Source of the DNA: Candidatus Staskawiczbacteria bacterium RIFCSPLOWO2_01_FULL_38_12b
GTDB taxonomy: Bacteria > Patescibacteriota > Minisyncoccia > Minisyncoccales > Staskawiczbacteraceae
Assembly: GCA_001820255.1 (NCBI GenBank)
Contig: MHPA01000016.1
Coordinates: 7,288-58,758 of the forward strand
Direction of reading: 5' to 3'
Length of the DNA stretch: 51,471 nt
How positions within the stretch are numbered: position 1 is the stretch's first letter; the number at the start of each line of letters is the position of its first letter. The position numbers and the translations under genes were made by a program. Below, piece by piece: positions 1 through 51,471 of the stretch. The notes beneath the pieces were generated by a model. The model did not search any database. It was not told the origin of the DNA and was given only the letters and a program-made list of their open reading frames with translations.

Positions 1-227
1 AAAATAAGGTAAGAATTATTTCTTAAGATGCGGTAATCAAAAAAACTGATTGCCAGCATGCATGCAAGTCCGACGGCAAAAAAAACAAGCTGTTTTTGGA
101 AATCCGAAAAATCATTTTTAGCCATGCCATAGCTATAGATTCCCACCAAACCAAAAACCGTTATCAAAACAACGGAACTTATCAAAATCCAATCCAGTTT
201 TTTAAGATGATTTGTATAAAAACCCAT
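1..227 (-). CDS. SEDS-family (FtsW/RodA/SpoVE) protein, N-terminal fragment; the gene continues past the left window edge
   Basis: Reverse translation from the ATG at 225-227 gives MGFYTNHLKKLDWILISSVVLITVFGLVGIYSYGMAKNDFSDFQKQLVFFAVGLACMLAISFFDYRILRNNSYL, open to the window edge. The LDW..L...GL..IYS and KQL...G pattern is typical of RodA/FtsW N-termini. It is absent from the ORF track because no stop lies in the window. Confidence 0.65.
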   Translation of the reverse strand, partial: MGFYTNHLKKLDWILISSVVLITVFGLVGIYSYGMAKNDFSDFQKQLVFFAVGLACMLAISFFDYRILRNNSYLI

Positions 228-230
228 GTA

Positions 231-2228
231 TCATGTTATTATGTTTAAAAATTCTTTTTCGCTGATGATGGCGACTTTAAGTTTTTGCGCTTTGGCTAAT
301 TTTGAACCGGGGTTTTTGCCTGCCACCAAAAAATCAGTATGGGCAGAAACCGACTCTGAAATGTTACCGCCCAGCGCCCTGACTTTTTCTTTGGCAAGAT
401 TACGGTCAATGGCATCCATGGTGCCGGTAAAAACAAACATTTTGCCCGATAACTTTCCTTGGGATAATTTTTTGGGATTTTTTATCACAATACCAACCTT
501 ATCAAATTTATCCAAAAGCCTGATATTGCCCTTATCATTAAACCACTGATGAACCGATGCTGCAACCACCGGACCGACATGCAACATTGATTCAAAATCA
601 GATAACGTGGCATGCTTTAATTTTTCCAAAGAGCCAAAATGCAAAGCCAGATCCGCCGCCGTTTCTTGGCCGATATTACGAATACCCAGTGCATACAAAA
701 ATTTTGCCAGGGTTATTTCTTTTTTTTGGGCAATTGATTCTATCAGGTTTGCCGCTGACTTTTCTGCAAACCGTTCTAAAACAGCAACATCTCCTTCTTT
801 TAATTCAAACATATCGGCAAGATCCAAAACTAACCCTTCATCTAATAATCGGTCAATAATTTTAGGGCCCAACCCTGCAATATCAAAAGCTCCCTTGGAA
901 ACAAAGTGGTAAAAGTTTCTGCGCTGGCGCGCAAAACATTTTTGATTGAGGCATCGCCACACCACGTCTTCCGCTGATTTTTGCAATGCGGTTTTACAGC
1001 TAGGACAAACCCGCGGCATGGTAAAACTTTTTTCCCGGCCGGTTCTTAATTCCGGCAGCACTTTTATGATATTGGGAATCACATCCCCTGCACGCCCCAC
1101 AATGACACTGTCGCCGATTTTTACGTCCAGCCTTTTTATTTCATCTTCGTTGTGCAATGTGGCTCGTGAAATAGTAATACCCGATAACGAAACCGGTTCT
1201 AAAACGGCTACCGGAGTAATGGCTCCAGTACGGCCCACTTGCAATCGTATATCTAAAATGTTAGTGGTAGTTTGATTTTGGGGAAATTTAAAAGCAATGG
1301 CGCCGCGGGGAGTTTTGCCCACTACTCCTAATGTTTCAAATAAAGCATGGTCATTAACCATAACCACCACGCCATCAATTTCATAGGGCAATTCATTGCG
1401 ATGCTTGCTCCAATATTGATGAAAAGAATATACTTGATCTAAAGATTTGCAGTACTTGTTATTATTATTTATCTTAAATCCCAGTTCTTGCAAGGCGATA
1501 TGTTTTTGCTGGTGGGTGTCAGTTTTATATCCGCCAATAATATCGTAAGCAAAAGAATCCAAGTTTCTGGAAGCGGTTATTTTAGGATCAAGCTGCCTTA
1601 CAGAACCGGCGGCGATATTTCTTGGATTGGCATATAAAGCCAAACCTTTTTCTTTTTGGATTTTATTTATCGCATTAAATTCTTTTTTAGAAATAAAAAC
1701 TTCCCCGCGCACCACCAAAGACGGAACTTTGGTGTGCAGGGCAAGGGGGATGGATTCCACCGTTTTGATATTTTGGGTAATATCTTCGCCAACCGAGCCA
1801 TCTCCCCGAGTGGATCCGGTTTTTAACAGGCCGTTTTCGTATTCAAGTTCAATGGCCAAGCCGTCTATTTTTAACTCGCAGTAAAAATCTATCTGATTTT
1901 TTTTTGCCGGGGGTAACAGTTTTAAAACCCTAGCGAGCCACTCTTGCATATCCTCTTTTGAAAAAGCGTCGTTTAACGAAAGCATTCTTTCCCGATGTGT
2001 CACTTTTTTAAATTCTTTAAGGGGCTGGCCTCCTATCCTTTGCGTAGGCGAATCAGAAGTAATAAATTCCGGAAATTGTTGCTCCAAATCAAAAAGCTCT
2101 TTTTTTAAAGAGTCCAGTGCCGCATCTGATATTTCTTGCTTATCCAATACGTGATACAGATATCGATGATGATTAATAAGATCCCGAAGTTTTTTTATCC
2201 TTTGGGAAATTTCATTTTTTTGAGCCAT
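231..2228 (-). CDS. ligA: NAD-dependent DNA ligase
   Basis: 665-aa ORF with the adenylation motif CELKIDG (KxDG), a four-Cys zinc finger (CPSC...C..KC), an HhH region and a C-terminal BRCT-like end (FVFTGTM...GGNISESVS). Confidence 0.95.
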   Translation of the reverse strand: MAQKNEISQRIKKLRDLINHHRYLYHVLDKQEISDAALDSLKKELFDLEQQFPEFITSDSPTQRIGGQPLKEFKKVTHRERMLSLNDAFSKEDMQEWLARVLKLLPPAKKNQIDFYCELKIDGLAIELEYENGLLKTGSTRGDGSVGEDITQNIKTVESIPLALHTKVPSLVVRGEVFISKKEFNAINKIQKEKGLALYANPRNIAAGSVRQLDPKITASRNLDSFAYDIIGGYKTDTHQQKHIALQELGFKINNNNKYCKSLDQVYSFHQYWSKHRNELPYEIDGVVVMVNDHALFETLGVVGKTPRGAIAFKFPQNQTTTNILDIRLQVGRTGAITPVAVLEPVSLSGITISRATLHNEDEIKRLDVKIGDSVIVGRAGDVIPNIIKVLPELRTGREKSFTMPRVCPSCKTALQKSAEDVVWRCLNQKCFARQRRNFYHFVSKGAFDIAGLGPKIIDRLLDEGLVLDLADMFELKEGDVAVLERFAEKSAANLIESIAQKKEITLAKFLYALGIRNIGQETAADLALHFGSLEKLKHATLSDFESMLHVGPVVAASVHQWFNDKGNIRLLDKFDKVGIVIKNPKKLSQGKLSGKMFVFTGTMDAIDRNLAKEKVRALGGNISESVSAHTDFLVAGKNPGSKLAKAQKLKVAIISEKEFLNIIT

Positions 2229-2229
2229 A

Positions 2230-2718
2230 TCAATCGGAATTTAATTCAATTTGCCTGACTAAATCCTGGTAAAGCCCTTTTGAATGGATTAAAAAATTTG
2301 AAACACTTTCAACAGTGGTTACTGTTGCATCCACCGTATAGGTTCTGCCGCCAAAAGCGGATTCATAGGTAATTTCACAATTTGTGCAATCATCAACTGC
2401 GCAACCGCTAGCAACCAGTGGCGTAGCCATGCAAATATTGCATTGGGTATCCGGATCAGTGCTAAGATTACTGCAGGCATCGCATAGATTGCACACCCCC
2501 CTATTTGCACCACCTACCAGTTGTTTTCTATCAAAATATAAGGTTTTTTCTATCCCGCTATCGGCAGCAAAAAATGAAGATATAGAGTTTCCTATACTGC
2601 CCAATGCTTTAATCTCATTAGATAATATCGTACTTATAGATAATATAATAGCAAGCATGATGGTCATGATAAAAAAAGAAATAATAACAGAAACCCCTTT
2701 TTGTGAATTATGATACAT
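2230..2718 (-). CDS. PilX-like minor pilin / pilus-associated Cys-rich membrane-anchored protein
   Basis: The N-terminus QKGVSVIISFFIMTIMLAIILSISTIL resembles a PilX_N-type hydrophobic anchor without the G|F cleavage motif. The exposed part has 10 Cys. It is the last gene of the pilus cluster. Confidence 0.5.
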   Translation of the reverse strand: MYHNSQKGVSVIISFFIMTIMLAIILSISTILSNEIKALGSIGNSISSFFAADSGIEKTLYFDRKQLVGGANRGVCNLCDACSNLSTDPDTQCNICMATPLVASGCAVDDCTNCEITYESAFGGRTYTVDATVTTVESVSNFLIHSKGLYQDLVRQIELNSD

Positions 2719-2800
2719 GTAAATTAATTTCTATTAAATATATAATGACTTAATTTCTAAACACCGACGACGGTTTTGAAAATTTGTTTTATTGATAATT

Positions 2801-2845
2801 GATTGAAAATTGTAAATTGAAAATTCTGCGCCGCATATGGCGCAG
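2801..2845 (+). repeat. GATTGAAAATTG...AAAATTCTGCGC element with GC hairpin (copy 1)
   Basis: GATTGAAAATTGTAAATTGAAAATTCTGCGCCGCATATGGCGCAG. The hairpin is CTGCGCC-GCATAT-GGCGCAG. Confidence 0.85.
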
Positions 2846-2848
2846 TTG

Positions 2849-3496
2849 CTATGGTATATTTAAGTTTCTTGCCGAAACCGTAGTTTGGATTATCTTTTGC
2901 TGCTGGCTTCCAGGGATATTGCTTGTCGCAGCCAATACAATAGTTACTCTTGGCTGGATTGCGTCGGCATCAGATGCAGTGCGCGCCGTTTTATCTCCGT
3001 TAATAATAAAATTGGCGTTGTTTATGGTATATTTAACCCCTCCTGACATAAAAGGAGAGATCGTAACCGGATCTTGCCCCCAATCAGAAACCTTTAGGGC
3101 ATTGTTTTCAAAATAAAATTCTGTCTGGCGGCTACTGTCCGATGAATTAATAAATTTTATACCACTACAAGCTTCAGTGACGCCATTATCACAGTGTGTA
3201 AGCACATACATATTACCCTGACCTAAAAACCCGCCAACCACAGTATCTTTTTCGGCGGTCCTGATGGCCTTTGACATATATTCCATGGCGTAACTGGCCT
3301 GATTTAATATTTCCTGCTGTTGCAACATTCTTTTTTGATGCTGCACCATTGAAAGGAAAATACCTGCCAAAACGCCGATAACAATTAAAAATATCGACAA
3401 CACCACTATCATTTCTATGATAGTAAATCCTTTCTGCTTTATGGAACATGGAACATGGAACATGGAACAAATTACACTTTTTGGATAGTACTCCAT
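2849..3496 (-). CDS. Prepilin-type N-terminal cleavage/methylation domain protein (pseudopilin)
   Basis: Class III signal motif KQKGFTIIEMIVVLSIFLIVIGVL. The first 11 codons are encoded by the (ATGGAAC)4 repeat, so the real start may be the Met at 3463. Confidence 0.8.
   Translation of the reverse strand: MEYYPKSVICSMFHVPCSIKQKGFTIIEMIVVLSIFLIVIGVLAGIFLSMVQHQKRMLQQQEILNQASYAMEYMSKAIRTAEKDTVVGGFLGQGNMYVLTHCDNGVTEACSGIKFINSSDSSRQTEFYFENNALKVSDWGQDPVTISPFMSGGVKYTINNANFIINGDKTARTASDADAIQPRVTIVLAATSNIPGSQQQKIIQTTVSARNLNIP
3441..3468. repeat. Tandem heptamer (ATGGAAC)x4
   Basis: Perfect 4 x 7 nt. On the minus strand it reads (GTTCCAT)4 and is translated as MFHVPCS at the start of the pseudopilin ORF. 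Confidence 0.95.
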
Positions 3497-3552
3497 AACA
3501 TTTTACCGATCTCTTCACTTAATAATATTGCCTTTTTGTAGTCGGTCTCCAT

Positions 3553-3711
3553 TAGACCTGTTGCGAAATAAGAATCTACTGCAAATTCCATATTTTTGCC
3601 AAAAATTTGCAATAATTTTCAAACTTAGCGAAGCTAAATTTTAAAATTCTATCAAATTTTTGGCTAAAAATCTGAAATTTTCGTTGCGATTCTTATTTCG
3701 CAACAGGTCTA
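3553..3711. repeat. Long imperfect hairpin A (arms TAGACCTGTTGCGAAATAAGAATC / GATTCTTATTTCGCAACAGGTCTA)
   Basis: 24-nt perfect terminal inverted repeat at 3553-3576 and 3688-3711. Inner arms GCCAAAAATTTGCAATAATTTT / AAAATTCTATCAAATTTTTGGC, apex TTAGC-GAA-GCTAA. It contains the 3' end of the four-helix-bundle ORF. Confidence 0.9.
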
Positions 3712-3979
3712 TTAAATAATTTTCTTTTAAGGAAAAATGCAAAAGATACTTTGCTTCTTTTAAGGAACCATAAGAAATTTCTAAGAAGTTCCTATACACC
3801 TTACTTTTTATTCTGGCATAACCCTCTATATAATTTAATATCACAGAAAGCGCAGATCTTCTTAATTGAGAAGTGACCCCATATAGTTCGTCTTTAGGGA
3901 AATTCTTACTAATTCTATAAACCAAATGAACAAATTCATCCATCTTAATCTTTAAATTTTCGTGAAATCGTTGTTCCAT
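3641..3979 (-). CDS. Four-helix-bundle protein (23S rRNA intervening-sequence protein family)
   Basis: 112 aa. The stretch LYGVTSQLRRSALSVILNYIEGYARIKSKVYRNFLEISYGSLKEAKYLLHFS matches the family signature (Q.rRa..Si..NiaEG......f..fl.ia.GS..E....l). Its last ~23 codons lie inside long hairpin A. Confidence 0.8.
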   Translation of the reverse strand: MEQRFHENLKIKMDEFVHLVYRISKNFPKDELYGVTSQLRRSALSVILNYIEGYARIKSKVYRNFLEISYGSLKEAKYLLHFSLKENYLIDLLRNKNRNENFRFLAKNLIEF

Positions 3980-3980
3980 G

Positions 3981-4001
3981 TTATGTGTTTTATGTTATGT
4001 G
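3981..4001. repeat. Tandem heptamer (TTATGTG-like)x3, reading (CACATAA)n on the minus strand
   Basis: TTATGTG TTTTATG TTATGTG, immediately upstream of the four-helix-bundle ORF start. Confidence 0.9.
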
Positions 4002-4004
4002 ACA

Positions 4005-4538
4005 CTAGTACCAATTGTACAAATATTCGGCAGTATTAAAACTATATGACTGGCTATTGTAGCTCCATGTCACCAATACGTCCACATACAATACATCATC
4101 TGTTCCTGATACCGGACTTATAGTAATTTCTCTTTTGAATATTGTGGGGGTGCTTCCTACGTCATGGTCATAAAGACCGTCGCCATTTAACCCTAAAAAA
4201 CTACCATCATAGGGAACCAACAAAGAAGCAGTTTGGGTTTTATAGTCTGCCATGCATCCTGCAATACAACCCACAAGTCCGTCAGACCACGAAAAAGTGG
4301 GATTTTGGGAAATGGTAATAAAATTATTATCCCTTAGATTTCTTATTATTTCCACTCCTTCCTGAGCCAAATAAGCTGCGGTAAAACGGTTGGAAATAAT
4401 ATAGCTTGAACTCACCAGCCAAAAAAAGGCCTGGTAAACTAACATGACCCCAAAGGACAGGATTGAAATGGTAATGATCATTTCAATTAACGTAAACCCA
4501 GCCGCCTTTTTTTGTTTTTTAAATAAATTTTTCATCAT
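4005..4538 (-). CDS. Prepilin-type N-terminal cleavage/methylation domain protein (pseudopilin)
   Basis: KKAAGFTLIEMIITISILSFGVMLVY class III signal peptide, followed by a 177-aa beta-rich tail. Confidence 0.8.
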   Translation of the reverse strand: MMKNLFKKQKKAAGFTLIEMIITISILSFGVMLVYQAFFWLVSSSYIISNRFTAAYLAQEGVEIIRNLRDNNFITISQNPTFSWSDGLVGCIAGCMADYKTQTASLLVPYDGSFLGLNGDGLYDHDVGSTPTIFKREITISPVSGTDDVLYVDVLVTWSYNSQSYSFNTAEYLYNWY

Positions 4539-4545
4539 GGTTTAT

Positions 4546-4706
4546 TAGACTTGTCCCTAAATAAAATTCGGAGCGAAAATTCAAGATTTCGGAGCGGCAA
4601 ATGTGATAGAATTTTTAGATTTAGCTTTAGCTAAGTCTAAAAATTATGGCACATTTGCCGCCGAAAGGTTGAATTTGCAGCCGAATTTTATTTAGGGACA
4701 AGTCTA
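4546..4706. repeat. Long hairpin B (arms TAGACTTGTCCCTAAATAAAATTCGG / CCGAATTTTATTTAGGGACAAGTCTA)
   Basis: 26-nt perfect inverted repeat filling the whole spacer between two pseudopilin genes. The core GATAGAATTTTTAGATTTAGCTTTAGCTAAGTCTAAAAATTATGGCA is related to the core of A, in opposite orientation. Confidence 0.9.
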
Positions 4707-5321
4707 TTGAACCTCTGCTAAACCCGCATTATTTACGTAGGCATTTTTAGTTTGTGTCGGATCAATTTCAGATTGGAAAGTAATAGTTAGTTCAAGTAAT
4801 CCATCAGGGCAATCCGGGTCGGGATCCCCCGCACAATCCGATGTCCATAGGATTTTTGTCAGCGGAATCGGAGGCAAAAAATCAACAGACGCCTTATCAA
4901 CACTATCTAAATTGCTCATTACCACCCCTGGCTCAAGATTAACCGTTTCTACCACATAATCCGTGATTGATCCGTCATAAAAACGATTCCCATCAACGTC
5001 AGCATACATGACATATTGTTTTGGATTTGCCAGATCAACATACACTCCATACCCTTCTACCTGATGCAAAACACCTTCAGAGTCCCTGTATTGGCTAGTC
5101 GATAGGGCCATGCCTTGCACCCTTCTTATATCCTGCGCAAATTTATAGGCAGTCCTGGAAAGAGCAAATTGTGATCGGGTTTTGGTAAAATTTGAAATTA
5201 AAATAACTAAAAGCATTGAAGTAACCGCAACCACGACTATTAATTCAACCAGAGTAAATCCAGCATCACTTTCGTCAAACAATCGAAATTTAGTTATTAA
5301 CGTATTGTTACGATTGAACAT
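4704..5321 (-). CDS. Prepilin-type N-terminal cleavage/methylation domain protein (pseudopilin)
   Basis: DAGFTLVELIVVVAVTSMLLVILISNF motif. The track ORF extends to 5465, but that extension runs into hairpin D. The Met at 5321 (MFNRNNTLITKFRLFDESDAGFTLVE) gives a normal leader. Confidence 0.75.
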   Translation of the reverse strand: MFNRNNTLITKFRLFDESDAGFTLVELIVVVAVTSMLLVILISNFTKTRSQFALSRTAYKFAQDIRRVQGMALSTSQYRDSEGVLHQVEGYGVYVDLANPKQYVMYADVDGNRFYDGSITDYVVETVNLEPGVVMSNLDSVDKASVDFLPPIPLTKILWTSDCAGDPDPDCPDGLLELTITFQSEIDPTQTKNAYVNNAGLAEVQ

Positions 5322-5349
5322 AATAGGCTCACTGATTAAACCTTTATTA

Positions 5350-5553
5350 AGGCCTCGTCCACAAATAACATCCACCTTTTCATCCAATTTGTGCACCATC
5401 TGCGTCCCAAAAAATAGCATGCGTAGCCTTACTACGCCTCCTATTTTTTTGAACACATCTGGCACACATCTTAGTAGGGACGCGAGGCATAATTTGTAGC
5501 AACAAATTCGCCCCGTCCTCGAAAAGCCTGGATGTTATTTGTGGACGAGGCCT
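5350..5553. repeat. Long hairpin D (arms AGGCCTCGTCCACAAATAACATCCA / TGGATGTTATTTGTGGACGAGGCCT)
   Basis: 25-nt perfect inverted repeat between a pseudopilin gene and pilD. The apex contains GCGTAG-CCTTA-CTACGC. Confidence 0.9.
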
Positions 5554-6376
5554 AAAACACCAAAAAATGCGTATACCAAAAAATTATCTGGTCGCCAAAA
5601 AACATTGCCAAAAATGTTCCTAAAATGAGAAACGGAGCAAATGGCAGTTCGCTTTTTAATCCCTTTTTGCCAAAAAACATCAACCCTAACCCTATTATAG
5701 CACCAAAAAAGAAAGACAAAAATAGACCCGCCAAAATATTGGGAAACCCCAGCACCAGGCCCAGTAAGATTGCCAATTTTACGTCGCCAAAACCCATCCA
5801 GCGACCCTTGGATATTAAATAAATAGAAAGAAAGAAGCCAGAGGCAATTAAGGCAGCTAAAAGAAAATTTCCAATACCTAATACCCAATTTCCAATGAAA
5901 ACACTATAAAGCAAACGAAAAATAAAAGTAATTGCTATTGCCGGGAATAAAACCTTGTCGGGGATTAAGTAAAATTTTAAATCATAGACAAATATAACTA
6001 TTAAAACCGAGGCGATATACCATAAGAATAATAGATCAATAACATTTAAAAATTGAAAAATTTCAAATTGATTGATGATTGAAAATTGAAAATTGAAAAT
6101 TAGCAAAAATATCAATCCGGTCGCCACTTCCACCGCCGGATATTGCCATGATATTTTTTTATGGCAATAACGGCAACTTCCTTGTAAAAAAAGATAACTT
6201 ACCACCGGAATCAAATCCAGCCACATTAATTGATGGCGGCACCGGGGGCAATACGATCTGCCTTTTACGAAACCTTCGTCTTTTTCTAATCGTAAAATCA
6301 CCACATTCAAAAAACTGCCGATACAAAGACCGATCAAGAATACAAGAAAAGAAAAAGTAGTATTGACTTCTATCAT
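5552..6376 (-). CDS. pilD: Prepilin peptidase / N-methyltransferase (A24 family)
   Basis: N-terminal CPRCRHQL...CRYCHKKISWQYP zinc-ribbon motif, eight hydrophobic segments, and FGDVKLAILLG / GAIIG aspartyl-protease motifs. Confidence 0.9.
   Translation of the reverse strand: MIEVNTTFSFLVFLIGLCIGSFLNVVILRLEKDEGFVKGRSYCPRCRHQLMWLDLIPVVSYLFLQGSCRYCHKKISWQYPAVEVATGLIFLLIFNFQFSIINQFEIFQFLNVIDLLFLWYIASVLIVIFVYDLKFYLIPDKVLFPAIAITFIFRLLYSVFIGNWVLGIGNFLLAALIASGFFLSIYLISKGRWMGFGDVKLAILLGLVLGFPNILAGLFLSFFFGAIIGLGLMFFGKKGLKSELPFAPFLILGTFLAMFFGDQIIFWYTHFLVF
6080..6100. repeat. Tandem heptamer (TGAAAAT)x3 inside the pilD coding sequence
   Basis: Perfect 3 x 7 nt within an AT-rich low-complexity tract at 6048-6103. 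It is translated on the minus strand as FNFQFSIINQFEIFQF. Confidence 0.9.
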
Positions 6377-6444
6377 TCAGTTATTTTACCACAAAATCTC
6401 AGAGGGAAAAAATGACCTATTTCGGTCAGATAGTTATATGATTT

Positions 6445-6529
6445 GACACGCGATAGCGAATGTCGCCCCCTGATAAAAACCAAACCTAAAATATCGACAA
6501 TGCTCTTGTACAAGCGGTAGCGTTCACAA
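6445..6529 (+). repeat. Two copies of a small hairpin motif (TGT.C.AG.G.TAGCG...ACA) downstream of the PaaX-like gene
   Basis: GACACGCGATAGCGAATGTC (6445-6464) and TTGTACAAGCGGTAGCGTTCACAA (6506-6529). Confidence 0.7.
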
Positions 6530-6548
6530 CGGTATAACTTATTGAAAT

Positions 6549-7064
6549 TTATAAATCAAAATGGTTTTTCAACCTAACGTCATCATAGATATTATCTGCA
6601 ATAATAATATTAACAAAATCACCTATGTCGAAAAACTCGGATAAAAAATGGACCTCCTTCTCGCATGGGTAGGGGCATACAAAAACACTTTTTTGTAATT
6701 GGTAAAAGTTTAATTCTTGTAATTTTTGCCTTAAGGCATCTCTTCCATTTTTCTTTTTTTCCGGAATATCAAAAGCCACTATACGCCACTTTTTATCCCA
6801 AACTTTCTGTTTTGTAATCTCTAGCTTTTCAATATTAATTTCTTTAATTTTTCTTTTTCCCTTCTTTGTGAGTTGTATAATAAATTTACCATCTTCTTTC
6901 TCCTGTAAAATAATCAGTTTATTTTCTCTTAATCTTCTTAGAGATTTCACTATTTTTTGCTCATTAGTTTTGTTTTTACTATATTTTTTATTTTTGATAA
7001 TCGCCCTCGCTATATTTATTAAAAAATAAGGCGATGTAGATGCAACAACCACCATACCAGCCAA
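6549..7064 (-). CDS. PaaX-like winged-helix plus Cas2-fold domain protein (putative regulator)
   Basis: WDKKWRIVAFDIPEKKKNGRDALRQKLQELNFYQLQKSVFVCPYPCEKEV resembles the Cas2-like/PaaX middle domain. It is preceded by a wHTH-like KSLRRLRENKLIILQEK segment. A hydrophobic N-terminus may start further upstream at a non-ATG codon (the in-frame stop is at about 7107). Confidence 0.45.
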   Translation of the reverse strand: MAGMVVVASTSPYFLINIARAIIKNKKYSKNKTNEQKIVKSLRRLRENKLIILQEKEDGKFIIQLTKKGKRKIKEINIEKLEITKQKVWDKKWRIVAFDIPEKKKNGRDALRQKLQELNFYQLQKSVFVCPYPCEKEVHFLSEFFDIGDFVNIIIADNIYDDVRLKNHFDL

Positions 7065-7135
7065 AGCGATAGTGAGAAGAATTTCTTTAGTTATTGTATC
7101 TTTCTTTCATTGCCATAGTATAACATAAGACTAAC

Positions 7136-7273
7136 CTTGTGCAAGCGATAGCGCCTACAAGAACAACAACTAAAAAAAGAAACCCTCAAAGTTTTAGCTT
7201 GGCTTAGAATGACACTACCCCTGCCCGTAGTATCATGCAAAAATACTCTTGTGCCAGTGATAGCGTTCACAGA
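7136..7273 (+). repeat. Two further copies of the same hairpin motif upstream of the PaaX-like gene
   Basis: CTTGTGCAAGCGATAGCGCCTACAAG (7136-7161) and CTCTTGTGCCAGTGATAGCGTTCACAGAG (7246-7273). The copies at 6506 and 7246 share CTCTTGT.C.AG.G.TAGCGTTCACA. Confidence 0.75.
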
Positions 7274-7319
7274 GTTAACAAGTAATGTTTAATGCCAAAA
7301 AAGAATACTATCATTTCAG

Positions 7320-7350
7320 AGGCTTTGGAGGGTCCGACCCTCCAAAGCCT
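7320..7350. repeat. Perfect 15-nt-arm palindrome
   Basis: AGGCTTTGGAGGGTC-C-GACCCTCCAAAGCCT. Confidence 0.9.
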
Positions 7351-7457
7351 ATTATTATAATTTTTGGAACAAAAAATGGCGTCAGTCCATAAAGTGTCAG
7401 TCCATAAAGCAAAATAAATAAAATAAAGCCTGCTGCTTATTTTATTGCCCGCTTATC

Positions 7458-7499
7458 AATAACAAAACAACAGGTTTTGACACCTGTTGTTTTGTTATT
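7458..7499 (-). terminator. Probable terminator hairpin after the major-pilin gene
   Basis: AATAACAAAACAACAGGT (7458-7475) pairs with ACCTGTTGTTTTGTTATT (7482-7499), an 18-bp perfect stem. The 3' arm on the minus strand is U-rich. It lies 51 nt downstream of the pilin stop. Confidence 0.55.
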
Positions 7500-7549
7500 A
7501 CATAACGACCAATCCCGTTTCTCATTAAAAAATAATCCCAACAAACTAA

Positions 7550-8011
7550 CTAACCATCAGTACAAACTCCCACATCAGCAGTAACACATCTATCTGCACA
7601 GGTAGCTACGGTTACTTTTTTGTAACCAGTGGTGTCTACACAAAAAGTGCTACCAGCGGGTTCGCTACTAGTAGTATTCATAGTTGAACAAGCACAAAAA
7701 GCACTGGCTATTTCACTATAGGTGACAGTACCACCTGACGCCGCATCAGCTGCGTCTGCAGGATTTGTGTAAGATGCAGTTAAAACAAAATCAACATATG
7801 TACTAGGATTTGCGTCATCATAATATACTGCCGCATTTGTTAATATGGTTGACATATTTCCCTTTATATTAGCGTTCTTACTCTTGCCAATATATTGCGT
7901 TACGTTAACCAATACAATACCAGTTAATACCGCAATAATAGCAACAACTACCAATAATTCAATGATAGTAAAACCTTTTTTATTACGAGACGAATTTATT
8001 ATTTTTTGCAT
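7550..8011 (-). CDS. Type IV pilin (major-pilin-like)
   Basis: NKKGFTIIELLVVVAIIAVLTGIVLVNV class III signal and alpha1-N helix, with C-terminal Cys pairs. It is followed by a strong hairpin at 7458-7499. Confidence 0.85.
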   Translation of the reverse strand: MQKIINSSRNKKGFTIIELLVVVAIIAVLTGIVLVNVTQYIGKSKNANIKGNMSTILTNAAVYYDDANPSTYVDFVLTASYTNPADAADAASGGTVTYSEIASAFCACSTMNTTSSEPAGSTFCVDTTGYKKVTVATCADRCVTADVGVCTDG

Positions 8012-8139
8012 TTTTTAAATTAATTTATTTAATTAAAAGATCTCGACCTTTTTAAATATCTTGATTAACACTATTATAATATTTATAAGCACAATACTCA
8101 ATAATAATAACTGTGGATAACTTGTACTTTTAAATACTG

Positions 8140-8628
8140 CTATGGAAGCTGAAAACAGTGCGCAAGAGAAGCGGTGCAAATATTAATACAACCGCCTATG
8201 TCATTAAATTTTTGCTTTGTTCCAGTAGAATCAACGCAAAAAAGATCGTTTGCGGTAATCATTAATGCTGAACAAGCACACCAGGCGGTATTGCTAGCAT
8301 TAACCTGGCAAACAGGAGAAAAACCACCATTGGCGGAAATAATTGCATCATAAATTGGTTTTCCAGAAACCATATAGGTAGCGCAAAGGTTGGCATAGGT
8401 GCCGTTGCCCAATGCAGGATCTTCAAAGTATGCCGCTGAATTAATCAATAAAGAAGATAGGTTCCCTTGAATCGCAGAATTTTTCCCCCTGTTAACATAT
8501 TTGGTTATATTCGCCAACACAATGCCAGTTAAAACAGTAATAATAGCAACTACTACCAATAGCTCAATAATGGTAAATCCAGCACCATTTTTACCCTTTG
8601 CACTTTTAATATTATTTACCATATACAC
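8140..8628 (-). CDS. Type IV pilin (paralog)
   Basis: GAGFTIIELLVVVAIITVLTGIVLANI, with N-terminal helix near-identical to the neighbouring pilin and a divergent Cys-containing head. Confidence 0.85.
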   Translation of the reverse strand: MYMVNNIKSAKGKNGAGFTIIELLVVVAIITVLTGIVLANITKYVNRGKNSAIQGNLSSLLINSAAYFEDPALGNGTYANLCATYMVSGKPIYDAIISANGGFSPVCQVNASNTAWCACSALMITANDLFCVDSTGTKQKFNDIGGCINICTASLAHCFQLP

Positions 8629-8691
8629 TATAATGTAATTTTTTTATAATATGAGGATTTTCGTCAAAAATGGTGTCAAGTTTTTTGATTT

Positions 8692-9900
8692 TTATACATT
8701 CCCCAAAGTGGAATACAGGGGAGCAAATACGGAAATCGCCAAAAGACCCACAACGACCCCTAAAAATATAATCAACATGGGTTCTAAAAGGGTCAAAAAC
8801 AAATCAATGGACCGCTTAATCTCTTTTTGGTAAAAATTTACCACTTCCATTAGTGTTTTGTCCAGTTTGCCGGTTTCCTCACCCACTTTAATCATTTGGA
8901 TAACAAAAGAAGGAAAATAATCCTGGTGCTTTGCCAAAACAGAGCTGATTTTTTCCCCTTCAGAAACCCCTTTTTCCACTTCGTTTACAATTAGCTTATA
9001 CACACTGTTGTTGACCGTATCTGATGTGATTTTTAACGAATTATTAATTGAGATTCCCGCACTCATCAAAGTAGAAATATTACCGCAAAATCTGGCAAGA
9101 AATACTTTGCGAAAGATATCGCCTAAAAACGGTATTTTTAACGAATAGGTGTCGTATAATTTTTTACCCTGGGCTGTTTTAAAATAAAAAATAATAAAAA
9201 CCACAAAAATAAAAAACGCTGATAGTATCATCCACCAAAAATTCCCCAAAAAGGCGTAAAAATTAAGCGTAATAACGGTAAAAGTCGAGGGGTCAATACT
9301 GGATTGCCTGATAAGGTCTTCAATTTTAGGAAGCAAGAAAATAATAATAATGTTAACCACTACAAAAAGAACCGATATGGTAAACAGGGGATAAATCATC
9401 GCCTGGCGCACTTGTGCAATAATATCGTGTTCTCGTTCCAAGTGATCCGAAATATAGTAAAGGGTTTGGGAAATTTTTCCAGAAATTTCACCGGATTTAA
9501 TCAAATTCACATAAAAAGTGTCAAACACTTTGGGAAAATGGCCAAATGCTTCTGAAAGCGACACGCCTTCCTCTACCAAGCCAGCAACCTCCAAGATAGT
9601 TTTTTTAAAATTATCCTTATTGGTTTGCACTGCTAAACTAGAAAGGCTTTGCATAACCGGAACCCGGGATTCCAGCATCACCGCCAGCTGGCGTGAAAAT
9701 ATCGCAAGATCTTTTTTTGAGACATTTCTCTCAAATTTTATATTTTTTAAAACAAATTGCCCCGTATTTTCTTCGGTTAATGAGGTTACAAAAATATTAT
9801 ATTTTTGCAAAATAGCGGCGGCAATTTCCGGAGAAGAGGCTTCAATAATTCCTGTTTCCGATTTGCCATCTTTGGTTCTGGCTTTGTAGTTAAACTTCAT
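8692..9900 (-). CDS. pilC: Type IV pilus platform protein (GspF/PilC family)
   Basis: 402 aa with a duplicated T2SSF-type domain, three TM segments and a C-terminal LEPMLIIFLGVVVG motif. Confidence 0.9.
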   Translation of the reverse strand: MKFNYKARTKDGKSETGIIEASSPEIAAAILQKYNIFVTSLTEENTGQFVLKNIKFERNVSKKDLAIFSRQLAVMLESRVPVMQSLSSLAVQTNKDNFKKTILEVAGLVEEGVSLSEAFGHFPKVFDTFYVNLIKSGEISGKISQTLYYISDHLEREHDIIAQVRQAMIYPLFTISVLFVVVNIIIIFLLPKIEDLIRQSSIDPSTFTVITLNFYAFLGNFWWMILSAFFIFVVFIIFYFKTAQGKKLYDTYSLKIPFLGDIFRKVFLARFCGNISTLMSAGISINNSLKITSDTVNNSVYKLIVNEVEKGVSEGEKISSVLAKHQDYFPSFVIQMIKVGEETGKLDKTLMEVVNFYQKEIKRSIDLFLTLLEPMLIIFLGVVVGLLAISVFAPLYSTLGNV

Positions 9901-9918
9901 TTTAATGCGATGCTAATA

Positions 9919-10093
9919 TACTTTGAATTACGAAACTCACCTTGAAAACGAGTTTCGGGGTCTTTTTCCCAGATTTTGGCTACAAATTCGCTATAACTTT
10001 TAAACTTATGCGTGGCTAAGTTTAAAAGTTCTATCAAATTTCTATCTCAAAATCTGAAAAAAATCCCTCCGAAGAGTTTCGTAATTCAAAGTA
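9919..10093. repeat. Long hairpin C (arms TACTTTGAATTACGAAACTC / GAGTTTCGTAATTCAAAGTA)
   Basis: 20-nt perfect inverted repeat filling the pilC-pilT spacer. The core AAACTTATGCGTGGCTAAGTTTAAAAGTTCTATCAAATTT is related to the core of A. Confidence 0.9.
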
Positions 10094-10103
10094 ATATACG
10101 AAT

Positions 10104-11168
10104 TTACCCCAATAAATTTTTAAGTTCCATTGGATTGGCAGAATAATCAATAGCGCTTTTTGGAGAAATTTCTTTTCTTCTTACCAGGTCAATTAATGCC
10201 CTATTTAAAGAAATCATGCCGTCTTTACTGGAAGTTTCAATGACTGCCGGTATCTCATGATTTTTATTTTCTCTTATTAAATTAGAAATCGCATTATTGC
10301 AAAGCATCACTTCGCATACTGGAATAAATCCTCCGTTAATTCTGGGAATCAGTCGTTGGGAGATAACCCCCAAGAGCGACCCTGCCAACTGAAACCTAAT
10401 TTGGTTTTGCTGTTCAGCGGGAAATACGTCAACCATCCGGTGGATTGACTGGGAAGCTGAATTGGTATGGAGCGTTGCAAATACCAGGTGTCCCGTTTCG
10501 GCGGCGGTTATGGTAGTGGAAATCGTTTCAAGATCCCTCATTTCTCCTACCATAATGACATCGGGGTTCTGGCGGAAAGTAGCTTTTAGGGCATTGGCAA
10601 AGCTATTGGTGTCGGTTAACACTTCCCTTTGCTCAATAACGGATTTATCGCCCTGATAAATATACTCTATGGGATTTTCAATGGTAATAATATGCATCGC
10701 CTTGGTATGGTTTATTTCATCTAAAAGAGCTGCTAAGGTAGTTGATTTACCTTGCCCGGATGCGCCGGTAATCAATAAAAGCCCTTGGGATTTATGGGTA
10801 AATTCATGTAAAATAGGAGGGAGGTGCAAATCTTCAATCGTCCTTATTGTTGAGGAAATAAGGCGCAAGGCCAAGCTTATAGAATCTCTCTGAAAAAAAA
10901 TATTCACACGAAACCGTGCTTGTCCATCAAAGTCGTAGGAAAAATCTATTTCTTTTTCCAGCAAAAACTTTTGTTTCTGCGGTTCGGTTAGCAGGGCAAA
11001 GGCAAATCCCTTGGAAACCTCAGCGGTAACTTTCTTTTCATCAATCAAAGGGATTAACTGTCCTGTAATTCTTATGACGGGCGGATGGCCGATTGAAATA
11101 AGCAAATCGGAAGCTTCTTGCTCAATAGTCATGCTTAAAATTTTTTTAAATGTTTGCAGATAATCCAT
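10104..11168 (-). CDS. pilT: Type IV pilus retraction ATPase
   Basis: 354 aa. Walker A GASGQGKSTT, Asp box, Walker B IMVGEMRD, His box ATLHTN. There is no N-terminal GspE_N domain, which is the PilT-type architecture. Confidence 0.88.
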   Translation of the reverse strand: MDYLQTFKKILSMTIEQEASDLLISIGHPPVIRITGQLIPLIDEKKVTAEVSKGFAFALLTEPQKQKFLLEKEIDFSYDFDGQARFRVNIFFQRDSISLALRLISSTIRTIEDLHLPPILHEFTHKSQGLLLITGASGQGKSTTLAALLDEINHTKAMHIITIENPIEYIYQGDKSVIEQREVLTDTNSFANALKATFRQNPDVIMVGEMRDLETISTTITAAETGHLVFATLHTNSASQSIHRMVDVFPAEQQNQIRFQLAGSLLGVISQRLIPRINGGFIPVCEVMLCNNAISNLIRENKNHEIPAVIETSSKDGMISLNRALIDLVRRKEISPKSAIDYSANPMELKNLLG

Positions 11169-11180
11169 AACTTAAATGAC

Positions 11181-11270
11181 TAATTAACCTAATTATTCTA
11201 ATTAATCTAAATAAATCTCAATTCTTTAAAGTTTAGAATAATTAGAGCAATTAGAGTAATTAGGTTAATT
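11181..11270. repeat. Hairpin built from inverted tandem 9-mers (ATTANTCTA units)
   Basis: Left arm TAATTAACCTAATTATTCTAATTAATCTAAA, right arm TTTAGAATAATTAGAGCAATTAGAGTAATTAGGTTAATT. It fills the pilT / REC-gene spacer. Confidence 0.85.
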
Positions 11271-11635
11271 TATTTTAAAATTTCTTTTACTGCCTTAATG
11301 ATATCTTCCGGGGTGCTCTGTATCTTTAAAAAATATTTAATTACTCCCAAGTGCGCAATATCATCAAGGTGTTCTTGTTTATCAAGATTTGAAACAATGA
11401 TTACTTTTAGATTTTTTAAACTTTGATCGCTTCGTATGGTTCTTAAGAGTTCCCACCCATCCATGTTGGGTAAAATAATATCTAACACCAATAAATCGGG
11501 GTAATTATTTTTTAATTTTTCCAAAGCCATTTTGCCATCTTTTGCGGTATCTATCAAAAAACCCTCCTTCCGAAACTGGTTGGCATAAATGTCTACAATA
11601 AATGGATCGTCTTCGACTAATAAAATCTTTTTCAT
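11270..11635 (-). CDS. Stand-alone response-regulator receiver (CheY-like)
   Basis: 121 aa. ILLVEDD acidic pocket, LLVLDIILPNMDG phospho-acceptor Asp, IIVSN and K residues. No output domain. Confidence 0.85.
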   Translation of the reverse strand: MKKILLVEDDPFIVDIYANQFRKEGFLIDTAKDGKMALEKLKNNYPDLLVLDIILPNMDGWELLRTIRSDQSLKNLKVIIVSNLDKQEHLDDIAHLGVIKYFLKIQSTPEDIIKAVKEILK

Positions 11636-11654
11636 AATTTCTTGTGAGAAATTT

Positions 11655-11735
11655 CCTACGAATTACGAATCTTTGCGAATTACGAATACGGTTTTCGTAT
11701 TATTCGTAATTCGCAAAGATTCGTAATTCGTAAGG
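11655..11735. repeat. Hairpin built from inverted TACGAAT heptamer units
   Basis: CCTACGAATTACGAATCTTTGCGAATTACGAATACG pairs with CGTATTATTCGTAATTCGCAAAGATTCGTAATTCGTAAGG (stem of about 36 bp with small bulges). It fills the REC-gene / pilB spacer. Confidence 0.9.
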
Positions 11736-11740
11736 GTTTT

Positions 11741-13462
11741 TTAGGTTTCTTGCGTAACCCTAATGACTTCATCAACGGTGGTTTGTCCGGACAACACGTT
11801 AATAATGCCTTCTTGAGCCATGGTTAACATTCCTTCTTTTTGGGCTTGTTTTAAAATTAAGGATTCTTCCGGATTTTTTAAAATAATATCAATGATTGCC
11901 GGAGATATTGATAACACCTCAAAAAGACCCATCCTCCCTTTGTAGCCTTTAAAATTACATGATTCACAACCCTTGATTTCGTAAATGGATAGCGAAGGCG
12001 AAACACTAATATCCTTTTTGGCAAATGCGGGCATATCCTTTAAAATTTCAAAAATATATTTTTTTACTTTTTCACTGGGAGTTACTTTCTTTTTACATCT
12101 TGAGCAAAGGGTCCTTATCAATCTTTGGGCGATTACCACCCTTAAGGTAGAAGGGATTAAAAAGGGACGCACCCCCATATCGATTAACCTTGGGATAACC
12201 CCCACGGCAGAATTAGTGTGGAGTGTGGACAATACAATGTGCCCGGTCAGGGCAGCGTTAATCACCAAGCCGGCAGTTTCTTCGTCCCTGACTTCTCCCA
12301 CCATAATAATATTGGGGTCTTGTCGTAAAATCTGCCGCAACCCCTCGGCAAAACTATAGCCGATATCGGCTTTAATCTGGGATTGATTAACCCCCGCAAT
12401 GGAATATTCAATAGGGTCTTCAATAGTAACCACATTCACCGTTTCCTGGTTTAAAATACGCATCAGGCCATAAAGGGTGGTGGTTTTTCCGGATCCGGTC
12501 GGACCCGAAGATAAAATCAACCCATAAGGCATTTTTAAAGCTTTTTTGATAATTTCAAGATTCCTTTCGGAAAATCCCATTTTATCAAAAGGTTTTAACC
12601 CTTCTTCAGGATCCAATACTCTGATTTCAACTTTTTCTCCATATAAAATAGGAAACGTAGCTACTCTAAAATCAATTTCTTTATTATTAATTTTAGCTGA
12701 AAACCTGCCATCTTGGGGTATTCTGTTTTCATCAATTTTGAGGTTGGACAAAATTTTAATGCGCGACACAATAGAAGGGTGTACGCTTAAAGGTAAAAAA
12801 AGGCTTAAATGCAAAACTCCATCCTGGCGAAACCGAATATTGAGCCTTTCACGATTGGGTTCAATATGGATATCAGACGCCCCCCCCTCAATGGCGTGGC
12901 GCAAAATAACCAGCACCATTTTTATAACCGGAGCTTCCTCGGTGATTTTTAACGTACTTTGATCTTGTTCTAATGAATCAGCACCCTCTTTGTTGTCCTC
13001 TTTTAATTCTTCTAATGCTTTTTTCGTTTCTATTTCTAGGGTCTTATACTGCTTTAGTATATTATTTAAATCGGAAAACGTAATGAGGTGAATTTCGTAG
13101 ACAAAATTCTCTTTTCGACTTAAAAACCTTAACGCATTCTGGCTGGCAATATCTTCCGGATACACCATTCCTATGCCAACGGTATTGCCTTTTTTAAATA
13201 ACGGAACCATCTTATAATTTAAGGCGGCAGCTCCGGATATTAACTCCAGCACCTCCTGGGGAACCTCTTTTTTTTCAAGCTTGATAAGGGGCACATTCAC
13301 AAACTTGCTTTTTAGTTCAAATAAAGCATTTTCAGAAATAATTTTATTTTCAAATATAATCTCCTCTTCCGTTTTACCGCGGCTTTTCATATCAGCAACG
13401 AGCTGATTCATTTTTTGATCGCTTATAATGCCATTGCCGTATAATTCTTGAATTAATTTCAT
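11741..13462 (-). CDS. pilB: Type IV pilus assembly ATPase (GspE/PilB family)
   Basis: 573 aa. N-terminal T2SE_N-like domain, Walker A SSGPTGSGKTTT, IMVGEVRD, STLHTN, and the tetra-Cys motif CSRC...CESC. Confidence 0.9.
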   Translation of the reverse strand: MKLIQELYGNGIISDQKMNQLVADMKSRGKTEEEIIFENKIISENALFELKSKFVNVPLIKLEKKEVPQEVLELISGAAALNYKMVPLFKKGNTVGIGMVYPEDIASQNALRFLSRKENFVYEIHLITFSDLNNILKQYKTLEIETKKALEELKEDNKEGADSLEQDQSTLKITEEAPVIKMVLVILRHAIEGGASDIHIEPNRERLNIRFRQDGVLHLSLFLPLSVHPSIVSRIKILSNLKIDENRIPQDGRFSAKINNKEIDFRVATFPILYGEKVEIRVLDPEEGLKPFDKMGFSERNLEIIKKALKMPYGLILSSGPTGSGKTTTLYGLMRILNQETVNVVTIEDPIEYSIAGVNQSQIKADIGYSFAEGLRQILRQDPNIIMVGEVRDEETAGLVINAALTGHIVLSTLHTNSAVGVIPRLIDMGVRPFLIPSTLRVVIAQRLIRTLCSRCKKKVTPSEKVKKYIFEILKDMPAFAKKDISVSPSLSIYEIKGCESCNFKGYKGRMGLFEVLSISPAIIDIILKNPEESLILKQAQKEGMLTMAQEGIINVLSGQTTVDEVIRVTQET

Positions 13463-13488
13463 GTTCTTTAAGTTTCAAGCTTTAAGTT

Positions 13489-13893
13489 TCAATAAGAAAC
13501 AAAAGGCTCGCTTCTACCTAAGTTAACTTCTTTTAACATTAAAACCCTATAGCCGGATTTTTCTAAAAGCTTTTGAGCGTCCTCGTTGGTAGCCGCTAAA
13601 ATGGTACCACTCATTTGCTGGTCATCTTGATCTTGGACAATGTAGTCAAATTCAGTTTCCAATCGGGTAAATGGTTCTAAAGCTTTAACTTTTTCGGAGT
13701 CTAGAATCTTAAAATTTATCACCACATCCGGCTGATCAAAAGACATATCGGGGGGGATATTTTTATTTTTATTAATAAGTTCGGGAAGAAACATTACCAG
13801 AGAAATAGCGATAAAAATAAAAAACAGTGAAACCATCATGATTCCAAAAAACATTCTTTGTCTTTTTTTGGGTGATATAAAAACTATGGCCAT
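13489..13893 (-). CDS. Single-pass membrane protein of the pilus operon (function unknown)
   Basis: 134 aa with one N-terminal TM (FFGIMMVSLFFIFIAISLVMFL). It sits between the pilO-like gene and pilB with short spacers. Confidence 0.5.
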   Translation of the reverse strand: MAIVFISPKKRQRMFFGIMMVSLFFIFIAISLVMFLPELINKNKNIPPDMSFDQPDVVINFKILDSEKVKALEPFTRLETEFDYIVQDQDDQQMSGTILAATNEDAQKLLEKSGYRVLMLKEVNLGRSEPFVSY

Positions 13894-13945
13894 ATTCTAG
13901 GGATTTTTCTCAATTTTTAAGATATAAAGTTCCATATTCAAACAA

Positions 13946-14500
13946 TTAATACGTGTGGGTTTGTAATTCTAACACAAAATCATATATTTTTTGCTGGTTT
14001 TCTAAAGTGGCTACATCTTGGGAGGCGGAAGGCGACCTGAAAGAAATAGAGCTTAATTCAAATAATCGCACCGATTTATCTAATGAAGAAAGGAAATTTT
14101 TTAAACTCGCATAATTTCCCATTATATTGATTCTGAAAGTGACATTTCTAATTTTATGTTCAGCCGTAGGTGGAGAAATTTTTGAAAACGTTACTGACCT
14201 TACTATCAATCCATTTTCTTTTCCCTTTTTTTGAAAAAAGAACACCAATGGGGCAAGGGAAAAATCCGTAGGTAAGGCAGCATCAATATTTGCCAGGGAG
14301 TCTTGTTTGCTTTCTATTATAGCAACGAGATTTGCTATGTTTGAAAAATAAAGAGCCTTGCTATTATATTCTGCCTCTTTCTTATATAAGCTATTTTGCA
14401 CATCGCCAACTTCTTGGTATTTGGGAATTACAAAAAGAAATACCAATATTGATGTGATAAAAATAATGATGACCGTAGAAGTTAATTTATTTATTTCCAT
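13946..14500 (-). CDS. PilO-like pilus alignment protein
   Basis: 184 aa. N-terminal TM, a coiled-coil segment, then ALPTDFSLAPLVFFFQKKGKENGLIVRSVTF. The position after the pilN-like gene fits pilMNO order. Confidence 0.55.
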   Translation of the reverse strand: MEINKLTSTVIIIFITSILVFLFVIPKYQEVGDVQNSLYKKEAEYNSKALYFSNIANLVAIIESKQDSLANIDAALPTDFSLAPLVFFFQKKGKENGLIVRSVTFSKISPPTAEHKIRNVTFRINIMGNYASLKNFLSSLDKSVRLFELSSISFRSPSASQDVATLENQQKIYDFVLELQTHTY

Positions 14501-14505
14501 GATTA

Positions 14506-15132
14506 TTAATTACTGATGTCGCTTGAACTTAATGGACTTTCGCCAACATCTGTTTGCTCGCTTGATGGTGCTTGGTAAAAACCAACAAAACCATTGGGGT
14601 AATAACTAAAGAGGGCGGGATGCAAAGAAAGCTCCAGGGTAAATGTAGTTTTTCCATTTCCAGAAACCTGGGAATTTAAAACATCAACAGCATTAATATA
14701 GTCCTTGCTATCCTCAAATATATGCACTTGATGGCTTAGTATTTCCATATTTTCTGACTCTCCGGATAATCTAACCTTGTTTTGAACTTCAGAAACATCA
14801 AAACTTGAAAACCAGACTTTTGGCAAAGTTTTTTGTTCTATGAAGCTAAAAATATTGGAAGAAATCTTGTGGTTGTCAACAAGGATATTGAATTCTTCTA
14901 TTTTTCTTTTGTAATCAAGCACTTTTTTTTCATTTGCTTTTTCCTGCTCGGTGCCATAGGCAAGCATTTTTTCTTCAAGCTTGCTTATCTTTTGATGCTG
15001 GACATATATTTTAACCGTAAAAAGGAGGTAACAAAAAATAGCGATCAGCAATAATCCGAATGCAGCATAAAAAACAGGATCCATCCATTTTAATTGCTTG
15101 TCTTTTAATTGGTACAATGATCGAAAATTCAT
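14506..15132 (-). CDS. PilN-like pilus alignment protein
   Basis: 208 aa. Short cytoplasmic N-terminus, one TM (VFYAAFGLLLIAIFCYLLF) and a coiled coil. It lies directly downstream of pilM. Confidence 0.5.
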   Translation of the reverse strand: MNFRSLYQLKDKQLKWMDPVFYAAFGLLLIAIFCYLLFTVKIYVQHQKISKLEEKMLAYGTEQEKANEKKVLDYKRKIEEFNILVDNHKISSNIFSFIEQKTLPKVWFSSFDVSEVQNKVRLSGESENMEILSHQVHIFEDSKDYINAVDVLNSQVSGNGKTTFTLELSLHPALFSYYPNGFVGFYQAPSSEQTDVGESPLSSSDISN

Positions 15133-15144
15133 AGTTAATTAAAT

Positions 15145-15263
15145 CAGAAATTCGAATGTCGAAATTCGAAAAAAATTTAAATTACCAAAATTCAAAATCT
15201 AAAATGCATTTTAGTTATTTAAAGATTTGGATTTTTGATTTGTTTCGGATTTCGAGTTTCGTG
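15145..15263. repeat. Imperfect hairpin with 7-nt periodic arms (GAAATTC / GAATTTC-type units)
   Basis: The left arm reads GAAATTC GAATGTC GAAATTC GAAAAAA ... AATCTAA AATGC. The right arm reads GCATTTT AG... GATTTGT TTCGGAT TTCGAGT TTCGTG. The centre is AAAATGCATTTT. Confidence 0.7.
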
Positions 15264-15298
15264 CTTCAAGCTTACTTCATTATACACCAAAAATAATA

Positions 15299-16366
15299 CT
15301 ACTTCTCCAGTCCTCCCAAGGCCACCCCTGTCGCCGCTGAAAACCTGGGAGCCATTATCTTAAGGGTTTGGTCAAGAATCGGGGGGTATAAAAATTCTGA
15401 AAAACAATTTGGAACGTATACTTCTTTTTTAAGGCTTTCGGCAAAATACTCTTTTAATCCCGGCAGATTGGCCGTGCCTCCTGTCAAAAAAATTTCGTCA
15501 ATTTGCTTTTGCCCTCCGTGCAAAAACTCAGCACAAACGCCTTTTATTTCAATTAAGAGGGGAGACAATAAAAGATATAAGGTTTTAACTACGTCGCTTC
15601 TTGGATGCAAAAGTCCTTCTTTATTTTTTATGTTTTCTGCTTGATCCAAAGCTACCCCCAATCCAGAAGAAACCACATTTGATAATTGGCTGCTGTTAAA
15701 GGTGAAACTGTAGCTCTTTTTTAAAAAACCTTTTTCAATAATGTTTATGGTTGAACTCTGAACTCCGATATCCACCAAGCAGACTATTTTTTTATTATTT
15801 CTTATCAACGCCCTGGTAATACCCAGCGCTTCGGCTTCCAGGGCGTATAACTGGAGACCGGCCATTTTTGCCATGGCCTGATACTCTTGGATCACTTGAT
15901 TTGGCACCGCCAGTAAAAATACTCCAAATGAAGAATTTTTACTACCGGGTGAATTTGGCATTATCTTCCAATCCAAGGTAACCTCCGAAATGGGCAGGGT
16001 GATGTATTGAGATGCATTATAACGGATGGCTTCCGGAATTTCTTTTTCCGTCATAAAAGGAATATCAAACGAAGTGCAAAATGTGGAAAAATCAGGTATG
16101 GAAAAAATGGCTTCTTTTGTTTTTATTTTTGCCTCCTCTAAAATTCCCCGTATGGCCTCTGAAGTAACATTATTTGAAAGCAAGTAACTGCCCTTTTGGG
16201 TATTTGACAAGGATTCCTTGTAAAGATATTCTGATTTTATCTCGCCGTAATTTTCCAATGTTTTGCCTTCCCCCCAGCGGGAAATTTCCACCACCTTAAC
16301 AGAGGAAGTGCCAATATCCACCCCGATCATTTTTTTAGGGAAAAACATTTTAAAGGGATTAAACAT
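15299..16366 (-). CDS. pilM: Type IV pilus assembly protein PilM (actin-like ATPase fold)
   Basis: 355 aa. IGVDIGTSSVKVVEI phosphate-1 motif, VCLVDIGVQSSTINI, and IFLTGGTANLPGL. Confidence 0.85.
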   Translation of the reverse strand: MFNPFKMFFPKKMIGVDIGTSSVKVVEISRWGEGKTLENYGEIKSEYLYKESLSNTQKGSYLLSNNVTSEAIRGILEEAKIKTKEAIFSIPDFSTFCTSFDIPFMTEKEIPEAIRYNASQYITLPISEVTLDWKIMPNSPGSKNSSFGVFLLAVPNQVIQEYQAMAKMAGLQLYALEAEALGITRALIRNNKKIVCLVDIGVQSSTINIIEKGFLKKSYSFTFNSSQLSNVVSSGLGVALDQAENIKNKEGLLHPRSDVVKTLYLLLSPLLIEIKGVCAEFLHGGQKQIDEIFLTGGTANLPGLKEYFAESLKKEVYVPNCFSEFLYPPILDQTLKIMAPRFSAATGVALGGLEK

Positions 16367-16370
16367 GATG

Positions 16371-16533
16371 AATTTGAAATTTGAAATTTACCCGCCTGCG
16401 CCAAGGCTTTGGCGGGCAGGCAATTTGAATTCAATATTTCAATGATTAAATACTTTAATTTGAAAACACGACAGATTTTAATTATTTCAAATTTGATATT
16501 TTCAAATTGATTTCAAATTTCAAATTTCAAATT
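16371..16533. repeat. Divergent pilM/comF spacer: inverted (AATTTGA)n blocks plus a GC-rich hairpin
   Basis: AATTTGAAATTTGAAATTT at the left and AAATTTCAAATTTCAAATT at the right. The GC hairpin is at 16391-20 (CCCGCCTGCGCC...GGCGGGCAGG). It shares the ATGATTAAAT motif with 28146-28282. Confidence 0.8.
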
Positions 16534-16562
16534 AACTGTATTATACTTTAAATATAAAAACT

Positions 16563-17306
16563 ATGACATACCCAAACCATGTGGATAAAGTAAAAACATT
16601 ATTATTGGAATTACTTTTTCCTTCTTTTTGTTTGGGATGCCAAAAAGAAGGCACTTATCTTTGCCTGGATTGCAAATCTGTTTTGGAAATTTCGGAATTT
16701 AATTATTGCTTATGCAATAAAAATCCTCTGCGCCTGCCCAATGACAGCAACCATGGCAAGTGCCAAAGATGCCAGGATAAAAAGTTATCCGGCTTGTATT
16801 TTGCCTTGCCCTACAAAGAAAAGTTCCTTACCAGAAAATTAGTGCGCCAGTTTAAATATTCGCCGCACATAAAAGCTTTAGCAAAACCTCTGGCCGGTAT
16901 TTTACTGGAACACTTTATAATAACCGGCAAAAATACCAACGAAATTTGGAATAATAGCCTTTTAGTACCGGTTCCTATGGAAATAAAAAAATTAAAAAGC
17001 CGCGGATACAATCAGGCAGAGGGGTTAGGAAAAGAGCTAGGACATATGGTAGATGTCCCATTGGTTTTGGATAATTTAGTTAAAATAAAAAAGACCTTGC
17101 CTCAAATGGAACTTTCGGCAAAAGAACGGATGCAAAATGTAAAAAACGCTTTTTTGGTAAAAAATCCCAAGGAAATTTCCGGCAAAAAAATATTTTTGAT
17201 TGACGACGTCTATACTACCGGATCCACCATGGAAGAATGCGCCGGCGTCCTGCGGGACGCCGGCGCCAAATCCGTCTTTGGAATTGCCATCGCCCGAGAG
17301 GGCTAA
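16563..17306 (+). CDS. comF: ComF-family protein (phosphoribosyltransferase domain, competence-associated)
   Basis: N-terminal Cys-rich zinc motif (CLGC...CLDC...C..C), LVPVP, and the PRT motif IFLIDDVYTTGST. It is divergent from pilM. Confidence 0.85.
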   Translation: MTYPNHVDKVKTLLLELLFPSFCLGCQKEGTYLCLDCKSVLEISEFNYCLCNKNPLRLPNDSNHGKCQRCQDKKLSGLYFALPYKEKFLTRKLVRQFKYSPHIKALAKPLAGILLEHFIITGKNTNEIWNNSLLVPVPMEIKKLKSRGYNQAEGLGKELGHMVDVPLVLDNLVKIKKTLPQMELSAKERMQNVKNAFLVKNPKEISGKKIFLIDDVYTTGSTMEECAGVLRDAGAKSVFGIAIAREG

Positions 17307-17334
17307 TAACAAACCTTATTAAGTGACAAGTCTA

Positions 17335-18906
17335 CTAAAGATCGTTTCCCGAATAAGACAAATTAAAACTTTTGTTAATTAAAGGAAAATCCGGCACCAC
17401 ATTTAAAGGACCAGCTTCTCCAACCAAGGACCAATTTAAAAATGACGGATCACAGGGCGCAACCCTGCTTATGTTCCCCGCCAAGTCAGTGGTGATAACA
17501 TATATTATTTGACCTCTCCATCCTTCAACCATGCCAATGGCCAGGGCATTTTTTTTAAATACCGTGGTATTGCGAGGGGTCAAGATGGGGCCCTTCGGTA
17601 ATTTAGTTAATGCATTTTGAATAAGGTTCATTGAAGCATAGACTTCTTTAACACGGACCCGAAATCGGGCATACACATCACCGCCCGACTCAGTTTCGAT
17701 GGTATTAAAACCTAATTCATCATAGGCCGCATAGGGAAAATCAACACGTATATCGCTCAAAATGCCCACTGCTTTGGCGGCAACCCCCAGGGCGCCGTAA
17801 TCTTTAGCGGTTTTTGGCAAAAGCACGCCGGTGCCTTTTAATCGATTTAAAAGCGAGGCGCTATTTTGGGCAATTGCAATGATTTCAAAAAAATCTTTTT
17901 GTATCTTTTCAAGGTCTTTGCCTAAAACAATTATTTCTTTGGCATTAATGTCTTTGGTAACTCCTCCAATAGTGTTTACATTGCGCAAAAATCGGCTTTT
18001 GGTCAGCCTTTCATTAATTTGCATGATCATTTCTCGTAACCTTGCCCCATTTGCACCGCCAAAATTAAATCCCGTATCAATCATGATGGCGCCAATATCG
18101 CCAAAATGGTTTGCCAGCCTTTCTAATTCTGCATATATAACGCGTAAATAAAGAGCACGTTTTGGAGGCAAAGCATCGCTTAATTGTTCTGCCGCTTGGC
18201 AAAAAGCCAATGAATGGCTAAACGAACTATCACCGGAAATTTTCTCACAAAGACGTAATTTATTACTAAGGGGAAGCGTTTCAAATAACTTTTCACTGCC
18301 TTTATGGACAAATCCAAGTTTTGCTTCCAAGAGCATAATTTCTTCTCCAGCCACGCTAAACCTAAAGTGGCCCGGCTCTATGATTCCCGCATGGATCGGG
18401 CCGACGGGAATTTCATATATCCCTTCACCCTCAACTTTTTGGAATTGATAAGTTCCATGGATTTCTTTTACTTTTGTCTGCCAGTCAAAATCCTTTCTTA
18501 ATGGGAATAGATTAGCCGGCCAGTTTTCATGCAAAATGATGGGTCGCAGGTCGGGATGCAAAACAGGAGTGAGGCCAAAAAAAGTGTGTATCTTTTTTTC
18601 AAAATTACAAGCGCTATGGATAGCCGGGGTCAGTGAAGGAAATGTAACGGTATTTTGCAGACGAATAAAAGGCACCACAAACATATTTTTTTTTGAAATG
18701 CCAAACACATACCAAATTTTAAACCCCTCTTTTTCTGCTCTTTCGTCAGTTGCGGTGATTAGGTGCAGTGGCAGGTTTTTATTAGCATGCAAATTAGTTG
18801 CGATTTCTTTGATATGCAAAGCTGGCACTTCAAAGAAAGCGATATTGCCGCAAATTTCAACTTTTACGTTTTTGGGGAGGTATTGTTGTATGTCTTCTAT
18901 ATTCAT
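17335..18906 (-). CDS. Fused NuoC-like / [NiFe]-hydrogenase large-subunit-like protein (HycE/HyfG/NuoD family) lacking all four metal-binding Cys
   Basis: The N-terminal 30-kDa (NuoC) domain is followed by YEIPVGPIHAGIIEPGHFRF. The L1 position reads EKISGDSSFSHS instead of ERxCGxCSxxHS. The C-terminus reads SFNLSYSGNDL instead of S.DPCxxCxDR. Start chosen at the Met at 18906, because the track start overlaps the upstream gene. Confidence 0.85.
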   Translation of the reverse strand: MNIEDIQQYLPKNVKVEICGNIAFFEVPALHIKEIATNLHANKNLPLHLITATDERAEKEGFKIWYVFGISKKNMFVVPFIRLQNTVTFPSLTPAIHSACNFEKKIHTFFGLTPVLHPDLRPIILHENWPANLFPLRKDFDWQTKVKEIHGTYQFQKVEGEGIYEIPVGPIHAGIIEPGHFRFSVAGEEIMLLEAKLGFVHKGSEKLFETLPLSNKLRLCEKISGDSSFSHSLAFCQAAEQLSDALPPKRALYLRVIYAELERLANHFGDIGAIMIDTGFNFGGANGARLREMIMQINERLTKSRFLRNVNTIGGVTKDINAKEIIVLGKDLEKIQKDFFEIIAIAQNSASLLNRLKGTGVLLPKTAKDYGALGVAAKAVGILSDIRVDFPYAAYDELGFNTIETESGGDVYARFRVRVKEVYASMNLIQNALTKLPKGPILTPRNTTVFKKNALAIGMVEGWRGQIIYVITTDLAGNISRVAPCDPSFLNWSLVGEAGPLNVVPDFPLINKSFNLSYSGNDL

Positions 18907-18920
18907 AATGATGGGTACGT

Positions 18921-20390
18921 TTAATAATGCGCAGCGATATTGCCAAGCAATGTATATAAAAATGGCGGAATGTAAAAACTCAAACATAACACCAAAATAA
19001 TAAGCATGGCAGGGGGAAGCAAGAGCCAAATACTTTCTTTTTCTGTTTTCATATCGGCGGGAGCCTGTCCAAACACCATGGCGCTGGCGTGTTTTAAAAA
19101 GCCGATAAATAAAATCGTCATCAATACTATAATCGTAACAACGATAAAAAGATGGTTTTTGATGCCGGCAGAAAGAATGAATAGTTTAGTAAAAAATATT
19201 CCAAATGGAGGCGCACCGGTTATGGCAAAAAATCCGGTCAAAAAGAGTGCCGCCGTAATGGGAATAGTACTCATCGCCCCTTTGACATTGGCGATTTTGG
19301 CAGAATGATATTTAAGAAGCAGATTCCCTGATGAGAAAAAAAGCGCCGATTTAATAAAAGAATGGTATATCATGTGAAGCATGGCCGCAAAAATACCCAA
19401 TCCCCCAAACCCAAAACCAAGAGCCATGATTCCCGCATTTTCAATGCTTGAGTAAGCCAATACCCTCTTGTAATTCCTGGCAACAAAGATAATGGCCGCG
19501 GCAATGGCTACTGACAGCAAACCAAACGCCATAAATAAATTTTGGCTAAATGACGGCCCTGCCACCGCATCGGTTATTATTTTAAATTTCAAAATAATGG
19601 CAAAAGCAACCGGCAATAAGGCTCCCGAAAATAATGCGCCAATAGGAGCAGGTGTTTTACTGTAAGCATCCGGTTTCCAGGTATGCATTGGAGCAAATCC
19701 CACTTTAGTTCCATAACCCACAAAGACAAAGATAAAAGCCACTTTAATAACCAAAGGGTCAAGGCTGGCGGCATTTGCGGCAAGCGCCTGCCAGCTGACA
19801 AGCTCGTTTGCGGGAAACAAATTAGCGGCGGGAAAAAACAACAACGTCCCAAAAAATGCCAGCAGTATGCCAACAGAATTGATGATTAAATATTTCCATG
19901 CGCCTTCAATAGCGGAGGGCTTATTATAAAAACTGATTAAAAACGCTGTAGAAAGGGTGGTAGCTTCAATAAAAATCCAAGCAAATATGGGGCTGGAAAC
20001 GGTAATAGCCAAAAACATCATCGCCATAAAAAGATTCAATAAAATAAAGTATTCCCTTACCCTTGACTGCAGATGGCTTACCCCTGAAAATCCGATGATA
20101 TTTTTAGCGGTTTCTTGGCGAAGGTACTCAATAGAATACACGGTCGCAGCAAAACCGACAAACGCAATAATAAGCATCACCACGGCTGCCAGCGCATCCA
20201 CAGAAAAAAATGAAGAATCGTACGTGCCAAAACGGGCAACCTGAAAAGAAATACTCATTGACGCCAATAATGCAACGCCCGAAGCAATCAGCGAAGAGAT
20301 TTCAATAACCCTTCTATGCCCAGACAAAAGGCACAGCAGTGTTGCGATAAAAAAAGAAATAAAAATAAATAGTAATTCTGTATTGTACAT
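18921..20390 (-). CDS. Proton-conducting antiporter-like subunit (HyfF / NuoN / MrpD family)
   Basis: 489 aa, about 14 TM segments, with the motifs GAPPFGIFFTKL and MHTWKPDAY typical of NuoM/N/Mrp-type subunits. Confidence 0.85.
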   Translation of the reverse strand: MYNTELLFIFISFFIATLLCLLSGHRRVIEISSLIASGVALLASMSISFQVARFGTYDSSFFSVDALAAVVMLIIAFVGFAATVYSIEYLRQETAKNIIGFSGVSHLQSRVREYFILLNLFMAMMFLAITVSSPIFAWIFIEATTLSTAFLISFYNKPSAIEGAWKYLIINSVGILLAFFGTLLFFPAANLFPANELVSWQALAANAASLDPLVIKVAFIFVFVGYGTKVGFAPMHTWKPDAYSKTPAPIGALFSGALLPVAFAIILKFKIITDAVAGPSFSQNLFMAFGLLSVAIAAAIIFVARNYKRVLAYSSIENAGIMALGFGFGGLGIFAAMLHMIYHSFIKSALFFSSGNLLLKYHSAKIANVKGAMSTIPITAALFLTGFFAITGAPPFGIFFTKLFILSAGIKNHLFIVVTIIVLMTILFIGFLKHASAMVFGQAPADMKTEKESIWLLLPPAMLIILVLCLSFYIPPFLYTLLGNIAAHY

Positions 20391-20415
20391 ATAGTTTACT
20401 TTAAATTACTTCAAA

Positions 20416-21063
20416 CTAATCTTTTAATTTCCTCATATCGGTGACATCAAGCGATCCAAAATGCTGGTAAATCATTGATACAAACATGGTGGCGATAATG
20501 AGCCAGATAGAAATATCAAACAGAATGCCAATCTGCAAGCTGGGCGATTGTTCCAGTCCGGCAAAAATAGCAAAAGCCACAATACTGTTTTCCAGCGAAA
20601 GAATACCGATGATTTGCGATAGTGCGCTTTTACGGTTGATAATCAAAAAAAGTGATAAAAAAATCATAGAAAGCGCCAGCGAAAGCAACATTTCATGAGC
20701 AGGAATAATACTGGTAAGCGGTGCGAATCTATAAGAATGGGCTATGGCGGCAAGCATGGCTAAAATCGCAAGCGTAATAGGAGTATTTAAATAGGTGCTT
20801 GCGGAAAATATCAATTCATTTTTTTTAATTAATCTGATAAAAAATCCTGGCGCCAAAATTACCTTGACGGTAAATACCAACAAAGCAATAAACAACAGCG
20901 AAATATAACCGGTTTCAAAAAAGGAATTAAGCAACAGTATCACGATGGTAAAAGACTGGACTGCGTATGCAAAAACCGCATCAAGGTTCTTTTTTGAAAT
21001 ATGCAAAAAGACAATGGTTAAAAAAATGATTTGCAATAAAAATTGTAAAAATAAAATATTCAT
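20416..21063 (-). CDS. Hydrogenase-4 component E-like small membrane subunit (HyfE / NuoK-related)
   Basis: 215 aa, about 7 TM segments, sitting between the HyfC-like and HyfF-like genes as in hyf operons. Confidence 0.65.
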   Translation of the reverse strand: MNILFLQFLLQIIFLTIVFLHISKKNLDAVFAYAVQSFTIVILLLNSFFETGYISLLFIALLVFTVKVILAPGFFIRLIKKNELIFSASTYLNTPITLAILAMLAAIAHSYRFAPLTSIIPAHEMLLSLALSMIFLSLFLIINRKSALSQIIGILSLENSIVAFAIFAGLEQSPSLQIGILFDISIWLIIATMFVSMIYQHFGSLDVTDMRKLKD

Positions 21064-21076
21064 TTAACAAATAGAA

Positions 21077-22009
21077 TTAATGTATCAGAATAATAGCCAC
21101 GACGTTAAAAATAAAAGCAATAATTAAAAGATCGGGCAAGCGAAAAAATCGAAACTTGGCGATACTCGATTCTAATACGGCAATCACCAAGCAAAAAATA
21201 ACTATTTTTATCATAAAAATAACCATGCCCAGCATAACTGCACTAATACCGGCACTTTGGGCTATACCCAAAGGAAAAAACAGATTGGAGGCTAAGGCGA
21301 TAAAAATAAGAAGTTTGTTGGCCGACGCCCATTCCATAAGCGCTAATTTTTTCCCTGAATACTCTAAAATCATCGCTTCATGGATCATGGTCAACTCCAA
21401 ATGGGTGGCCGGATTATCAAAAGGGAAACGGGCGGTTTCAGCTAGTAATACTATAAAAAACCCGAAAAAGGCAAGGGTGCCGGAAAGCAAATATTGGCTC
21501 TGGTAAAGTAAGCCGGTTTGGGAAATGGTAAACACATTAGTACTACCGCTAATAAGCGCGACCGTTAATAGTGAAAAAATAAATCCTCCTTCTGCCAAAG
21601 CAGCTACCGTCATTTCGCGGCTTGAGCCAAATCCCCCAAATGCACTGCCGGTATCAATCCCCGCCAGTGCCAAAAAGAATGTGCCAATGGCAAGGGTGTA
21701 TATGATAATCAACAAGTCCCCGGTAACAGTATTATTAATAAATGATGCAAAAAGCGGAATGCTTGCCCCTATGATAATGGTTACGGTAAAAACAATATAG
21801 GGTGCGCATCGGAAAATCCACGAAGCATCTTTGCTTATTACTTCATCTTTATGGAAAAGTTTCCATAAATCCTGGTATGGCTGGAAAATTCCGGCTCCTT
21901 GGCGATTTTGAAGTTTGGCTTTTATTTTTCTGATAATGCCAACACAAAGCGGCGCCACGGCTGGCACCAATATAATTTGAATTATCCAAATAATAATATC
22001 AATAAACAT
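21077..22009 (-). CDS. NuoH / HycD / HyfC-family membrane subunit
   Basis: 310 aa. RFPFDNPATHLELTMIHEAMILEYSG matches the conserved NuoH/HycD loop (PFD..E.E.EL..G...EYSG). Confidence 0.85.
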   Translation of the reverse strand: MFIDIIIWIIQIILVPAVAPLCVGIIRKIKAKLQNRQGAGIFQPYQDLWKLFHKDEVISKDASWIFRCAPYIVFTVTIIIGASIPLFASFINNTVTGDLLIIIYTLAIGTFFLALAGIDTGSAFGGFGSSREMTVAALAEGGFIFSLLTVALISGSTNVFTISQTGLLYQSQYLLSGTLAFFGFFIVLLAETARFPFDNPATHLELTMIHEAMILEYSGKKLALMEWASANKLLIFIALASNLFFPLGIAQSAGISAVMLGMVIFMIKIVIFCLVIAVLESSIAKFRFFRLPDLLIIAFIFNVVAIILIH

Positions 22010-22011
22010 GG

Positions 22012-24060
22012 TTATAATACAAAAAGCAATGAGATTATTAGGGCAATAAAAATATAAAGAATATACATATTGGTATTGCCACTTTGAATGCTTTTCACCC
22101 GTAAAGCTATGAGGCTAACCATTCGGTTAAGCGGTTGGTAAAAATAAGACTGATAGACATCTTGGACTCCCAAAGTAATGGTACGGGACTTTGGCAAATA
22201 CCGGCTTTGCGCATCATGGTATTCAATGTCATGTTGGATGCTAGGCCTTAAAATACCCTTAAAAATAGTAACAATTGAGCGGGAGAATCCCGTAGCGGTT
22301 ATTTCCATGCGGCCGGTTAAATCAGTTCCGCAATCCCAGGTCGCTCCAGTTTCAATTTTTTGATTTTTATTAATAACAAATGTAACAATATAAAACACCA
22401 AGCCGGCCACAAACACAAAACATATACATAAAAAAAGTAAAGAAACAGATCCAAAATTATTCCCCACGACAACCTGTTGGCCGGATGATGAGATTAAAGA
22501 AGCGGTACCTTTAAAAATAGCAAGGTTTTTCCCGACGCTTTCCAAAAACACCACTACATGTGAAGATCCTATTCCAAACAGAAGGCATAGCAGTGCCATT
22601 GCACCCATCCCAATACGCAAAGAAAGGGAAGATTCTTTAGCGCCGCTTGTGTGACTGCTTCTTGGGCGGGCTAAAAATGTCACCCCGAAAGCTTTGACAA
22701 AACAAGCTAGCGCCAATCCGCCGGTAAATGCCAGTGAGCCGGCAGCCAAAATAAAAATCCATTTTTCATACAAAGATAATGATGCTATCCCCAAAAAAAG
22801 CGACTGAAAGGTTAGCCATTCACTGAAAAATCCATTAAAGGGAGGAAGCGCAGATATTGCCATGGATCCGACAAGAAAAAAGAATGCGGTGTAGGGCATA
22901 TATTTAATAAGGCCTCCATATTCTTCTATGTTGCGTGTATGCGTTTGATTAATAACGGAACCGGCGCCCAAAAAAAGCAGGGATTTAAACGTGGCGTGAT
23001 TTAAGGTGTGGAAAAGCGCGGCAGTAAGGCTTAAAAGCGCCAGCGGCAACATATTAAGCGACAAAAAAGTCAGCGCACCGCCAAGCCCCAGCAAAATAAT
23101 GCCGATATTTTCTATGCTGTGGTAGGCCAACAGCCTTTTTATGTCATGTTCGGTAAGCGCATACAGCACTCCCAGCAAAGAAGATATTGAACCCAAAACA
23201 AGCAACGCAAGCCCCCACCACACCGGAACCGGCCAAAGCATGCCAAAGAAAATCCTGATCATCATATAAATGCCGGTTTTAATCATTACGCCAGACATTA
23301 ATGCCGAAACATGCGAAGGGGCGGCCGGATGGGCATCGGGAAGCCAAATATGAAACGGGACAATACCGCATTTTGTGCCAAAACCAATAATAGTGAAAAT
23401 AAAAATCGTATTTTTTATGGATAAGGGAATAGAAGAAGCGCCAGATTGTATAGCCTCAAATTCAAACGAACCGGTAAATTTATATAACAATAAAGCGGCG
23501 GTTATAATAAAAGCCGTGCCGACATGAGTCATAATGAGATATAAAAAACCGGCTTTCACGTTTTGCGGGTCGTTACGATCGTAGACCACTAAAAAATATG
23601 ACGTAATAGACATGACCTCCCAAGCAATCAGAAAAAAGAGCCAATTTGAAGAAGATACCACTAAAAGCATTCCTAAAATAAACAGGTTATAAAAAAATCC
23701 GAGAGCGCCAATATCATACTTTTTATAAAAATGCTTCACGTATCCGATAGCATACACAGAACAAAAAAGAGAAATTAATGAAATAATAAAAATAAAAAAG
23801 GCGGACAACTTGTCGATATGAAAAGATAACGAAAAAAACGGCACAGCAAATGCGCCCAAAGAAAAAGACAAGTCATCGCCGCCAGACGCCATTAACGCTA
23901 CAAAAAAAAGTCCAGAGAGGGATCCCAATATAGCAAAAAAATGACTCCAAATATTGGCAAACGTATCGTGCTTTCTCAATAATAAAGCTCCGATACCTCC
24001 TATGGCAAAAAATGATAATACTGCGACAAAAGTTATTTGAGAAATAATACTATTTATCAT
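22012..24060 (-). CDS. NuoL / HyfB / HycC-family antiporter-like subunit
   Basis: 682 aa, more than 15 TM segments, with FHIWLPDAHPAAPSHVSALMSGVMIKTGIY and HTLNHATFKSLLFLGAGSV motifs. Confidence 0.85.
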   Translation of the reverse strand: MINSIISQITFVAVLSFFAIGGIGALLLRKHDTFANIWSHFFAILGSLSGLFFVALMASGGDDLSFSLGAFAVPFFSLSFHIDKLSAFFIFIISLISLFCSVYAIGYVKHFYKKYDIGALGFFYNLFILGMLLVVSSSNWLFFLIAWEVMSITSYFLVVYDRNDPQNVKAGFLYLIMTHVGTAFIITAALLLYKFTGSFEFEAIQSGASSIPLSIKNTIFIFTIIGFGTKCGIVPFHIWLPDAHPAAPSHVSALMSGVMIKTGIYMMIRIFFGMLWPVPVWWGLALLVLGSISSLLGVLYALTEHDIKRLLAYHSIENIGIILLGLGGALTFLSLNMLPLALLSLTAALFHTLNHATFKSLLFLGAGSVINQTHTRNIEEYGGLIKYMPYTAFFFLVGSMAISALPPFNGFFSEWLTFQSLFLGIASLSLYEKWIFILAAGSLAFTGGLALACFVKAFGVTFLARPRSSHTSGAKESSLSLRIGMGAMALLCLLFGIGSSHVVVFLESVGKNLAIFKGTASLISSSGQQVVVGNNFGSVSLLFLCICFVFVAGLVFYIVTFVINKNQKIETGATWDCGTDLTGRMEITATGFSRSIVTIFKGILRPSIQHDIEYHDAQSRYLPKSRTITLGVQDVYQSYFYQPLNRMVSLIALRVKSIQSGNTNMYILYIFIALIISLLFVL

Positions 24061-24217
24061 ACCTCTAAGAAACTGTTTAGTAACCCCATATTTGCGCTAA
24101 AGTTATTTTTCCCGGCTGCAAATTTGCTGTCATTCGTCGGCTTGCCACACGGGCAAACCTCCTTACGCTATCAAATTTTCGCTCAGGAAAAAAAACTTTA
24201 TCATCAAAAGAGGGTTA

Positions 24218-24745
24218 TTAAACAGTTTCTAATATTTCAAGAATATGTAAAAGTCCGTAAAGAATTGCTTTAGGGCTTGGCGGATCTCCCGGAATAGCAT
24301 AATCTACCGGTATCAGGGCATTGACTCCACCAACAACCGCATAAGAATTTTTATAGATACCGCCGTCTATGGCATCATCGCCAACCGCTACTACAATTTT
24401 TGGATTAGGGGTTGCTTGGTAAGCTCTTGTTAAAGCTTCTGCCATATTACAAGTTACCGGACCGGTTACCAAAAGCATATCCGCATGCCTTGGCGAAGCA
24501 ACAAAATGGATTCCAAAACGCTCAATATCATAAAAGGCATTGGAAAGAGCAACCAGTTCCTGTTCGCAAGCGTTATCGGAACCGGCATCTACTTGCCGTA
24601 TCGCCAAGGAACCCTTAAATAATTTCCTTACCTTTTGTTGTATTTTTTCACCGATAACGATAATTTCCGTTTGCTCTTTGGTAATCTCGGTTTTTGAAAT
24701 AGTGAGCCTTGGATTTTTTAGTATTTTTAAAAAAAGTTTAAACAT
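24218..24745 (-). CDS. NuoB / HycG-like small subunit with Fe-S ligands replaced (Cys to Asp at 3 of 4 positions)
   Basis: DIERFGIHFVASPRHADMLLVTGPVT is the NuoB/HycG core. The ligand positions read GSDNACE (canonical GSCNGCE), VGDDAIDGG (G.CA..GG) and IPGDPPSP (PGCPP.P). Confidence 0.85.
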   Translation of the reverse strand: MFKLFLKILKNPRLTISKTEITKEQTEIIVIGEKIQQKVRKLFKGSLAIRQVDAGSDNACEQELVALSNAFYDIERFGIHFVASPRHADMLLVTGPVTCNMAEALTRAYQATPNPKIVVAVGDDAIDGGIYKNSYAVVGGVNALIPVDYAIPGDPPSPKAILYGLLHILEILETV

Positions 24746-24863
24746 ACATTAATTTTTATAGCATCACAATAATGTCATAATAACAACAATTATAATACTC
24801 TAATAAACGTGATTTTGCAAATTAATAAGAAAAAAACCTGAAACTGATTTCAGATTTTTCTAT

Positions 24864-24951
24864 TGGCGGAGAGGGTGGGATTTGAACCCACGAGACTCGT
24901 AAGAGTCGCGGTTTTCAAGACCGCTCCGTTAAGCCGCTCCGGCACCTCTCC
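24864..24951 (-). tRNA. tRNA-Ser (anticodon TGA), CCA encoded
   Basis: Manual fold of the reverse complement: acceptor GGAGAGG/CCTCTCC, anticodon stem GCGGT/ACCGC with loop CTTGAAA, long variable arm GACTCTTACGAGTC, T arm GTGGG-TTCAAAT-CCCAC, then GCCA. Confidence 0.9.
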
Positions 24952-25021
24952 AATCAAGATACTACCATACTAGTTACCATTTTTCAAATTTGCAGTAAAT
25001 TCTTAATACGCAACAGGTCTT

Positions 25022-25435
25022 TTGATGAGGGTTTCAGTTTCAAGAATAAAAATCGTAATATTTTGTAATGAAAAACTAGGATTAAAAACAGGTAATAAAG
25101 TCAAACAACAAGTTGATATCCCAAATTGGATTAAAGGTAACCTAGAATTTGAAAAAGCATGTATGCGAGGCTTAATGGATACTGATGGATGCGTTTTCCA
25201 TGAATGCCATAATATAAAAGGCAAAAAATATTGTTATCCAAGGCTTTCTTTTGTGACAGCCTCAATACCTTTACGAAATTCTGTTGTTGGAATCTTGCAA
25301 AAATTACATTTGAACCCCAAGATTAGAGGCACCAATCAAAGGTATGTACAAATAGAAGAAAAAGAAAAAATCAAAGAATATTTCAAGTTGATTGGAAGTA
25401 GTAATCCTAAACACTTGAATAAATTGAATTTTTGA
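25022..25435 (+). pseudogene. LAGLIDADG homing-endonuclease remnant (C-terminal half only)
   Basis: IPNWIKGNLEFEKACMRGLMDTDGCVFH carries a LAGLIDADG-type motif (GLMDTDG) about 50 aa into a 137-aa TTG-start ORF. No first-domain sequence is present. An in-frame stop lies at 25004-25006, just upstream. Confidence 0.6.
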
Positions 25436-25453
25436 AGCATTATTAAACAAATT

Positions 25454-25536
25454 AGGAGGAGTCGCATAACGGTATTGCAAAGGATTGCTAATCCTTGCCC
25501 TTTCGGGGGCCTGTGGGTTCGATTCCCACCTCCTCC
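25454..25536 (+). tRNA. tRNA-Ser (anticodon GCT)
   Basis: Manual fold: acceptor GGAGGAG/CTCCTCC, 3-bp D stem GCA/TGC, anticodon stem AAGGA/TCCTT with loop TTGCTAA, variable arm GCCC-TTTC-GGGGGC, T arm GTGGG-TTCGATT-CCCAC, discriminator G. Confidence 0.85.
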
Positions 25537-25576
25537 GCTTTTGTAATTAATATCGAAGATTAACTCTTATTTAGAC

Positions 25577-26494
25577 ATGCATAACCAAAAAGGATTTATT
25601 AATGTTATATTGCTCATTATTGCAATCCTTGTTTTTTTGGGCGCAGGGACTTATATTGCCTTGTATCAAAAAATAATAAATCCGTTTCCGCTAAGGCCAA
25701 ATCCCATACCCGTAGTATGCACCCAGGAAGCAAAACAATGCCCCGATGGTTCGTACGTAAGCCGCACCGGCCCAAATTGCGATTTTGCATCGTGTCCGAC
25801 AATACATCCAACGCAAAATCCCAACGAAAAACAAATCTCTTTACAAGAAGGACAGCGGGAAGCATCGCTATTGATCCAAAAAATTTATTCTGACTACGTA
25901 ACGGGCCTTAATTATCCTGAATATCCGGTAGCAACGAATCAGGGCTATCCCATAACCTTGCATATTGGAGAAACCGCCAGCAATGGATGCACCATCACTT
26001 TGACACTTATTAAAATTAATGGAGACACTGCTGTATTTACAGAAAAAACAGATTTTAACAGAATTTGCCCGATATGCCTTGCAAAAAATACATTAATTAA
26101 CACGCCTGGCGGCACAATCCCTGTACAAAATTTGCAAGAAGGAATGGCAGTTTGGAGCGTTGATGAATTTGGAAATAAAATTTCTGCCATCATTACCAAA
26201 ACCTCAAAAACTCCCGTTCCAAAAGACCATCAGATGGTTCATATCATTCTTAAAGATAAACGGGAAATTTTTGCCTCGCCAGGGCATCCCGTTGGAGACG
26301 GCAGGATTTTCAACGACCTTTTTATTGGCGACTTGCTTGATGGAAGCCGCATCATAACTGCAGAAAAAACTTTGTACGATAAAAGTTACACCTACGACAT
26401 TTTACCCTCCGGGCCAACGGGATTTTACTTTGCCGGATACAATACTGCACCCGGCTCTGCCAACGGAATTCTTATAGACAACACGCTTCACTAA
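25577..26494 (+). CDS. Membrane-anchored secreted protein with a C-terminal Hint (Hedgehog/intein-like) domain
   Basis: N-terminal TM (FINVILLIIAILVFLGAG), a Cys motif CTQEAKQCPDGSYVSRTGPNCDFASCP, and a beta-rich middle. From Cys167 onward: CLAKNTLINTPGGTIPVQNLQEGMAVW (Hint block A), SPGHP (block B-like), and YDILPSG...NGILIDNT (C-terminal blocks). Confidence 0.6.
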   Translation: MHNQKGFINVILLIIAILVFLGAGTYIALYQKIINPFPLRPNPIPVVCTQEAKQCPDGSYVSRTGPNCDFASCPTIHPTQNPNEKQISLQEGQREASLLIQKIYSDYVTGLNYPEYPVATNQGYPITLHIGETASNGCTITLTLIKINGDTAVFTEKTDFNRICPICLAKNTLINTPGGTIPVQNLQEGMAVWSVDEFGNKISAIITKTSKTPVPKDHQMVHIILKDKREIFASPGHPVGDGRIFNDLFIGDLLDGSRIITAEKTLYDKSYTYDILPSGPTGFYFAGYNTAPGSANGILIDNTLH

Positions 26495-26550
26495 GCGTAT
26501 AATGGAAACATAGCGAAAGGTCGCGGGAAAATAAATAATTTTAAAAAAAT

Positions 26551-26739
26551 ATGGCAGACGAACAAATAACAAAAGAAGAGGCAATGGCGCTGTGCTCATG
26601 CGGATCGGGAAAAATGTATGGTGTATGTTGTGGCATGATGAAACTCTGTTTTTGCGGATCAGGAAATCCGGTAGGACAATGCTGTATGGCAGACCCAAAA
26701 GCTCATGGAGTAGATGACGCAGATAAGCCTGCGATGTAA
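26551..26739 (+). CDS. Small protein with two SEC-C-type metal-binding motifs
   Basis: CSCGSGKMYGVCCG and CFCGSGNPVGQCC both fit the SEC-C motif C.CGSG..y..CCg. 62 aa, followed by an intrinsic terminator. Confidence 0.6.
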   Translation: MADEQITKEEAMALCSCGSGKMYGVCCGMMKLCFCGSGNPVGQCCMADPKAHGVDDADKPAM

Positions 26740-26757
26740 TTTTTTAGACGAAAAAAA

Positions 26758-26791
26758 ACACCGTCTGGCAACTGCCAGATGGTGTTTTTTA
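26758..26791 (+). terminator. Rho-independent terminator
   Basis: Stem ACACCGTCTGGCA / TGCCAGATGGTGT with a 2-3 nt loop, followed by TTTTTTATT. Confidence 0.8.
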
Positions 26792-26831
26792 TTGAAAAAG
26801 TCTGAAAATTAATATACCATAATACATATAT

Positions 26832-26906
26832 GCCCTCATAGTTTAATGGACAGAATGCGAGCTTGCGGAGCTTGCGATGTAGGTTCGATTCCTACTGGGG
26901 GCACCA
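26832..26906 (+). tRNA. tRNA-Arg (anticodon GCG), CCA encoded
   Basis: Manual fold: acceptor GCCCTCA/TGGGGGC (one G-U pair), anticodon stem CGAGC/GCTTG with loop TTGCGGA, T arm GTAGG-TTCGATT-CCTAC, then ACCA. Confidence 0.8.
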
Positions 26907-26911
26907 AATTT

Positions 26912-27991
26912 ATGCGAACGCCACTTTCGGAAAAAAAACTCCAAGAACTCATTGAAAAAATTGAGCCCTTTAAGGTCGGTTTTGACGCAATTGGAGAACA
27001 CGTCATCATCACCGATGAAAATGCTAATATCCTTTACGCAAATAAAGGAGTAGAAGAGCAAACTGGATTTTCCATCCAAGAGATTATCGGAAAAACTCCC
27101 GCCGATGTATGGGGCGGCAAGATGCCAAAAGATTTTTATAAAACATTATGGCACACCATCAAAACAGAAAAAAAACCGTTTGTAGGGGAATTAAATAATG
27201 TAAAAAAAGACGGTACTAAGTACTGGCAAGAAATACATATTCATCCGATATTTAATCACGATGGTACGATAAAGTTTTTCATCGCCATAGAGCCTAATAT
27301 CACCGAAAGGAAGGAAAAAGAAAAATTCAAAGAAGAATTTATTTCTATTATTTCCCACCAATTAAAAAATCCCCTCACCGTGATGAAATGGACCCTGGAA
27401 ATATTAGCCAAGATAGAAGGAGCCACCTCAAGCGATCAAAAGAGAATAAAAGTAGTCCTTGAAAACACACAATCAATTATTGATTTGGTAAACGACCTCA
27501 CTATTATTTCAAAAATTGGCAAGATAGATACTCAAACCAACATTGACCTTTTTACGGTCATTAATTCAATCATTGAACAGGCCAAAGTAGCCAACCGCAA
27601 TACCGTCATTGAATTTAAAAAAGATATGGAGCCTTGCATCATAAAAAGCAATTCCACGCTTTCTTTTGAAGTATTTAAAAATCTTATTTTCAATGCCGCA
27701 GAATATTCAGATAAAGATCATGGAATAGTTAATATTCATTTGAAAAAAGAAAATGATTATTATCTTTTTTCCGTAGAAAATAACGGTATTGAAATTCCTA
27801 AAAATGAGCAAAGTAAGATATTTTCAAAATTTTTCCGCGCATCTAATGCATCCGACAGGAAAGAAAGCGGCACCGGATTGGGCCTGTTTATCGCAAAAAT
27901 GATATGCGACTATTTTGGGTGGCAAATTTCATTTAAAAGCCCGACTGACAAAGGCAATGGAGCGATTTTTCACCTAAAAATACCGATTTAG
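26912..27991 (+). CDS. Cytoplasmic PAS-domain sensor histidine kinase
   Basis: PAS region (HVIITDENANILYANKGVEEQTGFSIQEIIGK), H box FISIISHQLKNPLT, N box NLIFNAAEYS, G boxes GTGLGLFIAKMI. Start moved to the Met at 26912 because the track ORF start lies inside tRNA-Arg. Confidence 0.85.
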   Translation: MRTPLSEKKLQELIEKIEPFKVGFDAIGEHVIITDENANILYANKGVEEQTGFSIQEIIGKTPADVWGGKMPKDFYKTLWHTIKTEKKPFVGELNNVKKDGTKYWQEIHIHPIFNHDGTIKFFIAIEPNITERKEKEKFKEEFISIISHQLKNPLTVMKWTLEILAKIEGATSSDQKRIKVVLENTQSIIDLVNDLTIISKIGKIDTQTNIDLFTVINSIIEQAKVANRNTVIEFKKDMEPCIIKSNSTLSFEVFKNLIFNAAEYSDKDHGIVNIHLKKENDYYLFSVENNGIEIPKNEQSKIFSKFFRASNASDRKESGTGLGLFIAKMICDYFGWQISFKSPTDKGNGAIFHLKIPI

Positions 27992-28145
27992 ATATTTTTA
28001 GTAAAAATATTGTTAAAAACTCCATAAAAATATGGGGTTTTTAGTTACTACTCCGTATTGTTAAACTTATCCACAGCCTCTACGACAAAAACAGAACTTG
28101 ATGTAAAAAAACTAAAAGAGTAAAATGTAAGTTGCATATAAAAAA

Positions 28146-28282
28146 TAATTTGAAATTTAAAATTTGAATTTTTAAGTCAATTTGAAATGATTAAATGGTT
28201 TGATTTGCCGACATTTTCATTTGTGAAAATGTCGGCACCTACTTATTGAAAATTTTAATATTGGAAATTGAAAATTCAATTT
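28146..28282. repeat. AATTTGAAA/TGAAAAT repeat block with GC hairpin upstream of nrdA
   Basis: AATTTGAAATTTAAAATTTGAATTT ... GAAATGATTAAAT ... a perfect hairpin TGCCGACATTTTCA-TTTG-TGAAAATGTCGGCA (28205-28236) ... GGAAATTGAAAATTCAATTTT. Confidence 0.8.
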
Positions 28283-28303
28283 TAAACAAAGTTTAAAATT
28301 GCC

Positions 28304-31036
28304 ATGGAGCTTACCATTACAAAACGAGACGGTACCAAAGAATTATTCAATGCGGACAAGATAAATCGCTCTATTGAGCGCGCCGCCTTTGGCATGATAG
28401 ACCCCATCGCCAAAGTTACCCAGGTTGCCACCGATACCAAAGTTACACTCTATAACGGAATCACCAGTGAAGAGTTAGACCAAGCCACCATCAATGCGGC
28501 CGTACAAAACATAAAAGAAAACCCCGACTACGACAAAATTGCCACCCGATTGCTGTTAAAAACGGTTTATAAACACGTCTTGGGAGATTTTAGCGACAGC
28601 CAGGAGCAATTAAAAAAAATACACCAGGAATATTTTCCAAGCTACATTAAAAAGGGCGTGCAAGACGGAATTTTAGACCCACAGATGGAAAAAAACTTTG
28701 ATCTGGAACGCCTGGCAAATTTTTTGGATATTTTAAGAGATGAATTATTTATTTACTCAGGATTAGACGGATTGCTTCACCGCTATTCGGTAAAAGATAA
28801 AAATCAAAAACCGTTTGAAACCCCGCAATATTTTTTTATGAGAGTCGCCATGGGCCTTTCCTACAACGAAAAGGATCCAAACGAATGGGCGATAAAATTT
28901 TATGAAAAAATGTCCCAACATGAATATATCGCCGGCGGATCCACCAATATTTATTCCGGAACGGCCACTCCCTCCCTTTCCAACTGTTTTTTACTGGAAA
29001 TCCACGACGATATGTCGCATATCTCAAAATCAGTTGCCGATGTCATGTTGCTTTCAAAAGCTTCCGGAGGCATCGGCGCTTCCATTACCAAGCTAAGGGC
29101 TACCGGCTCGCCTTTATCTTCCAATAATACCACTTCGTCAGGGCCCACGCCTTTTGCAAAAATCATTGATACGGCAATCAGAGCCATTCAAAGAGGCGGA
29201 AAGAAAAAAGGCGCCCTGTGTTTTTATATGGAAAACTGGCACATTGATTTTCCTGATTTTGTCAACTGGAAGCAAAGCGCAGGCGACGATTACTTAAGAA
29301 TGAGGACTGCAGACACTGCGGTTTTTATTTCTGATGAATTCATGAAACGGGTGGAATCCAAAGCCGACTGGTATATGTTTGACCCCAAAGAAACCGCCGA
29401 TTTAAATGAACTGTACGGGATAGCATTTTCAAAAAGATACAACGAATATATAAAAATGGCCGAAGAAGGAAAATTACGAATGTGGAAAAAAGTTCCCGCC
29501 ACCGAACAATATCGACAAATTTTGGTGAGCCTGCAAACTACCTCGCACCCCTGGCTTACCTTTAAAGATTCTATTAATTTACGGGCGTTAAATAACAATA
29601 CTGGCACGATTCATATGTCAAATTTGTGCACGGAAATTTGCCTGCCCCAAGACAAAGACAATATTGCGGTATGCAACCTGGCTTCAATAAATATTGCTGC
29701 GCACTTAAAGAAAAAACAAATTGACTGGCAAAAATTAGAAGAATCAGCCAGGCTGGCGGTGCGCCAACTGGACAATTTAATAGATATCAATAAACTGCCC
29801 ATACCGGAAGCAAGGCGATCAGATAGTGAAAACCGGGCCATTGGCCTTGGGGTCATGGGTTTTTCCGACGCCATAGAGCAATTGGGAATTCCCTACGATA
29901 GCCCTCACGCTTATGATTTTACCGATAAAATTTTTGAATTCATCAGCCACATGGCCATTGACGAAAGCGCAAATTTGGCGCAAGAGCGCGGAAGTTACAA
30001 AAATTTTGCGGGATCAGGCTGGTCAAAGGGAATGGTTCCCGTTGACACTATGGAAATCCTAGAAAAAGAACGGGGAAGCGCCATTGACGTTGATAAAAAA
30101 TCAAAGCAAAATTGGCTGGATTGGGAAACTCTGCGAGGCAAAGTAAAAAAAGGCATAAGAAACGCCACCTTGATGGCAGTAGCTCCCAATGCTAATATCG
30201 GCTTGGTAGCCGGAACTACTCCAGGAATTGACCCGCGCTTTGCGCAAGTTTTTTCACGCAATAAAATTTCCGGAAAGTATTTGGACATCAACCACAACTT
30301 AGTTACCGAGTTAAAAAATATGAACCTATGGGATATGGTAAAAGACAAAATTATTGAATTGCAAGGGGATGTTTCTTCCATAGAAGAAATTCCGGCCCAT
30401 ATCCGGGACATTTACAAGACTTCGTTTTCTGTTTCGCCCTACGCCTTTATAGAGGTTGCCGCAAGAGCCCAAAAATGGGTTGACCAGGCCTTGAGCCGAA
30501 ATATGTATTTGGATGACCGAGATATCGACAAAACCATGGATATTTATTTTACCGGCTGGAAAAAGGGATTAAAGTCAACCTATTATTTACATATGAAGCC
30601 ACGCCACAGCGCCGAGCAAAGCACGGTGGCGGTCAACAAATCGGCCAAATTAGGTAAAATGGGATTTGCGGCGGCATTTAAAACCAAGGAAGAAGTCATT
30701 ATTACAGAAAACATTGAAGTAAAAATTATGGAAACTGCGGTTTTGCAAGACCCCGACCAAAGCGACGACCCTATCCAGGAAGAGGAAGTGATAGAAAATA
30801 AAGCGGCAGAAAGAATTATTGAAGCCGTGCCCGAAAAAGAGCCTTTTAACGTTGTCCAAAACAAGCCCGTTTCACATCAAATTTTCTCAAAGGTACAAAC
30901 ACAGCTTCCCAATCCGCAACAACTTCCCGCACAACAACCCGAACACTTCCAAACAAAGATAATTGATGGTAGGTTATATAAAATCCACATGCCATCGGAT
31001 CCGCAGGAAAACTTCACCTGCGACGGATGCCAATAG
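28304..31036 (+). CDS. nrdA: Class I ribonucleoside-diphosphate reductase alpha subunit with ATP-cone and a long low-complexity C-terminal tail
   Basis: ATP-cone (ITKRDGTKELFNADKI), catalytic motifs SNCFL, NLCTEI and LMAVAPN, and a C-terminal CDGC redox pair. About 130 extra residues rich in E/Q/P precede the tail. Confidence 0.95.
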   Translation: MELTITKRDGTKELFNADKINRSIERAAFGMIDPIAKVTQVATDTKVTLYNGITSEELDQATINAAVQNIKENPDYDKIATRLLLKTVYKHVLGDFSDSQEQLKKIHQEYFPSYIKKGVQDGILDPQMEKNFDLERLANFLDILRDELFIYSGLDGLLHRYSVKDKNQKPFETPQYFFMRVAMGLSYNEKDPNEWAIKFYEKMSQHEYIAGGSTNIYSGTATPSLSNCFLLEIHDDMSHISKSVADVMLLSKASGGIGASITKLRATGSPLSSNNTTSSGPTPFAKIIDTAIRAIQRGGKKKGALCFYMENWHIDFPDFVNWKQSAGDDYLRMRTADTAVFISDEFMKRVESKADWYMFDPKETADLNELYGIAFSKRYNEYIKMAEEGKLRMWKKVPATEQYRQILVSLQTTSHPWLTFKDSINLRALNNNTGTIHMSNLCTEICLPQDKDNIAVCNLASINIAAHLKKKQIDWQKLEESARLAVRQLDNLIDINKLPIPEARRSDSENRAIGLGVMGFSDAIEQLGIPYDSPHAYDFTDKIFEFISHMAIDESANLAQERGSYKNFAGSGWSKGMVPVDTMEILEKERGSAIDVDKKSKQNWLDWETLRGKVKKGIRNATLMAVAPNANIGLVAGTTPGIDPRFAQVFSRNKISGKYLDINHNLVTELKNMNLWDMVKDKIIELQGDVSSIEEIPAHIRDIYKTSFSVSPYAFIEVAARAQKWVDQALSRNMYLDDRDIDKTMDIYFTGWKKGLKSTYYLHMKPRHSAEQSTVAVNKSAKLGKMGFAAAFKTKEEVIITENIEVKIMETAVLQDPDQSDDPIQEEEVIENKAAERIIEAVPEKEPFNVVQNKPVSHQIFSKVQTQLPNPQQLPAQQPEHFQTKIIDGRLYKIHMPSDPQENFTCDGCQ

Positions 31037-31185
31037 GATGAAATTCCAAATTCAAATCACCAAATCCCAAATAAATTCTAATTTTTAAATTACTAAAATC
31101 TGAAGTGTTCGTCATTGCCGCAAAAACCGCAAGTTTGCGGCACAATCCAGTTTGACTTTCGTAGTAAAAAACACTACATTTAACC

Positions 31186-31366
31186 CATGGACATCACATC
31201 CAGAAACCGCACTTAAGTCGCCGGCGGTCTGGCAATATTGGGCGGCTTGGAGCAAAAAGTTTGCGAGGCGTAGCCGTAGCTACAGCTCGCACACTTTTTG
31301 TGAAAACTGCCCAAGACTGACAAATCCGGCAAGACTTGGAGTGCGGTTTCTGGATGTGATGTCCAT
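31186..31366. repeat. Long hairpin F (arms CATGGACATCACATCCAGAAACCGCACT / AGTGCGGTTTCTGGATGTGATGTCCAT)
   Basis: 27-28-nt perfect inverted repeat. The apex CAAAAAGTTTGCGAGGCGTAGCCGTAGCTACAGCTCGCACACTTTTTG carries the same GCGTAGC...GCTAC apical motif as D and E. Confidence 0.9.
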
Positions 31367-31550
31367 ATGCCAAAATTAACTCAACAAGTTACTAAAAAAG
31401 ACATCCAAGTAAAAATATCATATTCAGACAACAGAGTAATGGGGGGTTTAGAAAAAATGGAGTTTAATGTATGTAAAAAAATTGATGCGCTTATTTTAAA
31501 ATGCGAAAATTTCTTAAAAAGGCTCTCTATAAAATATAGAGATTAACACT

Positions 31551-31838
31551 ATGAAAAATAAAAAAATCACTATTGATGATTTAGCGTTGATGATGAAGAA
31601 GGGCTTTGATGGGGTTGACCGAAAGCTTGATATTCAGGATGAAAAAATATCGGAAATAAAAACAGAAATCAGGGCGCTTGATTTGAAATTCAGCCAGAAA
31701 ATGAATGAACTCACCACTACACTTGATAGATTTTTAAAAAGAATGACCGATATGGAAGATGAGTTTGCTATGATGAAAAACGATCTTAATAGAATGAAAA
31801 AAGTAATAAGGGAAAAATTAGGCGTAGATTTAACGTAA
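31551..31838 (+). CDS. Small coiled-coil protein (paralog of 50123-50398)
   Basis: 95 aa. KKITIDDLALMMKKGFDGVDRKLD...LDRFLKRMTDMEDEF has the same N-terminal KKIT motif and heptad-like pattern as the 91-aa ORF at 50123-50398. Confidence 0.45.
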   Translation: MKNKKITIDDLALMMKKGFDGVDRKLDIQDEKISEIKTEIRALDLKFSQKMNELTTTLDRFLKRMTDMEDEFAMMKNDLNRMKKVIREKLGVDLT

Positions 31839-31847
31839 AGAATTTTT

Positions 31848-31940
31848 AATCCATAACCCACCGAATCCGCAGGAAAACTTCACGCTTGCCCCGTAGTGAA
31901 ATTGCAGTTTCTACTACTGGGGTGCGACGGATGTCAGTGA
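31848..31940 (+). pseudogene. Relic copy of the nrdA 3' end, disrupted by a 38-nt hairpin
   Basis: 31848-31883 matches 30982-31017 at 31 of 36 nt. 31923-31940 (TGCGACGGATGTCAGTGA) encodes CDGCQ-stop, like 31019-31036, but with synonymous differences. A 38-nt insert lies at 31885-31922. Confidence 0.75.
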
Positions 31941-31991
31941 TAAGTAATTGCAAATGCAAAAATCAAATTGTAAAATTACAATTAAAAATTT

Positions 31992-32522
31992 ATGTCAAAT
32001 AAAAAAGAAATAGTTGGTTTCATTAAAGAACAAATAAAACAGAATACTCCAAAATCTCAAATTGAAAATGAATTATCTTCAAAATATGAACGAAAAGAAT
32101 ACGAAAAAATCCTAAAAGATTTTCCCGAACCTTCGCTAAAAGAAAAATACAAGCTACTTAATAATACTCTTATTGCTTGTGTTAGTATTATGACATTGTT
32201 TAAGCTGCTAACAATCGTAGAAATTGGTTCAGAATTTGGAGTAATAGCAGTACTAATATTTCTTGTTATTGGATTACTGATACCGATATATTTGGTAATC
32301 TATTTATTACAGTATCGCAGAGGTGCCTATATTATTACTATTGCATTAACAGTGCTATCCTTGCGTAATTTTTTTGACGGGGTTGATGAAATATTTACAT
32401 CAGGCAATTGGCTATACATCGGAATATTTTTCTTTGGATTAATTTTAGTTATACTTTTAATCTTAATACCTGCGATTCTTTTGAAAAAGCTTTGGCCAAA
32501 ACAATTAGTAAAAAGTTTATAA
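31992..32522 (+). CDS. Hypothetical membrane protein (4 predicted TM segments)
   Basis: 176 aa. A charged N-terminal 60 aa is followed by four hydrophobic stretches. Confidence 0.5.
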   Translation: MSNKKEIVGFIKEQIKQNTPKSQIENELSSKYERKEYEKILKDFPEPSLKEKYKLLNNTLIACVSIMTLFKLLTIVEIGSEFGVIAVLIFLVIGLLIPIYLVIYLLQYRRGAYIITIALTVLSLRNFFDGVDEIFTSGNWLYIGIFFFGLILVILLILIPAILLKKLWPKQLVKSL

Positions 32523-32605
32523 AAAAGTTGTATCGCTATTGAGAGGTAAAAGCACGAAACAACTTACTTCAGTACTGAATAGTTTTATTACCATTAATAA
32601 ATAAT

Positions 32606-33598
32606 ATGATTTTAGGAAAAGCATCACCAGAAGATATGAATCTTCACCCCATGCGCTACCAGTGGGCTTACGATCTTTATAATCAGGCCGTCAGAAACAC
32701 TTGGTTTCCCCACGAAATCGCCTTAAAAGAAGACCTGGAAGATTGGAACAAAATGACCGAGGACGAACGCCATGCGGTAAAGTTTACCATGGCTTTTTTC
32801 AATCCTGCTGAATTAATTGTAAACCGCGTACTGGCGCTGGGAGTATATCCTTATCTTAAATCTCCCGAATGCCACTTGTATTTGGCAAAACAAATGTGGG
32901 AAGAGGCAAACCACTGCGTGGCTTTTGAATATGTACTGGAAACATTCCCCTTTGACCGCGAAAAAATATTTCAAGTGCATTTGGAAACTCCTTCCATGCA
33001 AGCCAAAGAAAGCTACGTGATGAAATATTTAAAAAGGATGACCGAAGAAAAACTGGATATTGAAACCACCGAAGGCAAAAAGGATTTTATCCGCAATATG
33101 GTGGCCTATAATATTGTCATGGAAGGCATTTGGTTTTACAGTGGCTTTATGGTGGCTTTGTCGTTTCGACAAAGAAACCAACTGCGCAATTTCGGATCCA
33201 TGATTGACTGGGTGTTGCGCGACGAATCATTGCACTTAAAATTTGGCATACAATTAATCCAAACCGTGCTGGAAGAAAACAGTGAATTATTAACCGAAGA
33301 ATTCGCCAACGAAATAAAATCCATTATTGTGGAAGGCGTAAACATTGAAAATGCCTATAATAAAGATTTATTCCCCAATGGAATTTTAGGGTTAAATGCG
33401 GATTACGTAAACCAATATGTCCAATATGTAGCAGATCGAAGATTACTGGAACTTGGCCTGCCAAAACAATACAACGTAACTAATCCGGCAAAATGGATGT
33501 CAACGGCTACCGATGTACTGGAACTGGTAAACTTCTTTGAAGCGCAAAACACCAAGTATGAGGTGGACTCGGGCCATACACAAAAGCCAAAAGCGTAA
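32606..33598 (+). CDS. nrdB: Class I ribonucleoside-diphosphate reductase beta subunit
   Basis: Di-iron and radical motifs: EEANHCVAFEYV, VMEGIWFYSGF, RDESLHLKF. Confidence 0.95.
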   Translation: MILGKASPEDMNLHPMRYQWAYDLYNQAVRNTWFPHEIALKEDLEDWNKMTEDERHAVKFTMAFFNPAELIVNRVLALGVYPYLKSPECHLYLAKQMWEEANHCVAFEYVLETFPFDREKIFQVHLETPSMQAKESYVMKYLKRMTEEKLDIETTEGKKDFIRNMVAYNIVMEGIWFYSGFMVALSFRQRNQLRNFGSMIDWVLRDESLHLKFGIQLIQTVLEENSELLTEEFANEIKSIIVEGVNIENAYNKDLFPNGILGLNADYVNQYVQYVADRRLLELGLPKQYNVTNPAKWMSTATDVLELVNFFEAQNTKYEVDSGHTQKPKA

Positions 33599-33633
33599 TT
33601 TCGGATTAATTAGGCTATTAATATAAAAAATTT

Positions 33634-34131
33634 ATGCCGAAAAAATTTGAAGAACGACCAGAAGAAACACCAGAGGAAGAAGGTTTAATTTTAAAATTTC
33701 CATCTCCAAAGGAAGAGATTAAAAATCCTGATGTTTCCATAGAATCAGAAGAACAAAAAGGGGAGGAAGAGTATGAAGGCAGTAATGTTATTCGAGGCAA
33801 TTTTTCAAGAGAAAAAAGCGGATTTAAACGACCCAAATTGACATCCGAATTTTATATTCCACCAGAAGATGTTGACAGATTCAAATGGAATGAATCTTTG
33901 AGAAAAGCAGGAAATGAAATACTACCATTTTTATGGTCATTAAAGGGTTCTATATCTAAAAAAGCTCTTGGCGATAGTGCTGTTGCTATTCAAAAATTTT
34001 CTAACACAGAACTCGTGGAAATAATTTTAGACTCAGCTGAGGGTGACTGGAATAAAAAACCAGCATACTATACTGCGTTAGCTAATGAAATGATGGCTAG
34101 AGGCCTAAATCCAGATGAGATAAAGCAATAA
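33634..34131 (+). CDS. Hypothetical acidic protein
   Basis: 165-aa ORF in the operon-like gap after nrdB. No recognisable motif. Confidence 0.45.
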   Translation: MPKKFEERPEETPEEEGLILKFPSPKEEIKNPDVSIESEEQKGEEEYEGSNVIRGNFSREKSGFKRPKLTSEFYIPPEDVDRFKWNESLRKAGNEILPFLWSLKGSISKKALGDSAVAIQKFSNTELVEIILDSAEGDWNKKPAYYTALANEMMARGLNPDEIKQ

Positions 34132-34208
34132 ATTCTATAAAAAAGCTCGAACGAAAGTTTTAGGGTTTTTTTGTTGTTTTAATAACAATGGTTTGTTAAT
34201 ATATACTC

Positions 34209-36386
34209 ATGATTGAATTATCAACCCCTATTGAAGACGTGCCTAATATCGGCTCGGCTTATCATAAAAAGTTAAAAAAACTGGGAATTAAAACCGTCCA
34301 GGATTTGCTGTTTTATTTTCCTTTACGATACGAGGATTTTTCTAATATTATTCCTATTAAAGACATAAAAGTTGGTGAAGTTGCATGCGTGCAAGGCAGA
34401 ATTATTGAAATAGAAAATACCCAAACGTTTAAAAAGTATATGACCATTACCGAAGCTCTCGTAGAAGATGAAACCGGTTCAATAAAAGCCTTGTGGTTTA
34501 ACCAACCGTTTTTAACCAAATCATTAAAAGAAGATGATTTTGTGTGCTTGGCTGGAAAAGTCACTTTAAGTAAAAATGGGGTATATTTAAATAATCCGGT
34601 CTTTGAAAAAATCAGTGACATTGATGATAACCCTTCGACTTCGCTCAGGGCAAGCAATTTAACGCATACCGGCCGGATTATTCCGGTATATTCTGAAACC
34701 AAAGGCGTAAGCAGTAAATGGTTGCGATATATGATAAAGCCCTTGCTTGAATATTTTTTTGATAAAGTTGGTGAAATACTTCCGGAAGAAATTTTAAAGA
34801 AACACAAATTTTTGGCGGTTAAAGAAGCGATCTGGCAAATTCATTTCCCGGATTCTTTTGAAGCCGCAGATGCGGCAAAAGCGCGGTTTAGTTTTGAAGA
34901 TTTATTTTTACTGCAACTTTCCATTTTAAAACAGCGCGCCAAATTAATGCAAAAAACAGCGCTGGCCTGCGCCATGGATGCCAAATTAATGAAAGAATTT
35001 ACCGAAAGCCTGCCATTTCAATTAACCGATTCGCAAAAACAGTGCAGCTATCAAATTTTAAAAGATTTGGAAAAATCGGTGCCGATGTCGCGGTTACTAG
35101 AAGGAGATGTTGGAAGCGGCAAAACGGTCGTGGCAACCATGGCCGCACTAAGCGCCGTAAAAAATGGCTACCAAGTGGCGTTTATGGCGCCAACGGAAAT
35201 TTTGACCAGCCAGCATTTTAAGGGCATTTCAAAAATGTTAGAAAAATTTGGCACCACCATTGGATATTTAACCGGCAAAGAAAGTTTTATTTATAAAGCG
35301 GGAAAAATCCAAGAAATTAAGAAAAAAGACTTGCTGCTAGAATTGGAATTCGGGCAAATCAATATCTTAATCGGCACGCATTCGTTAATCCAAAAAACGA
35401 TAAAATTCTCAAAATTAGCGTTAGTTATTTTAGATGAACAGCACCGGTTTGGGGTCAGCCAGCGCGCCCAATTAATCAAAGACCAAAAAATAATCCCCCA
35501 CTTGCTTTCCATGACGGCTACCCCGATTCCAAGAACTTTGGCATTAACCGTGTATGGCGATTTGGATTTGTCACTAATAAAAGAAATGCCCAAAAACCGC
35601 AAAAAAATAAAAACAGTCATTGTGGATCCAAAAGACCGCAAAGCCGCTTACGAATTTATCCAAAAAGAAGTGCGCGACGGTAAAGGAGTTTTTGTCATCT
35701 GCCCCAAAATCGGCAGGGAAGAAAATGAAAATAGCGCACTGCCGATTACCGGATCTTTTGCGGTTTCCAATTATAACCCAAGCCTCTTTGGTGTTTTAGA
35801 AATGAAAACGGTAAAACAAGAATACGAAAAACTTTCCAAAGAAATTTTCCCGGATTTACGCATTACCATGCTCCACGGAAAAATGAAAACTGAAGAAAAG
35901 CAACGGGTGATGCTGGATTTTAAAAAAGGGGAAATTGATATTTTAGTTTCTACATCAGTAGTAGAAGTCGGAGTAGATGTGCCCAGGGCAACCGTTATGA
36001 TGATTGAAGGAGCCGAGCGCTTTGGTTTGGCGCAACTGCATCAATTCCGCGGCAGAGTCGGCAGAAGCGACATGCAATCATACTGCTTTTTATTTACCAC
36101 CAGTCCCGACCAATTAAACCGAAAACGCTTAAAAGCATTGGTTGATTCTGATAATGGCTTTGAGCTGGCGCAAAAAGATTTGGAAATTCGCGGCCCAGGG
36201 CAATTGTACGGCGCACAGCAATGGGGGCTTCCGGATGTGGCCATGGAAGGCATGTTAAATATATTTTTGGTGGAAAAAACCCGAACCGCCGCAAAAGAAA
36301 TATTAGAAAAAGACCCCGAATTAAAAGGATATCCTTTACTTTTAGAACAGTTGGGGCAATTTAAATCAAAAATCCATTTTGAGTAA
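34209..36386 (+). CDS. recG: ATP-dependent DNA helicase RecG
   Basis: 725 aa. N-terminal wedge/OB region, helicase motifs GDVGSGKT, DEQHRFG, SMTATPIPRT and QLHQFRGRVGR, and a C-terminal TRG-like region. Confidence 0.93.
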   Translation: MIELSTPIEDVPNIGSAYHKKLKKLGIKTVQDLLFYFPLRYEDFSNIIPIKDIKVGEVACVQGRIIEIENTQTFKKYMTITEALVEDETGSIKALWFNQPFLTKSLKEDDFVCLAGKVTLSKNGVYLNNPVFEKISDIDDNPSTSLRASNLTHTGRIIPVYSETKGVSSKWLRYMIKPLLEYFFDKVGEILPEEILKKHKFLAVKEAIWQIHFPDSFEAADAAKARFSFEDLFLLQLSILKQRAKLMQKTALACAMDAKLMKEFTESLPFQLTDSQKQCSYQILKDLEKSVPMSRLLEGDVGSGKTVVATMAALSAVKNGYQVAFMAPTEILTSQHFKGISKMLEKFGTTIGYLTGKESFIYKAGKIQEIKKKDLLLELEFGQINILIGTHSLIQKTIKFSKLALVILDEQHRFGVSQRAQLIKDQKIIPHLLSMTATPIPRTLALTVYGDLDLSLIKEMPKNRKKIKTVIVDPKDRKAAYEFIQKEVRDGKGVFVICPKIGREENENSALPITGSFAVSNYNPSLFGVLEMKTVKQEYEKLSKEIFPDLRITMLHGKMKTEEKQRVMLDFKKGEIDILVSTSVVEVGVDVPRATVMMIEGAERFGLAQLHQFRGRVGRSDMQSYCFLFTTSPDQLNRKRLKALVDSDNGFELAQKDLEIRGPGQLYGAQQWGLPDVAMEGMLNIFLVEKTRTAAKEILEKDPELKGYPLLLEQLGQFKSKIHFE
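34631..34655 (+). repeat. 25-nt motif CCCTTCGACTTCGCTCAGGGCAAGC inside recG
   Basis: It differs at 2 positions from 41265-41289 in tsaD. It is related to TCCTTCGGCGTGGCTCAGAACAAGTC at 38423-38448 (intergenic). Confidence 0.85.
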
Positions 36387-36421
36387 AAAAAAGACCGCCT
36401 CATGTGTTGCGGACTTTTACT

Positions 36422-36700
36422 TTAGCTGCAAAGTTCTCTTATGATGGGGAATATGGTTCCATCCGAATTTTGAAAATGATTTTTGCGATTGCCGTTTTCA
36501 TAGATTAAAATAATGCGTGCACTTTTTTTGCTATTCATGGCACAAAAGTTTTTTAATGTTAAAAGACAGAGTTTTGGATTATTAACATGAATCCAAAGAT
36601 CTTGGTGGACTATTTGCCCAAAAGAATCAAGTGGAGTCACGTATAATTCTACGATGGAATTTAACATTTTTTTCTCCAAGAGAAGTTGTATTGATGTCAA
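36422..36700 (-). CDS. Hypothetical protein
   Basis: 92-aa ORF filling the gap between recG and the GT2 gene. No motif recognised, so it may be spurious. Confidence 0.3.
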   Translation of the reverse strand: MTSIQLLLEKKMLNSIVELYVTPLDSFGQIVHQDLWIHVNNPKLCLLTLKNFCAMNSKKSARIILIYENGNRKNHFQNSDGTIFPIIRELCS

Positions 36701-36766
36701 TGAGCCAATCTACGTTTTTGGGTAACGGAAAAAATAAAGAATCTTTGAATTAATAACATTCTGTAA

Positions 36767-38302
36767 TCAACTCCTGATTTTTTCCGTTACCCAAAAACCC
36801 ATGTATTTTCCCAGCATCAGCCGCATTTGGGCATCCAATGCCGGGAAAGCGCCAAAAATGATCAAGGTAAAAGGCAAAAATATCCATTGGAAAAAAATGG
36901 TTATTTTTTTTAATTTGCTTACCCCCTTGGGAATTGGAGGCAAAAGCATAGTGGAAAGCACTGCGGAAACCATCATGCCCACCAATGAAATCGTCATGAC
37001 CCTGCTGGTTAAAATCGGTAAATTAAAAGACAGCATCGTAACATTAAATTTATTTCCACCTAAAAATATCGGCAGCCAGCCCAGCGCAAAAAGCAACAGT
37101 GATGCGGTAGCCCAAGACCAATATCCGTCGATTAAGGTGTATGAATGAGAAATCTTTTTCCAAAACGGAATATCCTTATTTTGTAAAAAACCGTAGAGCG
37201 TGTAAGGAATTTCAGCACACCCCCACGCCCAGCGCTTTTGCTGCTTGTATTGGTTTACCATTGATGTAAAAATGCTGGGAGAATCCACTGCGTCCATGGA
37301 AACCAAATAGTAAATAGGAACCACCCGATAATCCCCGTTGTAATAAAGGTATGCCCGCCAAAAAATCCGGGAGTCGTCGCAGACCACATTTGAGGGATAC
37401 CCTACTTCAAAAAATACTTTTGCAGGGATGGCGTGGCTTGAGTAGGTGGTAAGTTTTTCCGACCGCTCTTGTTGGATCATTTGCCAAAAAGTGTTTGATG
37501 TAGATACCACCCTGGCAAAAAAGGTAACGGTCCAAATGTTATTATTGTATACGGGAATCGGCTGATAACTTGCCCGCAGAGGATTTTCTTCGGTTAAATA
37601 ATACCAGGTCAAACAAGAAAAATACTGGGGATACACTTTAGTATCAACATCAAACGAAGAAATTAAAATATCTTCATAGGGAATTTTCAACACGTCAATA
37701 ATGGCGTTTTTTACCATGTTTCCGGCGTAAGCCACATTAGATCCTTTACCGGCTATTTCCCCTTTGATATTTTTTGGATGCACTACGATTAAAAATTTAA
37801 AAAACTTGCCGGCGTATGCCTTTTCTATTTTTCTGGCTATTTCTTTAAATTCTTCACCCGCCCTTTCTTCTATGGCCAAAACAATAATTAATTTTTCCTT
37901 AGGATACGTTGAAGACGCCAATGAATCAAGGCTTTCTTTTATAATATGCTCTCCTTCTTTATAAGTTGGCAAAATGACCACGTGGTATATTTTTTTCCAA
38001 TTTTTATGTTTGATTTTTTTAAGCATTTGCAACCAGTCTTTTCTCATATGTCTTTTCGTTTTTATATAACCGACAATCTGATGCAAAGAAAAATAAAAAA
38101 TCCTGAATAAATAATAAAAACAAAAACAGATGATAAAAATTGACACCCACAAAGGAATAAGCCATGAAAAAACAAGAACCCCTAAAAGAGTTCCAAAGCT
38201 TACCATTCCCGGGATCATTTCAAAAAAACGATATAATCCTCTTTCTTTTTTATCTTCAATATCGCTGGCTTTTGAAATATCCAGATATTCTTTTTTATCC
38301 AT
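36767..38302 (-). CDS. Processive family-2 glycosyltransferase (membrane-embedded synthase, CesA/NodC-like)
   Basis: VILPTYKEGEHIIKESLDSL (GT-A start), FDVDT (DxD), QQKRWAWG (QxxRW) and flanking TM helices. Start set at the Met at 38302, because the track ORF N-terminus overlaps tRNA-Glu. Confidence 0.75.
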   Translation of the reverse strand: MDKKEYLDISKASDIEDKKERGLYRFFEMIPGMVSFGTLLGVLVFSWLIPLWVSIFIICFCFYYLFRIFYFSLHQIVGYIKTKRHMRKDWLQMLKKIKHKNWKKIYHVVILPTYKEGEHIIKESLDSLASSTYPKEKLIIVLAIEERAGEEFKEIARKIEKAYAGKFFKFLIVVHPKNIKGEIAGKGSNVAYAGNMVKNAIIDVLKIPYEDILISSFDVDTKVYPQYFSCLTWYYLTEENPLRASYQPIPVYNNNIWTVTFFARVVSTSNTFWQMIQQERSEKLTTYSSHAIPAKVFFEVGYPSNVVCDDSRIFWRAYLYYNGDYRVVPIYYLVSMDAVDSPSIFTSMVNQYKQQKRWAWGCAEIPYTLYGFLQNKDIPFWKKISHSYTLIDGYWSWATASLLLFALGWLPIFLGGNKFNVTMLSFNLPILTSRVMTISLVGMMVSAVLSTMLLPPIPKGVSKLKKITIFFQWIFLPFTLIIFGAFPALDAQMRLMLGKYMGFWVTEKIRS

Positions 38303-38304
38303 AG

Positions 38305-38379
38305 CGGTCCCACCGGGATTTGAACCCGGGTTACAAGAGTGAAAATCTTGTGTCCTAGACCAGGCTAGACGATGGGACC
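38305..38379 (-). tRNA. tRNA-Glu (anticodon TTC)
   Basis: The reverse complement GGTCCCATCGTCTAGCCTGGTCTAGGACACAAGATTTTCACTCTTGTAACCCGGGTTCAAATCCCGGTGGGACCG has anticodon stem CAAGA/TCTTG with loop TTTTCAC and T arm CCGGG-TTCAAAT-CCCGG. Confidence 0.88.
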
Positions 38380-38383
38380 AGGT

Positions 38384-38424
38384 TGCGCACGCCACGGCGT
38401 GCGCAGAATTTTCAATTTTCAATC
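38384..38424 (-). repeat. GATTGAAAATTGAAAATTCTGCGC element with GC hairpin (copy 2), directly 5' of tRNA-Glu
   Basis: The reverse complement reads GATTGAAAATTGAAAATTCTGCGCACGCCGTGGCGTGCGCA. The first 24 nt match copy 1, apart from one extra heptamer in copy 1. Confidence 0.85.
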
Positions 38425-38525
38425 CTTCGGCGTGGCTCAGAACAAGTCAAATCCCAATTATCTGATTACCAAATGATACCGATATTCTACGTCTAAAATT
38501 GAAAAAAATCAATGGCAAAGCCTAA

Positions 38526-39239
38526 TTAACTCTTATATTTTCCGGTAACTAAATTCCATCTTATCCTTGATAAATCCAGAAGCATTTTTAACATTCCCAA
38601 AAAGCGCACTTTGGTTTGGACATCATTGGCCCACACAACCGGAACTTCTTTAATGGTATGACCCATTTTTTTAGCAATAACTAATATTTCAGAATCAAAC
38701 GCAAAACCATTAATGTTGCATAAAGGCAAAATATCTTTTACGGCTTTGGCATTCAATAATTTAAAACCGCACTGGATGTCTTTAATATTAAAAAGACCCG
38801 TCGCCAACCTGGCCAACAGACCATAAAAAATACCCAGAATTCTTCTGTGCAGTGGTTGTGAATTAATAATTTTAGATCCTTGCATGTTACGGGATCCTAT
38901 AATAATATCGTAATTTTTCGCATATGGTAAGAAATTTGAGAGCTCTTTAATAGAGGTAGAATTATCAGCATCCATAAATAACCTATACTCGCCTTTTGCT
39001 CTTAATAATCCCTGCTTGACCACATAGCCCTTGCCATAATTTTTTTCATTACTCATTATGGTTAAATTTGGAATTTCTAACTTCCTGACAACTTCTACTG
39101 TTGCGTCATGTGAACCATCGTTAACAACAATAATTTCATAATCGTATCTTTGCAAAGACAAATAATCATTAAGTTGGAGCAAGGTTTTTTTGATCCTTTT
39201 TTCTTCGTTATAAGCAGGTATGACAACCGATAAAAACAT
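38526..39239 (-). CDS. Family-2 glycosyltransferase, polyprenol-phosphate sugar synthase-like (Dpm1/DPG-synthase type)
   Basis: LSVVIPAYNEEKRI, VVNDGSHD and MDADNST motifs. 237 aa and soluble. Confidence 0.85.
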   Translation of the reverse strand: MFLSVVIPAYNEEKRIKKTLLQLNDYLSLQRYDYEIIVVNDGSHDATVEVVRKLEIPNLTIMSNEKNYGKGYVVKQGLLRAKGEYRLFMDADNSTSIKELSNFLPYAKNYDIIIGSRNMQGSKIINSQPLHRRILGIFYGLLARLATGLFNIKDIQCGFKLLNAKAVKDILPLCNINGFAFDSEILVIAKKMGHTIKEVPVVWANDVQTKVRFLGMLKMLLDLSRIRWNLVTGKYKS

Positions 39240-39242
39240 GTG

Positions 39243-40817
39243 TTATTTTGTTAAAATTATAGCAATGTCGTCCTCATACACTGTCTGCCAGCCAGAATCA
39301 ATCAATAGGTTATAAATACTTTTTGAGGGATAATTGATTCCTAGTTTTTCAAAAATCCACTTATACTTTTGCAACATGCCCGAAAATTGATTTTTGGGCT
39401 TTTCTTGGTAGGTTATATATTTTATAGCTTGATCTTTTTTGTCCTTGCTTAAAAAAATTATCTTAATATCATATTTTTTTAAAAGTTCTTTTGCGCCAGC
39501 TTGCGCTTCCATTATTTTAATGTAGTCGCCAAACACAAATTGATTGTTTTGGCGCCAGCTTGGCATTCTTCCATCGATAAATACTTTCCGTTCGGGCAAT
39601 TTCCAAATTAAATATCCGCCCCAGTTGTATTCATTTAACATGTTTTCTGAAAGCGGCACACTTTTTAAAAAAGATACTGCTTTTTCAAGACGGTATTCTG
39701 CATTAAAACCAGTGTGATTTGTAAAACTAGTAGCAAAAATACAAAAAGAAAAAATAATGGCACCCGTTACTGATAAAAAAATTCTCCAGGCAGAGCTACT
39801 CATTGATTTTGATGTTGCCTCTTGCCTGGCATGCAAAAATAAATCTCCAAAAACAGGAATCGTAAAAATAACGAAAATTAAAAAGTAACGCTGGTTGCAA
39901 AAAGCTAAAAATAAAAATAATAAAGAAAAAATAATATCATTAACATCAAGGCTTCTATGAAACTTGATTATAGTAATACTGCACAGAAATATAAATAAAG
40001 ATATATAAAGCCATATAAATAACGAGCTTGTGGAAATTAAAGGCATCCACTCTAAAATATGAAATCTTAAAAAATTATCCCCGACGGTTCTAAAAACTTC
40101 TTGGTAAATTCTTAAGCCATAGGGATTTATTACGGTCGCAAAAAAAGAAAAGGCCAATACAGAGGCTATGGTTACTACTTTTTGATACGATTGCTCCTTT
40201 ATATTTAAAAAATGCAGTTGCGGAATTTTTTGAATAACACCCGTCTTTTTGAAAATTTCCAAACATAAGACTACCAGCAATATGCAAAGTCCGGCAAAAA
40301 ATCCGGCATGCAAATTAACCCACAATACCAATAGCAACGGCAAAAAATAAATTAATTTAGAGTTATTATTTAAAAATTTATTAATTATTCTCCACACTAT
40401 CGCAACAAATAGTACTGTTAAAAGCTGGGGCCGGATTCCCAAAAAAGAAGCGGTGGCCCAATACCCAAAAAATATGGGAAGAGCCAGATCAATAAAAGAT
40501 TGCCCGGGTTTTGCGACAATAAAAAAAGAAGCCGTATAAAGGACTAAAAAAACCAACAACAAAAAATAAAAACCGTATATTGAATAAACCTTGTACATCA
40601 ATACATCGGTTAGCCATTCGTGGTCAATCCAATGAAAATCAGGCATCGTATAAGAATACCAATCTTGTTGGGGTACTCCTTCTTGTAAAATCAATTCCCC
40701 GGTACGCACGTGCCAGCCAAAATCCGGATCTTGCCAGCCGGAAGTGATAAAAAAACCACAAGAAACCAGTACAATAAAAAGAATTAAAAAATAAAAAAAA
40801 TGGCTTTTTTTAATCAT
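39243..40817 (-). CDS. Polytopic membrane protein, putative GT-C-type glycosyltransferase
   Basis: 524 aa with more than 10 TM segments. It has a first-loop acidic motif (DPDFGWHVRTGE...HEW) and a C-terminal soluble domain. It overlaps or abuts the Dpm-like gene (3-nt gap). Function is inferred from context. Confidence 0.5.
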   Translation of the reverse strand: MIKKSHFFYFLILFIVLVSCGFFITSGWQDPDFGWHVRTGELILQEGVPQQDWYSYTMPDFHWIDHEWLTDVLMYKVYSIYGFYFLLLVFLVLYTASFFIVAKPGQSFIDLALPIFFGYWATASFLGIRPQLLTVLFVAIVWRIINKFLNNNSKLIYFLPLLLVLWVNLHAGFFAGLCILLVVLCLEIFKKTGVIQKIPQLHFLNIKEQSYQKVVTIASVLAFSFFATVINPYGLRIYQEVFRTVGDNFLRFHILEWMPLISTSSLFIWLYISLFIFLCSITIIKFHRSLDVNDIIFSLLFLFLAFCNQRYFLIFVIFTIPVFGDLFLHARQEATSKSMSSSAWRIFLSVTGAIIFSFCIFATSFTNHTGFNAEYRLEKAVSFLKSVPLSENMLNEYNWGGYLIWKLPERKVFIDGRMPSWRQNNQFVFGDYIKIMEAQAGAKELLKKYDIKIIFLSKDKKDQAIKYITYQEKPKNQFSGMLQKYKWIFEKLGINYPSKSIYNLLIDSGWQTVYEDDIAIILTK

Positions 40818-40922
40818 TGAAATTCAATCATGGTAGCATAAAAAATCCCTTATTTCAAACATTAAAACTGACCGATTATTTTAAATTATAAAATATCATG
40901 TATACTGAATACCGTAAATAAT

Positions 40923-42116
40923 ATGAAAATATTAGCCATCGAAACATCTTGCGACGATACGGGAATAGCAGTGCTTCAAGCCTCAGGCTCCAAGTTTCAA
41001 GTTTTAAGCAACATCGTTTCCTCTCAGCAAATCCATGCAAATTATGGCGGGGTTTTCCCCATGATGGCAAAACGGGAACACCAGTGCAATTTAATACCCG
41101 TTTTAACCCAAGCTTTAAAAGAATCAAAATTACTTAAAAATAAAAGTCTTACAAATTTCACACCTTTGAAATTTGTAAGACAATTTAAAACGGTTGAAAA
41201 AATACTAGAAAAAGAAAATACTCTTTTTGAATCCGTAAAAGAATTTTTGGAAACCTACGAAAAACCCTTTGACTACGCTCAGGGCAAGCCCGCCATTGAC
41301 GCAATTGCAGTTACCAATGGACCGGGACTTGAGCCATGTCTTTGGGTTGGCGTAAATTTTGCCAAAGTTTTAAGTTATTTTTGGGATATTCCGGTGATTC
41401 CCGTAAATCATATCGAGGCTCACATTTTAGTTAATTTTCTGGAAAATCCCAAGATGGCATTTCCTGCAATATCGCTCATTGTTTCTGGCGGACACACCCA
41501 ATTGATTTTGGTAAAAAAAGTTGGCAGTTATGAAATTATCGGTGAAACGAGGGATGACGCCGCCGGTGAATGTTTTGACAAAGCCGCCAGAATTTTAGGT
41601 CTGGGTTATCCGGGAGGACCTGAAATTGCGCGCATAGCAGCGCAATTTCAGCCGAGCACTCAACGCTTGAGTGCTCTGGCAAATCCTATCATTTTGCCTC
41701 GCCCCATGATAAATTCCAAAGATTATGATTTTAGTTTTTCCGGTTTAAAAACCGCCATTCTATATAAAGTAAGGGATACTAAGCCAAAAATAGTAAAATC
41801 TGAAAAATTCATTCAAGAAATGTGTTTTGCCGTACAAGATGCCATTTGCGATGTATTGATTAAAAAAACTCTGCAAGCAGCAAAAGACTATAAAGCTAAA
41901 ACCATTATTCTTGGAGGCGGCGTTTCGGCAAACCAAGAATTACGAAAACAACTGGTAAAAAAAGTCCGACAAGAAATTCCAACTACAAAATACTTAATTC
42001 CAAATTCTGCATTGTCCACAGATAATGCTCTTATGATTGCCATCGCCGGATATCTTAACAAAGCAAAAAAAATCGCGTGGCAGAAGTTATCTGTCGACGC
42101 GAATTTGAGGATTTAA
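40923..42116 (+). CDS. tsaD: tRNA N6-adenosine threonylcarbamoyltransferase (Kae1/TsaD family) with insertions
   Basis: ILAIETSCDDTGIAV, IAVTNGPGLEPCL, VNHIEAHI, SGGHTQL, DDAAGECFDK and GGGVSAN motifs. It carries about 55 extra residues after ALKESKL. Confidence 0.92.
   Translation: MKILAIETSCDDTGIAVLQASGSKFQVLSNIVSSQQIHANYGGVFPMMAKREHQCNLIPVLTQALKESKLLKNKSLTNFTPLKFVRQFKTVEKILEKENTLFESVKEFLETYEKPFDYAQGKPAIDAIAVTNGPGLEPCLWVGVNFAKVLSYFWDIPVIPVNHIEAHILVNFLENPKMAFPAISLIVSGGHTQLILVKKVGSYEIIGETRDDAAGECFDKAARILGLGYPGGPEIARIAAQFQPSTQRLSALANPIILPRPMINSKDYDFSFSGLKTAILYKVRDTKPKIVKSEKFIQEMCFAVQDAICDVLIKKTLQAAKDYKAKTIILGGGVSANQELRKQLVKKVRQEIPTTKYLIPNSALSTDNALMIAIAGYLNKAKKIAWQKLSVDANLRI
41265..41290 (+). 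repeat. 25-nt motif CCCTTTGACTACGCTCAGGGCAAGC inside tsaD
   Basis: Translated here as PFDYAQGKP. The recG copy is read in another frame as PSTSLRAS. Confidence 0.85.
41654..41676. repeat. Perfect 10-bp inverted repeat inside tsaD
   Basis: GAGCACTCAA-CGC-TTGAGTGCTC, translated as STQRLSAL within a segment that looks like an insertion (QFQPSTQRLSALANP). Confidence 0.85.
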
Positions 42117-42123
42117 TAGGTTC

Positions 42124-42384
42124 TCACACCCATTTATGCCTCTTGTTTTTCCTAACATAGCGGCGTCTAATATTCTGAGCCATTTCCTTTTTTTTGTAAT
42201 GTCCGCAGAATCCATAGTTTGCGAGCAGGAGCCGATAATAGGGGCTCGTTTTTTCTTTTTTTATTTTCTCAATTTTTTTACGGGCATCTTCTACTGAACT
42301 CGCTGACACAACTTCTCTGCCACCTCCAAAGCCCTTGAAAGTTTCGGGTTCATACTGTTTTGACTCACAAAAGAAAAACGACAT
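42124..42384 (-). CDS. Hypothetical basic protein
   Basis: 86-aa ORF between tsaD and valS. No motif recognised. Confidence 0.3.
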   Translation of the reverse strand: MSFFFCESKQYEPETFKGFGGGREVVSASSVEDARKKIEKIKKEKTSPYYRLLLANYGFCGHYKKKEMAQNIRRRYVRKNKRHKWV

Positions 42385-42511
42385 AGTATCCTCCGCTATT
42401 TTAAGGCATAGCTGCCTACGAAAAAATTGTCCAGGAACTAAATATAGTTTATACTATAAAACTTTTATTGTCAATATTTTCTGCTTCGGATAAATAAGTT
42501 AAAATCAAGTA

Positions 42512-44698
42512 ATGGAAACGCTAAAAAACGGACAACCATACGACGCCAAACAAGTTGAAGATAACATTTACAAACTGTGGGAAGACAGCGGTTTTTTCTC
42601 GCCTGACAAATTGTCAGGCACGCAGATTAACGCAGATTCAATGCGGATTAACGCAGATAAACGCAAACCATTCACGATAATTATGCCGCCGGCCAATGCC
42701 AATGGCAATTTACATGCCGGGCATGCTTTGGTGATGACCATTGAAGATATTATGACCCGCTATAAACGAATGCGGGGATTTAAGGCTTTATGGCTTCCAG
42801 GGTTGGATCACGCCGGTTTTGAAACCCAGGTGGTATATGAAAAGAAACTGGAAAAAGAGGGAAGGAGCCGGTTTAAAATGAAACCCGAAGAATTATACCA
42901 GGAAATTTTGCAATTCACCTTGGAAAATAAAAAAAATATTGAAGGGCAAATTAAAAAAATGGGGGCTTCGTGTGATTGGTCGCGCGAAAAGTTTACCTTA
43001 GATAAAGATATTGTAACCATCGTTTATCAAACATTTGAAAAATTATATGACAAAGGACTGGTATATCGGGGTAAAAAAATAATCAATTGGTGTAGCAAGC
43101 ATCAAACTTCTCTTTCAGATTTGGAAACCAAAGATGCCGAGCAAATTGATAAACTCTACTATTTAAAATACGGGCCTTTTGTGATTGCCACAGTGCGCCC
43201 TGAAACTAAGTTTGGCGACAAGTACGTGGTAATGCACCAAAAAGACCCGCGATACGCCAATTACAAACATGGGCAGAAAATTGCCTTGGAGTGGATAAAC
43301 GGCCCTATAGAGGCAACGGTGATTAAAGACGAAGCTATAGACATGGACTTTGGCACGGGAGCCATGACCATCACCCCATGGCACGATGCGGTAGATTTTG
43401 AAATTGCCCAAAAACACAGCCTAGATAAAGAGCAGATTATTGATTTTTATGGAAAACTGTTGCCGATTGCCGGTGAATTTTCGGGAATGAAAATCACCGA
43501 AGCACGCCAAAAAATCATAGAAAAATTGCAAGCAAAAGGTTTGGTGGAAAAAATCGAAGAAAACTACAAGCATGTGGTTAAAAGATGCTATAAATGCGAA
43601 ACACTCATTGAACCCCAAATAAAAGATCAATGGTTTTTAAAAATGGAAAGCTTGGCAAAGCCGGTCATAGCATCAATTCAGGCAAACAAAGTGACCTTTA
43701 TTCCAAAACATTATAAAAAAATATCCTTGCATTGGCTAAAAAATATTACCGATTGGCCTCTTTCACGCCAAATTGTCTGGGGTATTCCCATACCGGCAAA
43801 AATTTGTGAAAAATGCCAAAGTGCTATAATTGATACTACCCATCCCGAAATAAATCCTTCGGATTTAAACGGGACCTGCGGGAAGTGCGGCGGTAATTTA
43901 ATAAAAGAAACCGATACGTTTGATACCTGGTTTTCTTCAGGGCAGTGGCCGTTTGCAACTTTGCAAGCCGGCCAAAAAAATGATTTTAAGACTTTTTACC
44001 CCACCGATGTGATGGAAACCGCCGGTGAAATCATCTTTTTTTGGGTGGCAAGGATGTTAATGCTCGGGCTTTATACCACCAAAAAACTGCCATTTACAAC
44101 GGTGTACTTGCACGGATTGGTATTGGATGCCAAAGGAGAAAAAATGTCAAAGAGCAAGGGGAATGTAATCAATCCCATGGAATTAATTGATAAATACGGA
44201 ACTGACTCCTTAAGGATAAGCCTGGTCATAGGAAACACTCCGGGCACTTCCCTTGCCTTGGATGAAAATAGAATCAGGGGGTACAAAAATTTTGCCAATA
44301 AAATTTGGAACGCCAGCCGGTTTGTGGTGATGAATTTAAAAGACTATAATCCTAAGGCAAAAATTTCGCTAAATACTGCGCAAAAGAAAAATATAAAGGA
44401 ACTGCAAAAACTGGTTAAAGAAACCACAAAACTAATGGATGATTACAAGTTTTATATCGCCGCAGAAAAAATATATCACTATTTTTGGCATACCTTTTGT
44501 GATAAAATAATAGAAGAAAGCAAAGAAGCATTGGCTGATCCAAAAAGTCGCACGGCCACACAATATATGCTTTTGGAAATACTTACAAATTCATTAAAAC
44601 TACTGCACCCTTTCATGCCTTTTATTACCGAAGAAATTTATCAGCAATTACCGATTAAGGATAAAAAGTTGTTGATGATTGAGCGATGGCCAAAATAA
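42512..44698 (+). CDS. valS: Valine--tRNA ligase (short form)
   Basis: HIGH-type PPANANGNLHAGHA, KMSKS motif (KMSKSKGN), a CP1 editing domain and Zn-type CxxC pairs. It ends without a long coiled-coil. Confidence 0.95.
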   Translation: METLKNGQPYDAKQVEDNIYKLWEDSGFFSPDKLSGTQINADSMRINADKRKPFTIIMPPANANGNLHAGHALVMTIEDIMTRYKRMRGFKALWLPGLDHAGFETQVVYEKKLEKEGRSRFKMKPEELYQEILQFTLENKKNIEGQIKKMGASCDWSREKFTLDKDIVTIVYQTFEKLYDKGLVYRGKKIINWCSKHQTSLSDLETKDAEQIDKLYYLKYGPFVIATVRPETKFGDKYVVMHQKDPRYANYKHGQKIALEWINGPIEATVIKDEAIDMDFGTGAMTITPWHDAVDFEIAQKHSLDKEQIIDFYGKLLPIAGEFSGMKITEARQKIIEKLQAKGLVEKIEENYKHVVKRCYKCETLIEPQIKDQWFLKMESLAKPVIASIQANKVTFIPKHYKKISLHWLKNITDWPLSRQIVWGIPIPAKICEKCQSAIIDTTHPEINPSDLNGTCGKCGGNLIKETDTFDTWFSSGQWPFATLQAGQKNDFKTFYPTDVMETAGEIIFFWVARMLMLGLYTTKKLPFTTVYLHGLVLDAKGEKMSKSKGNVINPMELIDKYGTDSLRISLVIGNTPGTSLALDENRIRGYKNFANKIWNASRFVVMNLKDYNPKAKISLNTAQKKNIKELQKLVKETTKLMDDYKFYIAAEKIYHYFWHTFCDKIIEESKEALADPKSRTATQYMLLEILTNSLKLLHPFMPFITEEIYQQLPIKDKKLLMIERWPK
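42601..42666 (+). repeat. Palindrome plus degenerate tandem CGCAGATTAA units inside the valS 5' region
   Basis: GCCTGACAA-A-TTGTCAGGC (42601-42619) followed by ACGCAGATTA ACGCAGATTC AATGCGGATT AACGCAGATA AACGCAAA. Translated as SPDKLSGTQINADSMRINADKRK. Confidence 0.85.
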
Positions 44699-44700
44699 CT

Positions 44701-44728
44701 CACATAACACATAACATAGAATACATAA
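44701..44728. repeat. Tandem heptamer (CACATAA-like)x4
   Basis: CACATAA CACATAA CATAGAA TACATAA, directly after the valS stop. Confidence 0.9.
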
Positions 44729-44751
44729 CAAAAAAACGGCGTCGTAGTTTT

Positions 44752-44779
44752 GTTTCATGTTCCATGTTTCATGTTCCAT
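44752..44779. repeat. Tandem heptamer (GTTYCAT)x4
   Basis: GTTTCAT GTTCCAT GTTTCAT GTTCCAT. It is the same unit as 3441-3468 and lies 23 nt after the CACATAA block. Confidence 0.95.
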
Positions 44780-44785
44780 GAAGTA

Positions 44786-45532
44786 ATGGAGTACTATCGC
44801 ATCCCTCTATATATTTTATTTGGAATTTTGCCGAGTGTTGCTTGGCTTTTTTATTACCTTAAAAAAGACCTGCATCCTGAACCCAAAAGGATGATTATAA
44901 AAATTTTTTTAATGGGAAGCGTCATCACCGTGCCAGTACTGCTTATCCAAATAGGGCTTTCCTTGGCATTGCACCAGCTTCAAAATGGCGAATTTTTTAG
45001 CCAACACTTTATTATTCTGGCGATAGTAAAATGGTTTATAGTTATTGCATTCACCGAGGAGTTGTTAAAATACCTGATAGTCAAAGTCAATATTTTTGAC
45101 AATTATGCACTCGACGAGCCACTGGATATCATGCTGTATATGATGGTTGCCGCACTGGGTTTTGCCGCAGTGGAAAATATCCTTTATTTATTTTCGCCCC
45201 TGGATGTCTCTTCTTTTGATATGCTCATCAAGACCACCATCACCATAAGCTTTATCCGTTTTGTAGGAGCCACCTTACTGCATGCGCTTTGTTCGGGCCT
45301 GACAGGATACTTTATTGCCCTCTCTTTTCTTGACCCTAAAAAAAAGGTATTATTAAGCATAGGGGGATTGGGCATTGCGACATTCTTGCATGGGCTTTAT
45401 GATTTTTCCATCGCAACATTGATTTATCCAATAAACTTTTTAATCCCTAGCATGATACTTTTTGGCCTATTACTGTTTATCATTACGGCTTTTGATAAAG
45501 TAAAAAAAATGAAAAGCATTTGTAAAATCTAG
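44786..45532 (+). CDS. PrsW-family intramembrane metalloprotease
   Basis: FTEELLKY (EExxK), HALCSGLTGY and HGLYDF motifs in a 7-TM protein. Start set at the Met at 44786, because the track start is encoded by the heptamer repeat. Confidence 0.8.
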   Translation: MEYYRIPLYILFGILPSVAWLFYYLKKDLHPEPKRMIIKIFLMGSVITVPVLLIQIGLSLALHQLQNGEFFSQHFIILAIVKWFIVIAFTEELLKYLIVKVNIFDNYALDEPLDIMLYMMVAALGFAAVENILYLFSPLDVSSFDMLIKTTITISFIRFVGATLLHALCSGLTGYFIALSFLDPKKKVLLSIGGLGIATFLHGLYDFSIATLIYPINFLIPSMILFGLLLFIITAFDKVKKMKSICKI

Positions 45533-45606
45533 GGTCTAGCGCCTAGGGGCTAGGGTTCAGTGAACGATTTTTTCACTAGACGCTAGACGCTAAACCCTAG
45601 ACCCTA
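45530..45606. repeat. Imperfect 34-nt-arm hairpin of CTAGNNN heptamer units between prsW and hsp20
   Basis: TAGGGTCTAGCGCCTAGGGGCTAGGGTTCAGTGA pairs with TCACTAGACGCTAGACGCTAAACCCTAGACCCTA (25 of 34 Watson-Crick matches by eye). It ends 7 nt before the hsp20 ATG. Confidence 0.8.
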
Positions 45607-45613
45607 ATAAAAA

Positions 45614-46021
45614 ATGGCTAAAAAAATAAAATTAAGAGGAGAAATACAATCTAATACTAGCGCCGTAACGGAAGAAAACAAGGTGATATTTAACCAAGAA
45701 GGGGAGTTGGTGGTTGATGTGTTTGAAACCAATACTGATTTTGTGGTACTGGCGGCCATTGCGGGAACCAATATTAAAGATTTGGACATTTCTGTTGAAA
45801 AAGAAATGATGGTGATAAAAGGAAACCGGCCGGATCCCCATGACATTCCCGAAAAAAAATATTTTTACCAAGAGTGTTACTTCGGGCCGTTTTCAAGAAA
45901 AATCGTATTACCAGAAAATATTTATACCGAAAAAGCATCGGCAGAAATGGACAAAGGAATGCTTACGGTTACCATTCCTAAAAAAGACGTTGAAGAAAAA
46001 ATCGAAATAAAAACCTCGTAA
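45614..46021 (+). CDS. Hsp20 / alpha-crystallin family small heat-shock protein
   Basis: VVDVFETNTDFVVLAAIAGTNIKDLDISVEKEMMVIKGNR ... GPFSRKIVLPENI ... AEMDKGMLTVTIPKK is the ACD fold signature. Confidence 0.9.
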   Translation: MAKKIKLRGEIQSNTSAVTEENKVIFNQEGELVVDVFETNTDFVVLAAIAGTNIKDLDISVEKEMMVIKGNRPDPHDIPEKKYFYQECYFGPFSRKIVLPENIYTEKASAEMDKGMLTVTIPKKDVEEKIEIKTS

Positions 46022-46034
46022 TTTAAATAAAAAA

Positions 46035-46073
46035 AGCCGCCCCGAACCCAATGTGGTTCTGGAGCGGCTTTTC
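46035..46073 (+). terminator. Rho-independent terminator after hsp20
   Basis: Stem AGCCGCCCCGAACC / GGTTCTGGAGCGGCT followed by TTTTCAATTTT. Confidence 0.75.
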
Positions 46074-46078
46074 AATTT

Positions 46079-46165
46079 TGGTGCGGACGGTGGGACTCGA
46101 ACCCACAAGCTCTTGCGAGCGCTAGCTCCTAAGGCTAGTGCGGTTGCCAATTTCGCCACGTCCGC
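46079..46165 (-). tRNA. tRNA-Leu (anticodon TAG), CCA encoded
   Basis: Reverse complement: acceptor GCGGACG/CGTCCGC, anticodon stem CTAGC/GCTAG with loop CTTAGGA, long variable arm, T arm GTGGG-TTCGAGT-CCCAC, then ACCA. Confidence 0.9.
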
Positions 46166-46243
46166 AGTATGCAAGTTTCCCAGAAATTTTATAGTACCAA
46201 TCTCGCACTCTTTTACGCAAAAAATAACAACTCAGTATTGTTC

Positions 46244-46681
46244 TTAATCTTCAGCACAAAAGCAACTAGAACCGCCCACGCTCGTAGAAGTGCATGTTCG
46301 CCCGGGTACACATTCTCCGCCACATGTAGGAGCAACACTCTCCCCACATGTTAGAACAGGTGTTTCCCCAATAATCTCCTCTATAATATTTACCGCGGAA
46401 AAAGCCGCTATGCCAACCGCAATTCCCACAAGCGCCCATATAAAGGCGCTTTTGCCCCTTGAAAGTTTTGCGACATCGCCGGCGGCGGTTACAAATAAAA
46501 ACCCGGCATAAATAAGCATGATCACCACTGAAGCAATAAACAACGGCCACACTATAATTTCCAACAATCTATCTATAATGCCCTTAAACCATTCGGCCGG
46601 AGTTGGCGATGCCGCCAAAGCAACCATGGGCAATAATACTAATACCATTAAAGATGCTAGTGCAATTATTTTTTTGTTCAT
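46244..46681 (-). CDS. TrbC/VirB2-like (T4SS-pilin-type) membrane protein with a C-terminal 6-Cys module
   Basis: Signal peptide MNKKIIALASLMVLVLLPMVALA, TM1 WPLFIASVVIMLIYAGFLFVTAAGD, loop VAKLSRGKS, TM2 IWALVGIAVGIAAFSAV, and tail CGESVAPTCGGECVPGRTCTSTSVGGSSCFC. Confidence 0.7.
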   Translation of the reverse strand: MNKKIIALASLMVLVLLPMVALAASPTPAEWFKGIIDRLLEIIVWPLFIASVVIMLIYAGFLFVTAAGDVAKLSRGKSAFIWALVGIAVGIAAFSAVNIIEEIIGETPVLTCGESVAPTCGGECVPGRTCTSTSVGGSSCFCAED

Positions 46682-46702
46682 TTAAGATATTACACCTTTA
46701 TT

Positions 46703-47140
46703 TTAATTACAAATACAATTTTCACTAAGGCCGACGATGCATGCTTGTCCAGCCGGACATGTTCCATCGCATGCAGGGGCAGTATCTCCGCAAACCGCGG
46801 GTGGTGGCGGTGGCGGAAAAAGAATATTGTTGACAATAAAAGGCATGGATGATGCCAGAAACGCTATAGCAAGCCCAATCGTTCCCCCTATTACCGCCTT
46901 GCCCGCTAAAGATAATTTACCTACTTCCCCATTGGCCGTTAAATATAAAAATCCGGCCCAAATAAACATTCCCATGGCAATGGCGATAAATATCGGCCAA
47001 ATAAAAGCAAAGATGCCATCAATGGCTGCCCTGATATCAAGATCGTCCCCGGGCATATCAGGATAGCTTATCGCAAAAACGGCAACGGGCAAAACCAAGA
47101 ATGTTGCCAAAGCAAATAAAACAATTATTTTTTTATTCAT
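46703..47140 (-). CDS. TrbC/VirB2-like membrane protein with poly-Pro linker and a C-terminal 6-Cys module
   Basis: Same signal-peptide/TM-loop-TM core (IWAGFLYLTANGEVGKLSLAGKAVIGGTIGLAIAF), then PPPPPPAVCGDTAPACDGTCPAGQACIVGLSENCIC. Confidence 0.7.
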   Translation of the reverse strand: MNKKIIVLFALATFLVLPVAVFAISYPDMPGDDLDIRAAIDGIFAFIWPIFIAIAMGMFIWAGFLYLTANGEVGKLSLAGKAVIGGTIGLAIAFLASSMPFIVNNILFPPPPPPAVCGDTAPACDGTCPAGQACIVGLSENCICN

Positions 47141-47158
47141 TAATATTCAAAATTAAAG

Positions 47159-47500
47159 TTATATACCAAGAGCAAATTTAACCAAAAAAGGAATGGAAAA
47201 TGCCAATACCCCTACCGCCACCCCAACCGATCCCCATATTACCGCGCTCCTTGCCCCTCCCGCCTTGGTTACATCCCCATTGGCTAATAAAAACATAAAA
47301 CCCGCAATAACAAACATGACCACCGAAAAACCGGCAAATAACGGCCATATAAAACTAAACACTGCGTCAATAATAGTCATCACATTAACATTTGCTCCTG
47401 GCGGAAAACTGGGAATATTTATGGCAAGTACCGCAACCGGTAAAAAAAGCAAGGTTAACGCAGTAAATGTGGGGGCTATTTTTTTGTTCATTATATTCAA
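47159..47500 (-). CDS. TrbC/VirB2-like membrane protein (core only)
   Basis: IWPLFAGFSVVMFVIAGFMFLLANGDVTKAGGARSAVIWGSVGVAVGVLAFSIPF. Confidence 0.7.
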   Translation of the reverse strand: MNIMNKKIAPTFTALTLLFLPVAVLAINIPSFPPGANVNVMTIIDAVFSFIWPLFAGFSVVMFVIAGFMFLLANGDVTKAGGARSAVIWGSVGVAVGVLAFSIPFLVKFALGI

Positions 47501-47550
47501 AATTTTTTAAGATGCGCTATTTAATATTCAAAAAATTTTAAAACACACAT

Positions 47551-47883
47551 TTATACATTCAACGCAAACTTAACCATAAAAGGGATGGAAAATGACAATA
47601 AACCTACTCCCACTCCAACTGAAGCCCATATCATGGCGTTTCTTGCTAATAATATTTTACCTGGCTCGCCATTTGCCGTTAAAAACATAAACGCCGCAAC
47701 AATAAACATTATCACAGAAAAACCGGCAAATAACGGCCACAAAATACTAAATATAGGGTCAAAAATATTAATAGGGGCATTTTGAATAACACCCGGTAAA
47801 GGTATTAGCGTGACCGCCAAGCTAGTTGCGGGAAACATTAACGCCATCAGTAAATAAAATAAAATAATTAATTTTTTATTCAT
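47551..47883 (-). CDS. TrbC/VirB2-like membrane protein (core only)
   Basis: MNKKLIILFYLLMALMFPATSLA ... LWPLFAGFSVIMFIVAAFMFLTANGEPGKILLARNAMIWASVGVGVGLLSFSIPF. Start set at the Met at 47883, because the longer track ORF runs into hairpin E. Confidence 0.7.
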   Translation of the reverse strand: MNKKLIILFYLLMALMFPATSLAVTLIPLPGVIQNAPINIFDPIFSILWPLFAGFSVIMFIVAAFMFLTANGEPGKILLARNAMIWASVGVGVGLLSFSIPFMVKFALNV

Positions 47884-47890
47884 GTTTTTT

Positions 47891-48097
47891 AATTTACCTT
47901 GAATTACCAAATGCTTTAGCGGTATTTTTCCCGAATTCGGAGATAGAAATTTGATCTGCCTGTGCAAAAGCAGACAGGTAGAATTTTTAGGCGTAGCTAC
48001 GCATACGCATAAAAATTATAGCAAATTTATAGCCCGAATTCGGGAAAAAGACCCGAAAATTCTTTTTCATGTGGCATTTCTAAATTCAAGGTAATTT
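47891..48097. repeat. Long hairpin E (arms AATTTACCTTGAATTACCAAATGC / GCATTTCTAAATTCAAGGTAATTT)
   Basis: Imperfect outer arms, inner arms TTTTTCCCGAATTCGG / CCCGAATTCGGGAAAAAG. The core GGTAGAATTTTTAGGCGTAGCTACGCATACGCATAAAAATTATAGCAAATTT is related to the core of B. Confidence 0.85.
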
Positions 48098-48115
48098 AAA
48101 TGACCAACTGTAAAC

Positions 48116-48166
48116 CAACTCCGTTAAAAGATGCTGCAACGGTACCCCTCGCTTTTAACGGAGTTG
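48116..48166. repeat. Hairpin (15-bp stem) downstream of the pilin-like gene at 48189-48542
   Basis: CAACTCCGTTAAAAG (48116-48130) pairs with CTTTTAACGGAGTTG (48152-48166). Confidence 0.85.
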
Positions 48167-48188
48167 ATGTATCTTTAAGATAAATTAC

Positions 48189-48542
48189 CTAAACTCCAAT
48201 GCCCGTGAACACGTTTCTTACAATATAAGGGATTGAGAATGAAATTAATGCTATGCCCAAACCCGCAACTGCCCATACAACAGATTGTCTCGCTGCTCCC
48301 ACTTTAGCTGGATCTCCACTAGATGTCAAAAACAAAAATGCCGCTATAATGAACATTATTACAGCAACTGCTGCCATTATCGGCCAAACCAAACCTAATA
48401 CGGCATTTAAAATATCCCAAACAGTAATACCGGGAACTACGTTTGGCTCAGGTATTGGGTTGAATGCGGCAAATGCAATAACCGGCGATGTTAATAGCGC
48501 AGTCAATACGGTTGAAGTTAATAAACTTAATTTTTTATTCAT
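48189..48542 (-). CDS. TrbC/VirB2-like membrane protein (core only)
   Basis: VWPIMAAVAVIMFIIAAFLFLTSSGDPAKVGAARQSVVWAVAGLGIALISFSIPY. Confidence 0.7.
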   Translation of the reverse strand: MNKKLSLLTSTVLTALLTSPVIAFAAFNPIPEPNVVPGITVWDILNAVLGLVWPIMAAVAVIMFIIAAFLFLTSSGDPAKVGAARQSVVWAVAGLGIALISFSIPYIVRNVFTGIGV

Positions 48543-48551
48543 TTTGATTTT

Positions 48552-48660
48552 TTACCCTGTTAAATACCGCAAAGCGGTAATTTCGAAATAGGGTCGCAAG
48601 AATTATCCGCTTTAGCGAACATTCTCGACCCGGTCCTGGCGAAATTATTTAACCGGGTGA
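48552..48660. repeat. Long imperfect hairpin in the spacer between pilin-like genes
   Basis: Arms TTACCCTGTTAAATA...TAATTTCG...GGGTCGCAAGAAT pair with ATTCTCGACCC...CGAAATTA...TATTTAACCGGGTGA. Confidence 0.6.
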
Positions 48661-48824
48661 ACTTTTTAATAATATAAATAGCTTTGCTATTTATGCGTTA
48701 CTATATATCGACCTTTATTTATTCAGCACCATTTTCATACTACAATCAATAATTCAAAGAATAATTATACTAAGAAAGCGGTGCTGGATTTATTAATATT
48801 ATCACACTCTTTTTATATAGGGAA

Positions 48825-49397
48825 TTAACTTGGCGGCTCTCCTATTATCACTTTTACTAAGGCAATTAATCCGTCGCCGGCCAAAGCAATAGCGGCTCCT
48901 ATTAATGCCCAAAATAATGCCTTTTTCGCTTTTTCGATTTGGTCGGCTTTGCCTGCGGCCGTTACAAAAAGAATTCCCGCCCAAACCAGCATCAATACCG
49001 CCAACGCTTTCATAATATCAAATATGTAACCGGTAATTTTTGTGATAAGCGTTGGAAAATCATTGGCACAAATAGTACTCGATCCCCCACACAAGGGATT
49101 TAATAGATTAATACCAAAACCGACAACCCCATCATCACCCCAGTCCCCACCTCCTCCACCACCATCACCATCGCCAACCCCTCCACAGGTGGAAAGCCCA
49201 GAATCCGGAACATTACAGTAACAACCTGGAGTGGATCGGCTAGGCTCAAGGTCACATTTAGTATGAGATTCAGGGTCACCAGGAAGAGGACAATCAGAAT
49301 CAGTAGCACAAAATATACCTACTTCTGAAGCCAAAATCGAACCCGCTGATCCTAAAAAAATAACTACCACTAATAATAAAAGTAAACTATATTTCAT
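48825..49397 (-). CDS. TrbC/VirB2-like membrane protein with an N-terminal Cys-rich module and a Gly/Asp linker
   Basis: After the signal peptide comes CATDSDCPLPGDPESHTKCDLEPSRSTPGCYCNVPDSGLSTCGG, then GDGDGGGGGGDWGDDG, then NPLCGGSSTICANDFPTLITKI plus the core LMLVWAGILFVTAAGKADQIEKAKKALFWALIGAAIALAG. Confidence 0.7.
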   Translation of the reverse strand: MKYSLLLLLVVVIFLGSAGSILASEVGIFCATDSDCPLPGDPESHTKCDLEPSRSTPGCYCNVPDSGLSTCGGVGDGDGGGGGGDWGDDGVVGFGINLLNPLCGGSSTICANDFPTLITKITGYIFDIMKALAVLMLVWAGILFVTAAGKADQIEKAKKALFWALIGAAIALAGDGLIALVKVIIGEPPS

Positions 49398-49466
49398 TAT
49401 ATTATGTTACAAACAATAATGCAAAGCGATATCCACACGGTCCAATAGAATCCAAATATTGCAAAA

Positions 49467-49982
49467 TTAAGCCGGTGGCTCTCCTATCACGCCTTTTACC
49501 ACCGCAATAAATCCCGTACCGGCCAATGCAATGGCGGCTCCTATGACCGCATAAAATAACACTTTTTTTGCTTTTTCAACTTGACCGGCTTTCCCCGCAG
49601 AAGTGACAAAAAGGATTCCCGCCCAAACAAACATCAATACCGCCAACGATCCGATAATGCTGACGATATAGGTGGTAATTTTAGTTATAAGACCGGGAAA
49701 ATCATTGACGCAATTAGCACTACCCGGTCCTTCAAAACACAAAGGATTAGGAAGGTTGGTGCCAACGTTATTAGAACAGTTAGGGAAGCCCGCACCCGGA
49801 TTCATACAGTAACAACCCGGAGGTGATCCAGGAGTGTAAGCACATTGAGTCTCAGTCAAAGCGCTGCCGGCAACAGGGCACTCGGAACTACTGGAACAGG
49901 GTCCGCCAGCTAAAACCAAACTCGCCGATCCTAAAAAAGCCACCGCCACAAATATAAATAATAAAAGTAAACTATGTTTCAT
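49467..49982 (-). CDS. TrbC/VirB2-like membrane protein with an N-terminal Cys-rich module
   Basis: CSSSSECPVAGSALTETQCAYTPGSPPGCYCMNPGAGFPNCSN...NPLCFEGPGSANCVNDFPGLITKI plus the core LMFVWAGILFVTSAGKAGQVEKAKKVLFYAVIGAAIALAG. It is a close paralog of 48825-49397. Confidence 0.7.
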   Translation of the reverse strand: MKHSLLLLFIFVAVAFLGSASLVLAGGPCSSSSECPVAGSALTETQCAYTPGSPPGCYCMNPGAGFPNCSNNVGTNLPNPLCFEGPGSANCVNDFPGLITKITTYIVSIIGSLAVLMFVWAGILFVTSAGKAGQVEKAKKVLFYAVIGAAIALAGTGFIAVVKGVIGEPPA

Positions 49983-49991
49983 ATTTAAAAC

Positions 49992-50105
49992 TTAGAATCT
50001 TGAATATGGTATTTTGAGGCTTGAATTGAATATAGAATTTAGAATATAAAACTTGCATTCAGTGTTCTTTTTATTCTATTCTAGCTTCAAGATACAAGAT
50101 TCTAA
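49992..50105. repeat. Imperfect hairpin of TAGAAT/TTGAAT heptamer-like units
   Basis: TTAGAATCTTGAATATGG...AGAATTTAGAATATAAAAC pairs with GTTCTTTTTATTCTATTCTAGCTTCAAGATACAAGATTCTAA. Confidence 0.7.
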
Positions 50106-50122
50106 ATTCATAACCCACCCGA

Positions 50123-50398
50123 TTACTTTTTTGGCACATTTAGCATATTTTCAATGTAGTCCATCCGCATTGGCAATTTTTCTTCATGGTAAGTGTCAAT
50201 AAAACCATTAACTTTTTCTTTCACTTCCTTTAAATCTTTTTCAACTTTATCTAACCTGTTTTCAACTTTATCAAATCTTTCATCTACTTTGTAAAATTTC
50301 CCGTCAACATGTTCTTGAGCCGTTTGAAAACTGCCGCGTATCATCTCCGCCAATTCATTAATAGTAGTTATTTTTTTATTATCTTTTCTTGGGTCCAT
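50123..50398 (-). CDS. Small coiled-coil protein (paralog of 31551-31838)
   Basis: 91 aa: NKKITTINELAEMIRGSFQTAQEHVDGKFYKVDERFDKVENRLDKVEKDLKEVKEKV. Confidence 0.45.
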   Translation of the reverse strand: MDPRKDNKKITTINELAEMIRGSFQTAQEHVDGKFYKVDERFDKVENRLDKVEKDLKEVKEKVNGFIDTYHEEKLPMRMDYIENMLNVPKK

Positions 50399-50465
50399 AG
50401 TTTCTAAATTTTTATTGATAATTTTTTGGATTAGTTCGTATTATTCGCAACAATGGTATCCTAGA

Positions 50466-50987
50466 TTACTTGACAAAAAGCAACGCGTAATGAGAGTCTG
50501 CTACTGTAAATTCTTTTTTTAGTGAAAATCCCAAGGGCGCAATGATTTTTTTTAATTGATCAGGGCTTATGGCGCCTTCTTTCGGGCCAAATGGCGCATG
50601 TTCAAACCAATCTATCACCAACAATTCTCCCCCTGACTTCAATATTCTTTTTGCTTCCTCCAGTATAGCATACTTATTTTCCACTTGAAATAAAACGCTG
50701 GGGATAAGCACCAAGTTTAAAGAATCATCCGGCAATCCAGAGGCGCTGGGCAATTCTAAATCGCAAAGCACCATTGACACATTGGTAGCATGTTTTAACC
50801 GCAACTTGGTTTTTAGTGCCGATAATTTTTCCTCCTGAATATCAAAGGCATACACCCTGCCATGGTTTAATATTTTTGCCAGAGCTATGGTAAAATCAGC
50901 CGATCCACAGCCAAACTCAGCAGCCACCATATCTTTTTTCAGGTTCAGATACTGCAATACTTCGTCTACTTTTAAAAAATCAGTCAT
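50466..50987 (-). CDS. Class I SAM-dependent methyltransferase
   Basis: Motif I VAAEFGCGSADFT, an acidic post-I residue (YAFDI), and GGELLVIDW (motif IV-like). 173 aa. Confidence 0.85.
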   Translation of the reverse strand: MTDFLKVDEVLQYLNLKKDMVAAEFGCGSADFTIALAKILNHGRVYAFDIQEEKLSALKTKLRLKHATNVSMVLCDLELPSASGLPDDSLNLVLIPSVLFQVENKYAILEEAKRILKSGGELLVIDWFEHAPFGPKEGAISPDQLKKIIAPLGFSLKKEFTVADSHYALLFVK

Positions 50988-51064
50988 ATCGCAAAATTTC
51001 TATATATTGACCAGGCGCCACACCCGCACGGCGCCTGGTCGTAACGATGTTTTAAAGTAAAATA

Positions 51065-51471
51065 TTAACTAGCAGGCGGACCATTGACCGTAAAGTCAGA
51101 TGCACTAGAGGTAGAAATATTTTTACTTGGCGACTCAATCTTAACTCGTAAACTTACCGGGTAACTGGTGGAAGGTAGGTTGTATTTTGTAATACTCCAA
51201 TCATAATACCCCTGGGTTGCCAAAACGGAACTGGTAATTGTTTTTATATTTAAATATGGGTTAGATGGCATATAGGTTGTTATAGTAACCCTGTCAGTAG
51301 AGGCAAATCCAATGGTTGTCCAAGTGATACGGGGAATATCTCCCACTTGCATGGTTTCCCCGCCATTTGGATATACTATTGAAATACTTGCCGATCCCTG
51401 ATTTGTACCAGAGTTGACCGTAATATCAGAAGCGCTAGAGGTAGAAATATTTTTACCGCTTACATCTATTT
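51065..51471 (-). pseudogene. Tandem-repeat Ig-like-domain surface protein, 5' end off the window, apparently frameshifted near 51356-51361
   Basis: The downstream ORF (51352-51065) encodes MQVGDIPRITWTT...KNISTSSASDFTVNGPPAS. The adjacent frame is open from the window edge to 51280 and encodes ...KNISTSSASDITVNSGTNQGSASISIVYPNGG. One extra G/C in the run at 51356-51361 would join them as ...YPNGGETMQVGDIPRITW. Confidence 0.5.

Follow-up and report, generated by a model that had tools for sequence, protein, structure and literature searches.

Nezha and Chunjie are bacterial MITEs that share a set of traits: they are small, AT-rich, and non-coding, they carry inverted repeats and target duplications, and they are present in many copies inserted between genes, including in spacers inside operons. 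Correia elements have a TA target duplication and a 26-bp terminal repeat. Integron attC sites and the ends of IS200/IS605 elements are hairpin signals in single-stranded DNA, in which structure is kept over sequence and one strand is functional; they have no target duplication and need an integrase or HUH transposase encoded nearby. The transcripts of bacterial MITEs, e.g., QMITE of Coxiella, are predicted to be long stem-loops (PMC10969869). The Correia elements of Neisseria (CREE/NEMIS) are hairpin repeats of ~100 to 155 bp that are co-transcribed with their neighbors, and RNase III cleavage at their inverted repeats is documented (PMC2649163, PMC10969869).

We analyzed a stretch of 51,471 nucleotides (the window) from a Candidatus Staskawiczbacteria genome, in which an earlier note had described six long-stem hairpins, A to F. 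We concluded that four of these (A, B, C, and E) and a fifth copy very probably belong to a MITE-like, non-autonomous transposable family of Candidatus Staskawiczbacteria (CPR).

Hairpins and family copies

All six hairpins were present where the earlier note had placed them, with terminal inverted repeats of 20 to 33 nt at 85 to 100% complementarity. Their MFEs were -65 to -118 kcal/mol and their fold z-scores -8 to -18 relative to dinucleotide shuffles on both strands, so the hairpins themselves hold. A 220-nt sliding fold across the whole window gave nine outlier regions, the six hairpins among them. The proposal that the six form one family stood for A, B, C, and E and failed for D and F, which were detected by the profile HMMs of neither class 1 nor class 2 (see below) and did not align significantly with any of A, B, C, E, and the fifth copy (z ≤ 2.8). 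The core proposed to be common to A, B, C, and E was borne out: the pattern TAGAAYTTTWA-N(8-38)-AAARTTATNGCNMATTT matched exactly these four in the window, with 0 matches expected by chance. Local alignments between pairs of family members gave z values of ~30. Together with the fifth copy, at 24068 to 24230, the density is ~1 family copy per 10 kb of the window. The features are as follows.

3472 to 3553, minus strand: C-terminal part native to the four-helix-bundle gene and now displaced (...METDYKKAILLSEEIGKMLWSTIQKV, then stop), from translation
3551 to 3553 and 3711 to 3713: target duplication of element A, ATT on the plus strand
3554 to 3710, minus strand: element A, class 1, 157 bp, inside the four-helix-bundle gene (nhmmer E = 9e-35)
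3711 to 3979, minus strand: N-terminal part of the four-helix-bundle (PF05635) gene, ~residues 1 to 89, from the Pfam match and reconstruction
4544 to 4546 and 4706 to 4708: target duplication of element B, ATT
4547 to 4705, plus strand: element B, class 1, 159 bp, in antisense orientation relative to the pilus operon
5350 to 5553, no strand assigned: hairpin D, outside the detectable family
9914 to 9920 and 10092 to 10098: 7-bp duplication of element C, TAATATA on the plus strand
9921 to 10091, minus strand: element C, class 2, 171 bp, between PilT and PilC
17316 to 17334, plus strand: possible class 1 terminal remnant, ~19 nt (TTATTAAGTGACAAGTCTA), on weak evidence
24068 to 24230, minus strand: fifth copy, degenerate and class 1-like, between NuoL-like and NuoB-like genes (nhmmer E = 1.7e-25)
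~24978 to 25020, plus strand: truncated class 1 remnant, 3' arm only, ~43 nt, adjoining tRNA-Ser
31186 to 31366, no strand assigned: hairpin F, separate from the family, 52% GC, perfect arms of 27 nt
47890 to 47896 and 48092 to 48098: 7-bp duplication of element E, TAATTTA
47897 to 48091, plus strand: element E, class 2, 195 bp, including a GC-rich mini-hairpin insert of ~24 nt

The fifth copy had been overlooked in the earlier note; its flanks carry no intact duplication. Two solo termini had also been suggested. That at 25009 to 25020 is real and is the end of the truncated class 1 3' arm, and that at 17325 to 17334 is at best a remnant of ~19 nt.

Family copies are 157 to 260 bp, AT-rich, and non-coding, and they fold nearly end to end into one hairpin; their only overlap with an ORF is read-through from the interrupted four-helix-bundle gene. 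Class 1 elements (~158 bp) have the termini AGACCTGTTGC…GCAACAGGTCT and duplicate 3 bp (ATT, ATA, or AAT). Class 2 elements (~172 bp) have the termini CYNTGAATTACGAAA…TTTCGTAATTCANRG and duplicate an AT-rich target of 6 to 8 bp, mostly 7 bp. The termini of both classes are conserved between genomes. Common to both is a core of ~100 nt, …AAATTTGATAGAAyTTTTA – apical stem-loop – TAAAArTTATnGCrAATTT…, whose invariance is partly ascertainment because the search pattern required part of it. Two classes that differ in termini and duplication length and yet have one core are an unusual arrangement. We found exact flush direct repeats of at least 5 nt at 19 of the 44 class 2 copies (7 nt, n = 11; 6 nt, n = 5; 5 nt, n = 2; 8 nt, n = 1), compared to ~1.5% in a control that paired the flanks of different copies. 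For class 1, an exact 3-nt repeat, the same ATT, ATA, or AAT on both sides, was found at 12/16 copies (control, 30%).

Hairpins D and F had no further copies in the fetched loci of related genomes. The termini of D are class 1-like, with 17/24 positions equal to B in a by-eye alignment, and its interior is unrelated and higher in GC. The apex of D resembles a two-way terminator and weakly resembles that of F (z, 3.9). If the ends of D are set as GGCC...GGCC, its flanks are TAA/TAA, and its end provides the TAG stop of PilD. F has no duplication at its flanks and no similarity to the family.

We compared the window with roughly 300 kb fetched from ~12 related genomes and found ~70 family copies there (72 matches by nhmmer). 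The core pattern was found at 40 loci (genome contigs), all except three of them in Staskawiczbacteria-type MAGs. The fetched parts of one MAG, MHOW, hold ~21 elements, and three of its copies are 98 to 99% identical at separate loci. Copies other than A are intergenic, often 0 to 20 nt from both flanking genes, and their orientation relative to neighboring genes is random (12 co-oriented and 16 anti-oriented). Public assemblies break at element ends. No Rfam family matched the elements; only tRNAs scored above threshold in the window, and the sub-threshold matches of the elements were generic microRNA-precursor hairpins (22 to 31 bits versus thresholds of 60 to 230). We found no transposase or autonomous element with matching termini in the window or beside solo termini in the fetched loci.

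Insertion sites in the four-helix-bundle gene and the pilus operon

The annotated ORF at 3641 to 3979 (112 aa) extends into element A and ends in ...KNLIEF-stop. The earlier note had taken the core to be the coding 3' end of this four-helix-bundle gene. We found that the Pfam match of the ORF covers residues 12 to 90 only, residue 90 being the element boundary, and that the native C-terminus (...LLSEEIGKMLWSTIQKV, then stop) lies downstream of element A. Excision of A in silico gives a full-length PF05635 match (8 to 105 of 106 positions). The public contig L048, 99.87% identical to window positions 1241 to 5990, lacks exactly element A and one copy of the duplication and encodes an uninterrupted protein of 115 aa (P0121). 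Its empty site TTTAAT/GGAG is TTTAAT[157 bp]AATGGAG in the window; at greater length, ...TTATTTAATGGAGACC... in L048 corresponds to ...TTATTTAAT[AGACC…157 bp…GGTCT]AATGGAGACC... in the window. Because of this exact empty site in a nearly identical contig, element A interrupts the four-helix-bundle gene and is not derived from it: A is an insertion, and the PF05635 gene is its victim, not its cargo. The KNLIEF-stop tail is element A sequence read in frame past the insertion point.

In the pilus operon, element B interrupts the stop codon of the pseudopilin gene upstream of it. The sequence before insertion was ...CAA TAA ACC ATG, and the terminal AG of the element rebuilds a TAG stop. The orthologous operon at L047 is compact, with a PilT-PilC spacer of 3 nt, no hairpins, and no family copy, and at L046 those spacers hold other small genes. 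The observation that B and C fill their spacers almost to the nucleotide is correct, but on other grounds: the original spacers were only a few nucleotides long before insertion.

The elements had already been called MITE-like, and this description agrees with what we found: copies smaller than ~500 bp without coding sequence of their own, terminal inverted repeats, target duplications, many dispersed copies, and a precise empty site in a near-identical strain. The family moves as DNA. In a compact genome, its insertion sites are stop codons or AT-rich spacers that are very short, and in one case the interior of a gene, and it is still active in the sampled groundwater population. From the target duplications only, we infer that transposases acting in trans with staggered cuts would catalyze movement, and each class probably has its own.

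Stem pairing, strand asymmetry, and rival explanations

In the stem alignments, 96.6% of cells were paired, and 42 of the 64 pairs had changes on both sides, a level of covariation reached by 0 of 500 shuffles. Sliding the pairing register by 1 to 3 columns reduced pairing to 34 to 58%. The remaining mismatches were asymmetric: on the element strand we counted 173 G·T versus 42 A·C and 292 A·G plus G·A versus 46 C·T plus T·C. Counted per element, the strand bias was 49 versus 4, a test that overstates independence because the copies are mutually related. By alignment column, G·U versus A·C was 26:11 for class 2 and 15:9 for class 1, and the total of 41 versus 20 is only moderately significant. 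The consensus fold energy was -69.8 for the sense strand and -42.0 for the antisense strand. The bias was the same whether copies were co-oriented with neighboring genes (26:3) or anti-oriented (45:8). Since the mismatches are mostly G·T and A·G on a single strand, however a copy is oriented toward those genes, a single-stranded form seems, from these alignments, to matter to the element itself. The hairpin may be required for propagation as single-stranded RNA or DNA of one strand, as compensatory changes keep the pairing and these mismatches are tolerated irrespective of the direction of host transcription.

Three other explanations can be set against a mobile family. B, C, and E had been viewed as gene-less derivatives, and a 23S-rRNA-IVS-type mobile cassette, its stem including the four-helix-bundle 3' end, could have been their source. 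The ORF at 3641 to 3979 does end within A, and its ...KNLIEF-stop overlaps the common core. The Pfam match, however, stops at the element boundary, the true C-terminus lies downstream, and excision gives the full-length match, while a near-identical strain carries the gene intact; with this, a derivation of B, C, and E from the gene is ruled out, and for A the empty site refutes it. None of the rRNA signature motifs (five short conserved 16S/23S sequences) was present in the fetched loci. We regard a cassette origin as extremely improbable. The hairpins might instead be cis-regulatory RNAs of the pilus operon, selected by the host and kept up independently in each spacer as RNase III processing sites or stabilizers that uncouple the expression of adjacent genes. 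Very stable duplexes exactly between consecutive genes, and covariation that keeps their pairing, would fit this, and Correia elements in mRNAs are cut by RNase III (PMC10969869). Yet orthologous operons lack the elements, the same element is present at dozens of unrelated loci with target duplications and in random orientation (12 versus 16), strains of 99.87% identity differ in the presence of one copy, which disrupts a gene, and the favored strand is independent of host transcription. We therefore hold little credence in this explanation. A co-transcribed element in either orientation would form a duplex of ~70 to 80 bp, a possible RNase III target, and by the Correia precedent cutting and uncoupling of pilus genes are plausible as a side effect. 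RNase III cutting is unlikely as a selected role, given the random orientation, the orientation-independent strand pairing, and the insertions absent from orthologous operons.

A third explanation, which we consider unlikely though clearly less so than these two, is that the ~100-nt core hairpin is the selected unit and that two unrelated sets of transposon termini serve as its vehicles. The core could then act as a small structured RNA, specific to one strand, or as a signal for single-stranded DNA recombination or transposition, with AUAG/AUAG loops (A·G mismatches) as candidate protein recognition sites. In its favor are the presence of the core in both classes despite their different termini and duplication lengths, the strand-specific G·T and A·G mismatches, and a symmetric AUAG/AUAG internal loop that is conserved in our by-eye reading of the alignments. 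Against it, we saw no promoter or terminator that was conserved (candidate -35/-10 positions differ among copies in the alignments), a promoter scan was not above chance, Rfam had no match, no partner protein was identified, and core conservation is in part a product of the search pattern. If it were true, the elements would be vehicles of functional hairpins or would use a hairpin-dependent transposition route and would not simply be IS deletion derivatives. A MITE-like family remains our preferred explanation.

Significance and comparison with known systems

Our literature search found no paper describing MITEs in CPR (Patescibacteria). CPR genomes are small and tightly packed, and here a MITE family is abundant and active in a natural aquifer population. 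The family explains odd "spacers" of 160 to 200 nt in otherwise gap-free operons, contig breaks in public assemblies, and truncated gene calls, of which the four-helix-bundle ORF of 112 aa is one. As a clean natural case, it lets one ask how operons tolerate long duplex insertions and why a MITE retains a strand-specific hairpin. For annotation, the family is worth masking, and its insertion polymorphisms can be used as strain markers.

Several described systems were considered as identities and rejected. REP/BIME elements, which are mobilized by RAYT and have a RAYT gene associated with them, are palindromes of 20 to 40 nt without duplication, whereas the elements here are ~160 to 175 nt with duplications; we saw no Y1 transposase in the window. 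Like 23S rRNA IVSs, some of which contain S23p (four-helix-bundle) genes, the family has long extended stems and a sporadic distribution, and here one copy is beside a PF05635 gene. Unlike IVSs, it bears target duplications and sits outside rRNA: all copies are between protein-coding genes (one inside), and the only RNA genes in the window are tRNAs. With attC sites and IS200/IS605 ends, it shares structure conserved over sequence and mismatches conserved on one strand; unlike them, it has target duplications, and we saw no integrase or HUH transposase. Correia elements are a model for the processing idea of the earlier note. The duplications here are 3 bp and 6 to 8 bp, neither terminus (AGACCTG... 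or CYNTGAATTACG...) is related to the Correia repeat, and, unlike in Correia elements, promoters and IHF sites are not evident. Bacterial MITEs are the closest match. We found no sequence relation to any described MITE family, and the elements are alike with MITEs in being small, AT-rich, and non-coding, in their inverted repeats and target duplications, and in their many copies inserted between genes, including in operon-internal spacers. The elements thus form a new family within a familiar type and are not an inherent regulatory part of the pilus operon. The family differs from other bacterial MITEs in its presence in CPR and in having two classes of termini and duplications around one core.

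Hairpins of the window and their setting

An earlier note described six long hairpins, A to F, as one family filling spacers of the pilus operon and other loci. We found terminal inverted repeats of 20-33 nt with 85-100% complementarity in all six, and each region folded into one long stem on either strand, with free energies of -65 to -118 kcal/mol and z-scores of -8 to -18 against dinucleotide-preserving shuffles. A sliding fold (220 nt) over the whole 51-kb window gave nine outlier regions only, and the six hairpins were among them. These data bear out the hairpins and their places, and the gene identities supposed in the note also held. The hairpins, together with a fifth family copy that had been overlooked, are listed here with the strand of the core.

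Hairpins of the window
3553-3711, minus strand: element A, inside the four-helix-bundle (PF05635) gene
4546-4706, plus strand: element B, between two pseudopilin genes
5350-5553: hairpin D, between the PilD gene and a pseudopilin gene
9919-10093, minus strand: element C, between the PilT and PilC genes
24068-24230: fifth copy
31186-31366: hairpin F
47891-48097, plus strand: element E

Along the minus strand, genes and hairpins follow one another as PilB, response regulator, PilT, C, PilC, two pseudopilins, a PaaX/Cas2-like gene, PilD, D, pseudopilin, B, pseudopilin, the four-helix-bundle gene containing A, pseudopilin, a hypothetical gene, and LigA. PilC homologues placed the host in Candidatus Staskawiczbacteria (Patescibacteria, CPR), with an origin in groundwater metagenomes; PilC homologues at 98% and 87% identity exist, without a contig on record. 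After the PaaX_M/Cas2-like gene (6549-7064), which is present in the pilus locus L046 and absent from the pilus locus L047, comes a spacer of 485 nt that contains two strong hairpins.

We also observed a complex I- or membrane-bound-hydrogenase-like cluster at 17335-24745, with a fused 30-kDa/49-kDa subunit, two antiporter-like subunits, and NuoH, NuoK, and NuoB homologues. Respiratory complexes are usually missing from CPR lineages. An ORF with a LAGLIDADG domain and one with a Hint domain (25022-26494) adjoin two tRNA-Ser genes and a truncated class-1 remnant, and this region looks like a small selfish-element cluster.

Family membership, terminal classes, and spread

We found an unmistakable core common to A, B, C, and E. 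In the window, a pattern derived from it matched these four and nothing else, where chance predicts 0 matches, and their pairwise local alignments gave z-scores of about 30, so the shared core goes beyond chance. The fifth copy has the core too (profile HMM E = 1.7e-25). In contrast, D and F matched the profile HMM of neither class, their alignments against the five members gave z-scores of at most 2.8, and no copy of either was present in about 300 kb of related genomes. The earlier observation is thus partly confirmed: the hairpins are real, and the family consists of A, B, C, E, and the fifth copy, without D and F.

In D, only the termini resemble class 1, with 17 of 24 positions equal to B in an alignment made by eye, and the mutual likeness of D and F at the apex is weak (z = 3.9). 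The D apex (5405-5450) has an A-tract, a GC-rich stem (GGCGTAG…CTACGC), and a T-tract, and it scored as terminator-like on both strands; the F apex (31250-31300), which lay outside the terminator scan, is similar by eye. Both resemble a two-way intrinsic terminator inside a long outer stem. When a metagenome collection was scanned with the D terminus, no D copy was found, only five single matches in unrelated GC-rich contigs; as the source genome is seemingly not in that collection, this outcome carries little weight. The terminal 19-21 nt of D (GGCCTCGTCCACAAATAAC) are exact in these contigs (L049-L053; GC, 49-56%). The match lies within short hairpins (GTCCACAAA…TTTGTGGAC) in at least two of them, L049 and L051, the latter with two sites of this kind. 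The five matches are near a rough chance estimate; they may be fortuitous or point to a distant family of repeats.

The members share a central core of about 100 nt and fall into two classes by their termini.

Terminal classes of the family
Class 1: about 158 bp; termini AGACCTGTTGC…GCAACAGGTCT; A, B, and the fifth copy
Class 2: about 172 bp; termini CYNTGAATTACGAAA…TTTCGTAATTCANRG; C and E

Further copies were found in related genomes. The core pattern matched 40 loci in a species-representative genome collection, all but three in Staskawiczbacteria MAGs or in MAGs labeled "uncultured Saccharibacteria," and it gave 0 hits in viral contigs. Because the LigA and RecG proteins of the latter MAGs are 70% and 81% identical to those of the window, the same as in named Staskawiczbacteria, their sequences indicate that they are really Staskawiczbacteria-like. 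Profile HMMs (nhmmer) gave 72 hits in those loci and the window, with about 21 elements in one Staskawiczbacteria MAG (MHOW). Three MHOW copies are 98-99% identical to each other and lie at different loci with different flanks. Terminus matches standing alone in the fetched loci were chance hits or shortened copies.

In some copies, the arms contain additional GC-rich mini-hairpins about 25 nt long, e.g., TCTGCCTGTGC…GCAGACAGG and CCTTCGGGATGNCC…GGGTCAAGG (window 47954-47977; locus L034, about 4085-4110; L023, 4352-4586; L060, 1-672), and the same inserts recur in different copies. The class-2 copy of L060, about 390 nt long, has four such inserts and a 7-bp duplication, CTTGAAG. Other intergenic hairpins of the window (11182-11270, 11657-11732, 16371-16533, 36714-36798, and 45530-45606) have arms made of short tandem repeats, with units ACGAATT, TAATTAG, AATTTGA, and CTAGGG. 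Relatives have copies of 16371-16533 (L007 and L023), 11182-11270 (L030, L018, L020, and L036), and 11657-11732 (L027). Within the last hairpin is a terminus that resembles class 2 (CTTTGCGAATTACGAAT), and this hairpin is possibly a mini-derivative.

Insertion sites and target duplications

The earlier note took the core in A to be the native 3' end of the four-helix-bundle gene and the gene to be a possible source of the family. We found that this is wrong. The Pfam match of the ORF ends at residue 90, the exact start of A, and past A, on the same strand, lies METDYKKAILLSEEIGKMLWSTIQKV*, a canonical C terminus for this protein family. Removal of A restored a full-length PF05635 match (positions 8-105 of 106; 89.8 bits versus 79.3). 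Once 157 bp and a 3-bp duplication are taken out, the predicted protein has 115 amino acids; the protein database contains it at 100% identity (P0121), and its contig from a sister sample (L048) is 99.87% identical to window 1241-5990, precisely without A. The empty site reads …GAAAATTATTTAATGGAGACC…, and the filled site reads …TTATTTAAT[AGACC…GGTCT]AATGGAGACC…. We concluded that A is a recent insertion into the four-helix-bundle gene, with a 3-bp duplication. The gene itself is absent from the orthologous operons of L046 and L047. It is bracketed by inverted runs of a 7-nt repeat, (ATGGAAC)n downstream and CACATAACATAAAACACATAACATGGAACA upstream (3441-3469 and 3970-4005), and looks like a small inserted cassette within a stem.

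Strain contigs that cover E, F, or the fifth copy have the element in each case, and no further polymorphic site was found there. Some same-strain public contigs end at or in element boundaries: L003 and L005 at 10093, L061-L063 at 24230, and L057 inside E (48051). In L062 and L063, the left end of the fifth copy is joined to a different flank, which suggests that a second near-identical copy may lie elsewhere in the genome.

The two classes differ in their duplications. Exact direct repeats of at least 5 nt are flush with the ends in 19 of 44 class-2 copies (7 nt in 11, 6 nt in 5, 5 nt in 2, and 8 nt in 1), against about 1.5% when flanks of different copies were paired; C lies between TAATATA repeats and E between TAATTTA repeats. 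In class 1, an exact 3-nt repeat (ATT, ATA, or AAT, the same on both sides) flanks 12 of 16 copies, against 30% in the control. From the empty site and these statistics, the duplication is 3 bp (class 1) or about 7 bp (class 2), and not the dinucleotide TA known from IS630 or Correia elements. With many copies, target duplications, and an exact empty site, "MITE-like" was an apt description.

The hairpins do fill spacers of the pilus operon, as had been noted, and the reason is insertion into a gap of a few nucleotides. In L047, whose PilC is 75% identical, the pilus operon is compact, with a PilT-PilC spacer of 3 nt and other gaps of 4-7 nt or overlaps, and hairpins, the four-helix-bundle gene, and family copies are all missing from it. 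Removal of B and one duplication copy likewise leaves …CAA TAA ACC ATG…, a 3-nt spacer. The insertion point of B is the stop codon, and its terminal AG remakes a TAG stop; as we read the sequence, the same would hold for D and PilD if the ends of D are GGCC…GGCC with TAA/TAA flanks. All of 38 copies except A are intergenic, often 0-20 nt from both neighboring genes. Therefore, the packed genome tolerates insertions only in its tiny AT-rich gaps, where each insertion comes to form the entire spacer. In L046, the same spacers are occupied by small PDDEXK_3 and GIY-YIG genes (9567-9959, 11257-11460, and 15410-15661), and small selfish elements of different kinds seem to have landed in these spacers repeatedly.

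Pairing, mechanism, and comparison with known elements

Copies diverge by 10-30% from each other, yet pairing is near perfect in each. Paired cells make up 96.6% of the class-2 alignment, and both sides have changed in 42 of its 64 pairs. None of 500 shuffles attained this covariation, and sliding the register by 1-3 columns reduced pairing to 34-58%.

Mismatches are asymmetric. On the sense strand of 60 copies, the one with GATAGAA on the 5' side of the apex, in a palindrome alignment blind to wobble pairs, we counted 173 G·T versus 42 A·C and 292 A·G plus G·A versus 46 C·T plus T·C; the copies are related and some mismatches are inherited, as the alignments show for a conserved 5'-GAUAG/3'-CGAUA motif, and the safer figure is the count by alignment column, 26 G·U to 11 A·C in class 2 and 15 to 9 in class 1. 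G·T exceeds A·C in 49 elements, and the reverse holds in 4. The consensus fold is -69.8 kcal/mol on the sense strand and -42.0 kcal/mol on the complement. Orientation relative to co-directional neighboring genes is random (12 to 16), and the same asymmetry is found in co-oriented (26:3) and anti-oriented (45:8) copies. Thus, which strand is favored depends on the element itself and not on host transcription.

The data show that the elements move as DNA with staggered target duplications, that they are currently active, and that their targets are intergenic gaps and stop codons. They would be moved by transposases acting in trans, and as the duplication lengths differ, each class probably has its own. 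No transposase domain was found in the window ORFs scanned against Pfam or beside solo termini in the fetched loci. Propagation may be limited to source copies whose sense-strand hairpin is intact, which would imply a single-stranded RNA or DNA stage in the life cycle. A candidate promoter in the class-2 5' arm (TTGAAT-18-TATTTT) was rejected; its hexamers vary between copies in the alignment, and the promoter scan was not above chance.

The earlier note also regarded the elements as RNase III substrates. Folding predicts that either orientation would place a duplex of about 70-80 bp in the operon mRNA, and Correia elements are a precedent for RNase III cleavage (PMC10969869; PMC2649163), so cleavage of transcribed elements is plausible. 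Because orientation is random and the favored strand is independent of host transcription, such cleavage is more likely to be a side effect than a selected role, and we do not favor RNase III processing as the function of the elements. Overall, the earlier interpretation is partly supported: MITE-like is right, and the four-helix-bundle origin is refuted.

We found no paper describing MITEs in CPR bacteria, and Rfam searches (gathering and E-value thresholds) returned tRNAs and subthreshold microRNA-like hairpin hits only, with no family match. The elements are not REP/BIME, and they are not rRNA intervening sequences, a link we rejected, as rRNA signature motifs are absent from the fetched loci. 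Nor are they Correia elements, from which they differ in duplication and termini. Apart from a parent insertion sequence, which was not found, they have the features that define MITEs. Less usual for such elements are a single core common to two terminal and duplication classes, a structure kept on one strand only, and activity in a natural CPR population.

Follow-up and report, generated by a model that had tools for sequence, protein, structure and literature searches.

Six tightly packed genes occupy the minus strand between positions 17335 and 24745 of a 51,471-nucleotide (51 kb) stretch of DNA from Candidatus Staskawiczbacteria (CPR), the whole of which we call the window. The source organism is a tiny groundwater bacterium. 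All six open reading frames were confirmed at the coordinates listed here, together with a tRNA and a promoter-like site found upstream by a tRNA scan and a consensus scan:

24864-24951: tRNA-Ser(tga)
24792..24820, minus strand: promoter-like site (TTGCAA, 17 nt spacer, TATTAT), ~45 nt upstream of ehrS and just downstream of the tRNA
24218..24745, minus strand: ehrS, NuoB/HycG/MbhJ-like small subunit, 175 aa
22012..24060, minus strand: ehrA, HyfB/HycC/NuoL-like antiporter-like subunit, 682 aa
21077..22009, minus strand: ehrB, HyfC/HycD/NuoH-like membrane anchor, 310 aa
20416..21063, minus strand: ehrC, HyfE-like subunit, 215 aa, its C-terminal half NuoK-like
18921..20390, minus strand: ehrD, HyfF/NuoN-like antiporter-like subunit, 489 aa
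17335..18906, minus strand: ehrL, fused NuoC-NuoD/HycE-like large subunit, 523 aa

From ehrS through to ehrL the intergenic gaps measure 157, 2, 13, 25 and 14 nt. The mechanical ehrL reading frame runs to a TTG at 19029; homologues begin at the ATG at 18906, giving the 523-residue protein that starts MNIEDIQQ. The promoter-like site is a possible promoter at most, being a match to consensus without evidence of function. Pfam and NCBIfam profiles assign all six families (E-values 1e-6 to 1e-61): Oxidored_q6 for ehrS (2.8e-27), Proton_antipo_M for both ehrA (2.5e-61) and ehrD (6e-43), NADHdh for ehrB (5.6e-50), Oxidored_q2/HyfE for ehrC (1.4e-6), and Complex1_30kDa (3e-16) plus Complex1_49kDa (3.5e-37) for ehrL. 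The top NCBIfam matches of the membrane genes are hydrogenase 4 subunits: subunit B for ehrA (3e-194; 647 bits against a cut-off of 667), subunit F for ehrD (3e-117) and the membrane subunit HyfE for ehrC (2e-15).

Residue-level alignment to solved structures locates the metal-ligand columns. EhrS matches HycG (7z0s_G, 2e-32) and MbhJ (6cfw_J, 7e-31) in phmmer searches, and the CxxC...C...C ligands of their proximal [4Fe-4S] cluster correspond to D57, C60, D124 and D154, leaving one cysteine of four. No shifted replacement is available: C99 is the sole other Cys of EhrS, and the columns are free of such a cysteine in 120/120 closest relatives. Among those 120 small subunits the ligand pattern is DCDD in 89, DCDN in 27 and something else in 4, with the four-Cys pattern in none, while more distant cluster-less proteins carry DADD, TADD, SEGD, TEGD, NEGD and similar patterns, further variants being TEGS, DVES and DAAD. 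The loss of Fe-S ligands is thus clade-wide, and the remaining cysteine is neither conserved nor indispensable in relatives. Because the polar residues now standing where the cluster was bound differ between relatives (D/S/T/N, C/A/E/V, D/G/E and D/N/S), they do not define a particular ion site. EhrS, modelled with AlphaFold2, is predicted to keep the NuoB fold (mean pLDDT 92), with NDUFS7, HycG and MbhJ as top Foldseek matches (TM 0.87, rmsd 2.1 Å to 6cfw_J). In EhrL, which aligns to HycE (7z0s_E, phmmer 3e-65), none of the four [NiFe] cysteines remains: 'RVCGICGFAHS' of HycE has become 'KISGDSSFSHS', and 'DPCYSC' has become 'NLSYSG'.

Electron-transfer partners are likewise missing. A CxxCxxCxxxC motif is missing from all six reading frames of the window, and a Pfam scan of 51 ORFs in it (the six Ehr genes and 45 others) found no Fer4, Hyp, FDH/molybdopterin, CODH or NuoE/F/G match. 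Nor did any MrpB/E/F/G homologue appear by Pfam in the cluster or the window, and hyp genes are absent from every annotated flank of the relatives' Ehr loci. In one relative, L037, ehrL is followed after 146 nt by a small Fer4 gene.

These features place the locus in a cluster-less subtype of the energy-converting-hydrogenase-related (Ehr) complex. Its large subunit clusters with Ehr, away from true hydrogenases. The nearest loci are in Staskawiczbacteria MAGs, and EhrS is 100% identical to a protein of a RIFCSPLOWO2_01 bin. A six-gene make-up without HycF/NuoI is normal for Ehr (PMC3569383, PMC7894505) and holds in all 90+ Ehr loci that we compared; likewise, Ehr large subunits without Ni-Fe cysteines have been reported to form a monophyletic CPR clade (Jaffe et al. 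2020, PMC7304191), so that loss is already known. We found no published description of the clade-wide loss of Fe-S ligands, of the retention of ion and coupling residues with an acidic pocket, of the linkage to atp genes, or of the recurrent CsoSCA-like gene. The first-pass annotation had proposed a six-gene Hyf/Mbh-like, Ehr-type complex in a CPR genome, with none of four [NiFe] and one of four Fe-S cysteines, and with no HycF/NuoI, electron-input or hyp gene in the window. Each of these claims held, as did the placement outside the true hydrogenases and the absence of shifted metal-binding cysteines, with the qualification that the lack of HycF and the six-gene composition are nothing special to this locus.

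The complex is no relic but is under strong purifying selection: the six-gene order is conserved at 51-81% protein identity across many CPR lineages at phylum level and 156 of 524 large-subunit positions are invariant. The former active site of EhrL, whose motifs we compared across 33 loci, now reads S224-G-D226-S227-S228...H231 and N515-L-S517-Y-S-G520-N-D-L. Twelve residues (S224, D226, S227, S228, N266, D270, D277, D486, S488, N511, K512 and S517) are invariant and Ehr-specific; by sequence they lie in or flank the two former Ni-Fe-binding motifs, at positions where HycE/HyfG mostly have hydrophobic, Cys or neutral residues, and most are common to four-Cys Ehr. The β1-β2 loop His/Glu and the proton-path His/Lys/Glu/Arg are also retained, HycE H188, E193, H284, R395, E437 and R478 aligning with EhrL H172, E177, H267, K378, E421 and R464. 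From sequence alone, we infer that an invariant polar pocket, strongly acidic and rich in hydroxyl groups, now takes the place of the old active site and is still connected to conserved proton-relay residues.

The membrane arm is similarly complete. Both antiporter-like subunits possess the TM5 Glu, TM7 Lys, TM8 His/Lys and TM12 Glu/Lys: residues E148, K230, K261, H351, H355, K359 and E414 of EhrA align with key residues of E. coli NuoL/M/N and HyfB, and EhrD retains E142, K229, H339, H343, K347 and K402. EhrC keeps its conserved membrane Glu ('LSLEN'), and the C-terminal extension of EhrA bears a conserved ND3-like loop, 'ATWDCG'. In EhrB, alignment with HyfC, HycD, NuoH and 11 Ehr loci (seven cluster-less, four four-Cys) revealed an Ehr-specific ND1 loop, PFDNPATHLELTMIHEAMILEYSG, with a three-residue insertion relative to HycD/NuoH. 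The seven cluster-less loci have this loop almost unchanged; its core, 'THLELTMIHE', recurs in two of the four four-Cys loci (L022, L025) and is divergent in the two most distant (L029, L031). No ion-channel or coupling residue has been lost, and the ion machinery is intact.

Comparing 30 cluster-less with 64 four-Cys loci, we found ATP synthase genes in the fetched flanks of 14 of the former and none of the latter (Fisher p = 8e-9). In six loci (L004, L005, L011, L028, L042 and L048) ehrS comes straight after atpC, separated from it by 3 nt in L011 and by 9 nt in L042; L014 has Ehr inside the atp operon, flanked by atpG and atpD; L015 and L043 have the two sets of genes in convergent orientation; and the deep-branching cluster-less loci L075 and L101 are also linked. 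The c-subunits of the linked operons lack the Na+-site Gln and Ser/Thr, and these F1Fo ATPases are therefore predicted to be H+-type. Neither the window itself nor the two loci closest to it, L001 and L002, have atp genes adjoining Ehr. The statistic carries no correction for phylogeny and the loci are not phylogenetically independent; one or two operon fusions in an ancestor could account for the linkage.

The reading that we favour, while judging it rather more apt to fail than to hold, is that cluster-less Ehr is a redox-independent ion translocator linked to the proton motive force and working with the F-ATPase. This is inferred, not shown; transport and biochemical data are lacking for every Ehr (PMC10284858, PMC6349859). 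With the [NiFe] site and proximal [4Fe-4S] cluster lost and NuoI/HycF absent, the complex could not carry electrons. What it retains (two complete antiporter-like channels, the NuoH E-channel subunit and all four loops coupling membrane and peripheral arms) would most likely form a proton/cation antiporter-type device, in which the cofactor-free NuoB/C/D cap may serve as a cytoplasmic, protonation-controlled gate or ion entry chamber. Its partner would be the H+-type F1Fo ATPase, making a proton gradient from ATP in a fermentative CPR cell, which would explain why cluster-less Ehr so often lies beside or inside the atp operon. Respiratory chains are generally absent from CPR bacteria, homologous MrpA/D/C subunits build the Mrp antiporters, and deactive mitochondrial complex I reportedly performs Na+/H+ antiport (Roberts and Hirst 2012). 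The suggestion of the first-pass annotation, an ion machine not driven by electron transfer or an Mrp-like antiporter, remains inference, strengthened, though not proven, by the dispensable last cysteine, the intact ion hardware and the genomic tie of cluster-less Ehr to F1Fo ATP synthase. Against antiport, the MrpB/E/F/G-type subunits to which the Na+ path of Mrp and MBH is ascribed are absent from the complex, and a plain antiporter has no obvious need for a conserved ~700-residue NuoB/C/D cap with an invariant pocket, which argues for some chemistry or ligand there. The lack of adjacent atp genes in the window, L001 and L002, the non-independence of the atp statistic, the variability of the old cluster site and the Fer4 gene of L037 also count against ion translocation.

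Two alternatives give the complex a chemical task, and we consider both unlikely. In one, cluster-less Ehr, a CsoSCA-like β-carbonic anhydrase (β-CA) and the F-ATPase would form an energy-coupled system in which the proton gradient drives CO2 hydration, as in DAB and cyanobacterial NDH-1MS/CupA, or HCO3-/CO2 conversion moves protons. Genes with a β-CA zinc-site motif (CxDxR/D ... HxxC, or H-x10-C) directly adjoin ehrL, ehrS or atpC in 7/30 cluster-less but only 2/64 four-Cys loci. A family of 340-380 aa CA-like proteins comprises 2525 sequences, almost all of them patescibacterial; most match Pfam CsoSCA_cat, and NCBI labels some 'carboxysome shell carbonic anhydrase'. Among four CA-like genes picked only for their long contigs, that of L126 lies 13 nt after atpC and that of L127 directly before a cluster-less Ehr. 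There is also a precedent in DabB, a NuoL-like protein coupled to the β-CA-like DabA. Yet the window contains no CA-like gene and most Ehr loci have none nearby; the two proteins scanned with Pfam only just pass the cut-off (22.6 bits where 21.5 is required, and 34 where 30 is required); homology between the small and large CA-like families is not demonstrable; CA activity is only inferred; and, as the CA of DAB/Cup binds an antiporter-like subunit, the conserved NuoB/C/D pocket is left unexplained. The other alternative is a primary ion pump whose EhrL pocket would convert an unidentified non-redox substrate (for instance through hydrolysis, decarboxylation or protonation-linked chemistry); the change in charge would, by the complex-I coupling mechanism, drive protons outward and feed ATP synthase. 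The invariance of the pocket across cluster-less Ehr, its residues largely common to four-Cys Ehr, favours this, as do the retained coupling loops and proton-relay residues, which transmit active-site events in complex I and FHL (PMC9474812), and the ATP synthase linkage would suit a gradient generator. But there is no candidate substrate, no recognisable catalytic motif, no conserved partner enzyme beyond the minority CA-like genes, and no precedent in the superfamily for a non-redox reaction at this site.

Still less plausible is an enzyme that remains redox-active, holding an Asp/Cys-ligated cluster or mononuclear metal at the old sites and drawing electrons from ferredoxin or another donor encoded elsewhere. 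Asp occupies three of the four EhrS ligand positions in the window and is an Fe-S ligand in some proteins, four-Cys relatives keep the cluster, and L037 has its Fer4 gene. However, relatives do not preserve the four positions as a set of ligands (DCDN, DADD, TADD, SEGD, NEGD, TEGS, DVES, DAAD), the NuoI/HycF relay and Ni-Fe ligands are absent, and the window lacks a ferredoxin motif or electron-input gene, as the annotated flanks lack hyp genes. A decaying hydrogenase remnant or purely structural membrane scaffold seems at least as remote. The catalytic metal ligands are all gone and CPR genomes are undergoing reduction, but six intact ORFs persist in conserved order in dozens of divergent genomes, with the protein identity noted above across phylum-level lineages and invariant functional residues in channels and loops; neither dN/dS near 1 nor frequent frameshifts are seen, and retention of a 7.4 kb operon in ~1 Mb genomes argues for selection.

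Named members of the Ehr class, GSU0739-45 of Geobacter sulfurreducens, Desru_3260-65 of Desulfotomaculum ruminis and the CPR clade of Jaffe et al., share with this locus the same six subunit types (EhrS, EhrL, NuoH-like, HyfE-like and two antiporter-like) without NuoI/HycF, a large subunit without Ni-Fe CxxC motifs, the S-G-D-S/T-S/T motif in that subunit and THLELTMIHE in the NuoH-like one. The cluster-less subtype differs in having lost the four proximal cysteines that most sampled Ehr keep, in its S-first gene order and in its atp linkage. The closest characterised sequences are E. coli hydrogenase 4/formate hydrogenlyase-2 (HyfA-J) and FHL-1 (HycB-G, PDB 7Z0S), HycE and HycG being the top PDB matches of EhrL and EhrS. 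The NuoC-NuoD fusion, coupling loops and proton-path residues are the same, whereas the Ehr locus lacks the [NiFe] ligands, proximal cluster and the HyfA, HyfH and HycF ferredoxin subunits, and the window lacks HyfD, a formate dehydrogenase partner and hyp/hycI maturation genes. With Mrp antiporters it shares two MrpA/MrpD-type subunits and a NuoK/MrpC-like element, with channel residues intact, and, as proposed here, redox-independent action; unlike them, it has NuoH, NuoB and NuoC-D homologues and none of MrpB/E/F/G. DAB (DabAB) has a single membrane subunit, and NDH-1MS is redox-driven, with Fe-S clusters; the window has no CA-like gene, and any binding of the CA to Ehr would be conjectural. 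What Ehr shares with DAB and NDH-1MS/CupA is the use of complex-I-type antiporter-like subunits outside classical respiration and, in relatives, a β-CA-like gene adjoining Ehr or atp.

Six consecutive open reading frames on the minus strand of the window, at 17335-24745 and separated by gaps of 157, 2, 13, 25 and 14 nt, encode an energy-converting-hydrogenase-related (Ehr) complex, and Pfam and NCBIfam bear out the six-gene Hyf/Mbh-like cluster and the individual subunits that the first-pass annotation had proposed.

Genes of the Ehr cluster, in order of transcription (all on the minus strand), and sites 5' of it
ehrS, first, minus strand: NuoB/HycG-type small subunit (Pfam Oxidored_q6)
ehrA, second, minus strand: HyfB-like antiporter-like subunit (647 bits to the NCBIfam hydrogenase-4 subunit B model)
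ehrB, third, minus strand: HyfC/NuoH-like subunit (Pfam NADHdh)
ehrC, fourth, minus strand: HyfE-like subunit (Pfam and NCBIfam)
ehrD, fifth, minus strand: HyfF-like antiporter-like subunit (Pfam and NCBIfam)
ehrL, sixth, minus strand: fused NuoC-NuoD large subunit (Complex1_30kDa plus Complex1_49kDa)
24820-24792: promoter-like site, 5' of ehrS
24864-24951: tRNA-Ser gene, 5' of ehrS

Because all homologues begin at the ATG at 18906, we placed the start of ehrL there, giving a protein of 523 residues (MNIEDIQQ...), and discarded the upstream TTG of the mechanically called frame. The gene order S-B-C-E-F-L is kept in all close relatives, and Ehr synteny in 21 genome loci. A regulatory element in the 157-nt gap between ehrS and ehrA was considered and rejected, as the equivalent gap is not conserved in one related locus (L002) and is absent from another (L001). 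Elsewhere, an Ehr cluster whose small subunit also lacks the four Fe-S cysteines (hereafter cluster-less; L127) has its HyfC/NuoH-like and HyfE-like subunits fused into a single protein of 532 residues (13882-15480).

Aligned with Escherichia coli HycE (7z0s_E, E = 3e-65), ehrL reads 'KISGDSSFSHS' for 'RVCGICGFAHS' and, at the C terminus, 'NLSYSG' for 'DPCYSC'; none of the four Ni-Fe cysteines remains, their places being taken by S224, S227, S517 and G520 (compared with HycE, MbhL and E. coli HycE/HyfG). The Fe-S columns of ehrS, defined against HycG (7z0s_G), MbhJ (6cfw_J) and NDUFS7, hold D57, C60, D124 and D154, one cysteine out of four. Could the ligands have moved? The columns are unambiguous, relatives contain no compensating cysteine, and since C99 is the only cysteine in ehrS besides C60, no shifted ligand set is available. 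These alignments to solved structures uphold the earlier claim that the complex has no [NiFe] cysteine and a single Fe-S cysteine, which would have failed had the metal-binding cysteines been present but displaced.

The same annotation had reported no HycF-type, electron-input or hyp gene in the window, and this too held: across the 51 of its open reading frames scanned (the six Ehr genes and 45 others), Pfam detected no Fer4, Hyp, formate dehydrogenase, CODH or NuoE/F/G, matching instead type IV pilus genes, a ComF-like protein, class I ribonucleotide reductase, RecG, glycosyltransferases, TsaD, LeuRS and T4SS pilins, among others. A six-frame regular-expression search of the whole window found no CxxCxxCxxxC ferredoxin motif, ruling out a hidden small ferredoxin frame or a HycF remnant, and neither the 51-kb window nor the annotated flanks of its relatives contain hyp maturation or endopeptidase genes, the rest of the genome being outside the scope of the search. 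The complex is unable to bind a Ni-Fe centre or a four-cysteine cubane, and has no relay subunit.

To place these losses we compared 33 loci from species-representative genomes, 7 from long contigs and 80 from metagenomes. None of the 120 closest small subunits has four cysteines at the Fe-S positions, which read DCDD in 89, DCDN in 27 and similarly in the rest, and more distant members replace the remaining cysteine by Ala, Thr, Glu or Val (DADD, TADD, DTDN, SEGD, TEGD, NEGD, TEGS). Because the positions vary in this way, C60 of the window is not a conserved ligand and there is no fixed alternative metal site. A conserved aspartate triad (D57, D124, D154) as a metal site, attractive for the window, is weakened by variation across the wider cluster-less group (SEGD, NEGD, DAAD, DVES, TEGS). 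In 64 more distant Ehr loci (four-Cys loci) all four Fe-S cysteines are present, yet the Ni-Fe cysteines are absent. The ehrS protein is nonetheless predicted by modelling, with high confidence, to keep the NuoB fold (mean pLDDT 92; Foldseek TM 0.87 and rmsd 2.1 Å to MbhJ).

The protein encoded by ehrS is 100% identical to one from a Candidatus Staskawiczbacteria bin; among species-representative genomes the nearest loci are also Staskawiczbacteria (78-81% large-subunit identity), with many other Patescibacteria at 51-68%. In two neighbour-joining trees, one of 44 and one of 120 large subunits, ehrL is surrounded only by sequences lacking the Ni-Fe cysteines, and HycE, HyfG and the sole cysteine-bearing sequence (L063) fall outside its group. 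A position within active group 4 enzymes, which would have refuted the first-pass annotation, is thus not seen, with the qualification that the trees carry no bootstrap values and no curated group 4 reference set. L063 itself (10001-11467), with genuine Ni-Fe cysteines in the pattern CVCACC and about 44% identity, sits at the base of the Ehr group in an unsupported tree and may be a true hydrogenase near the Ehr root.

A distribution exclusive to Patescibacteria (CPR) was not upheld: the subtype also occurs on contigs of 50-56% GC assigned to 'Syntrophus', 'Desulfobacterales', 'Fibrobacteria' and 'Bdellovibrionales' metagenome bins, where mis-binning and gene transfer remain unresolved, and two such 'Syntrophus' contigs share a downstream FAD-oxidase gene. 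Four single contigs carry two Ehr clusters each (L006, L062, L085, L115). On L006, labelled Fibrobacteria, the cluster-less subtype is accompanied by a second cluster resembling four-Cys Desulfurivibrionaceae loci, the likeness consisting of the same HTH/EIIA-type gene in front, since its own small subunit lies outside the fetched stretch; bins labelled CPR are thus not strictly the only ones to hold the cluster-less subtype. That gene (3859-4611 in L025, with equivalents in L006, L026, L027 and L033), encoding HTH_17 and PTS EIIA-2 domains, precedes the four-Cys clusters of Desulfurivibrionaceae type and points to possible regulation linked to the PTS or nitrogen-PTS.

What has been retained is the machinery of ion transport. 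Both antiporter-like subunits keep the chain of charged residues typical of NuoL/M/N (E148, K230, K261, H351, H355, K359 and E414 in ehrA; E142, K229, H339, H343, K347 and K402 in ehrD), and the membrane glutamate of the HyfE-like subunit and an ND3-like loop ('ATWDCG') at the C terminus of ehrA are likewise present. In the NuoH-like subunit the ND1 loop, 'PFDNPATHLELTMIHEAMILEYSG', is specific to Ehr and near-invariant among the cluster-less loci aligned, its core recurring in two of the four four-Cys loci in the alignment. In ehrL, the β1-β2 loop retains its histidine and glutamate (H172, E177), together with equivalents of the HycE proton-path residues H284, R395, E437 and R478, whose roles, like those of the loop, are described in the formate hydrogenlyase structure paper (PMC9474812); the canopy residue Asp529 of HycE is Asn515. 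A further set of ehrL residues is invariant and specific to Ehr (S224, D226, S227, S228, N266, D270, D277, D486, S488, N511, K512, S517), lying in sequence in and around both former Ni-Fe motifs, mostly supplanting hydrophobic, cysteine or neutral residues of HycE/HyfG and mostly shared with four-Cys Ehr. Because these invariant residues occupy it, the old catalytic pocket is to be regarded as conserved, acidic and hydroxyl-rich rather than decayed. The ion-translocating and coupling hardware is intact, and the complex is under strong purifying selection.

Genomic context separates the two kinds of Ehr. Of 30 cluster-less loci, 14 have ATP synthase genes in the flanking sequence fetched, and of 64 four-Cys loci none does (Fisher's exact p = 8e-9, or 2e-6 if loci with less than 8 kb of flank are left out); without correction for kinship, these values are not true probabilities because the loci are related. 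In one locus (L014) an atp operon, atpB-E-F-H-A-G-D-C and otherwise normal, is interrupted after atpG by the six Ehr genes, with atpD on their far side (Pfam). In six others (L004, L005, L011, L028, L042, L048) ehrS comes immediately after atpC in the same orientation, the two being 3 nt apart in L011 and 9 nt apart in L042. L041 has its atp operon 4 kb upstream, and in L015 and L043 the operon converges on ehrL. Scattered over the cluster-less clade, the linkage survives rearrangement and extends to deep-branching cluster-less loci only 40-43% identical (L075, L101), which in the unsupported neighbour-joining tree stand separate from the main clade; it was not seen at the window or at its nearest relatives, L001 and L002. 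The cluster-less state goes together with F-ATPase operon linkage. The c-subunits of the Ehr-linked operons lack the Gln and Ser/Thr signature of Na+ binding and are therefore predicted to be of proton type, and a Na+-type ATP synthase was accordingly rejected as a rationale for an antiporter.

Genes with the zinc-site motifs of β-carbonic anhydrases adjoin ehrL, ehrS or atpC at 7 of the 30 cluster-less loci and at 2 of the 64 four-Cys loci. The larger of two families (340-380 residues; motifs 'FKCMDGRIH' and 'TYHYSxGD..RGCAGF') has 2525 members, almost all from Patescibacteria, most of which match Pfam CsoSCA_cat, and some are named 'carboxysome shell carbonic anhydrase' by NCBI. When four of its genes were chosen by long contig alone, one (L126) lay 13 nt after atpC and another (L127) directly before a cluster-less Ehr. 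The smaller family (180-210 residues) has an invariant C-x-D-G ... H-x-x-C, and one member matches Pfam Pro_CA_2.

Carbonic-anhydrase-like genes beside Ehr or atpC at related loci
L126, 4382-11071: CsoSCA-like, by atpC/Ehr
L127, 10001-18685: CsoSCA-like, by atpC/Ehr
L043, 17240-20540: CsoSCA-like, by atpC/Ehr
L055 and L059: CsoSCA-like, downstream of ehrS
L005, 11795-12340: small family, by ehrL or atpC, cluster-less locus
L042, 17274-17819: small family, by ehrL or atpC, cluster-less locus
L015, 11855-12439: small family, by ehrL or atpC, cluster-less locus
L014, 13600-14226: small family, by ehrL or atpC, cluster-less locus
L052: small family, by ehrL or atpC, cluster-less locus

CsoSCA-like neighbours also occur beside some four-Cys Ehr. 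Homology between the small (~180 residues) and large (~360 residues) families could not be demonstrated, the hhalign score not being significant; the two proteins scanned directly gave borderline Pfam scores, and phmmer returned no match to the large family in the PDB. The carbonic-anhydrase-like neighbour is to be taken as a lead and not as a finding.

Several other neighbourhoods deserve record. Of the cluster-less loci seen, just one has a ferredoxin neighbour: in L037, from the complete Moraniibacteriota genome CP065011.1, a Fer4-type gene for 124 residues (17351-17725) follows ehrL in the same orientation after 146 nt, and a Ferric_reduct membrane protein is encoded 2 kb beyond. In the window, directly upstream of the Ehr operon (25022-26494, plus strand), frames with a LAGLIDADG domain (137 residues) and a Hint domain (305 residues) flank a tRNA-Ser(gct) at 25455-25538, possibly as remnants of a homing endonuclease or intein-like element. 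A tRNA-Arg (26832-26906, plus strand) overlaps the first 60 nt of the mechanically called PAS-histidine-kinase frame (26846-27991), whose start therefore probably lies further downstream. Seven paralogous small frames of 113-190 residues with T4SS-pilin/TrbC-like Pfam matches stand in a row at 46244-49982 (minus strand), and at 3641-3979 and 6549-7064 (both minus strand) a 23S-rRNA-intervening-sequence-protein frame lies amid type IV pilin genes, with a PaaX_M/Cas2-like frame nearby.

The finding of the first-pass annotation is thus real and correctly interpreted, its ion-translocating role remaining inferred. The reading we prefer, without biochemical evidence and with the balance tipped slightly against it, is that cluster-less Ehr may translocate ions independently of redox chemistry and in connection with the proton gradient, which in a fermentative cell an H+-type F-ATPase would make. 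Proton/cation exchange would be the most economical mode. Precedents exist in the homologous Mrp antiporters and in mitochondrial complex I, which in its deactive state shows Na+/H+ antiport. The difficulty is that a simple antiporter would not obviously need a conserved NuoB/C/D cap with an invariant pocket, and this pocket therefore leaves room for two other readings. At the pocket, non-redox chemistry or the binding of a ligand might drive or gate transport, which the pocket's invariance keeps in play and which we consider unlikely; coupling to a carbonic anhydrase encoded nearby, on the model of DAB or NDH-1MS, is similarly doubtful, resting on the adjacent genes of other loci when the window itself contains no such gene. 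A residual redox function is very improbable because the four ligand positions vary freely, and a relic is equally so because of the conservation.

Under the preferred redox-independent reading, the superfamily's membrane and coupling hardware would work without electron transfer, and an active transporter of this kind would offer a minimal system for dissecting it. Both kinds of Ehr share the pocket and the coupling elements, from which we infer that electron transfer might not be needed at all for the function conserved in the class. A bolder and improbable reading joins an H+-F1Fo ATPase, a CsoSCA-like β-carbonic anhydrase and a redox-free complex-I-like translocator in a hitherto unrecognised three-part CPR module, which would link CO2/HCO3- interconversion with ATP or the proton gradient, in either direction; if it were true, complex-I coupling machinery could be driven by non-redox chemistry, and the conserved function of the whole Ehr class would be independent of electron transfer.

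For complex I and the related hydrogenases, the central unsolved problem is how events at the active site drive the pumping of ions. Cluster-less Ehr is a natural, strongly conserved 'redox knock-out', its metal sites all gone and its antiporter channels, E-channel subunit, four coupling loops and proton-relay residues kept. It also bears on the membrane energetics of CPR bacteria, which have no respiratory chain and do have an F-type ATPase, and its repeated proximity to atp operons and CsoSCA-like genes yields testable hypotheses for a function unknown since Ehr was named. In the literature searched we found no description of complete clade-wide Fe-S loss with the full transport machinery, of atp-operon linkage specific to the cluster-less state, or of the recurrent CsoSCA-like neighbour. 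The Ehr assignment and the missing HycF-type subunit and Ni-Fe ligands are already known, having been published for the class and the CPR clade: Ehr clusters comprise six genes, show kinship with Ech/Hyf hydrogenases and usually encode a large subunit devoid of Ni-Fe cysteines (PMC3569383, PMC7894505); they are a known class of unknown function (PMC6349859, PMC10284858), and Jaffe et al. 2020 (PMC7304191) described the CPR sequences as a monophyletic Ehr subclade without metal-binding cysteines that 'likely cannot interact with H2'.

Set against known systems, the complex is not a group 4 [NiFe] hydrogenase (Hyf/Hyc/Mbh/Ech), failing on both the Ni-Fe (0/4) and the proximal [4Fe-4S] (1/4) cysteines. 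Nor is it complex I (NDH-1), the NuoB-like subunit lacking the N2 ligands and the window having no Pfam match to NuoI, NuoE, NuoF, NuoG, NuoA or a separate NuoJ. For DAB/Cup systems, whose antiporter-like subunit binds a carbonic-anhydrase-like partner encoded alongside it, the observations are that CsoSCA-like or Pro_CA_2-like genes are adjacent in 9 of 94 related loci and that none is in the window; any binding to Ehr would be by analogy. The complex differs from Mrp cation/proton antiporters in having MrpA/D- and MrpC-like folds only, with no MrpB/E/F/G-type Pfam match in the cluster and hence not the MrpA-G set; an antiporter-like mode of action remains possible all the same. The cluster meets every mark of Ehr membership that we applied: no NuoI/HycF-type 2x[4Fe-4S] subunit (no Fer4 match), a large subunit without the L1 and L2 CxxC Ni-Fe-binding motifs, grouping, in trees without bootstrap values, with Ehr rather than with active group 4 hydrogenases, and, in all six frames, the full set of NuoB-, NuoC/D-, NuoH- and HyfE-like subunits plus two of NuoL/M/N type.

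Follow-up and report, generated by a model that had tools for sequence, protein, structure and literature searches.

What does a complex do that has the parts of a membrane-bound hydrogenase, and in which the residues that should bind the Ni-Fe site are gone? The question is raised by six genes, EhrS-A-B-C-D-L, which lie in this order on the minus strand (24745..17335; Table 1) of the window, as we call the whole stretch of 51,471 nucleotides analysed here. For complex I and the membrane-bound hydrogenases alike, the redox drive of antiporter-like subunits at the NuoB/NuoD/NuoH junction is among the central unsolved questions, and a compact, natural, cofactor-free junction would be a useful experimental system. 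Our preferred answer, to which we assign a probability of about 0.55, is that the complex is a redox-independent, complex-I-like ion translocator, tied to the balancing of the ion gradient (proton-motive force) around the ATP synthase. This function is read from sequence and gene context.

Judged by its sequence, the six-subunit complex belongs to the Ehr (energy-converting hydrogenase-related) family, and there to the CPR-type clade, which is common in CPR/Patescibacteria; the window itself is from a Candidatus Staskawiczbacteria genome. The large subunit of the complex is homologous to those of group 4 hydrogenases and has none of the Ni-Fe cysteines, and its gene shares an operon with those for NuoB-like, NuoH-like and Mrp/antiporter-like subunits (Pfam, NCBIfam), which are kept in related loci. 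The Ehr concept is said to go back to Coppi 2005 and Marreiros et al. 2013. Ehr has been placed next to the group 4f [NiFe] hydrogenases (PMC10284858), and CPR Ehr large subunits have been described as devoid of the Ni-Fe cysteines and likely unable to interact with H2 (Jaffe et al. 2020, PMC7304191), so that this loss has been known for the clade since that work. An NCBI protein from a Candidatus Staskawiczbacteria RIFCS genome, part of the groundwater CPR data used in the same study, matches EhrL with 100% identity; the link to the clade in the tree of that study is by description rather than by direct sequence comparison. What goes beyond Jaffe et al. 2020 is the loss of the [4Fe-4S] ligands in the small subunit, the lack of a ferredoxin-like subunit, the invariant ion-translocation residues and the linkage to atp genes. 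The Ehr literature that we searched mentions neither the small-subunit loss nor the atp linkage, with the proviso that Marreiros et al. 2013 or Coppi 2005 may note small subunits without Fe-S clusters; a search for literature on Ehr together with ATP synthase or NuoB returned nothing relevant, and the Ehr genes go unmentioned in a paper on the electron transport chains of Patescibacteria.

Table 1. The six Ehr genes and the former cofactor-ligand positions of the two peripheral subunits, in window coordinates
Feature	Position	Strand	Size or residues	Description and matches
EhrS	24218..24745	minus	175 aa	NuoB/HycG-like small subunit; PF01058; HycG 2.2e-32; alignments to HycG, MbhJ, NDUFS7
EhrA	22012..24060	minus	682 aa	HyfB/NuoL-type antiporter-like subunit; NCBIfam hydrogenase 4 subunit B (HyfB), 3.4e-194; HycC 1.3e-80
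EhrB	21077..22009	minus	310 aa	NuoH/HycD-like subunit, putative anchor of the peripheral subunits; PF00146; HycD 7z0s_D, 3e-44
EhrC	20416..21063	minus	215 aa	HyfE-like membrane subunit, C-terminal half NuoK/MrpC-like; PF00420; NCBIfam PRK11492 (HyfE)
EhrD	18921..20390	minus	489 aa	HyfF/NuoN-type antiporter-like subunit; PF00361; NCBIfam hydrogenase 4 subunit F (HyfF), 2.8e-117
EhrL	17335..18906	minus	523 aa	Large subunit, NuoC-NuoD fusion, HycE/HyfG homologue; PF00329 and PF00346; best match among solved structures HycE 7z0s_E, 2.9e-65
Former L1 motif of EhrL	18211..18246	minus	221-232	EKISGDSSFSHS; Ser224 and Ser227 at the two N-terminal Ni-Fe Cys columns; Asp226 gained
Former L2 motif of EhrL	17338..17370	minus	513-523	SFNLSYSGNDL; Ser517 and Gly520 at the two C-terminal Ni-Fe Cys columns
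EhrS [4Fe-4S] ligand column	24575-24577		D57	
EhrS [4Fe-4S] ligand column	24566-24568		C60	
EhrS [4Fe-4S] ligand column	24374-24376		D124	
EhrS [4Fe-4S] ligand column	24284-24286		D154	

Loss of the Ni-Fe ligands in the large subunit

The start of EhrL was read from the sequence as the ATG at 18906. A longer ORF opening with TTG at 19029 was rejected as the gene, since it would run into the upstream gene, whose end is at 18921.

The Ni-Fe ligands of EhrL are replaced by Ser, Ser, Ser and Gly, as the initial annotation had claimed. In HMMER alignments to solved structures, the segment EKISGDSSFSHS pairs with DRVCGICGFAHS of E. coli HycE and ERMCGICSFSHN of P. furiosus MbhL, the ligand columns being aligned without gaps, and SFNLSYSGND pairs with SLDPCYSCTD of HycE (E = 2.9e-65). 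In other words, the two cysteines of the group 4 motif RxCGxCxxxH are Ser224 and Ser227 here, those of DPCxxCxxR/H are Ser517 and Gly520, and the C-terminal Arg of the latter motif has become Leu. No other cysteine falls on a ligand column in these alignments, where one would have spoken against the claim. The translation of 18223-18246 (minus) agrees with the EKISGDSS given earlier, and the protein does terminate in PLINKSFNLSYSGNDL followed by a stop; these 16 residues span 17338-17385, whereas the range first given for them, 17338-17379, holds only 14. The fold is that of a group 4 large subunit, the predicted EhrL structure matching HycE with a Foldseek TM-score of 0.83 (E = 8.7e-34). That said, pLDDT in the AlphaFold2 monomer falls below 50 at residues 152-202 and 499-523, which makes the model unreliable in just the two segments that matter here, and no active-site geometry was derived from it.

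Three other cysteines were considered as substitute ligands and rejected. Of 58 relatives, 55 have Ser at the position of C220 and 50 have Arg at that of C485; C236, though invariant, is present in the Cys-containing relatives too and lies outside the ligand columns.

Could EhrL simply be a decaying relic, the eroding remnant of a hydrogenase that has fallen out of use? The loss of all four ligands would fit such an explanation, as would the fact that no hyp maturation genes were found in the window. However, the reading frame is unbroken, and the very same substitutions are shared by relatives from several phyla at 50-81% identity, values which exclude that these relatives are assembly duplicates of one genome. 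In particular, in a sample of 58 clade sequences the ligand columns read S in 58, S in 57, S in 58 and G in 58, with D226 in 57, and close relatives are thus Ser/Ser/Ser/Gly, rather than retaining the CxxC pairs beside a broken copy here. Among the 120 closest database homologues (63-81% identity), EKISGDSSFSH is found exactly in 94, and PLINKSFNLSYSGNDL is the exact C-terminal end in 81. The segments of the two former motifs are the most conserved part of EhrL, 18 of their 23 columns being at least 95% conserved, against 35% of columns over the whole protein (p = 2e-5). What is more, the check for purifying selection suggested in the initial annotation gave, against the two nearest orthologous operons, dN/dS ratios of 0.08-0.09 for EhrL and 0.07-0.14 for the other five genes, values that are approximate, as dS (about 1-1.7) is close to saturation even for these nearest relatives. 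All six genes of the operon are under purifying selection, and their order and content are conserved. Together with the fold, these findings make decay extremely improbable in our view and support the proposal, made when the substitutions were first noticed, that EhrL has been put to a new use.

How far the clade has moved from its closest hydrogenase-like kin can be seen from the nearest large subunits that retain the cysteines (ERICGxC ... INKSFELCYSC.DR), which are 35-44% identical to EhrL. The 18 Cys-containing relatives compared here carry Cys at all four ligand columns, and the INKSF..Y motif, as well as a short C-terminus ending at L2, is common to them and EhrL. Only 10 columns are fixed differences between the clade and the nearest Cys-containing subunits; four of these are the ligands, and two more flank the conserved Arg485 column, namely S486D, a gain of Asp, and A487P.

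Loss of the [4Fe-4S] ligands and absence of redox modules

The changes extend to the small subunit. Aligned to HycG, MbhJ and NDUFS7, EhrS has Asp at three of the four columns whose cysteines bind the proximal [4Fe-4S] cluster, or cluster N2 in NuoB. Across 32 non-redundant members of the clade, the residues at the four columns are D 28, T 3, S 1; C 22, A 7, T 2, E 1; D 31, G 1; and D 28, N 4. None of the 32 retains more than one of the four cysteines, and the remaining one is itself replaced in 10 of them, so that the small subunit of this clade has lost its [4Fe-4S] ligands, mostly to Asp. We know of no [4Fe-4S] cluster that is held by three Asp. The nearest outgroup loci, on the other hand, which represent other Ehr types (L021-L033, with 30-40% large-subunit identity, and L094, with 45%), keep all four cysteines and have a Hyf-like gene order, A-B-(C)-D-L-(x)-S, in contrast to this clade, where the cysteine set is lost and the S gene comes first. 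The Ehr types that are possibly redox-active keep the small-subunit cysteines, which suggests that electron transfer was truly lost along with these in this clade.

The same picture emerges for the modules that would deliver electrons. Neither the operon nor the rest of the window encodes a ferredoxin-like subunit, all frames of the 51 kb are free of CxxCxxCxxxCP motifs, and a Pfam search of most window ORFs of at least 110 aa detected no NuoI, NuoE/F/G, formate dehydrogenase or hyp genes. Genes for Hyp maturation or the C-terminal endopeptidase were likewise absent from the Pfam-annotated ORFs of the window, which is a part of the genome. The best sequence and structure matches of every Ehr subunit are in E. 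coli Hyf (HyfA-J) and Hyc (PDB 7Z0S); compared with these, Ehr lacks the Ni-Fe and Fe-S ligands and homologues of HyfA, HyfH/HycF and HycB, and the window has no formate dehydrogenase, Hyp or HycI maturation genes. With complex I, Ehr has in common the core of NuoB, NuoD, NuoH and antiporter-like subunits, and the NuoD of complex I likewise has no Ni-Fe cysteines. Unlike complex I, however, Ehr is without the N2 ligands, the quinone ligands and NuoA, I, J, E, F and G, of which NuoI, NuoA, NuoJ and the NuoE/F/G input module are absent from both the operon and the annotated window. As regards the quinone ligands, the columns of NuoCD H224 and Y273, which, following established literature, we take to be the quinone-binding His and Tyr of complex I NuoD, hold Ile (43/43) and Gly (43/43) in clade EhrL sequences. 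CPR bacteria in general are without quinones and electron transport chains.

Since no canonical redox-cofactor site is left, canonical hydrogen chemistry or electron transfer by this complex is very unlikely. Might it still be a hydrogenase or another redox enzyme by less conventional means? In such a case, unusual ligands (Cys236, His231, Asp/Glu side chains or the Asp triad of EhrS) would have to hold Ni-Fe, an Fe-S cluster or another redox metal, or electrons would have to come from a separate partner such as formate dehydrogenase. Around the old site Cys236, His231, Glu221, Asp226 and Asp486 are indeed invariant; a partnership with formate dehydrogenase has been proposed for other Ehr types, namely those of Margulisbacteria (PMC6349859), and in Geobacter Ehr subunits are up on formate (PMC7894505). 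That said, Ehr of Margulisbacteria has a NuoB-NuoI fusion, whereas this clade has no NuoI-like module, and the at most one cluster cysteine kept per small subunit, the absence from the window of a ferredoxin-like subunit, Fe-S motif, formate dehydrogenase or NuoE/F, and the retention of small-subunit cysteines in possibly redox-active Ehr types all weigh against a redox role, which we consider quite improbable.

Conserved ion-translocation residues in the membrane subunits

In the membrane part, by contrast with the peripheral ligands, the charged residues that move ions in the relatives complex I, Hyf and Mrp are, by alignment, invariant; this holds for both antiporter-like subunits as well as for the NuoH-like and the NuoK-like one. 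EhrA has the equivalents of NuoL E144, K229, H334, H338 and K342 in 33 of 33 sequences, and the TM12 Glu in all 33 as well. In EhrD the TM5 Glu and TM7 Lys are present in 40/40 and the TM12 Lys in 36/40; the central TM8 Lys is absent, as it is from E. coli HyfF. The equivalents of NuoH E157, D213, E220, E228 and R293 are conserved in EhrB, in which the E216 column is A/S and the E218 column is His (38/38). In EhrC, a subunit whose match to MrpC/MbhG-like proteins is weak (E = 0.043), the Glu in LSxEN does not vary.

The pattern of TM5 Glu, TM7 Lys and TM12 Lys/Glu in EhrA and EhrD is that of complex I, and also that of the MrpA/MrpD-type subunits of Mrp antiporters (PDB 6Z16, 7QRU, 7D3U), EhrA matching MrpA with 9e-39 and MrpD with 3e-33. 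To our knowledge, Mrp antiporters are the only relatives that work without redox input, and they may be a functional analogue of the Ehr complex. The two systems differ in that Mrp has no homologues of NuoB, NuoD and NuoH, that is, no peripheral arm, whereas the Ehr operon holds NuoB, NuoCD and NuoH homologues and has none of MrpB, E, F and G.

Genomic context

Every clade locus that is long enough to reveal the gene order has S-A-B-C-D-L. Among 35 informative non-redundant loci, 16 carry atp genes no more than 5 kb from the cassette, in at least four arrangements, a count that is inflated by shared ancestry. In one locus (L014), atpG and atpD flank the cassette at distances of 5 nt and 24 nt, the genes being confirmed by Pfam, and in two other loci (L012, L074) it begins 7 nt after atpC. 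The linkage is frequent and not universal: no atp genes lie near the cassette in the window or in its two closest relatives (L001, L002), nor are they linked in those members that are labelled non-CPR, the clade also holding sequences labelled Syntrophus, Desulfobacterales, Fibrobacteria and Firestonebacteria, so that it is not strictly confined to CPR. Apart from atp, no family of neighbouring genes is widely shared by the clade loci, which gives neither a redox partner nor a partner for any other enzymatic task.

A functional tie to the flanking genes of the window (type IV pilus genes, a ComF-like gene, a LAGLIDADG ORF and a Hint ORF) was discarded, as these are not shared with the two closest relatives. 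An Rfam search found tRNAs and no riboswitch upstream of the operon, and promoter and terminator counts were at chance level.

Discussion

How would an ion translocator of this kind work? Its most likely mode would be that of a secondary proton/cation exchanger or of a gated proton path of the Mrp type. The carboxylates of the former active sites, i.e. Asp226 and Asp486 of EhrL and the Asp triad of EhrS, could then form a cytoplasmic site for loading or gating ions on top of the NuoH channel, and the gene context suggests a partnership with the F1Fo ATPase in organisms that have no electron transport chain. The full version of this proposal, in which a CPR accessory integrated with F1Fo ATP synthase has shed all redox cofactors and acts as a cofactor-free exchanger or gated proton path with its carboxylate pocket in the loading or gating role, is tentative, and we would give it rather worse than even odds.

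Some observations complicate the choice between modes. A secondary antiporter has no obvious need of the conserved peripheral cap, and MrpB, E, F and G, the subunits peculiar to Mrp, are missing. The strong conservation of the former active site could instead mean other chemistry or another ligand, and the three Asp of EhrS could coordinate a metal ion.

Along these lines, one can argue that net ion exchange is not the purpose of the complex at all. Namely, the flow of ions down their gradient might power a task carried out by the cap, of which the vectorial hydration of CO2 in the NDH-1/Cup or DAB systems is an example, or the cap might sense a ligand or the pH and regulate the ATP synthase. 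The extreme conservation of the cap and of the loops of the former active site, which seems to exceed the needs of a passive plug, would agree with this, as would the embedding of the cassette in an atp operon and the low confidence of the most conserved segments in the monomer prediction, which is what one expects of interface or mobile elements. On the other hand, neither peripheral subunit has a detectable catalytic motif, nucleotide-binding motif or extra domain, the loci offer no widely recurring partner besides atp, and such a role would be without known precedent for subunits of the NuoB/NuoD type. We therefore think this alternative unlikely, if clearly less so than a redox function.

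Should the full proposal be true, nature would have provided a test of whether the NuoB-NuoD-NuoH 'universal adaptor' can couple to antiporter modules without redox chemistry. A redox-independent translocator would also close a gap in the physiology of CPR bacteria, as it could explain how cells that have no electron transport chain manage ion gradients around their F-type ATPase. The possible importance lies in the picture of the complex as a whole, that is, in the loss of the Fe-S ligands, the lack of a redox module, the constraint on the ion-translocation residues and former active-site loops, and the repeated joining with atp genes. As to the ion involved, the c subunit of the ATPase at the locus where the cassette sits between atpG and atpD (L014), a single locus from another organism than that of the window, has Ile in place of Gln and E-A-L in place of E-S-T, and, read by eye against the Na+-binding signature, is presumably of the H+ type.

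Results and Discussion

The energy-converting hydrogenase-related (Ehr) membrane complex of the window is encoded by six genes running in the same direction on the minus strand, as assigned by Pfam and NCBIfam, and their order, S-A-B-C-D-L, is constant in all sufficiently long related loci (50-82% large-subunit identity). In the 523-residue large subunit, EhrL, Pfam recognises NuoC (PF00329) and NuoD (PF00346) domains fused in one chain; among solved structures, E. coli HycE (7Z0S_E) matches best, with E = 2.9e-65. We place the start of EhrL at the ATG at 18906; a TTG at 19029, taken by the ORF lister, was rejected because that stretch overlaps the upstream gene ending at 18921, directly after which the ATG lies. 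The EhrS-EhrA gap (24061-24217), in which neither an Rfam hit nor a convincing terminator turned up, measures 157 nt in the window, and, in the two closest loci, about 190 nt in L002 and about 10-30 nt in L001, as in most others. One subclade (L050, L054, L060-L063) has an extra HyfF-like antiporter gene directly 3' of the large-subunit gene, giving S-A-B-C-D-L-D'.

Features of the Ehr operon and its flanks, in window coordinates
Feature	Position	Strand	Remark
EhrS	24745..24218	-	small subunit, NuoB/HycG-like
EhrA	24060..22012	-	HyfB/NuoL-like
EhrB	22009..21077	-	HycD/NuoH-like
EhrC	21063..20416	-	HyfE-like
EhrD	20390..18921	-	HyfF/NuoN-like
EhrL	18906..17335	-	large subunit
tRNA gene	24867-24951	-	directly 5' of operon
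LAGLIDADG-type homing-endonuclease-like ORF	25022-25435	+	5' of operon
second tRNA gene	25455-25537	+	5' of operon
Hint-domain protein	25577-26494	+	5' of operon
ComF-like gene	16563-17306	+	double zinc ribbon, phosphoribosyltransferase domain
type IV pilus cluster	2849-16366	-	3' of operon
PaaX/Cas2-like domain protein	6549-7064	-	inside pilin gene region
23S rRNA intervening-sequence family protein	3641-3979	-	inside pilin gene region

The initial annotation had read the four Ni-Fe ligands of EhrL as Ser, Ser, Ser and Gly, and alignment to HycE and MbhL confirms this. Namely, in gap-free HMMER alignments EKISGDSSFSHS of EhrL pairs with DRVCGICGFAHS of HycE and ERMCGICSFSHN of MbhL, and SFNLSYSGND with SLDPCYSCTD of HycE; therefore, the ligand columns are Ser224, Ser227, Ser517 and Gly520. 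At the N-terminal motif, 18223-18246 (-) indeed translates as EKISGDSS, and the protein does end in PLINKSFNLSYSGNDL followed by a stop, except that this 16-residue string spans 17338-17385 and not 17338-17379. Across 58 sequences of the clade (CPR-type Ehr relatives lacking the Ni-Fe cysteines), the ligand columns hold Ser in 58/58, 57/58 and 58/58 and Gly in 58/58. Comparison with the nearest large subunits that still have the cysteines shows just 10 fixed column differences: the ligands (four columns), R222K, S486D, A487P, a C-terminal Arg replaced by Leu, and two others. Asp226, between the two former L1 cysteines, is present in 57/58 clade members, and its column is hydrophobic in the Cys-containing relatives. 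Residue 485 (17452-17454, -), at the column of the conserved Arg adjoining the Ni-Fe site in hydrogenases, is Arg in 50/58 clade relatives and in 18/18 Cys-containing ones; Cys485 of the window protein is a lineage-specific oddity.

Could the gene simply be decaying? A pseudogene is excluded by motif conservation in relatives and by the dN/dS of EhrL, which, with dS near saturation, is 0.093 and 0.080 against the two nearest orthologous operons, indicating purifying selection (0.07-0.14 for the other five genes, dS again near saturation). Nearly all of the best 120 homologues (63-81% identity) share both motifs, an NCBI protein of a Candidatus Staskawiczbacteria (CPR) genome matches EhrL of the window at 100% identity, and the AlphaFold2 model (pTM 0.86) resembles HycE with a TM-score of 0.83. 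Neither close relatives retaining CxxC pairs beside a decaying copy nor other cysteines on the ligand columns were found, and the earlier proposal of neofunctionalisation is thereby supported. In the former motif segments 18/23 columns are at least 95% conserved, versus 35% across the whole of EhrL (p = 2e-5).

The loss extends beyond the large subunit, to which the earlier claim was limited, since EhrS of the same operon is also without its Fe-S ligands. In particular, DAGSDNACEQE aligns at the first two cluster cysteines (CNGC in HycG and MbhJ, tandem CC in NDUFS7), GDDAIDGG at the third (e.g. HycG GACGNSGG), and IPGDPPSP stands in place of IPGCPP.P. Asp thus occupies three of the four [4Fe-4S] columns in the window protein (D57, D124, D154), the fourth being the non-conserved C60; in 32 non-redundant clade members the columns read D28/T3/S1, C22/A7/T2/E1, D31/G1 and D28/N4. 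Judged from these sequences, a cysteine-ligated cubane cluster is impossible in every sampled EhrS (n=32). Together with S486D and Asp226 of EhrL, the Asp columns mean that acidic residues were gained in both peripheral subunits, by alignment at positions where redox-driven relatives accumulate charge. Distant Ehr loci (L021-L033 at 30-40% identity, L094 at 45%) also have a Cys-less large subunit, but their small subunit keeps all four cysteines and their gene order is A-B-(C)-D-L-(x)-S, whereas the small-subunit gene comes first in the clade; therefore, Fe-S loss and the front position of the S gene are derived clade traits. The complex I quinone-ligand columns (E. coli NuoCD H224, Y273) are Ile and Gly in 43/43 sequences, so the complex is an Ehr without any canonical Ni-Fe, Fe-S or quinone-binding residues. 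No frame of the window contains a ferredoxin-type CxxCxxCxxxCP motif, and Pfam on most window ORFs of at least 110 aa found housekeeping genes and the type IV pilus cluster, with no hyp, FDH or NuoE/F/G/I genes.

By contrast with these sites, the membrane arm that translocates ions has been kept intact, under purifying selection (residues numbered as in E. coli, with functional roles taken from the complex I literature). EhrA has equivalents of NuoL E144, K229, H334, H338 and K342 and a TM12 Glu, all in 33/33; EhrD has its TM5 Glu and TM7 Lys in 40/40 and TM12 Lys in 36/40, while lacking the central TM8 Lys, as does E. coli HyfF. EhrB conserves the equivalents of NuoH E157, D213, E220, E228 and R293, with E216 replaced by Ala or Ser and E218 by an invariant His in the TM5-6 loop, and in EhrC the LSxEN motif has an invariant membrane Glu. 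We are very confident that this is a non-hydrogenase Ehr.

Ehr complexes reportedly received their name in Geobacter and were the subject of a survey in Marreiros et al. 2013. An Ehr with a NuoB-NuoI fusion and FDH as proposed partner has been described (Matheus Carnevali et al. 2019, PMC6349859), and Jaffe et al. 2020 (PMC7304191) described a CPR Ehr clade without metal-binding cysteines that "likely cannot interact with H2", aligning only the large-subunit L1 and L2 regions in a supplementary figure; the ligand loss was therefore already known. In the searchable literature, which does not include the Geobacter naming paper or Marreiros et al. 2013, we found no mention of small-subunit Fe-S loss or of ATP synthase linkage, and with this caveat on the earliest papers both go beyond the known description of the clade.

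Genome and metagenome scans gave 65 clade loci, 49 of them non-redundant and 35 of these with usable flanks. F1Fo ATP synthase genes lie within 5 kb of the cassette in 16/35, a count inflated by shared ancestry, against a chance adjacency that we estimate at 1-2% for a genome of about 1 Mb; no other neighbour family comes near the atp genes in how often it recurs among clade loci. At least four arrangements occur: atpA-G-D-C immediately before the cassette in the same orientation (7 nt after atpC in L012 and L074); the cassette between atpG and atpD; atp genes convergent and 3'; and atpA 3.5 kb 3'. In L014 (1-13380) the order is atpB-E-F-H-A-G / EhrS-A-B-C-D-L / atpD-C, with Pfam-confirmed atp genes and gaps of 5 nt and 24 nt at the atpG and atpD sides. 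The linked CPR loci, where the cassette adjoins the ATP synthase operon or lies within it, include L014 with L055, L068 and L016, then L004, L005, L012, L039, L072 and L074 by their upstream flanks and L015, L046 and L065 by their downstream flanks; the linkage is not present in the window, its closest relatives L001 and L002, or loci labelled non-CPR.

With moderate confidence (roughly 55%), these sequence comparisons point to an ATPase-linked translocation of ions that is free of redox chemistry. Ions would be moved without redox input, most likely, as in Mrp, by secondary proton/cation exchange or through a gated proton path, because no energy-input module is present; the partner would be the F-type ATPase of cells without an electron transport chain. 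On the cytoplasmic side, above the NuoH channel, ions may be loaded or gated in the former active-site region, which is lined with carboxylates. Rival explanations are unconventional redox chemistry or a redox partner outside the complex, and an ion-driven non-redox or regulatory role for the conserved cap.

A neighbour-joining tree, lacking bootstrap support, places loci labelled Syntrophus, Desulfobacterales, Fibrobacteria and Firestonebacteria among those of CPR, and NrfA-like and ACS/CODH genes flank the Firestonebacteria cassette; the cassette therefore appears to have been transferred between phyla. About 5 kb 3' of its cassette, the Fibrobacteria-labelled L006 carries another Hyf-like cluster, A-B-C-D (10502-15502), which is more distant (35-39% identity), and a Fic-domain protein lies 2-3 kb 5' in the Gracilibacteria and Peregrinibacteria loci L034 (1347-2375) and L035 (2138-3073).

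In the window itself, the tRNA/LAGLIDADG/Hint stretch (24867-26494) may be what is left of a mobile or intein-related element; L050 has a similar LAGLIDADG ORF close to its cassette. The ComF-like gene is convergent with the EhrL gene, 28 bases separating their stop codons. The pilus cluster, on the operon's strand, encodes PilM, PilO, PilB, a PilT-like protein, PilC, a prepilin peptidase and several N-methyl pilins; its adjacency to Ehr is absent in the closest relatives, and PilB or PilM lies 4-10 kb from the cassette in L014 and L050.

Follow-up and report, generated by a model that had tools for sequence, protein, structure and literature searches.

A second, decayed copy of the 3′ end of nrdA (tail′) was found downstream of the intact gene in the window, i.e., the whole 51,471-nt stretch that was analysed. 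It is probably (at a probability of about 0.7) the scar of a recombinational insertion of cargo genes at the nrdA-nrdB junction, a hotspot used throughout this genus of very small groundwater bacteria. Insertion at this locus, its recurrent use, shared boundaries of the copies, mosaicism and later repeat insertions were all shown.

The duplicated gene end and its insert

Repeat search revealed that the last 57 nt of nrdA recur 866 nt downstream, beside a two-gene insert. The features of the region are as follows.

28304-31036, + strand: nrdA, class I ribonucleotide reductase large subunit, 910 aa, intact, with a CDGCQ tail (ORF list)
30980-31036, + strand: functional 57-nt nrdA end, the duplicated segment (KIHMPSDPQENFTCDGCQ-stop; repeat search, alignment)
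31037-31105, no strand: dispersed AT-rich intergenic repeat (AAATTCCAAATTCAAATCACCAAATCCC...), at least six other genome copies at 85-92%
31117-31141, + strand: GC-rich hairpin GCCGCAAA...TTTGCGGC 3′ of nrdA, possible terminator (read from sequence)
31150-31186, + strand: cassette promoter module GTTTGACTTT-N-TACATTTAACCC (TTGACT-17-TACATT), promoter-like site at 31152-31180
31187-31366, no strand: 180-nt perfect long hairpin (hairpin F), dispersed palindromic repeat between promoter and orf59 (repeat search, fold)
31367-31546, + strand: orf59, cassette gene 1 (90% nt identity in L059, 62% aa identity in G007)
31551-31838, + strand: cc95, 95-aa coiled-coil protein, cassette gene 2 (homologues)
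31848-31884, + strand: tail′ part 1, decayed nrdA-end copy, (L)IHNPPNPQENFT (31/36 match to 30982-31017)
31885-31922, no strand: 38-nt palindromic repeat splitting tail′ (dispersed copies, fold)
31923-31940, + strand: tail′ part 2, CDGCQ-TGA (sequence, repeat search)
31992-32522, + strand: mem176, 176-aa membrane protein gene, another variable cargo gene between nrdA and nrdB (ORF list)
32606-33598, + strand: nrdB, 330 aa, intact (ORF list)

The C-terminus of NrdA in the window is encoded by ...YKIHMPSDPQENFTCDGCQ-TAG. Orthologues of nrdA at 70-79% identity were present in 25 genomes of the same genus, and nrdB orthologues within the genus reached 90-97%. The first repeat block (30982-31017 versus 31848-31883) was identical at 31 of 36 positions (86%), and the second begins with 31019-31036 versus 31923-31940. 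Repeat search and sequence thus confirmed the order given in the first-pass annotation, a 31/36 repeat followed by a 38-nt hairpin and CDGCQ-stop.

When the functional end and tail′ were aligned in register, 45 of 57 nt were identical (79%). Of the 12 differences, seven fall within the first 19 nt, where they alter four amino acids (K>L, M>N, S>P, D>N), and the other five are synonymous or affect the stop codon. The earlier description of a preserved peptide with synonymous divergence therefore holds for the 3′ two thirds only. The 57-mer was found at exactly two places in the 836-kb genome (E ~1e-4 for a shared 19-36-mer); as previously proposed, the likeness is specific to nrdA and tied to the insertion rather than part of a widespread repeat. 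Likeness beyond the stop codons lies outside the duplication, as 31037-31105 is a dispersed repeat; its depth in metagenome contigs was 15-fold over the flanks.

The two cassette genes are co-directional, 4 nt apart, and preceded by the conserved promoter module. In L059 and G007, orf59 always lies immediately 5′ of cc95, and the orf59-cc95 cassette occupies the same nrdA-nrdB junction; L039 carries cc95 at the junction without orf59. In total, cc95 had 68 homologues, all hypothetical proteins of Patescibacteria, some of them at other sites in further genomes, and a paralogue is present in the window at 50123-50398.

Searches of Pfam, PHROGs, PADLOC and NCBIfam yielded no at-threshold match and no recognisable toxin or antitoxin domain for orf59 and cc95, and no family match for mem176. 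The type II toxin-antitoxin layout (small adjacent genes, own promoter, variable slot) fits orf59 and cc95, and the same slot holds HicAB, RelE-like and other pairs in relatives; the two genes are putatively a toxin-antitoxin-like pair. No integrase, transposase or other mobile-element domain was detected in 31037-32605 (orf59, cc95, mem176). This agreed with the first reading of the gap, as did its long hairpin, the 95-aa gene, the 176-aa membrane protein gene and the separation of nrdA from nrdB by about 1.5 kb (1569 nt).

The promoter module was 95% identical in L059, where it stands immediately 5′ of the orf59 ATG, and from this comparison it appears to have abutted the orf59 ATG originally. 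In G007 and L039, nrdB head fragments are followed by modules with 85-87% identity to it, ahead of other cargo. Hairpin F has a 27-nt perfect outer stem and a folding energy of −113 kcal/mol (z −11.9); at least eight copies with compensatory differences in their stems were found in the genome. It had no Rfam match, and the corresponding site in L059 carries no hairpin.

The 38-nt repeat also folds into a hairpin (−17.7 kcal/mol, z −3.7). Copies with varying loops were located on genome contigs at C1:4927, C30:24989, C32:19207, C25:6012, C3:496 and C10:25172, and one is present at the same position of tail′ in L059. Both hairpin F and the 38-nt palindrome are dispersed repeats that arrived after the insertion. 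For the hairpin at 31117-31141, a simple terminator scan made no call.

The nrdA-nrdB junction across relatives

Uninterrupted versions of the junction, the comparison that the first-pass annotation had proposed, were found in three genomes of the same genus or family but of other species than the window's, with nrdA-nrdB spacers of 21 (G008), 44 (G009) and 25 nt (G030). Together with the presence of the cassette at this locus in relatives, these empty junctions bore out the view that the segment separating the two copies was inserted. In about 20 other genomes, 0.1-4.6 kb of cargo separates the two genes, including HicB/HicA, YafQ/YoeB-like/RelE-like, NTP_transf_2, NYN, DUF6290 and MNT+HepT. 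A cassette-free genome of the same species was not found, and reads and contigs at least 96% alike displayed the window's structure only, so the insertion event itself is unseen.

Genomes G014, G015, G016 and G025 and the metagenome contig L059 carry an extra nrdA end at this locus, and a degenerate one is present in G007. These copies start within 2 nt of AAAATCCACATGCC and finish at the stop codon, and they adjoin unrelated cargo in G014, G015/G016, G025 and G000/G007/L059. An identical start beside four unrelated cargos is more than random duplication can account for; either the copies share common descent and the cargo was exchanged, or insertion favours a particular site.

Extra copies of the nrdB head (head′) were found in G007 (three copies), G015, G016, G019 and L039, each followed by the same promoter module. 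The locus is ordered nrdA, head′, promoter, cargo, tail′, nrdB, and head′, cargo and tail′ stand in this order in G007, G015 and G016, which excludes two separate one-sided events as the source.

Functional nrdA ends of different species are identical at 41 of 57 positions on average. The tail′ of G014, in contrast, matches its own functional end at 55/57, and that of G025 at 50/57, comprising 32/32 followed by seven differences in 25 nt (P = 0.002). Such near-copies of the host's own end fit duplication in place or gene conversion, and not a foreign surrogate. Even in G014 the copy ends exactly at the stop codon, an end point that is not expected from a purely mechanical duplication by staggered cuts. 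In G016, the functional end (DPAEKNM) is atypical, whereas its tail′ (DPQEKFL) is typical of the genus.

L059 carries the same cassette and tail′ as the window, its tail′ being 85% identical, and a different gene in place of mem176 after tail′. The nrdA bodies of the two are 93% identical, whereas the functional last 43 nt are only 72% identical (Fisher p = 6e-5), and the following spacer is unalignable. This drop indicates that gene-end replacement does occur at the locus. The window's functional last 43 nt matched L039, G018 and G013 at 37/43, at least as closely as the gene body did, and L059 was the outlier among the compared relatives. The nrdA end in use in the window is thus most likely ancestral rather than imported, judging from 37 versus 31-34 matches per 43 nt.

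Origin of the distal copy

The insertion-scar reading would start from an unoccupied junction, with nrdA and nrdB 21-44 nt apart. A small promoter-led cassette would enter it, consisting here of orf59 and cc95 and in relatives of a genuine toxin-antitoxin pair or a similar pair of addiction type. Its entry would duplicate the final 57 nt of nrdA together with the initial 30-57 nt of nrdB, giving nrdA (intact) - [nrdB head′] - promoter - cargo - [nrdA tail′] - nrdB (intact). This pattern, 'insertion with long target duplication', would not need an element-encoded recombinase; we infer that the cell took up DNA bearing the junction sequence, as a circle or as an 'ends-in' linear piece, and integrated it through its own homologous recombination (RecA). 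ComEC and RecA are present in this genome.

The structure would afterwards be inherited, or spread through recombination in the conserved gene ends. Gene conversion would keep non-functional copies similar to the working one, and they would otherwise decay; cargo was turned over, and the working nrdA end itself was replaced in at least one close lineage. In the window's lineage, head′ would have been lost, and tail′ acquired its four amino acid changes and was split by the 38-nt palindrome. The 180-nt hairpin repeat was inserted later between the cassette promoter and orf59. The lack of a head′ copy in the window counts against this reading, as do the common start of tail′ beside unrelated cargos, its exact end at the stop codon, the failure of orf59 and cc95 to match any toxin or antitoxin family, and the failure to find a cassette-free genome of the same species.

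The first-pass annotation had proposed the opposite polarity. In its developed form, an incoming piece with an nrdA anchor, its own gene end and stop, and cargo would be joined by homology on the left and illegitimately at a point 57 nt short of the resident stop codon. Its analogues would be homology-facilitated illegitimate recombination and the displacement of C-termini at Rhs/CdiA loci. Sharp repeat edges with the right one at the stop codon are what such an import predicts, the functional last 43 nt and following spacer were swapped as a unit between G000 and L059, and the atypical functional end and typical tail′ of G016 point the same way. The import route is nevertheless rather improbable, since the nrdB head copies and the head′ - cargo - tail′ order are left unexplained, tail′ in G014 and G025 carries lineage-specific codons of its own functional end, and independent illegitimate joins would not fall on one and the same base in six genomes. 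It is likewise doubtful that the working CxxC tail was imported with the insert and that the distal copy represents the original end, now displaced: the window's functional end is as close to its next relatives as the gene body is, and L059 is the deviating sequence. Of the earlier surrogate-end proposal, replacement of gene ends at this locus was retained, while its polarity in the window was not, and it had not foreseen the nrdB head copies. Tail′ starts at an identical position beside unrelated cargo in several species, and the nrdA/nrdB junction is an endonuclease target in T4-like phages (mobE), as would suit a site-specific enzyme encoded elsewhere (a Xer-type recombinase, homing endonuclease or nickase) that targets the nrdA end and perhaps the nrdB start. 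Such an enzyme is, however, very unlikely: no nuclease or recombinase was found in or beside the approximately 25 junction loci examined, and no HNH, GIY-YIG or LAGLIDADG domain in any cargo ORF examined in the window and relatives. The genome contains a single tyrosine recombinase (PF00589), on contig C19 and not on this contig. The other duplicated targets in the genome (lepA end, dnaJ head, hairpins) are unrelated in sequence, and the dnaJ boundary is accompanied by shared flanks that point to common descent.

The region is AT-rich with many small repeats, the 180-nt hairpin exists in multiple copies and interrupts Logan contigs, so that chance likeness, a dispersed repeat or misassembly via the hairpin was also considered. 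Logan contigs from four runs nevertheless matched 30500-31216 and 31340-32647 without difference. The join across the hairpin is supported by the contiguity of promoter and orf59 in L059 and G007, where nrdA, promoter, orf59, cc95 and tail′ lie on single contigs without the hairpin at this site. Moreover, tail′ is in frame and in order, and six further genomes or contigs carry such a copy at this locus. These observations and the confinement of the 57-mer to two places contradict an artefact, which is hardly credible.

Known systems and parallel loci

Among known phenomena, the nrdA-nrdB insert comes closest to insertion with long target duplication, which was reported for restriction-modification gene complexes (Nobusato et al. 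2000, Gene 259:99; Furuta, Abe & Kobayashi 2010, NAR 38:2428, PMC2853133). Those inserts carry addiction-type genes and no mobility gene, and they lie between direct repeats exceeding 30 bp (46-423 bp); in a related genome, these repeats align to a target present in one copy (PMC2853133). The repeats can overlap the 3′ end of a gene, most cases are from naturally competent species, and the mechanism is given as unknown (PMC2853133).

The window's insert likewise lacks a mobile-element gene, is flanked by an nrdA-specific direct repeat of more than 30 bp (57 nt, 79%), and has an empty counterpart in related genomes, although of other species (G008, G009, G030). In contrast to the published cases, the cargo consists of toxin-antitoxin-type or uncharacterised two-gene cassettes, not restriction-modification genes, and the ends of two essential genes together form the target, with repeats that stop at start and stop codons. 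The structure is also shared across species, with cargo turnover, a common promoter module, arrays of up to three head copies, and gene conversion between copies.

At Rhs/CdiA loci, new DNA recombines into a conserved gene end and the former end stays downstream as a fragment; repeated displacement builds arrays of different toxin tips with their own immunity genes, and each exchange alters function. All extra copies at the nrdA-nrdB junction, in contrast, encode the ordinary NrdA tail, and the cargo consists of separate genes. Integrase islands target the 3′ ends of tRNA or protein genes and restore the end from attP. The first-pass annotation had drawn this analogy, and a gene end duplicated on the far side of the insert with the host gene intact resembles it. 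The analogy failed in other respects, as no integrase was found in 31037-32605 or in the corresponding nrdA-nrdB gaps of about 25 relatives, and the repeats are 79-96% identical without an identical core, that of the window being split by the 38-nt repeat. Furthermore, the 5′ end of the neighbouring gene is also duplicated, and the inserts measure only 0.5-1 kb.

In T4-like phages, free-standing homing endonucleases (mobE) are inserted between nrdA and nrdB, and mobile endonuclease ORFs in fungal mitochondrial atp6 carry a substitute gene end. The locus is shared with the former, and the substitute 3′ end with the original left behind is shared with the latter; the loci examined here, unlike both, contain no endonuclease gene, and their cargo is toxin-antitoxin-like. 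Integron cassettes each carry an attC, with intI beside the array. The part common to the cassettes here is the 5′ promoter module, and the single PF00589 match lies on another contig.

Little is understood of how addiction modules, toxin-antitoxin pairs among them, are mobilised when they lack transposases. The nrdA-nrdB locus offers many states, namely empty, with a single cassette, with up to three head copies, with fresh-looking or decayed scars, and with a swapped end; combined with parallels at dnaJ, lepA and atpG, this makes the mechanism approachable by comparative genomics. For annotation, the result indicates that small additional fragments of essential genes found in CPR spacers are insertion scars and not second-copy pseudogenes or assembly errors.

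A bolder and rather speculative extension would treat the nrdB head′ - promoter - cargo - nrdA tail′ units as recombinase-free selfish cassettes, with inside-out copies of the ends of two neighbouring genes, both essential and highly conserved, as homology arms. As a circle or ends-in piece acquired by natural transformation, such a unit would be inserted by RecA into the compact junctions of related species, regenerating the duplication, leaving both host genes intact and carrying addiction cargo between species. Events at dnaJ, lepA and atpG would follow this logic too, and the mechanism missing for insertion with long target duplication would be supplied.

In G000 and G025, codons 1-38 of dnaJ recur as a head′ that has one boundary in common and is accompanied by a homologous promoter piece, each copy being nearest to its own dnaJ. 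The shared boundary and flanking sequence indicate common descent and not repeated targeting. In this genome, the 3′ end of lepA is duplicated around a Zeta-toxin gene, and an atpG-head-like repeat surrounds an NYN gene.

Duplicated nrdA end in the window

The 3' end of nrdA was present twice: at the working end of the gene (C-terminus ...YKIHMPSDPQENFTCDGCQ-TAG) and, as an extra copy termed tail', beyond an inserted two-gene cassette consisting of orf59 and cc95, a 95-aa coiled-coil gene. The repeat search returned a 31/36 match between 30982-31017 and 31848-31883, carried on by 31019-31036 against 31923-31940, which bore out the repeat coordinates of the first-pass annotation (30982-31036, 31848-31883 and 31923-31940).

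Features of the nrdA-nrdB region (window coordinates)
28304-31036, nrdA
31037-31105, dispersed AT-rich repeat
31117-31141, GC hairpin
31150-31186, promoter module, TTGACT-17-TACATT
31187-31366, 180-nt hairpin
31367-31546, orf59
31551-31838, cc95
31848-31940, tail', interrupted by a 38-nt hairpin at 31885-31922
31992-32522, 176-aa membrane-protein gene (mem176)
32606, start of nrdB

The distal copy encodes (L)IHNPPNPQENFT, followed by 38 nt (31885-31922) that fold as a hairpin, and then CDGCQ-TGA. In register, the two copies were unlike at 12 of 57 positions. Seven of these differences lay in the first 19 nt and changed four residues, while the other five were synonymous or within the stop codon, so that the earlier description of a preserved peptide with synonymous divergence held only for the latter part. 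When the region was compared with itself and with the genome, as the annotation had proposed, the 57-mer was confined to these two sites in the 836-kb genome. Likeness past the stop codons lies outside the duplication, because 31037-31105 is a member of a dispersed AT-rich intergenic repeat. In Logan contigs from several runs, the two halves of the region were recovered without change. Chance or artefact was excluded as the source, and the duplicated nrdA end is a real finding.

Comparison of orf59, cc95 and mem176 with Pfam, PHROGs, PADLOC and NCBIfam yielded only sub-threshold coiled-coil noise and no family match. The family of the cc95 product is widespread and consists of hypothetical proteins from Patescibacteria. 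A 91-aa paralogue is encoded on the minus strand at 50123-50398 of the window, with the common N-terminus KKIT(I/T)(D/N)(D/E)LAxM, and a 53% identical homologue lies immediately 3' of nrdB in the relative G016 (locus L033, G016:C8, 3825-4106); the cc95 cargo family therefore uses both flanks of nrdB.

Group I intron, intein and prophage were dropped as explanations, none of their defining genes or sites having been found, and tandem duplication was dropped as the cargo is single-copy. An integron appears unlikely: the single PF00589 match of the genome is on another contig, and what the cassettes share is a 5' promoter module, not a 3' attC.

The nrdA-nrdB junction in related genomes

The spacer between nrdA and nrdB was compared in 25 genomes of the same genus and in G030, of the same family. 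The uninterrupted versions that the annotation had suggested looking for were found as compact junctions of 21 nt (G008), 44 nt (G009) and 25 nt (G030), with 0.1-4.6 kb in the remaining genomes. Gap cargo in the relatives was mostly of bona fide addiction type (HicB/HicA, YafQ/YoeB-like toxins, nucleotidyltransferase, NYN, DUF6290), and the metagenome contig L039 carried MNT+HepT. In public reads (8 runs) searched for an empty site or variant of the same species, contigs at ≥96% likeness had the structure of the window only; 'joints' found at 85% likeness came from other species with short spacers.

Extra nrdA ends were observed in G014, G015, G016 and G025, and G007 has a degenerate one. Their starts all fall within 2 nt of AAAATCCACATGCC, their ends all coincide with the stop codon, and the cargo alongside them is unrelated. 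Extra nrdB 5' pieces (head'), running from codon 1 to about codons 9-19, were found in G007 (three), G015, G016, G019 and L039, each directly preceding a promoter module homologous to 31150-31186, irrespective of the cargo. No remnant of an nrdB head was found in 31037-31149 of the window. The gene order in G007, G015 and G016 was nrdA, head', promoter, cargo, tail', nrdB. With two separate one-sided events, tail' would be expected left of head'; the inside-out order means that the compact junction was duplicated in its entirety, with the cargo enclosed, in a single event.

The exact promoter-module pattern occurred once in the genome containing the window (G000) and once in G019 among the 26 genomes scanned; it is therefore not a genome-wide repeat, and its interpretation as a dispersed cassette end was ruled out. 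In every copy of the module (window 31150-31186, G015, G019, G007 and L039), the -10 hexamer lies about 7 nt ahead of the start codon of the cassette, a spacing that suggests leaderless cassette mRNAs. An inverted repeat GTAGT...ACTAC between -35 and -10 of the window's module may be an operator.

The 3' end of nrdB (INFFEQQNTKYEVDSGHTKKP) recurs 2.2 kb 3' of nrdB in G015 (locus L035, G015:C3, 4864-4926), so that insertions land at the operon's third gene end as well.

Origin, age and polarity of the copies

Judged from the sequences, the nrdA-nrdB arrangement agrees with insertion with long target duplication, which has been described for restriction-modification systems with repeats of 46-423 bp and no mobility genes, mostly in competent species and with no known mechanism (PMC2853133). 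The cargo of the nrdA-nrdB gaps, in contrast, is not of the restriction-modification class. The nrdA-end scar would represent this known but mechanistically unexplained kind of insertion in a new variant form. Taken-up DNA carrying junction sequence was probably integrated via RecA, in a single-crossover or ends-in manner. The structure would then have been inherited or have spread by way of the conserved gene ends, with gene conversion, exchange of cargo and decay of copies. ComEC and RecA are present in G000. No recombinase or nuclease gene was found in the inserts, and the one tyrosine recombinase of G000 is on another contig; action of a site-specific enzyme in trans is a minor possibility.

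The first-pass annotation had proposed that imported DNA brought a surrogate nrdA end that took the place of the native end, the distal copy being the original, as with integrative elements at gene 3' ends. The repeat edges, sharp at the stop codon, speak for this explanation, and so does a swap of functional ends between G000 and L059, a 2-kb Logan contig whose nrdA body is 93.3% identical to that of the window. The order in L059 is as in the window: nrdA, promoter, orf59 (90%), cc95 (84%) and tail' with the 38-nt hairpin (85%). The functional nrdA ends of the two were 100% identical over the first 14 nt and only 72% (31/43) over the last 43 nt (Fisher p = 6e-5), and identity was also lost in the spacer from nrdA to the promoter; in one of the two lineages, therefore, the functional nrdA end was replaced along with the spacer behind it. 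The last 43 nt of the G000 end matched L039, G018 and G013 at 37/43 and its own tail' at 36/43, while those of L059 matched G022 at 37/43 and others at 34 or fewer. From these matches, L059 looks like the lineage with the replaced end and the working end of G000 looks ancestral. An imported surrogate end is accordingly not favoured for the working nrdA end of the window, it leaves the nrdB head copies unexplained, and overall it appears unlikely compared with duplication of the target.

The 38-nt hairpin in tail' is older than the split of the G000 and L059 lineages. The 180-nt hairpin is absent from L059, so that promoter and orf59 ATG are contiguous there, and it was inserted later, in the lineage of G000. 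A different gene follows tail' in L059; mem176 is thus also variable cargo.

Tail' matched the functional nrdA end of its own genome at 55/57 in G014 and at 50/57 in G025, where the first 32 nt were identical and seven synonymous differences fell in the next 25 nt (P = 0.002 for clustering). In G016, the first 17-20 nt were identical and the remainder had diverged. Functional ends of different species matched each other at a mean of 41/57. In a nearest-neighbour test among 25 species, aimed at polarising the two copies, the G000 tail' was scarcely nearer to its own end (45/57) than to the next best (43), with nrdA 74-79% identical within the genus and synonymous sites near saturation. Gene conversion explains the perfect NrdA tail still encoded by several tail' copies, while those in G000 and G007 are decaying. 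The nrdA tree was star-like with scars scattered over it, and a single origin was neither backed nor ruled out by it.

Other duplicated ends and dispersed hairpins in the genome

Further gene ends were duplicated in G000 (contigs C of genome.fa). At lepA, the final 34 nt, with the stop codon at their end, recur 1 kb downstream at 97% (C28:14842-14875 and 15886-15919, minus strand); a Zeta-toxin gene (PF06414, E = 5e-35) lies between the two copies, together with a 59-aa ORF and a terminator hairpin. Codons 1-38 of dnaJ (128 nt, 94%) are repeated about 1 kb upstream of the gene, around a two-gene insert (C29:10547-10674 and 11625-11752), with a promoter and small genes following. The dnaJ head' of G025 (locus L058, G025:C7:3466-3579) is bounded identically, and HicBA is present in addition. 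Since a homologous promoter piece follows the same codons 1-38 in both genomes, the structure goes back to common descent; yet each head' most resembles the dnaJ of its own genome, which indicates concerted evolution by gene conversion. Between atpA and atpG, a direct repeat of about 140 nt with an atpG-head-like piece (C21:13283-13419 and 14270-14412) encloses a 67-aa ORF together with an NYN-domain gene, whose family is also represented in the nrdA-nrdB cargo of G025.

Three paralogues of 176-184 aa with the PaaX central Cas2-like domain (PF20803, E = 6e-18) each lie between copies of a palindrome, present as direct repeats of 30-45 nt that differ at each locus, as though the genes had gone into a terminator hairpin, duplicating it. 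Genome-wide, unique repeat pairs numbered 9 direct against 2 inverted, counts too few to be more than suggestive.

PaaX/Cas2-like paralogues and dispersed hairpin copies (genome.fa unless marked window)
C25:4113-4643, C10:36011-36544, C24:28389-28943, PaaX/Cas2-like genes
Window 31885-31922; C30:24989-25025, C1:4927-4963, C32:19207-19240, C25:6012, C3:496, C10:25172, 38-nt palindromic repeat
Window 31187-31366; C18:8765-8945, C18:15215-15395, C18:4256-4393, C21:3911-4056, C1:20294-20431, C5:21052-21124, ~180-nt hairpin

Both hairpins of the window are dispersed repeats. At least six further copies of the 38-mer were found, with variable loops and a conserved stem, CCCCGTAGTGAAA...TTTCTACTAC(T/C)GGGG, and one copy of this type has a tRNA-Pro gene on either side. 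Of the 180-mer there are at least eight copies, near-perfect long hairpins of the form AT(G/A)GACATCAC...GTGATGTC(C/T)AT, whose stems vary by compensatory changes with complementarity kept. A permissive Rfam scan of 31000-32000 matched neither hairpin, and at the gathering threshold only tRNAs were returned for the whole window. The tail' copies of G000 and G007 were both invaded by a palindromic repeat, at sites 6-8 nt apart; the ~180-nt family, for which L059 provides an empty site, supplied the copy interrupting tail' in G007. This family is very abundant in groundwater metagenomes, at a depth of 1000-2000 against 20 for the flanks.
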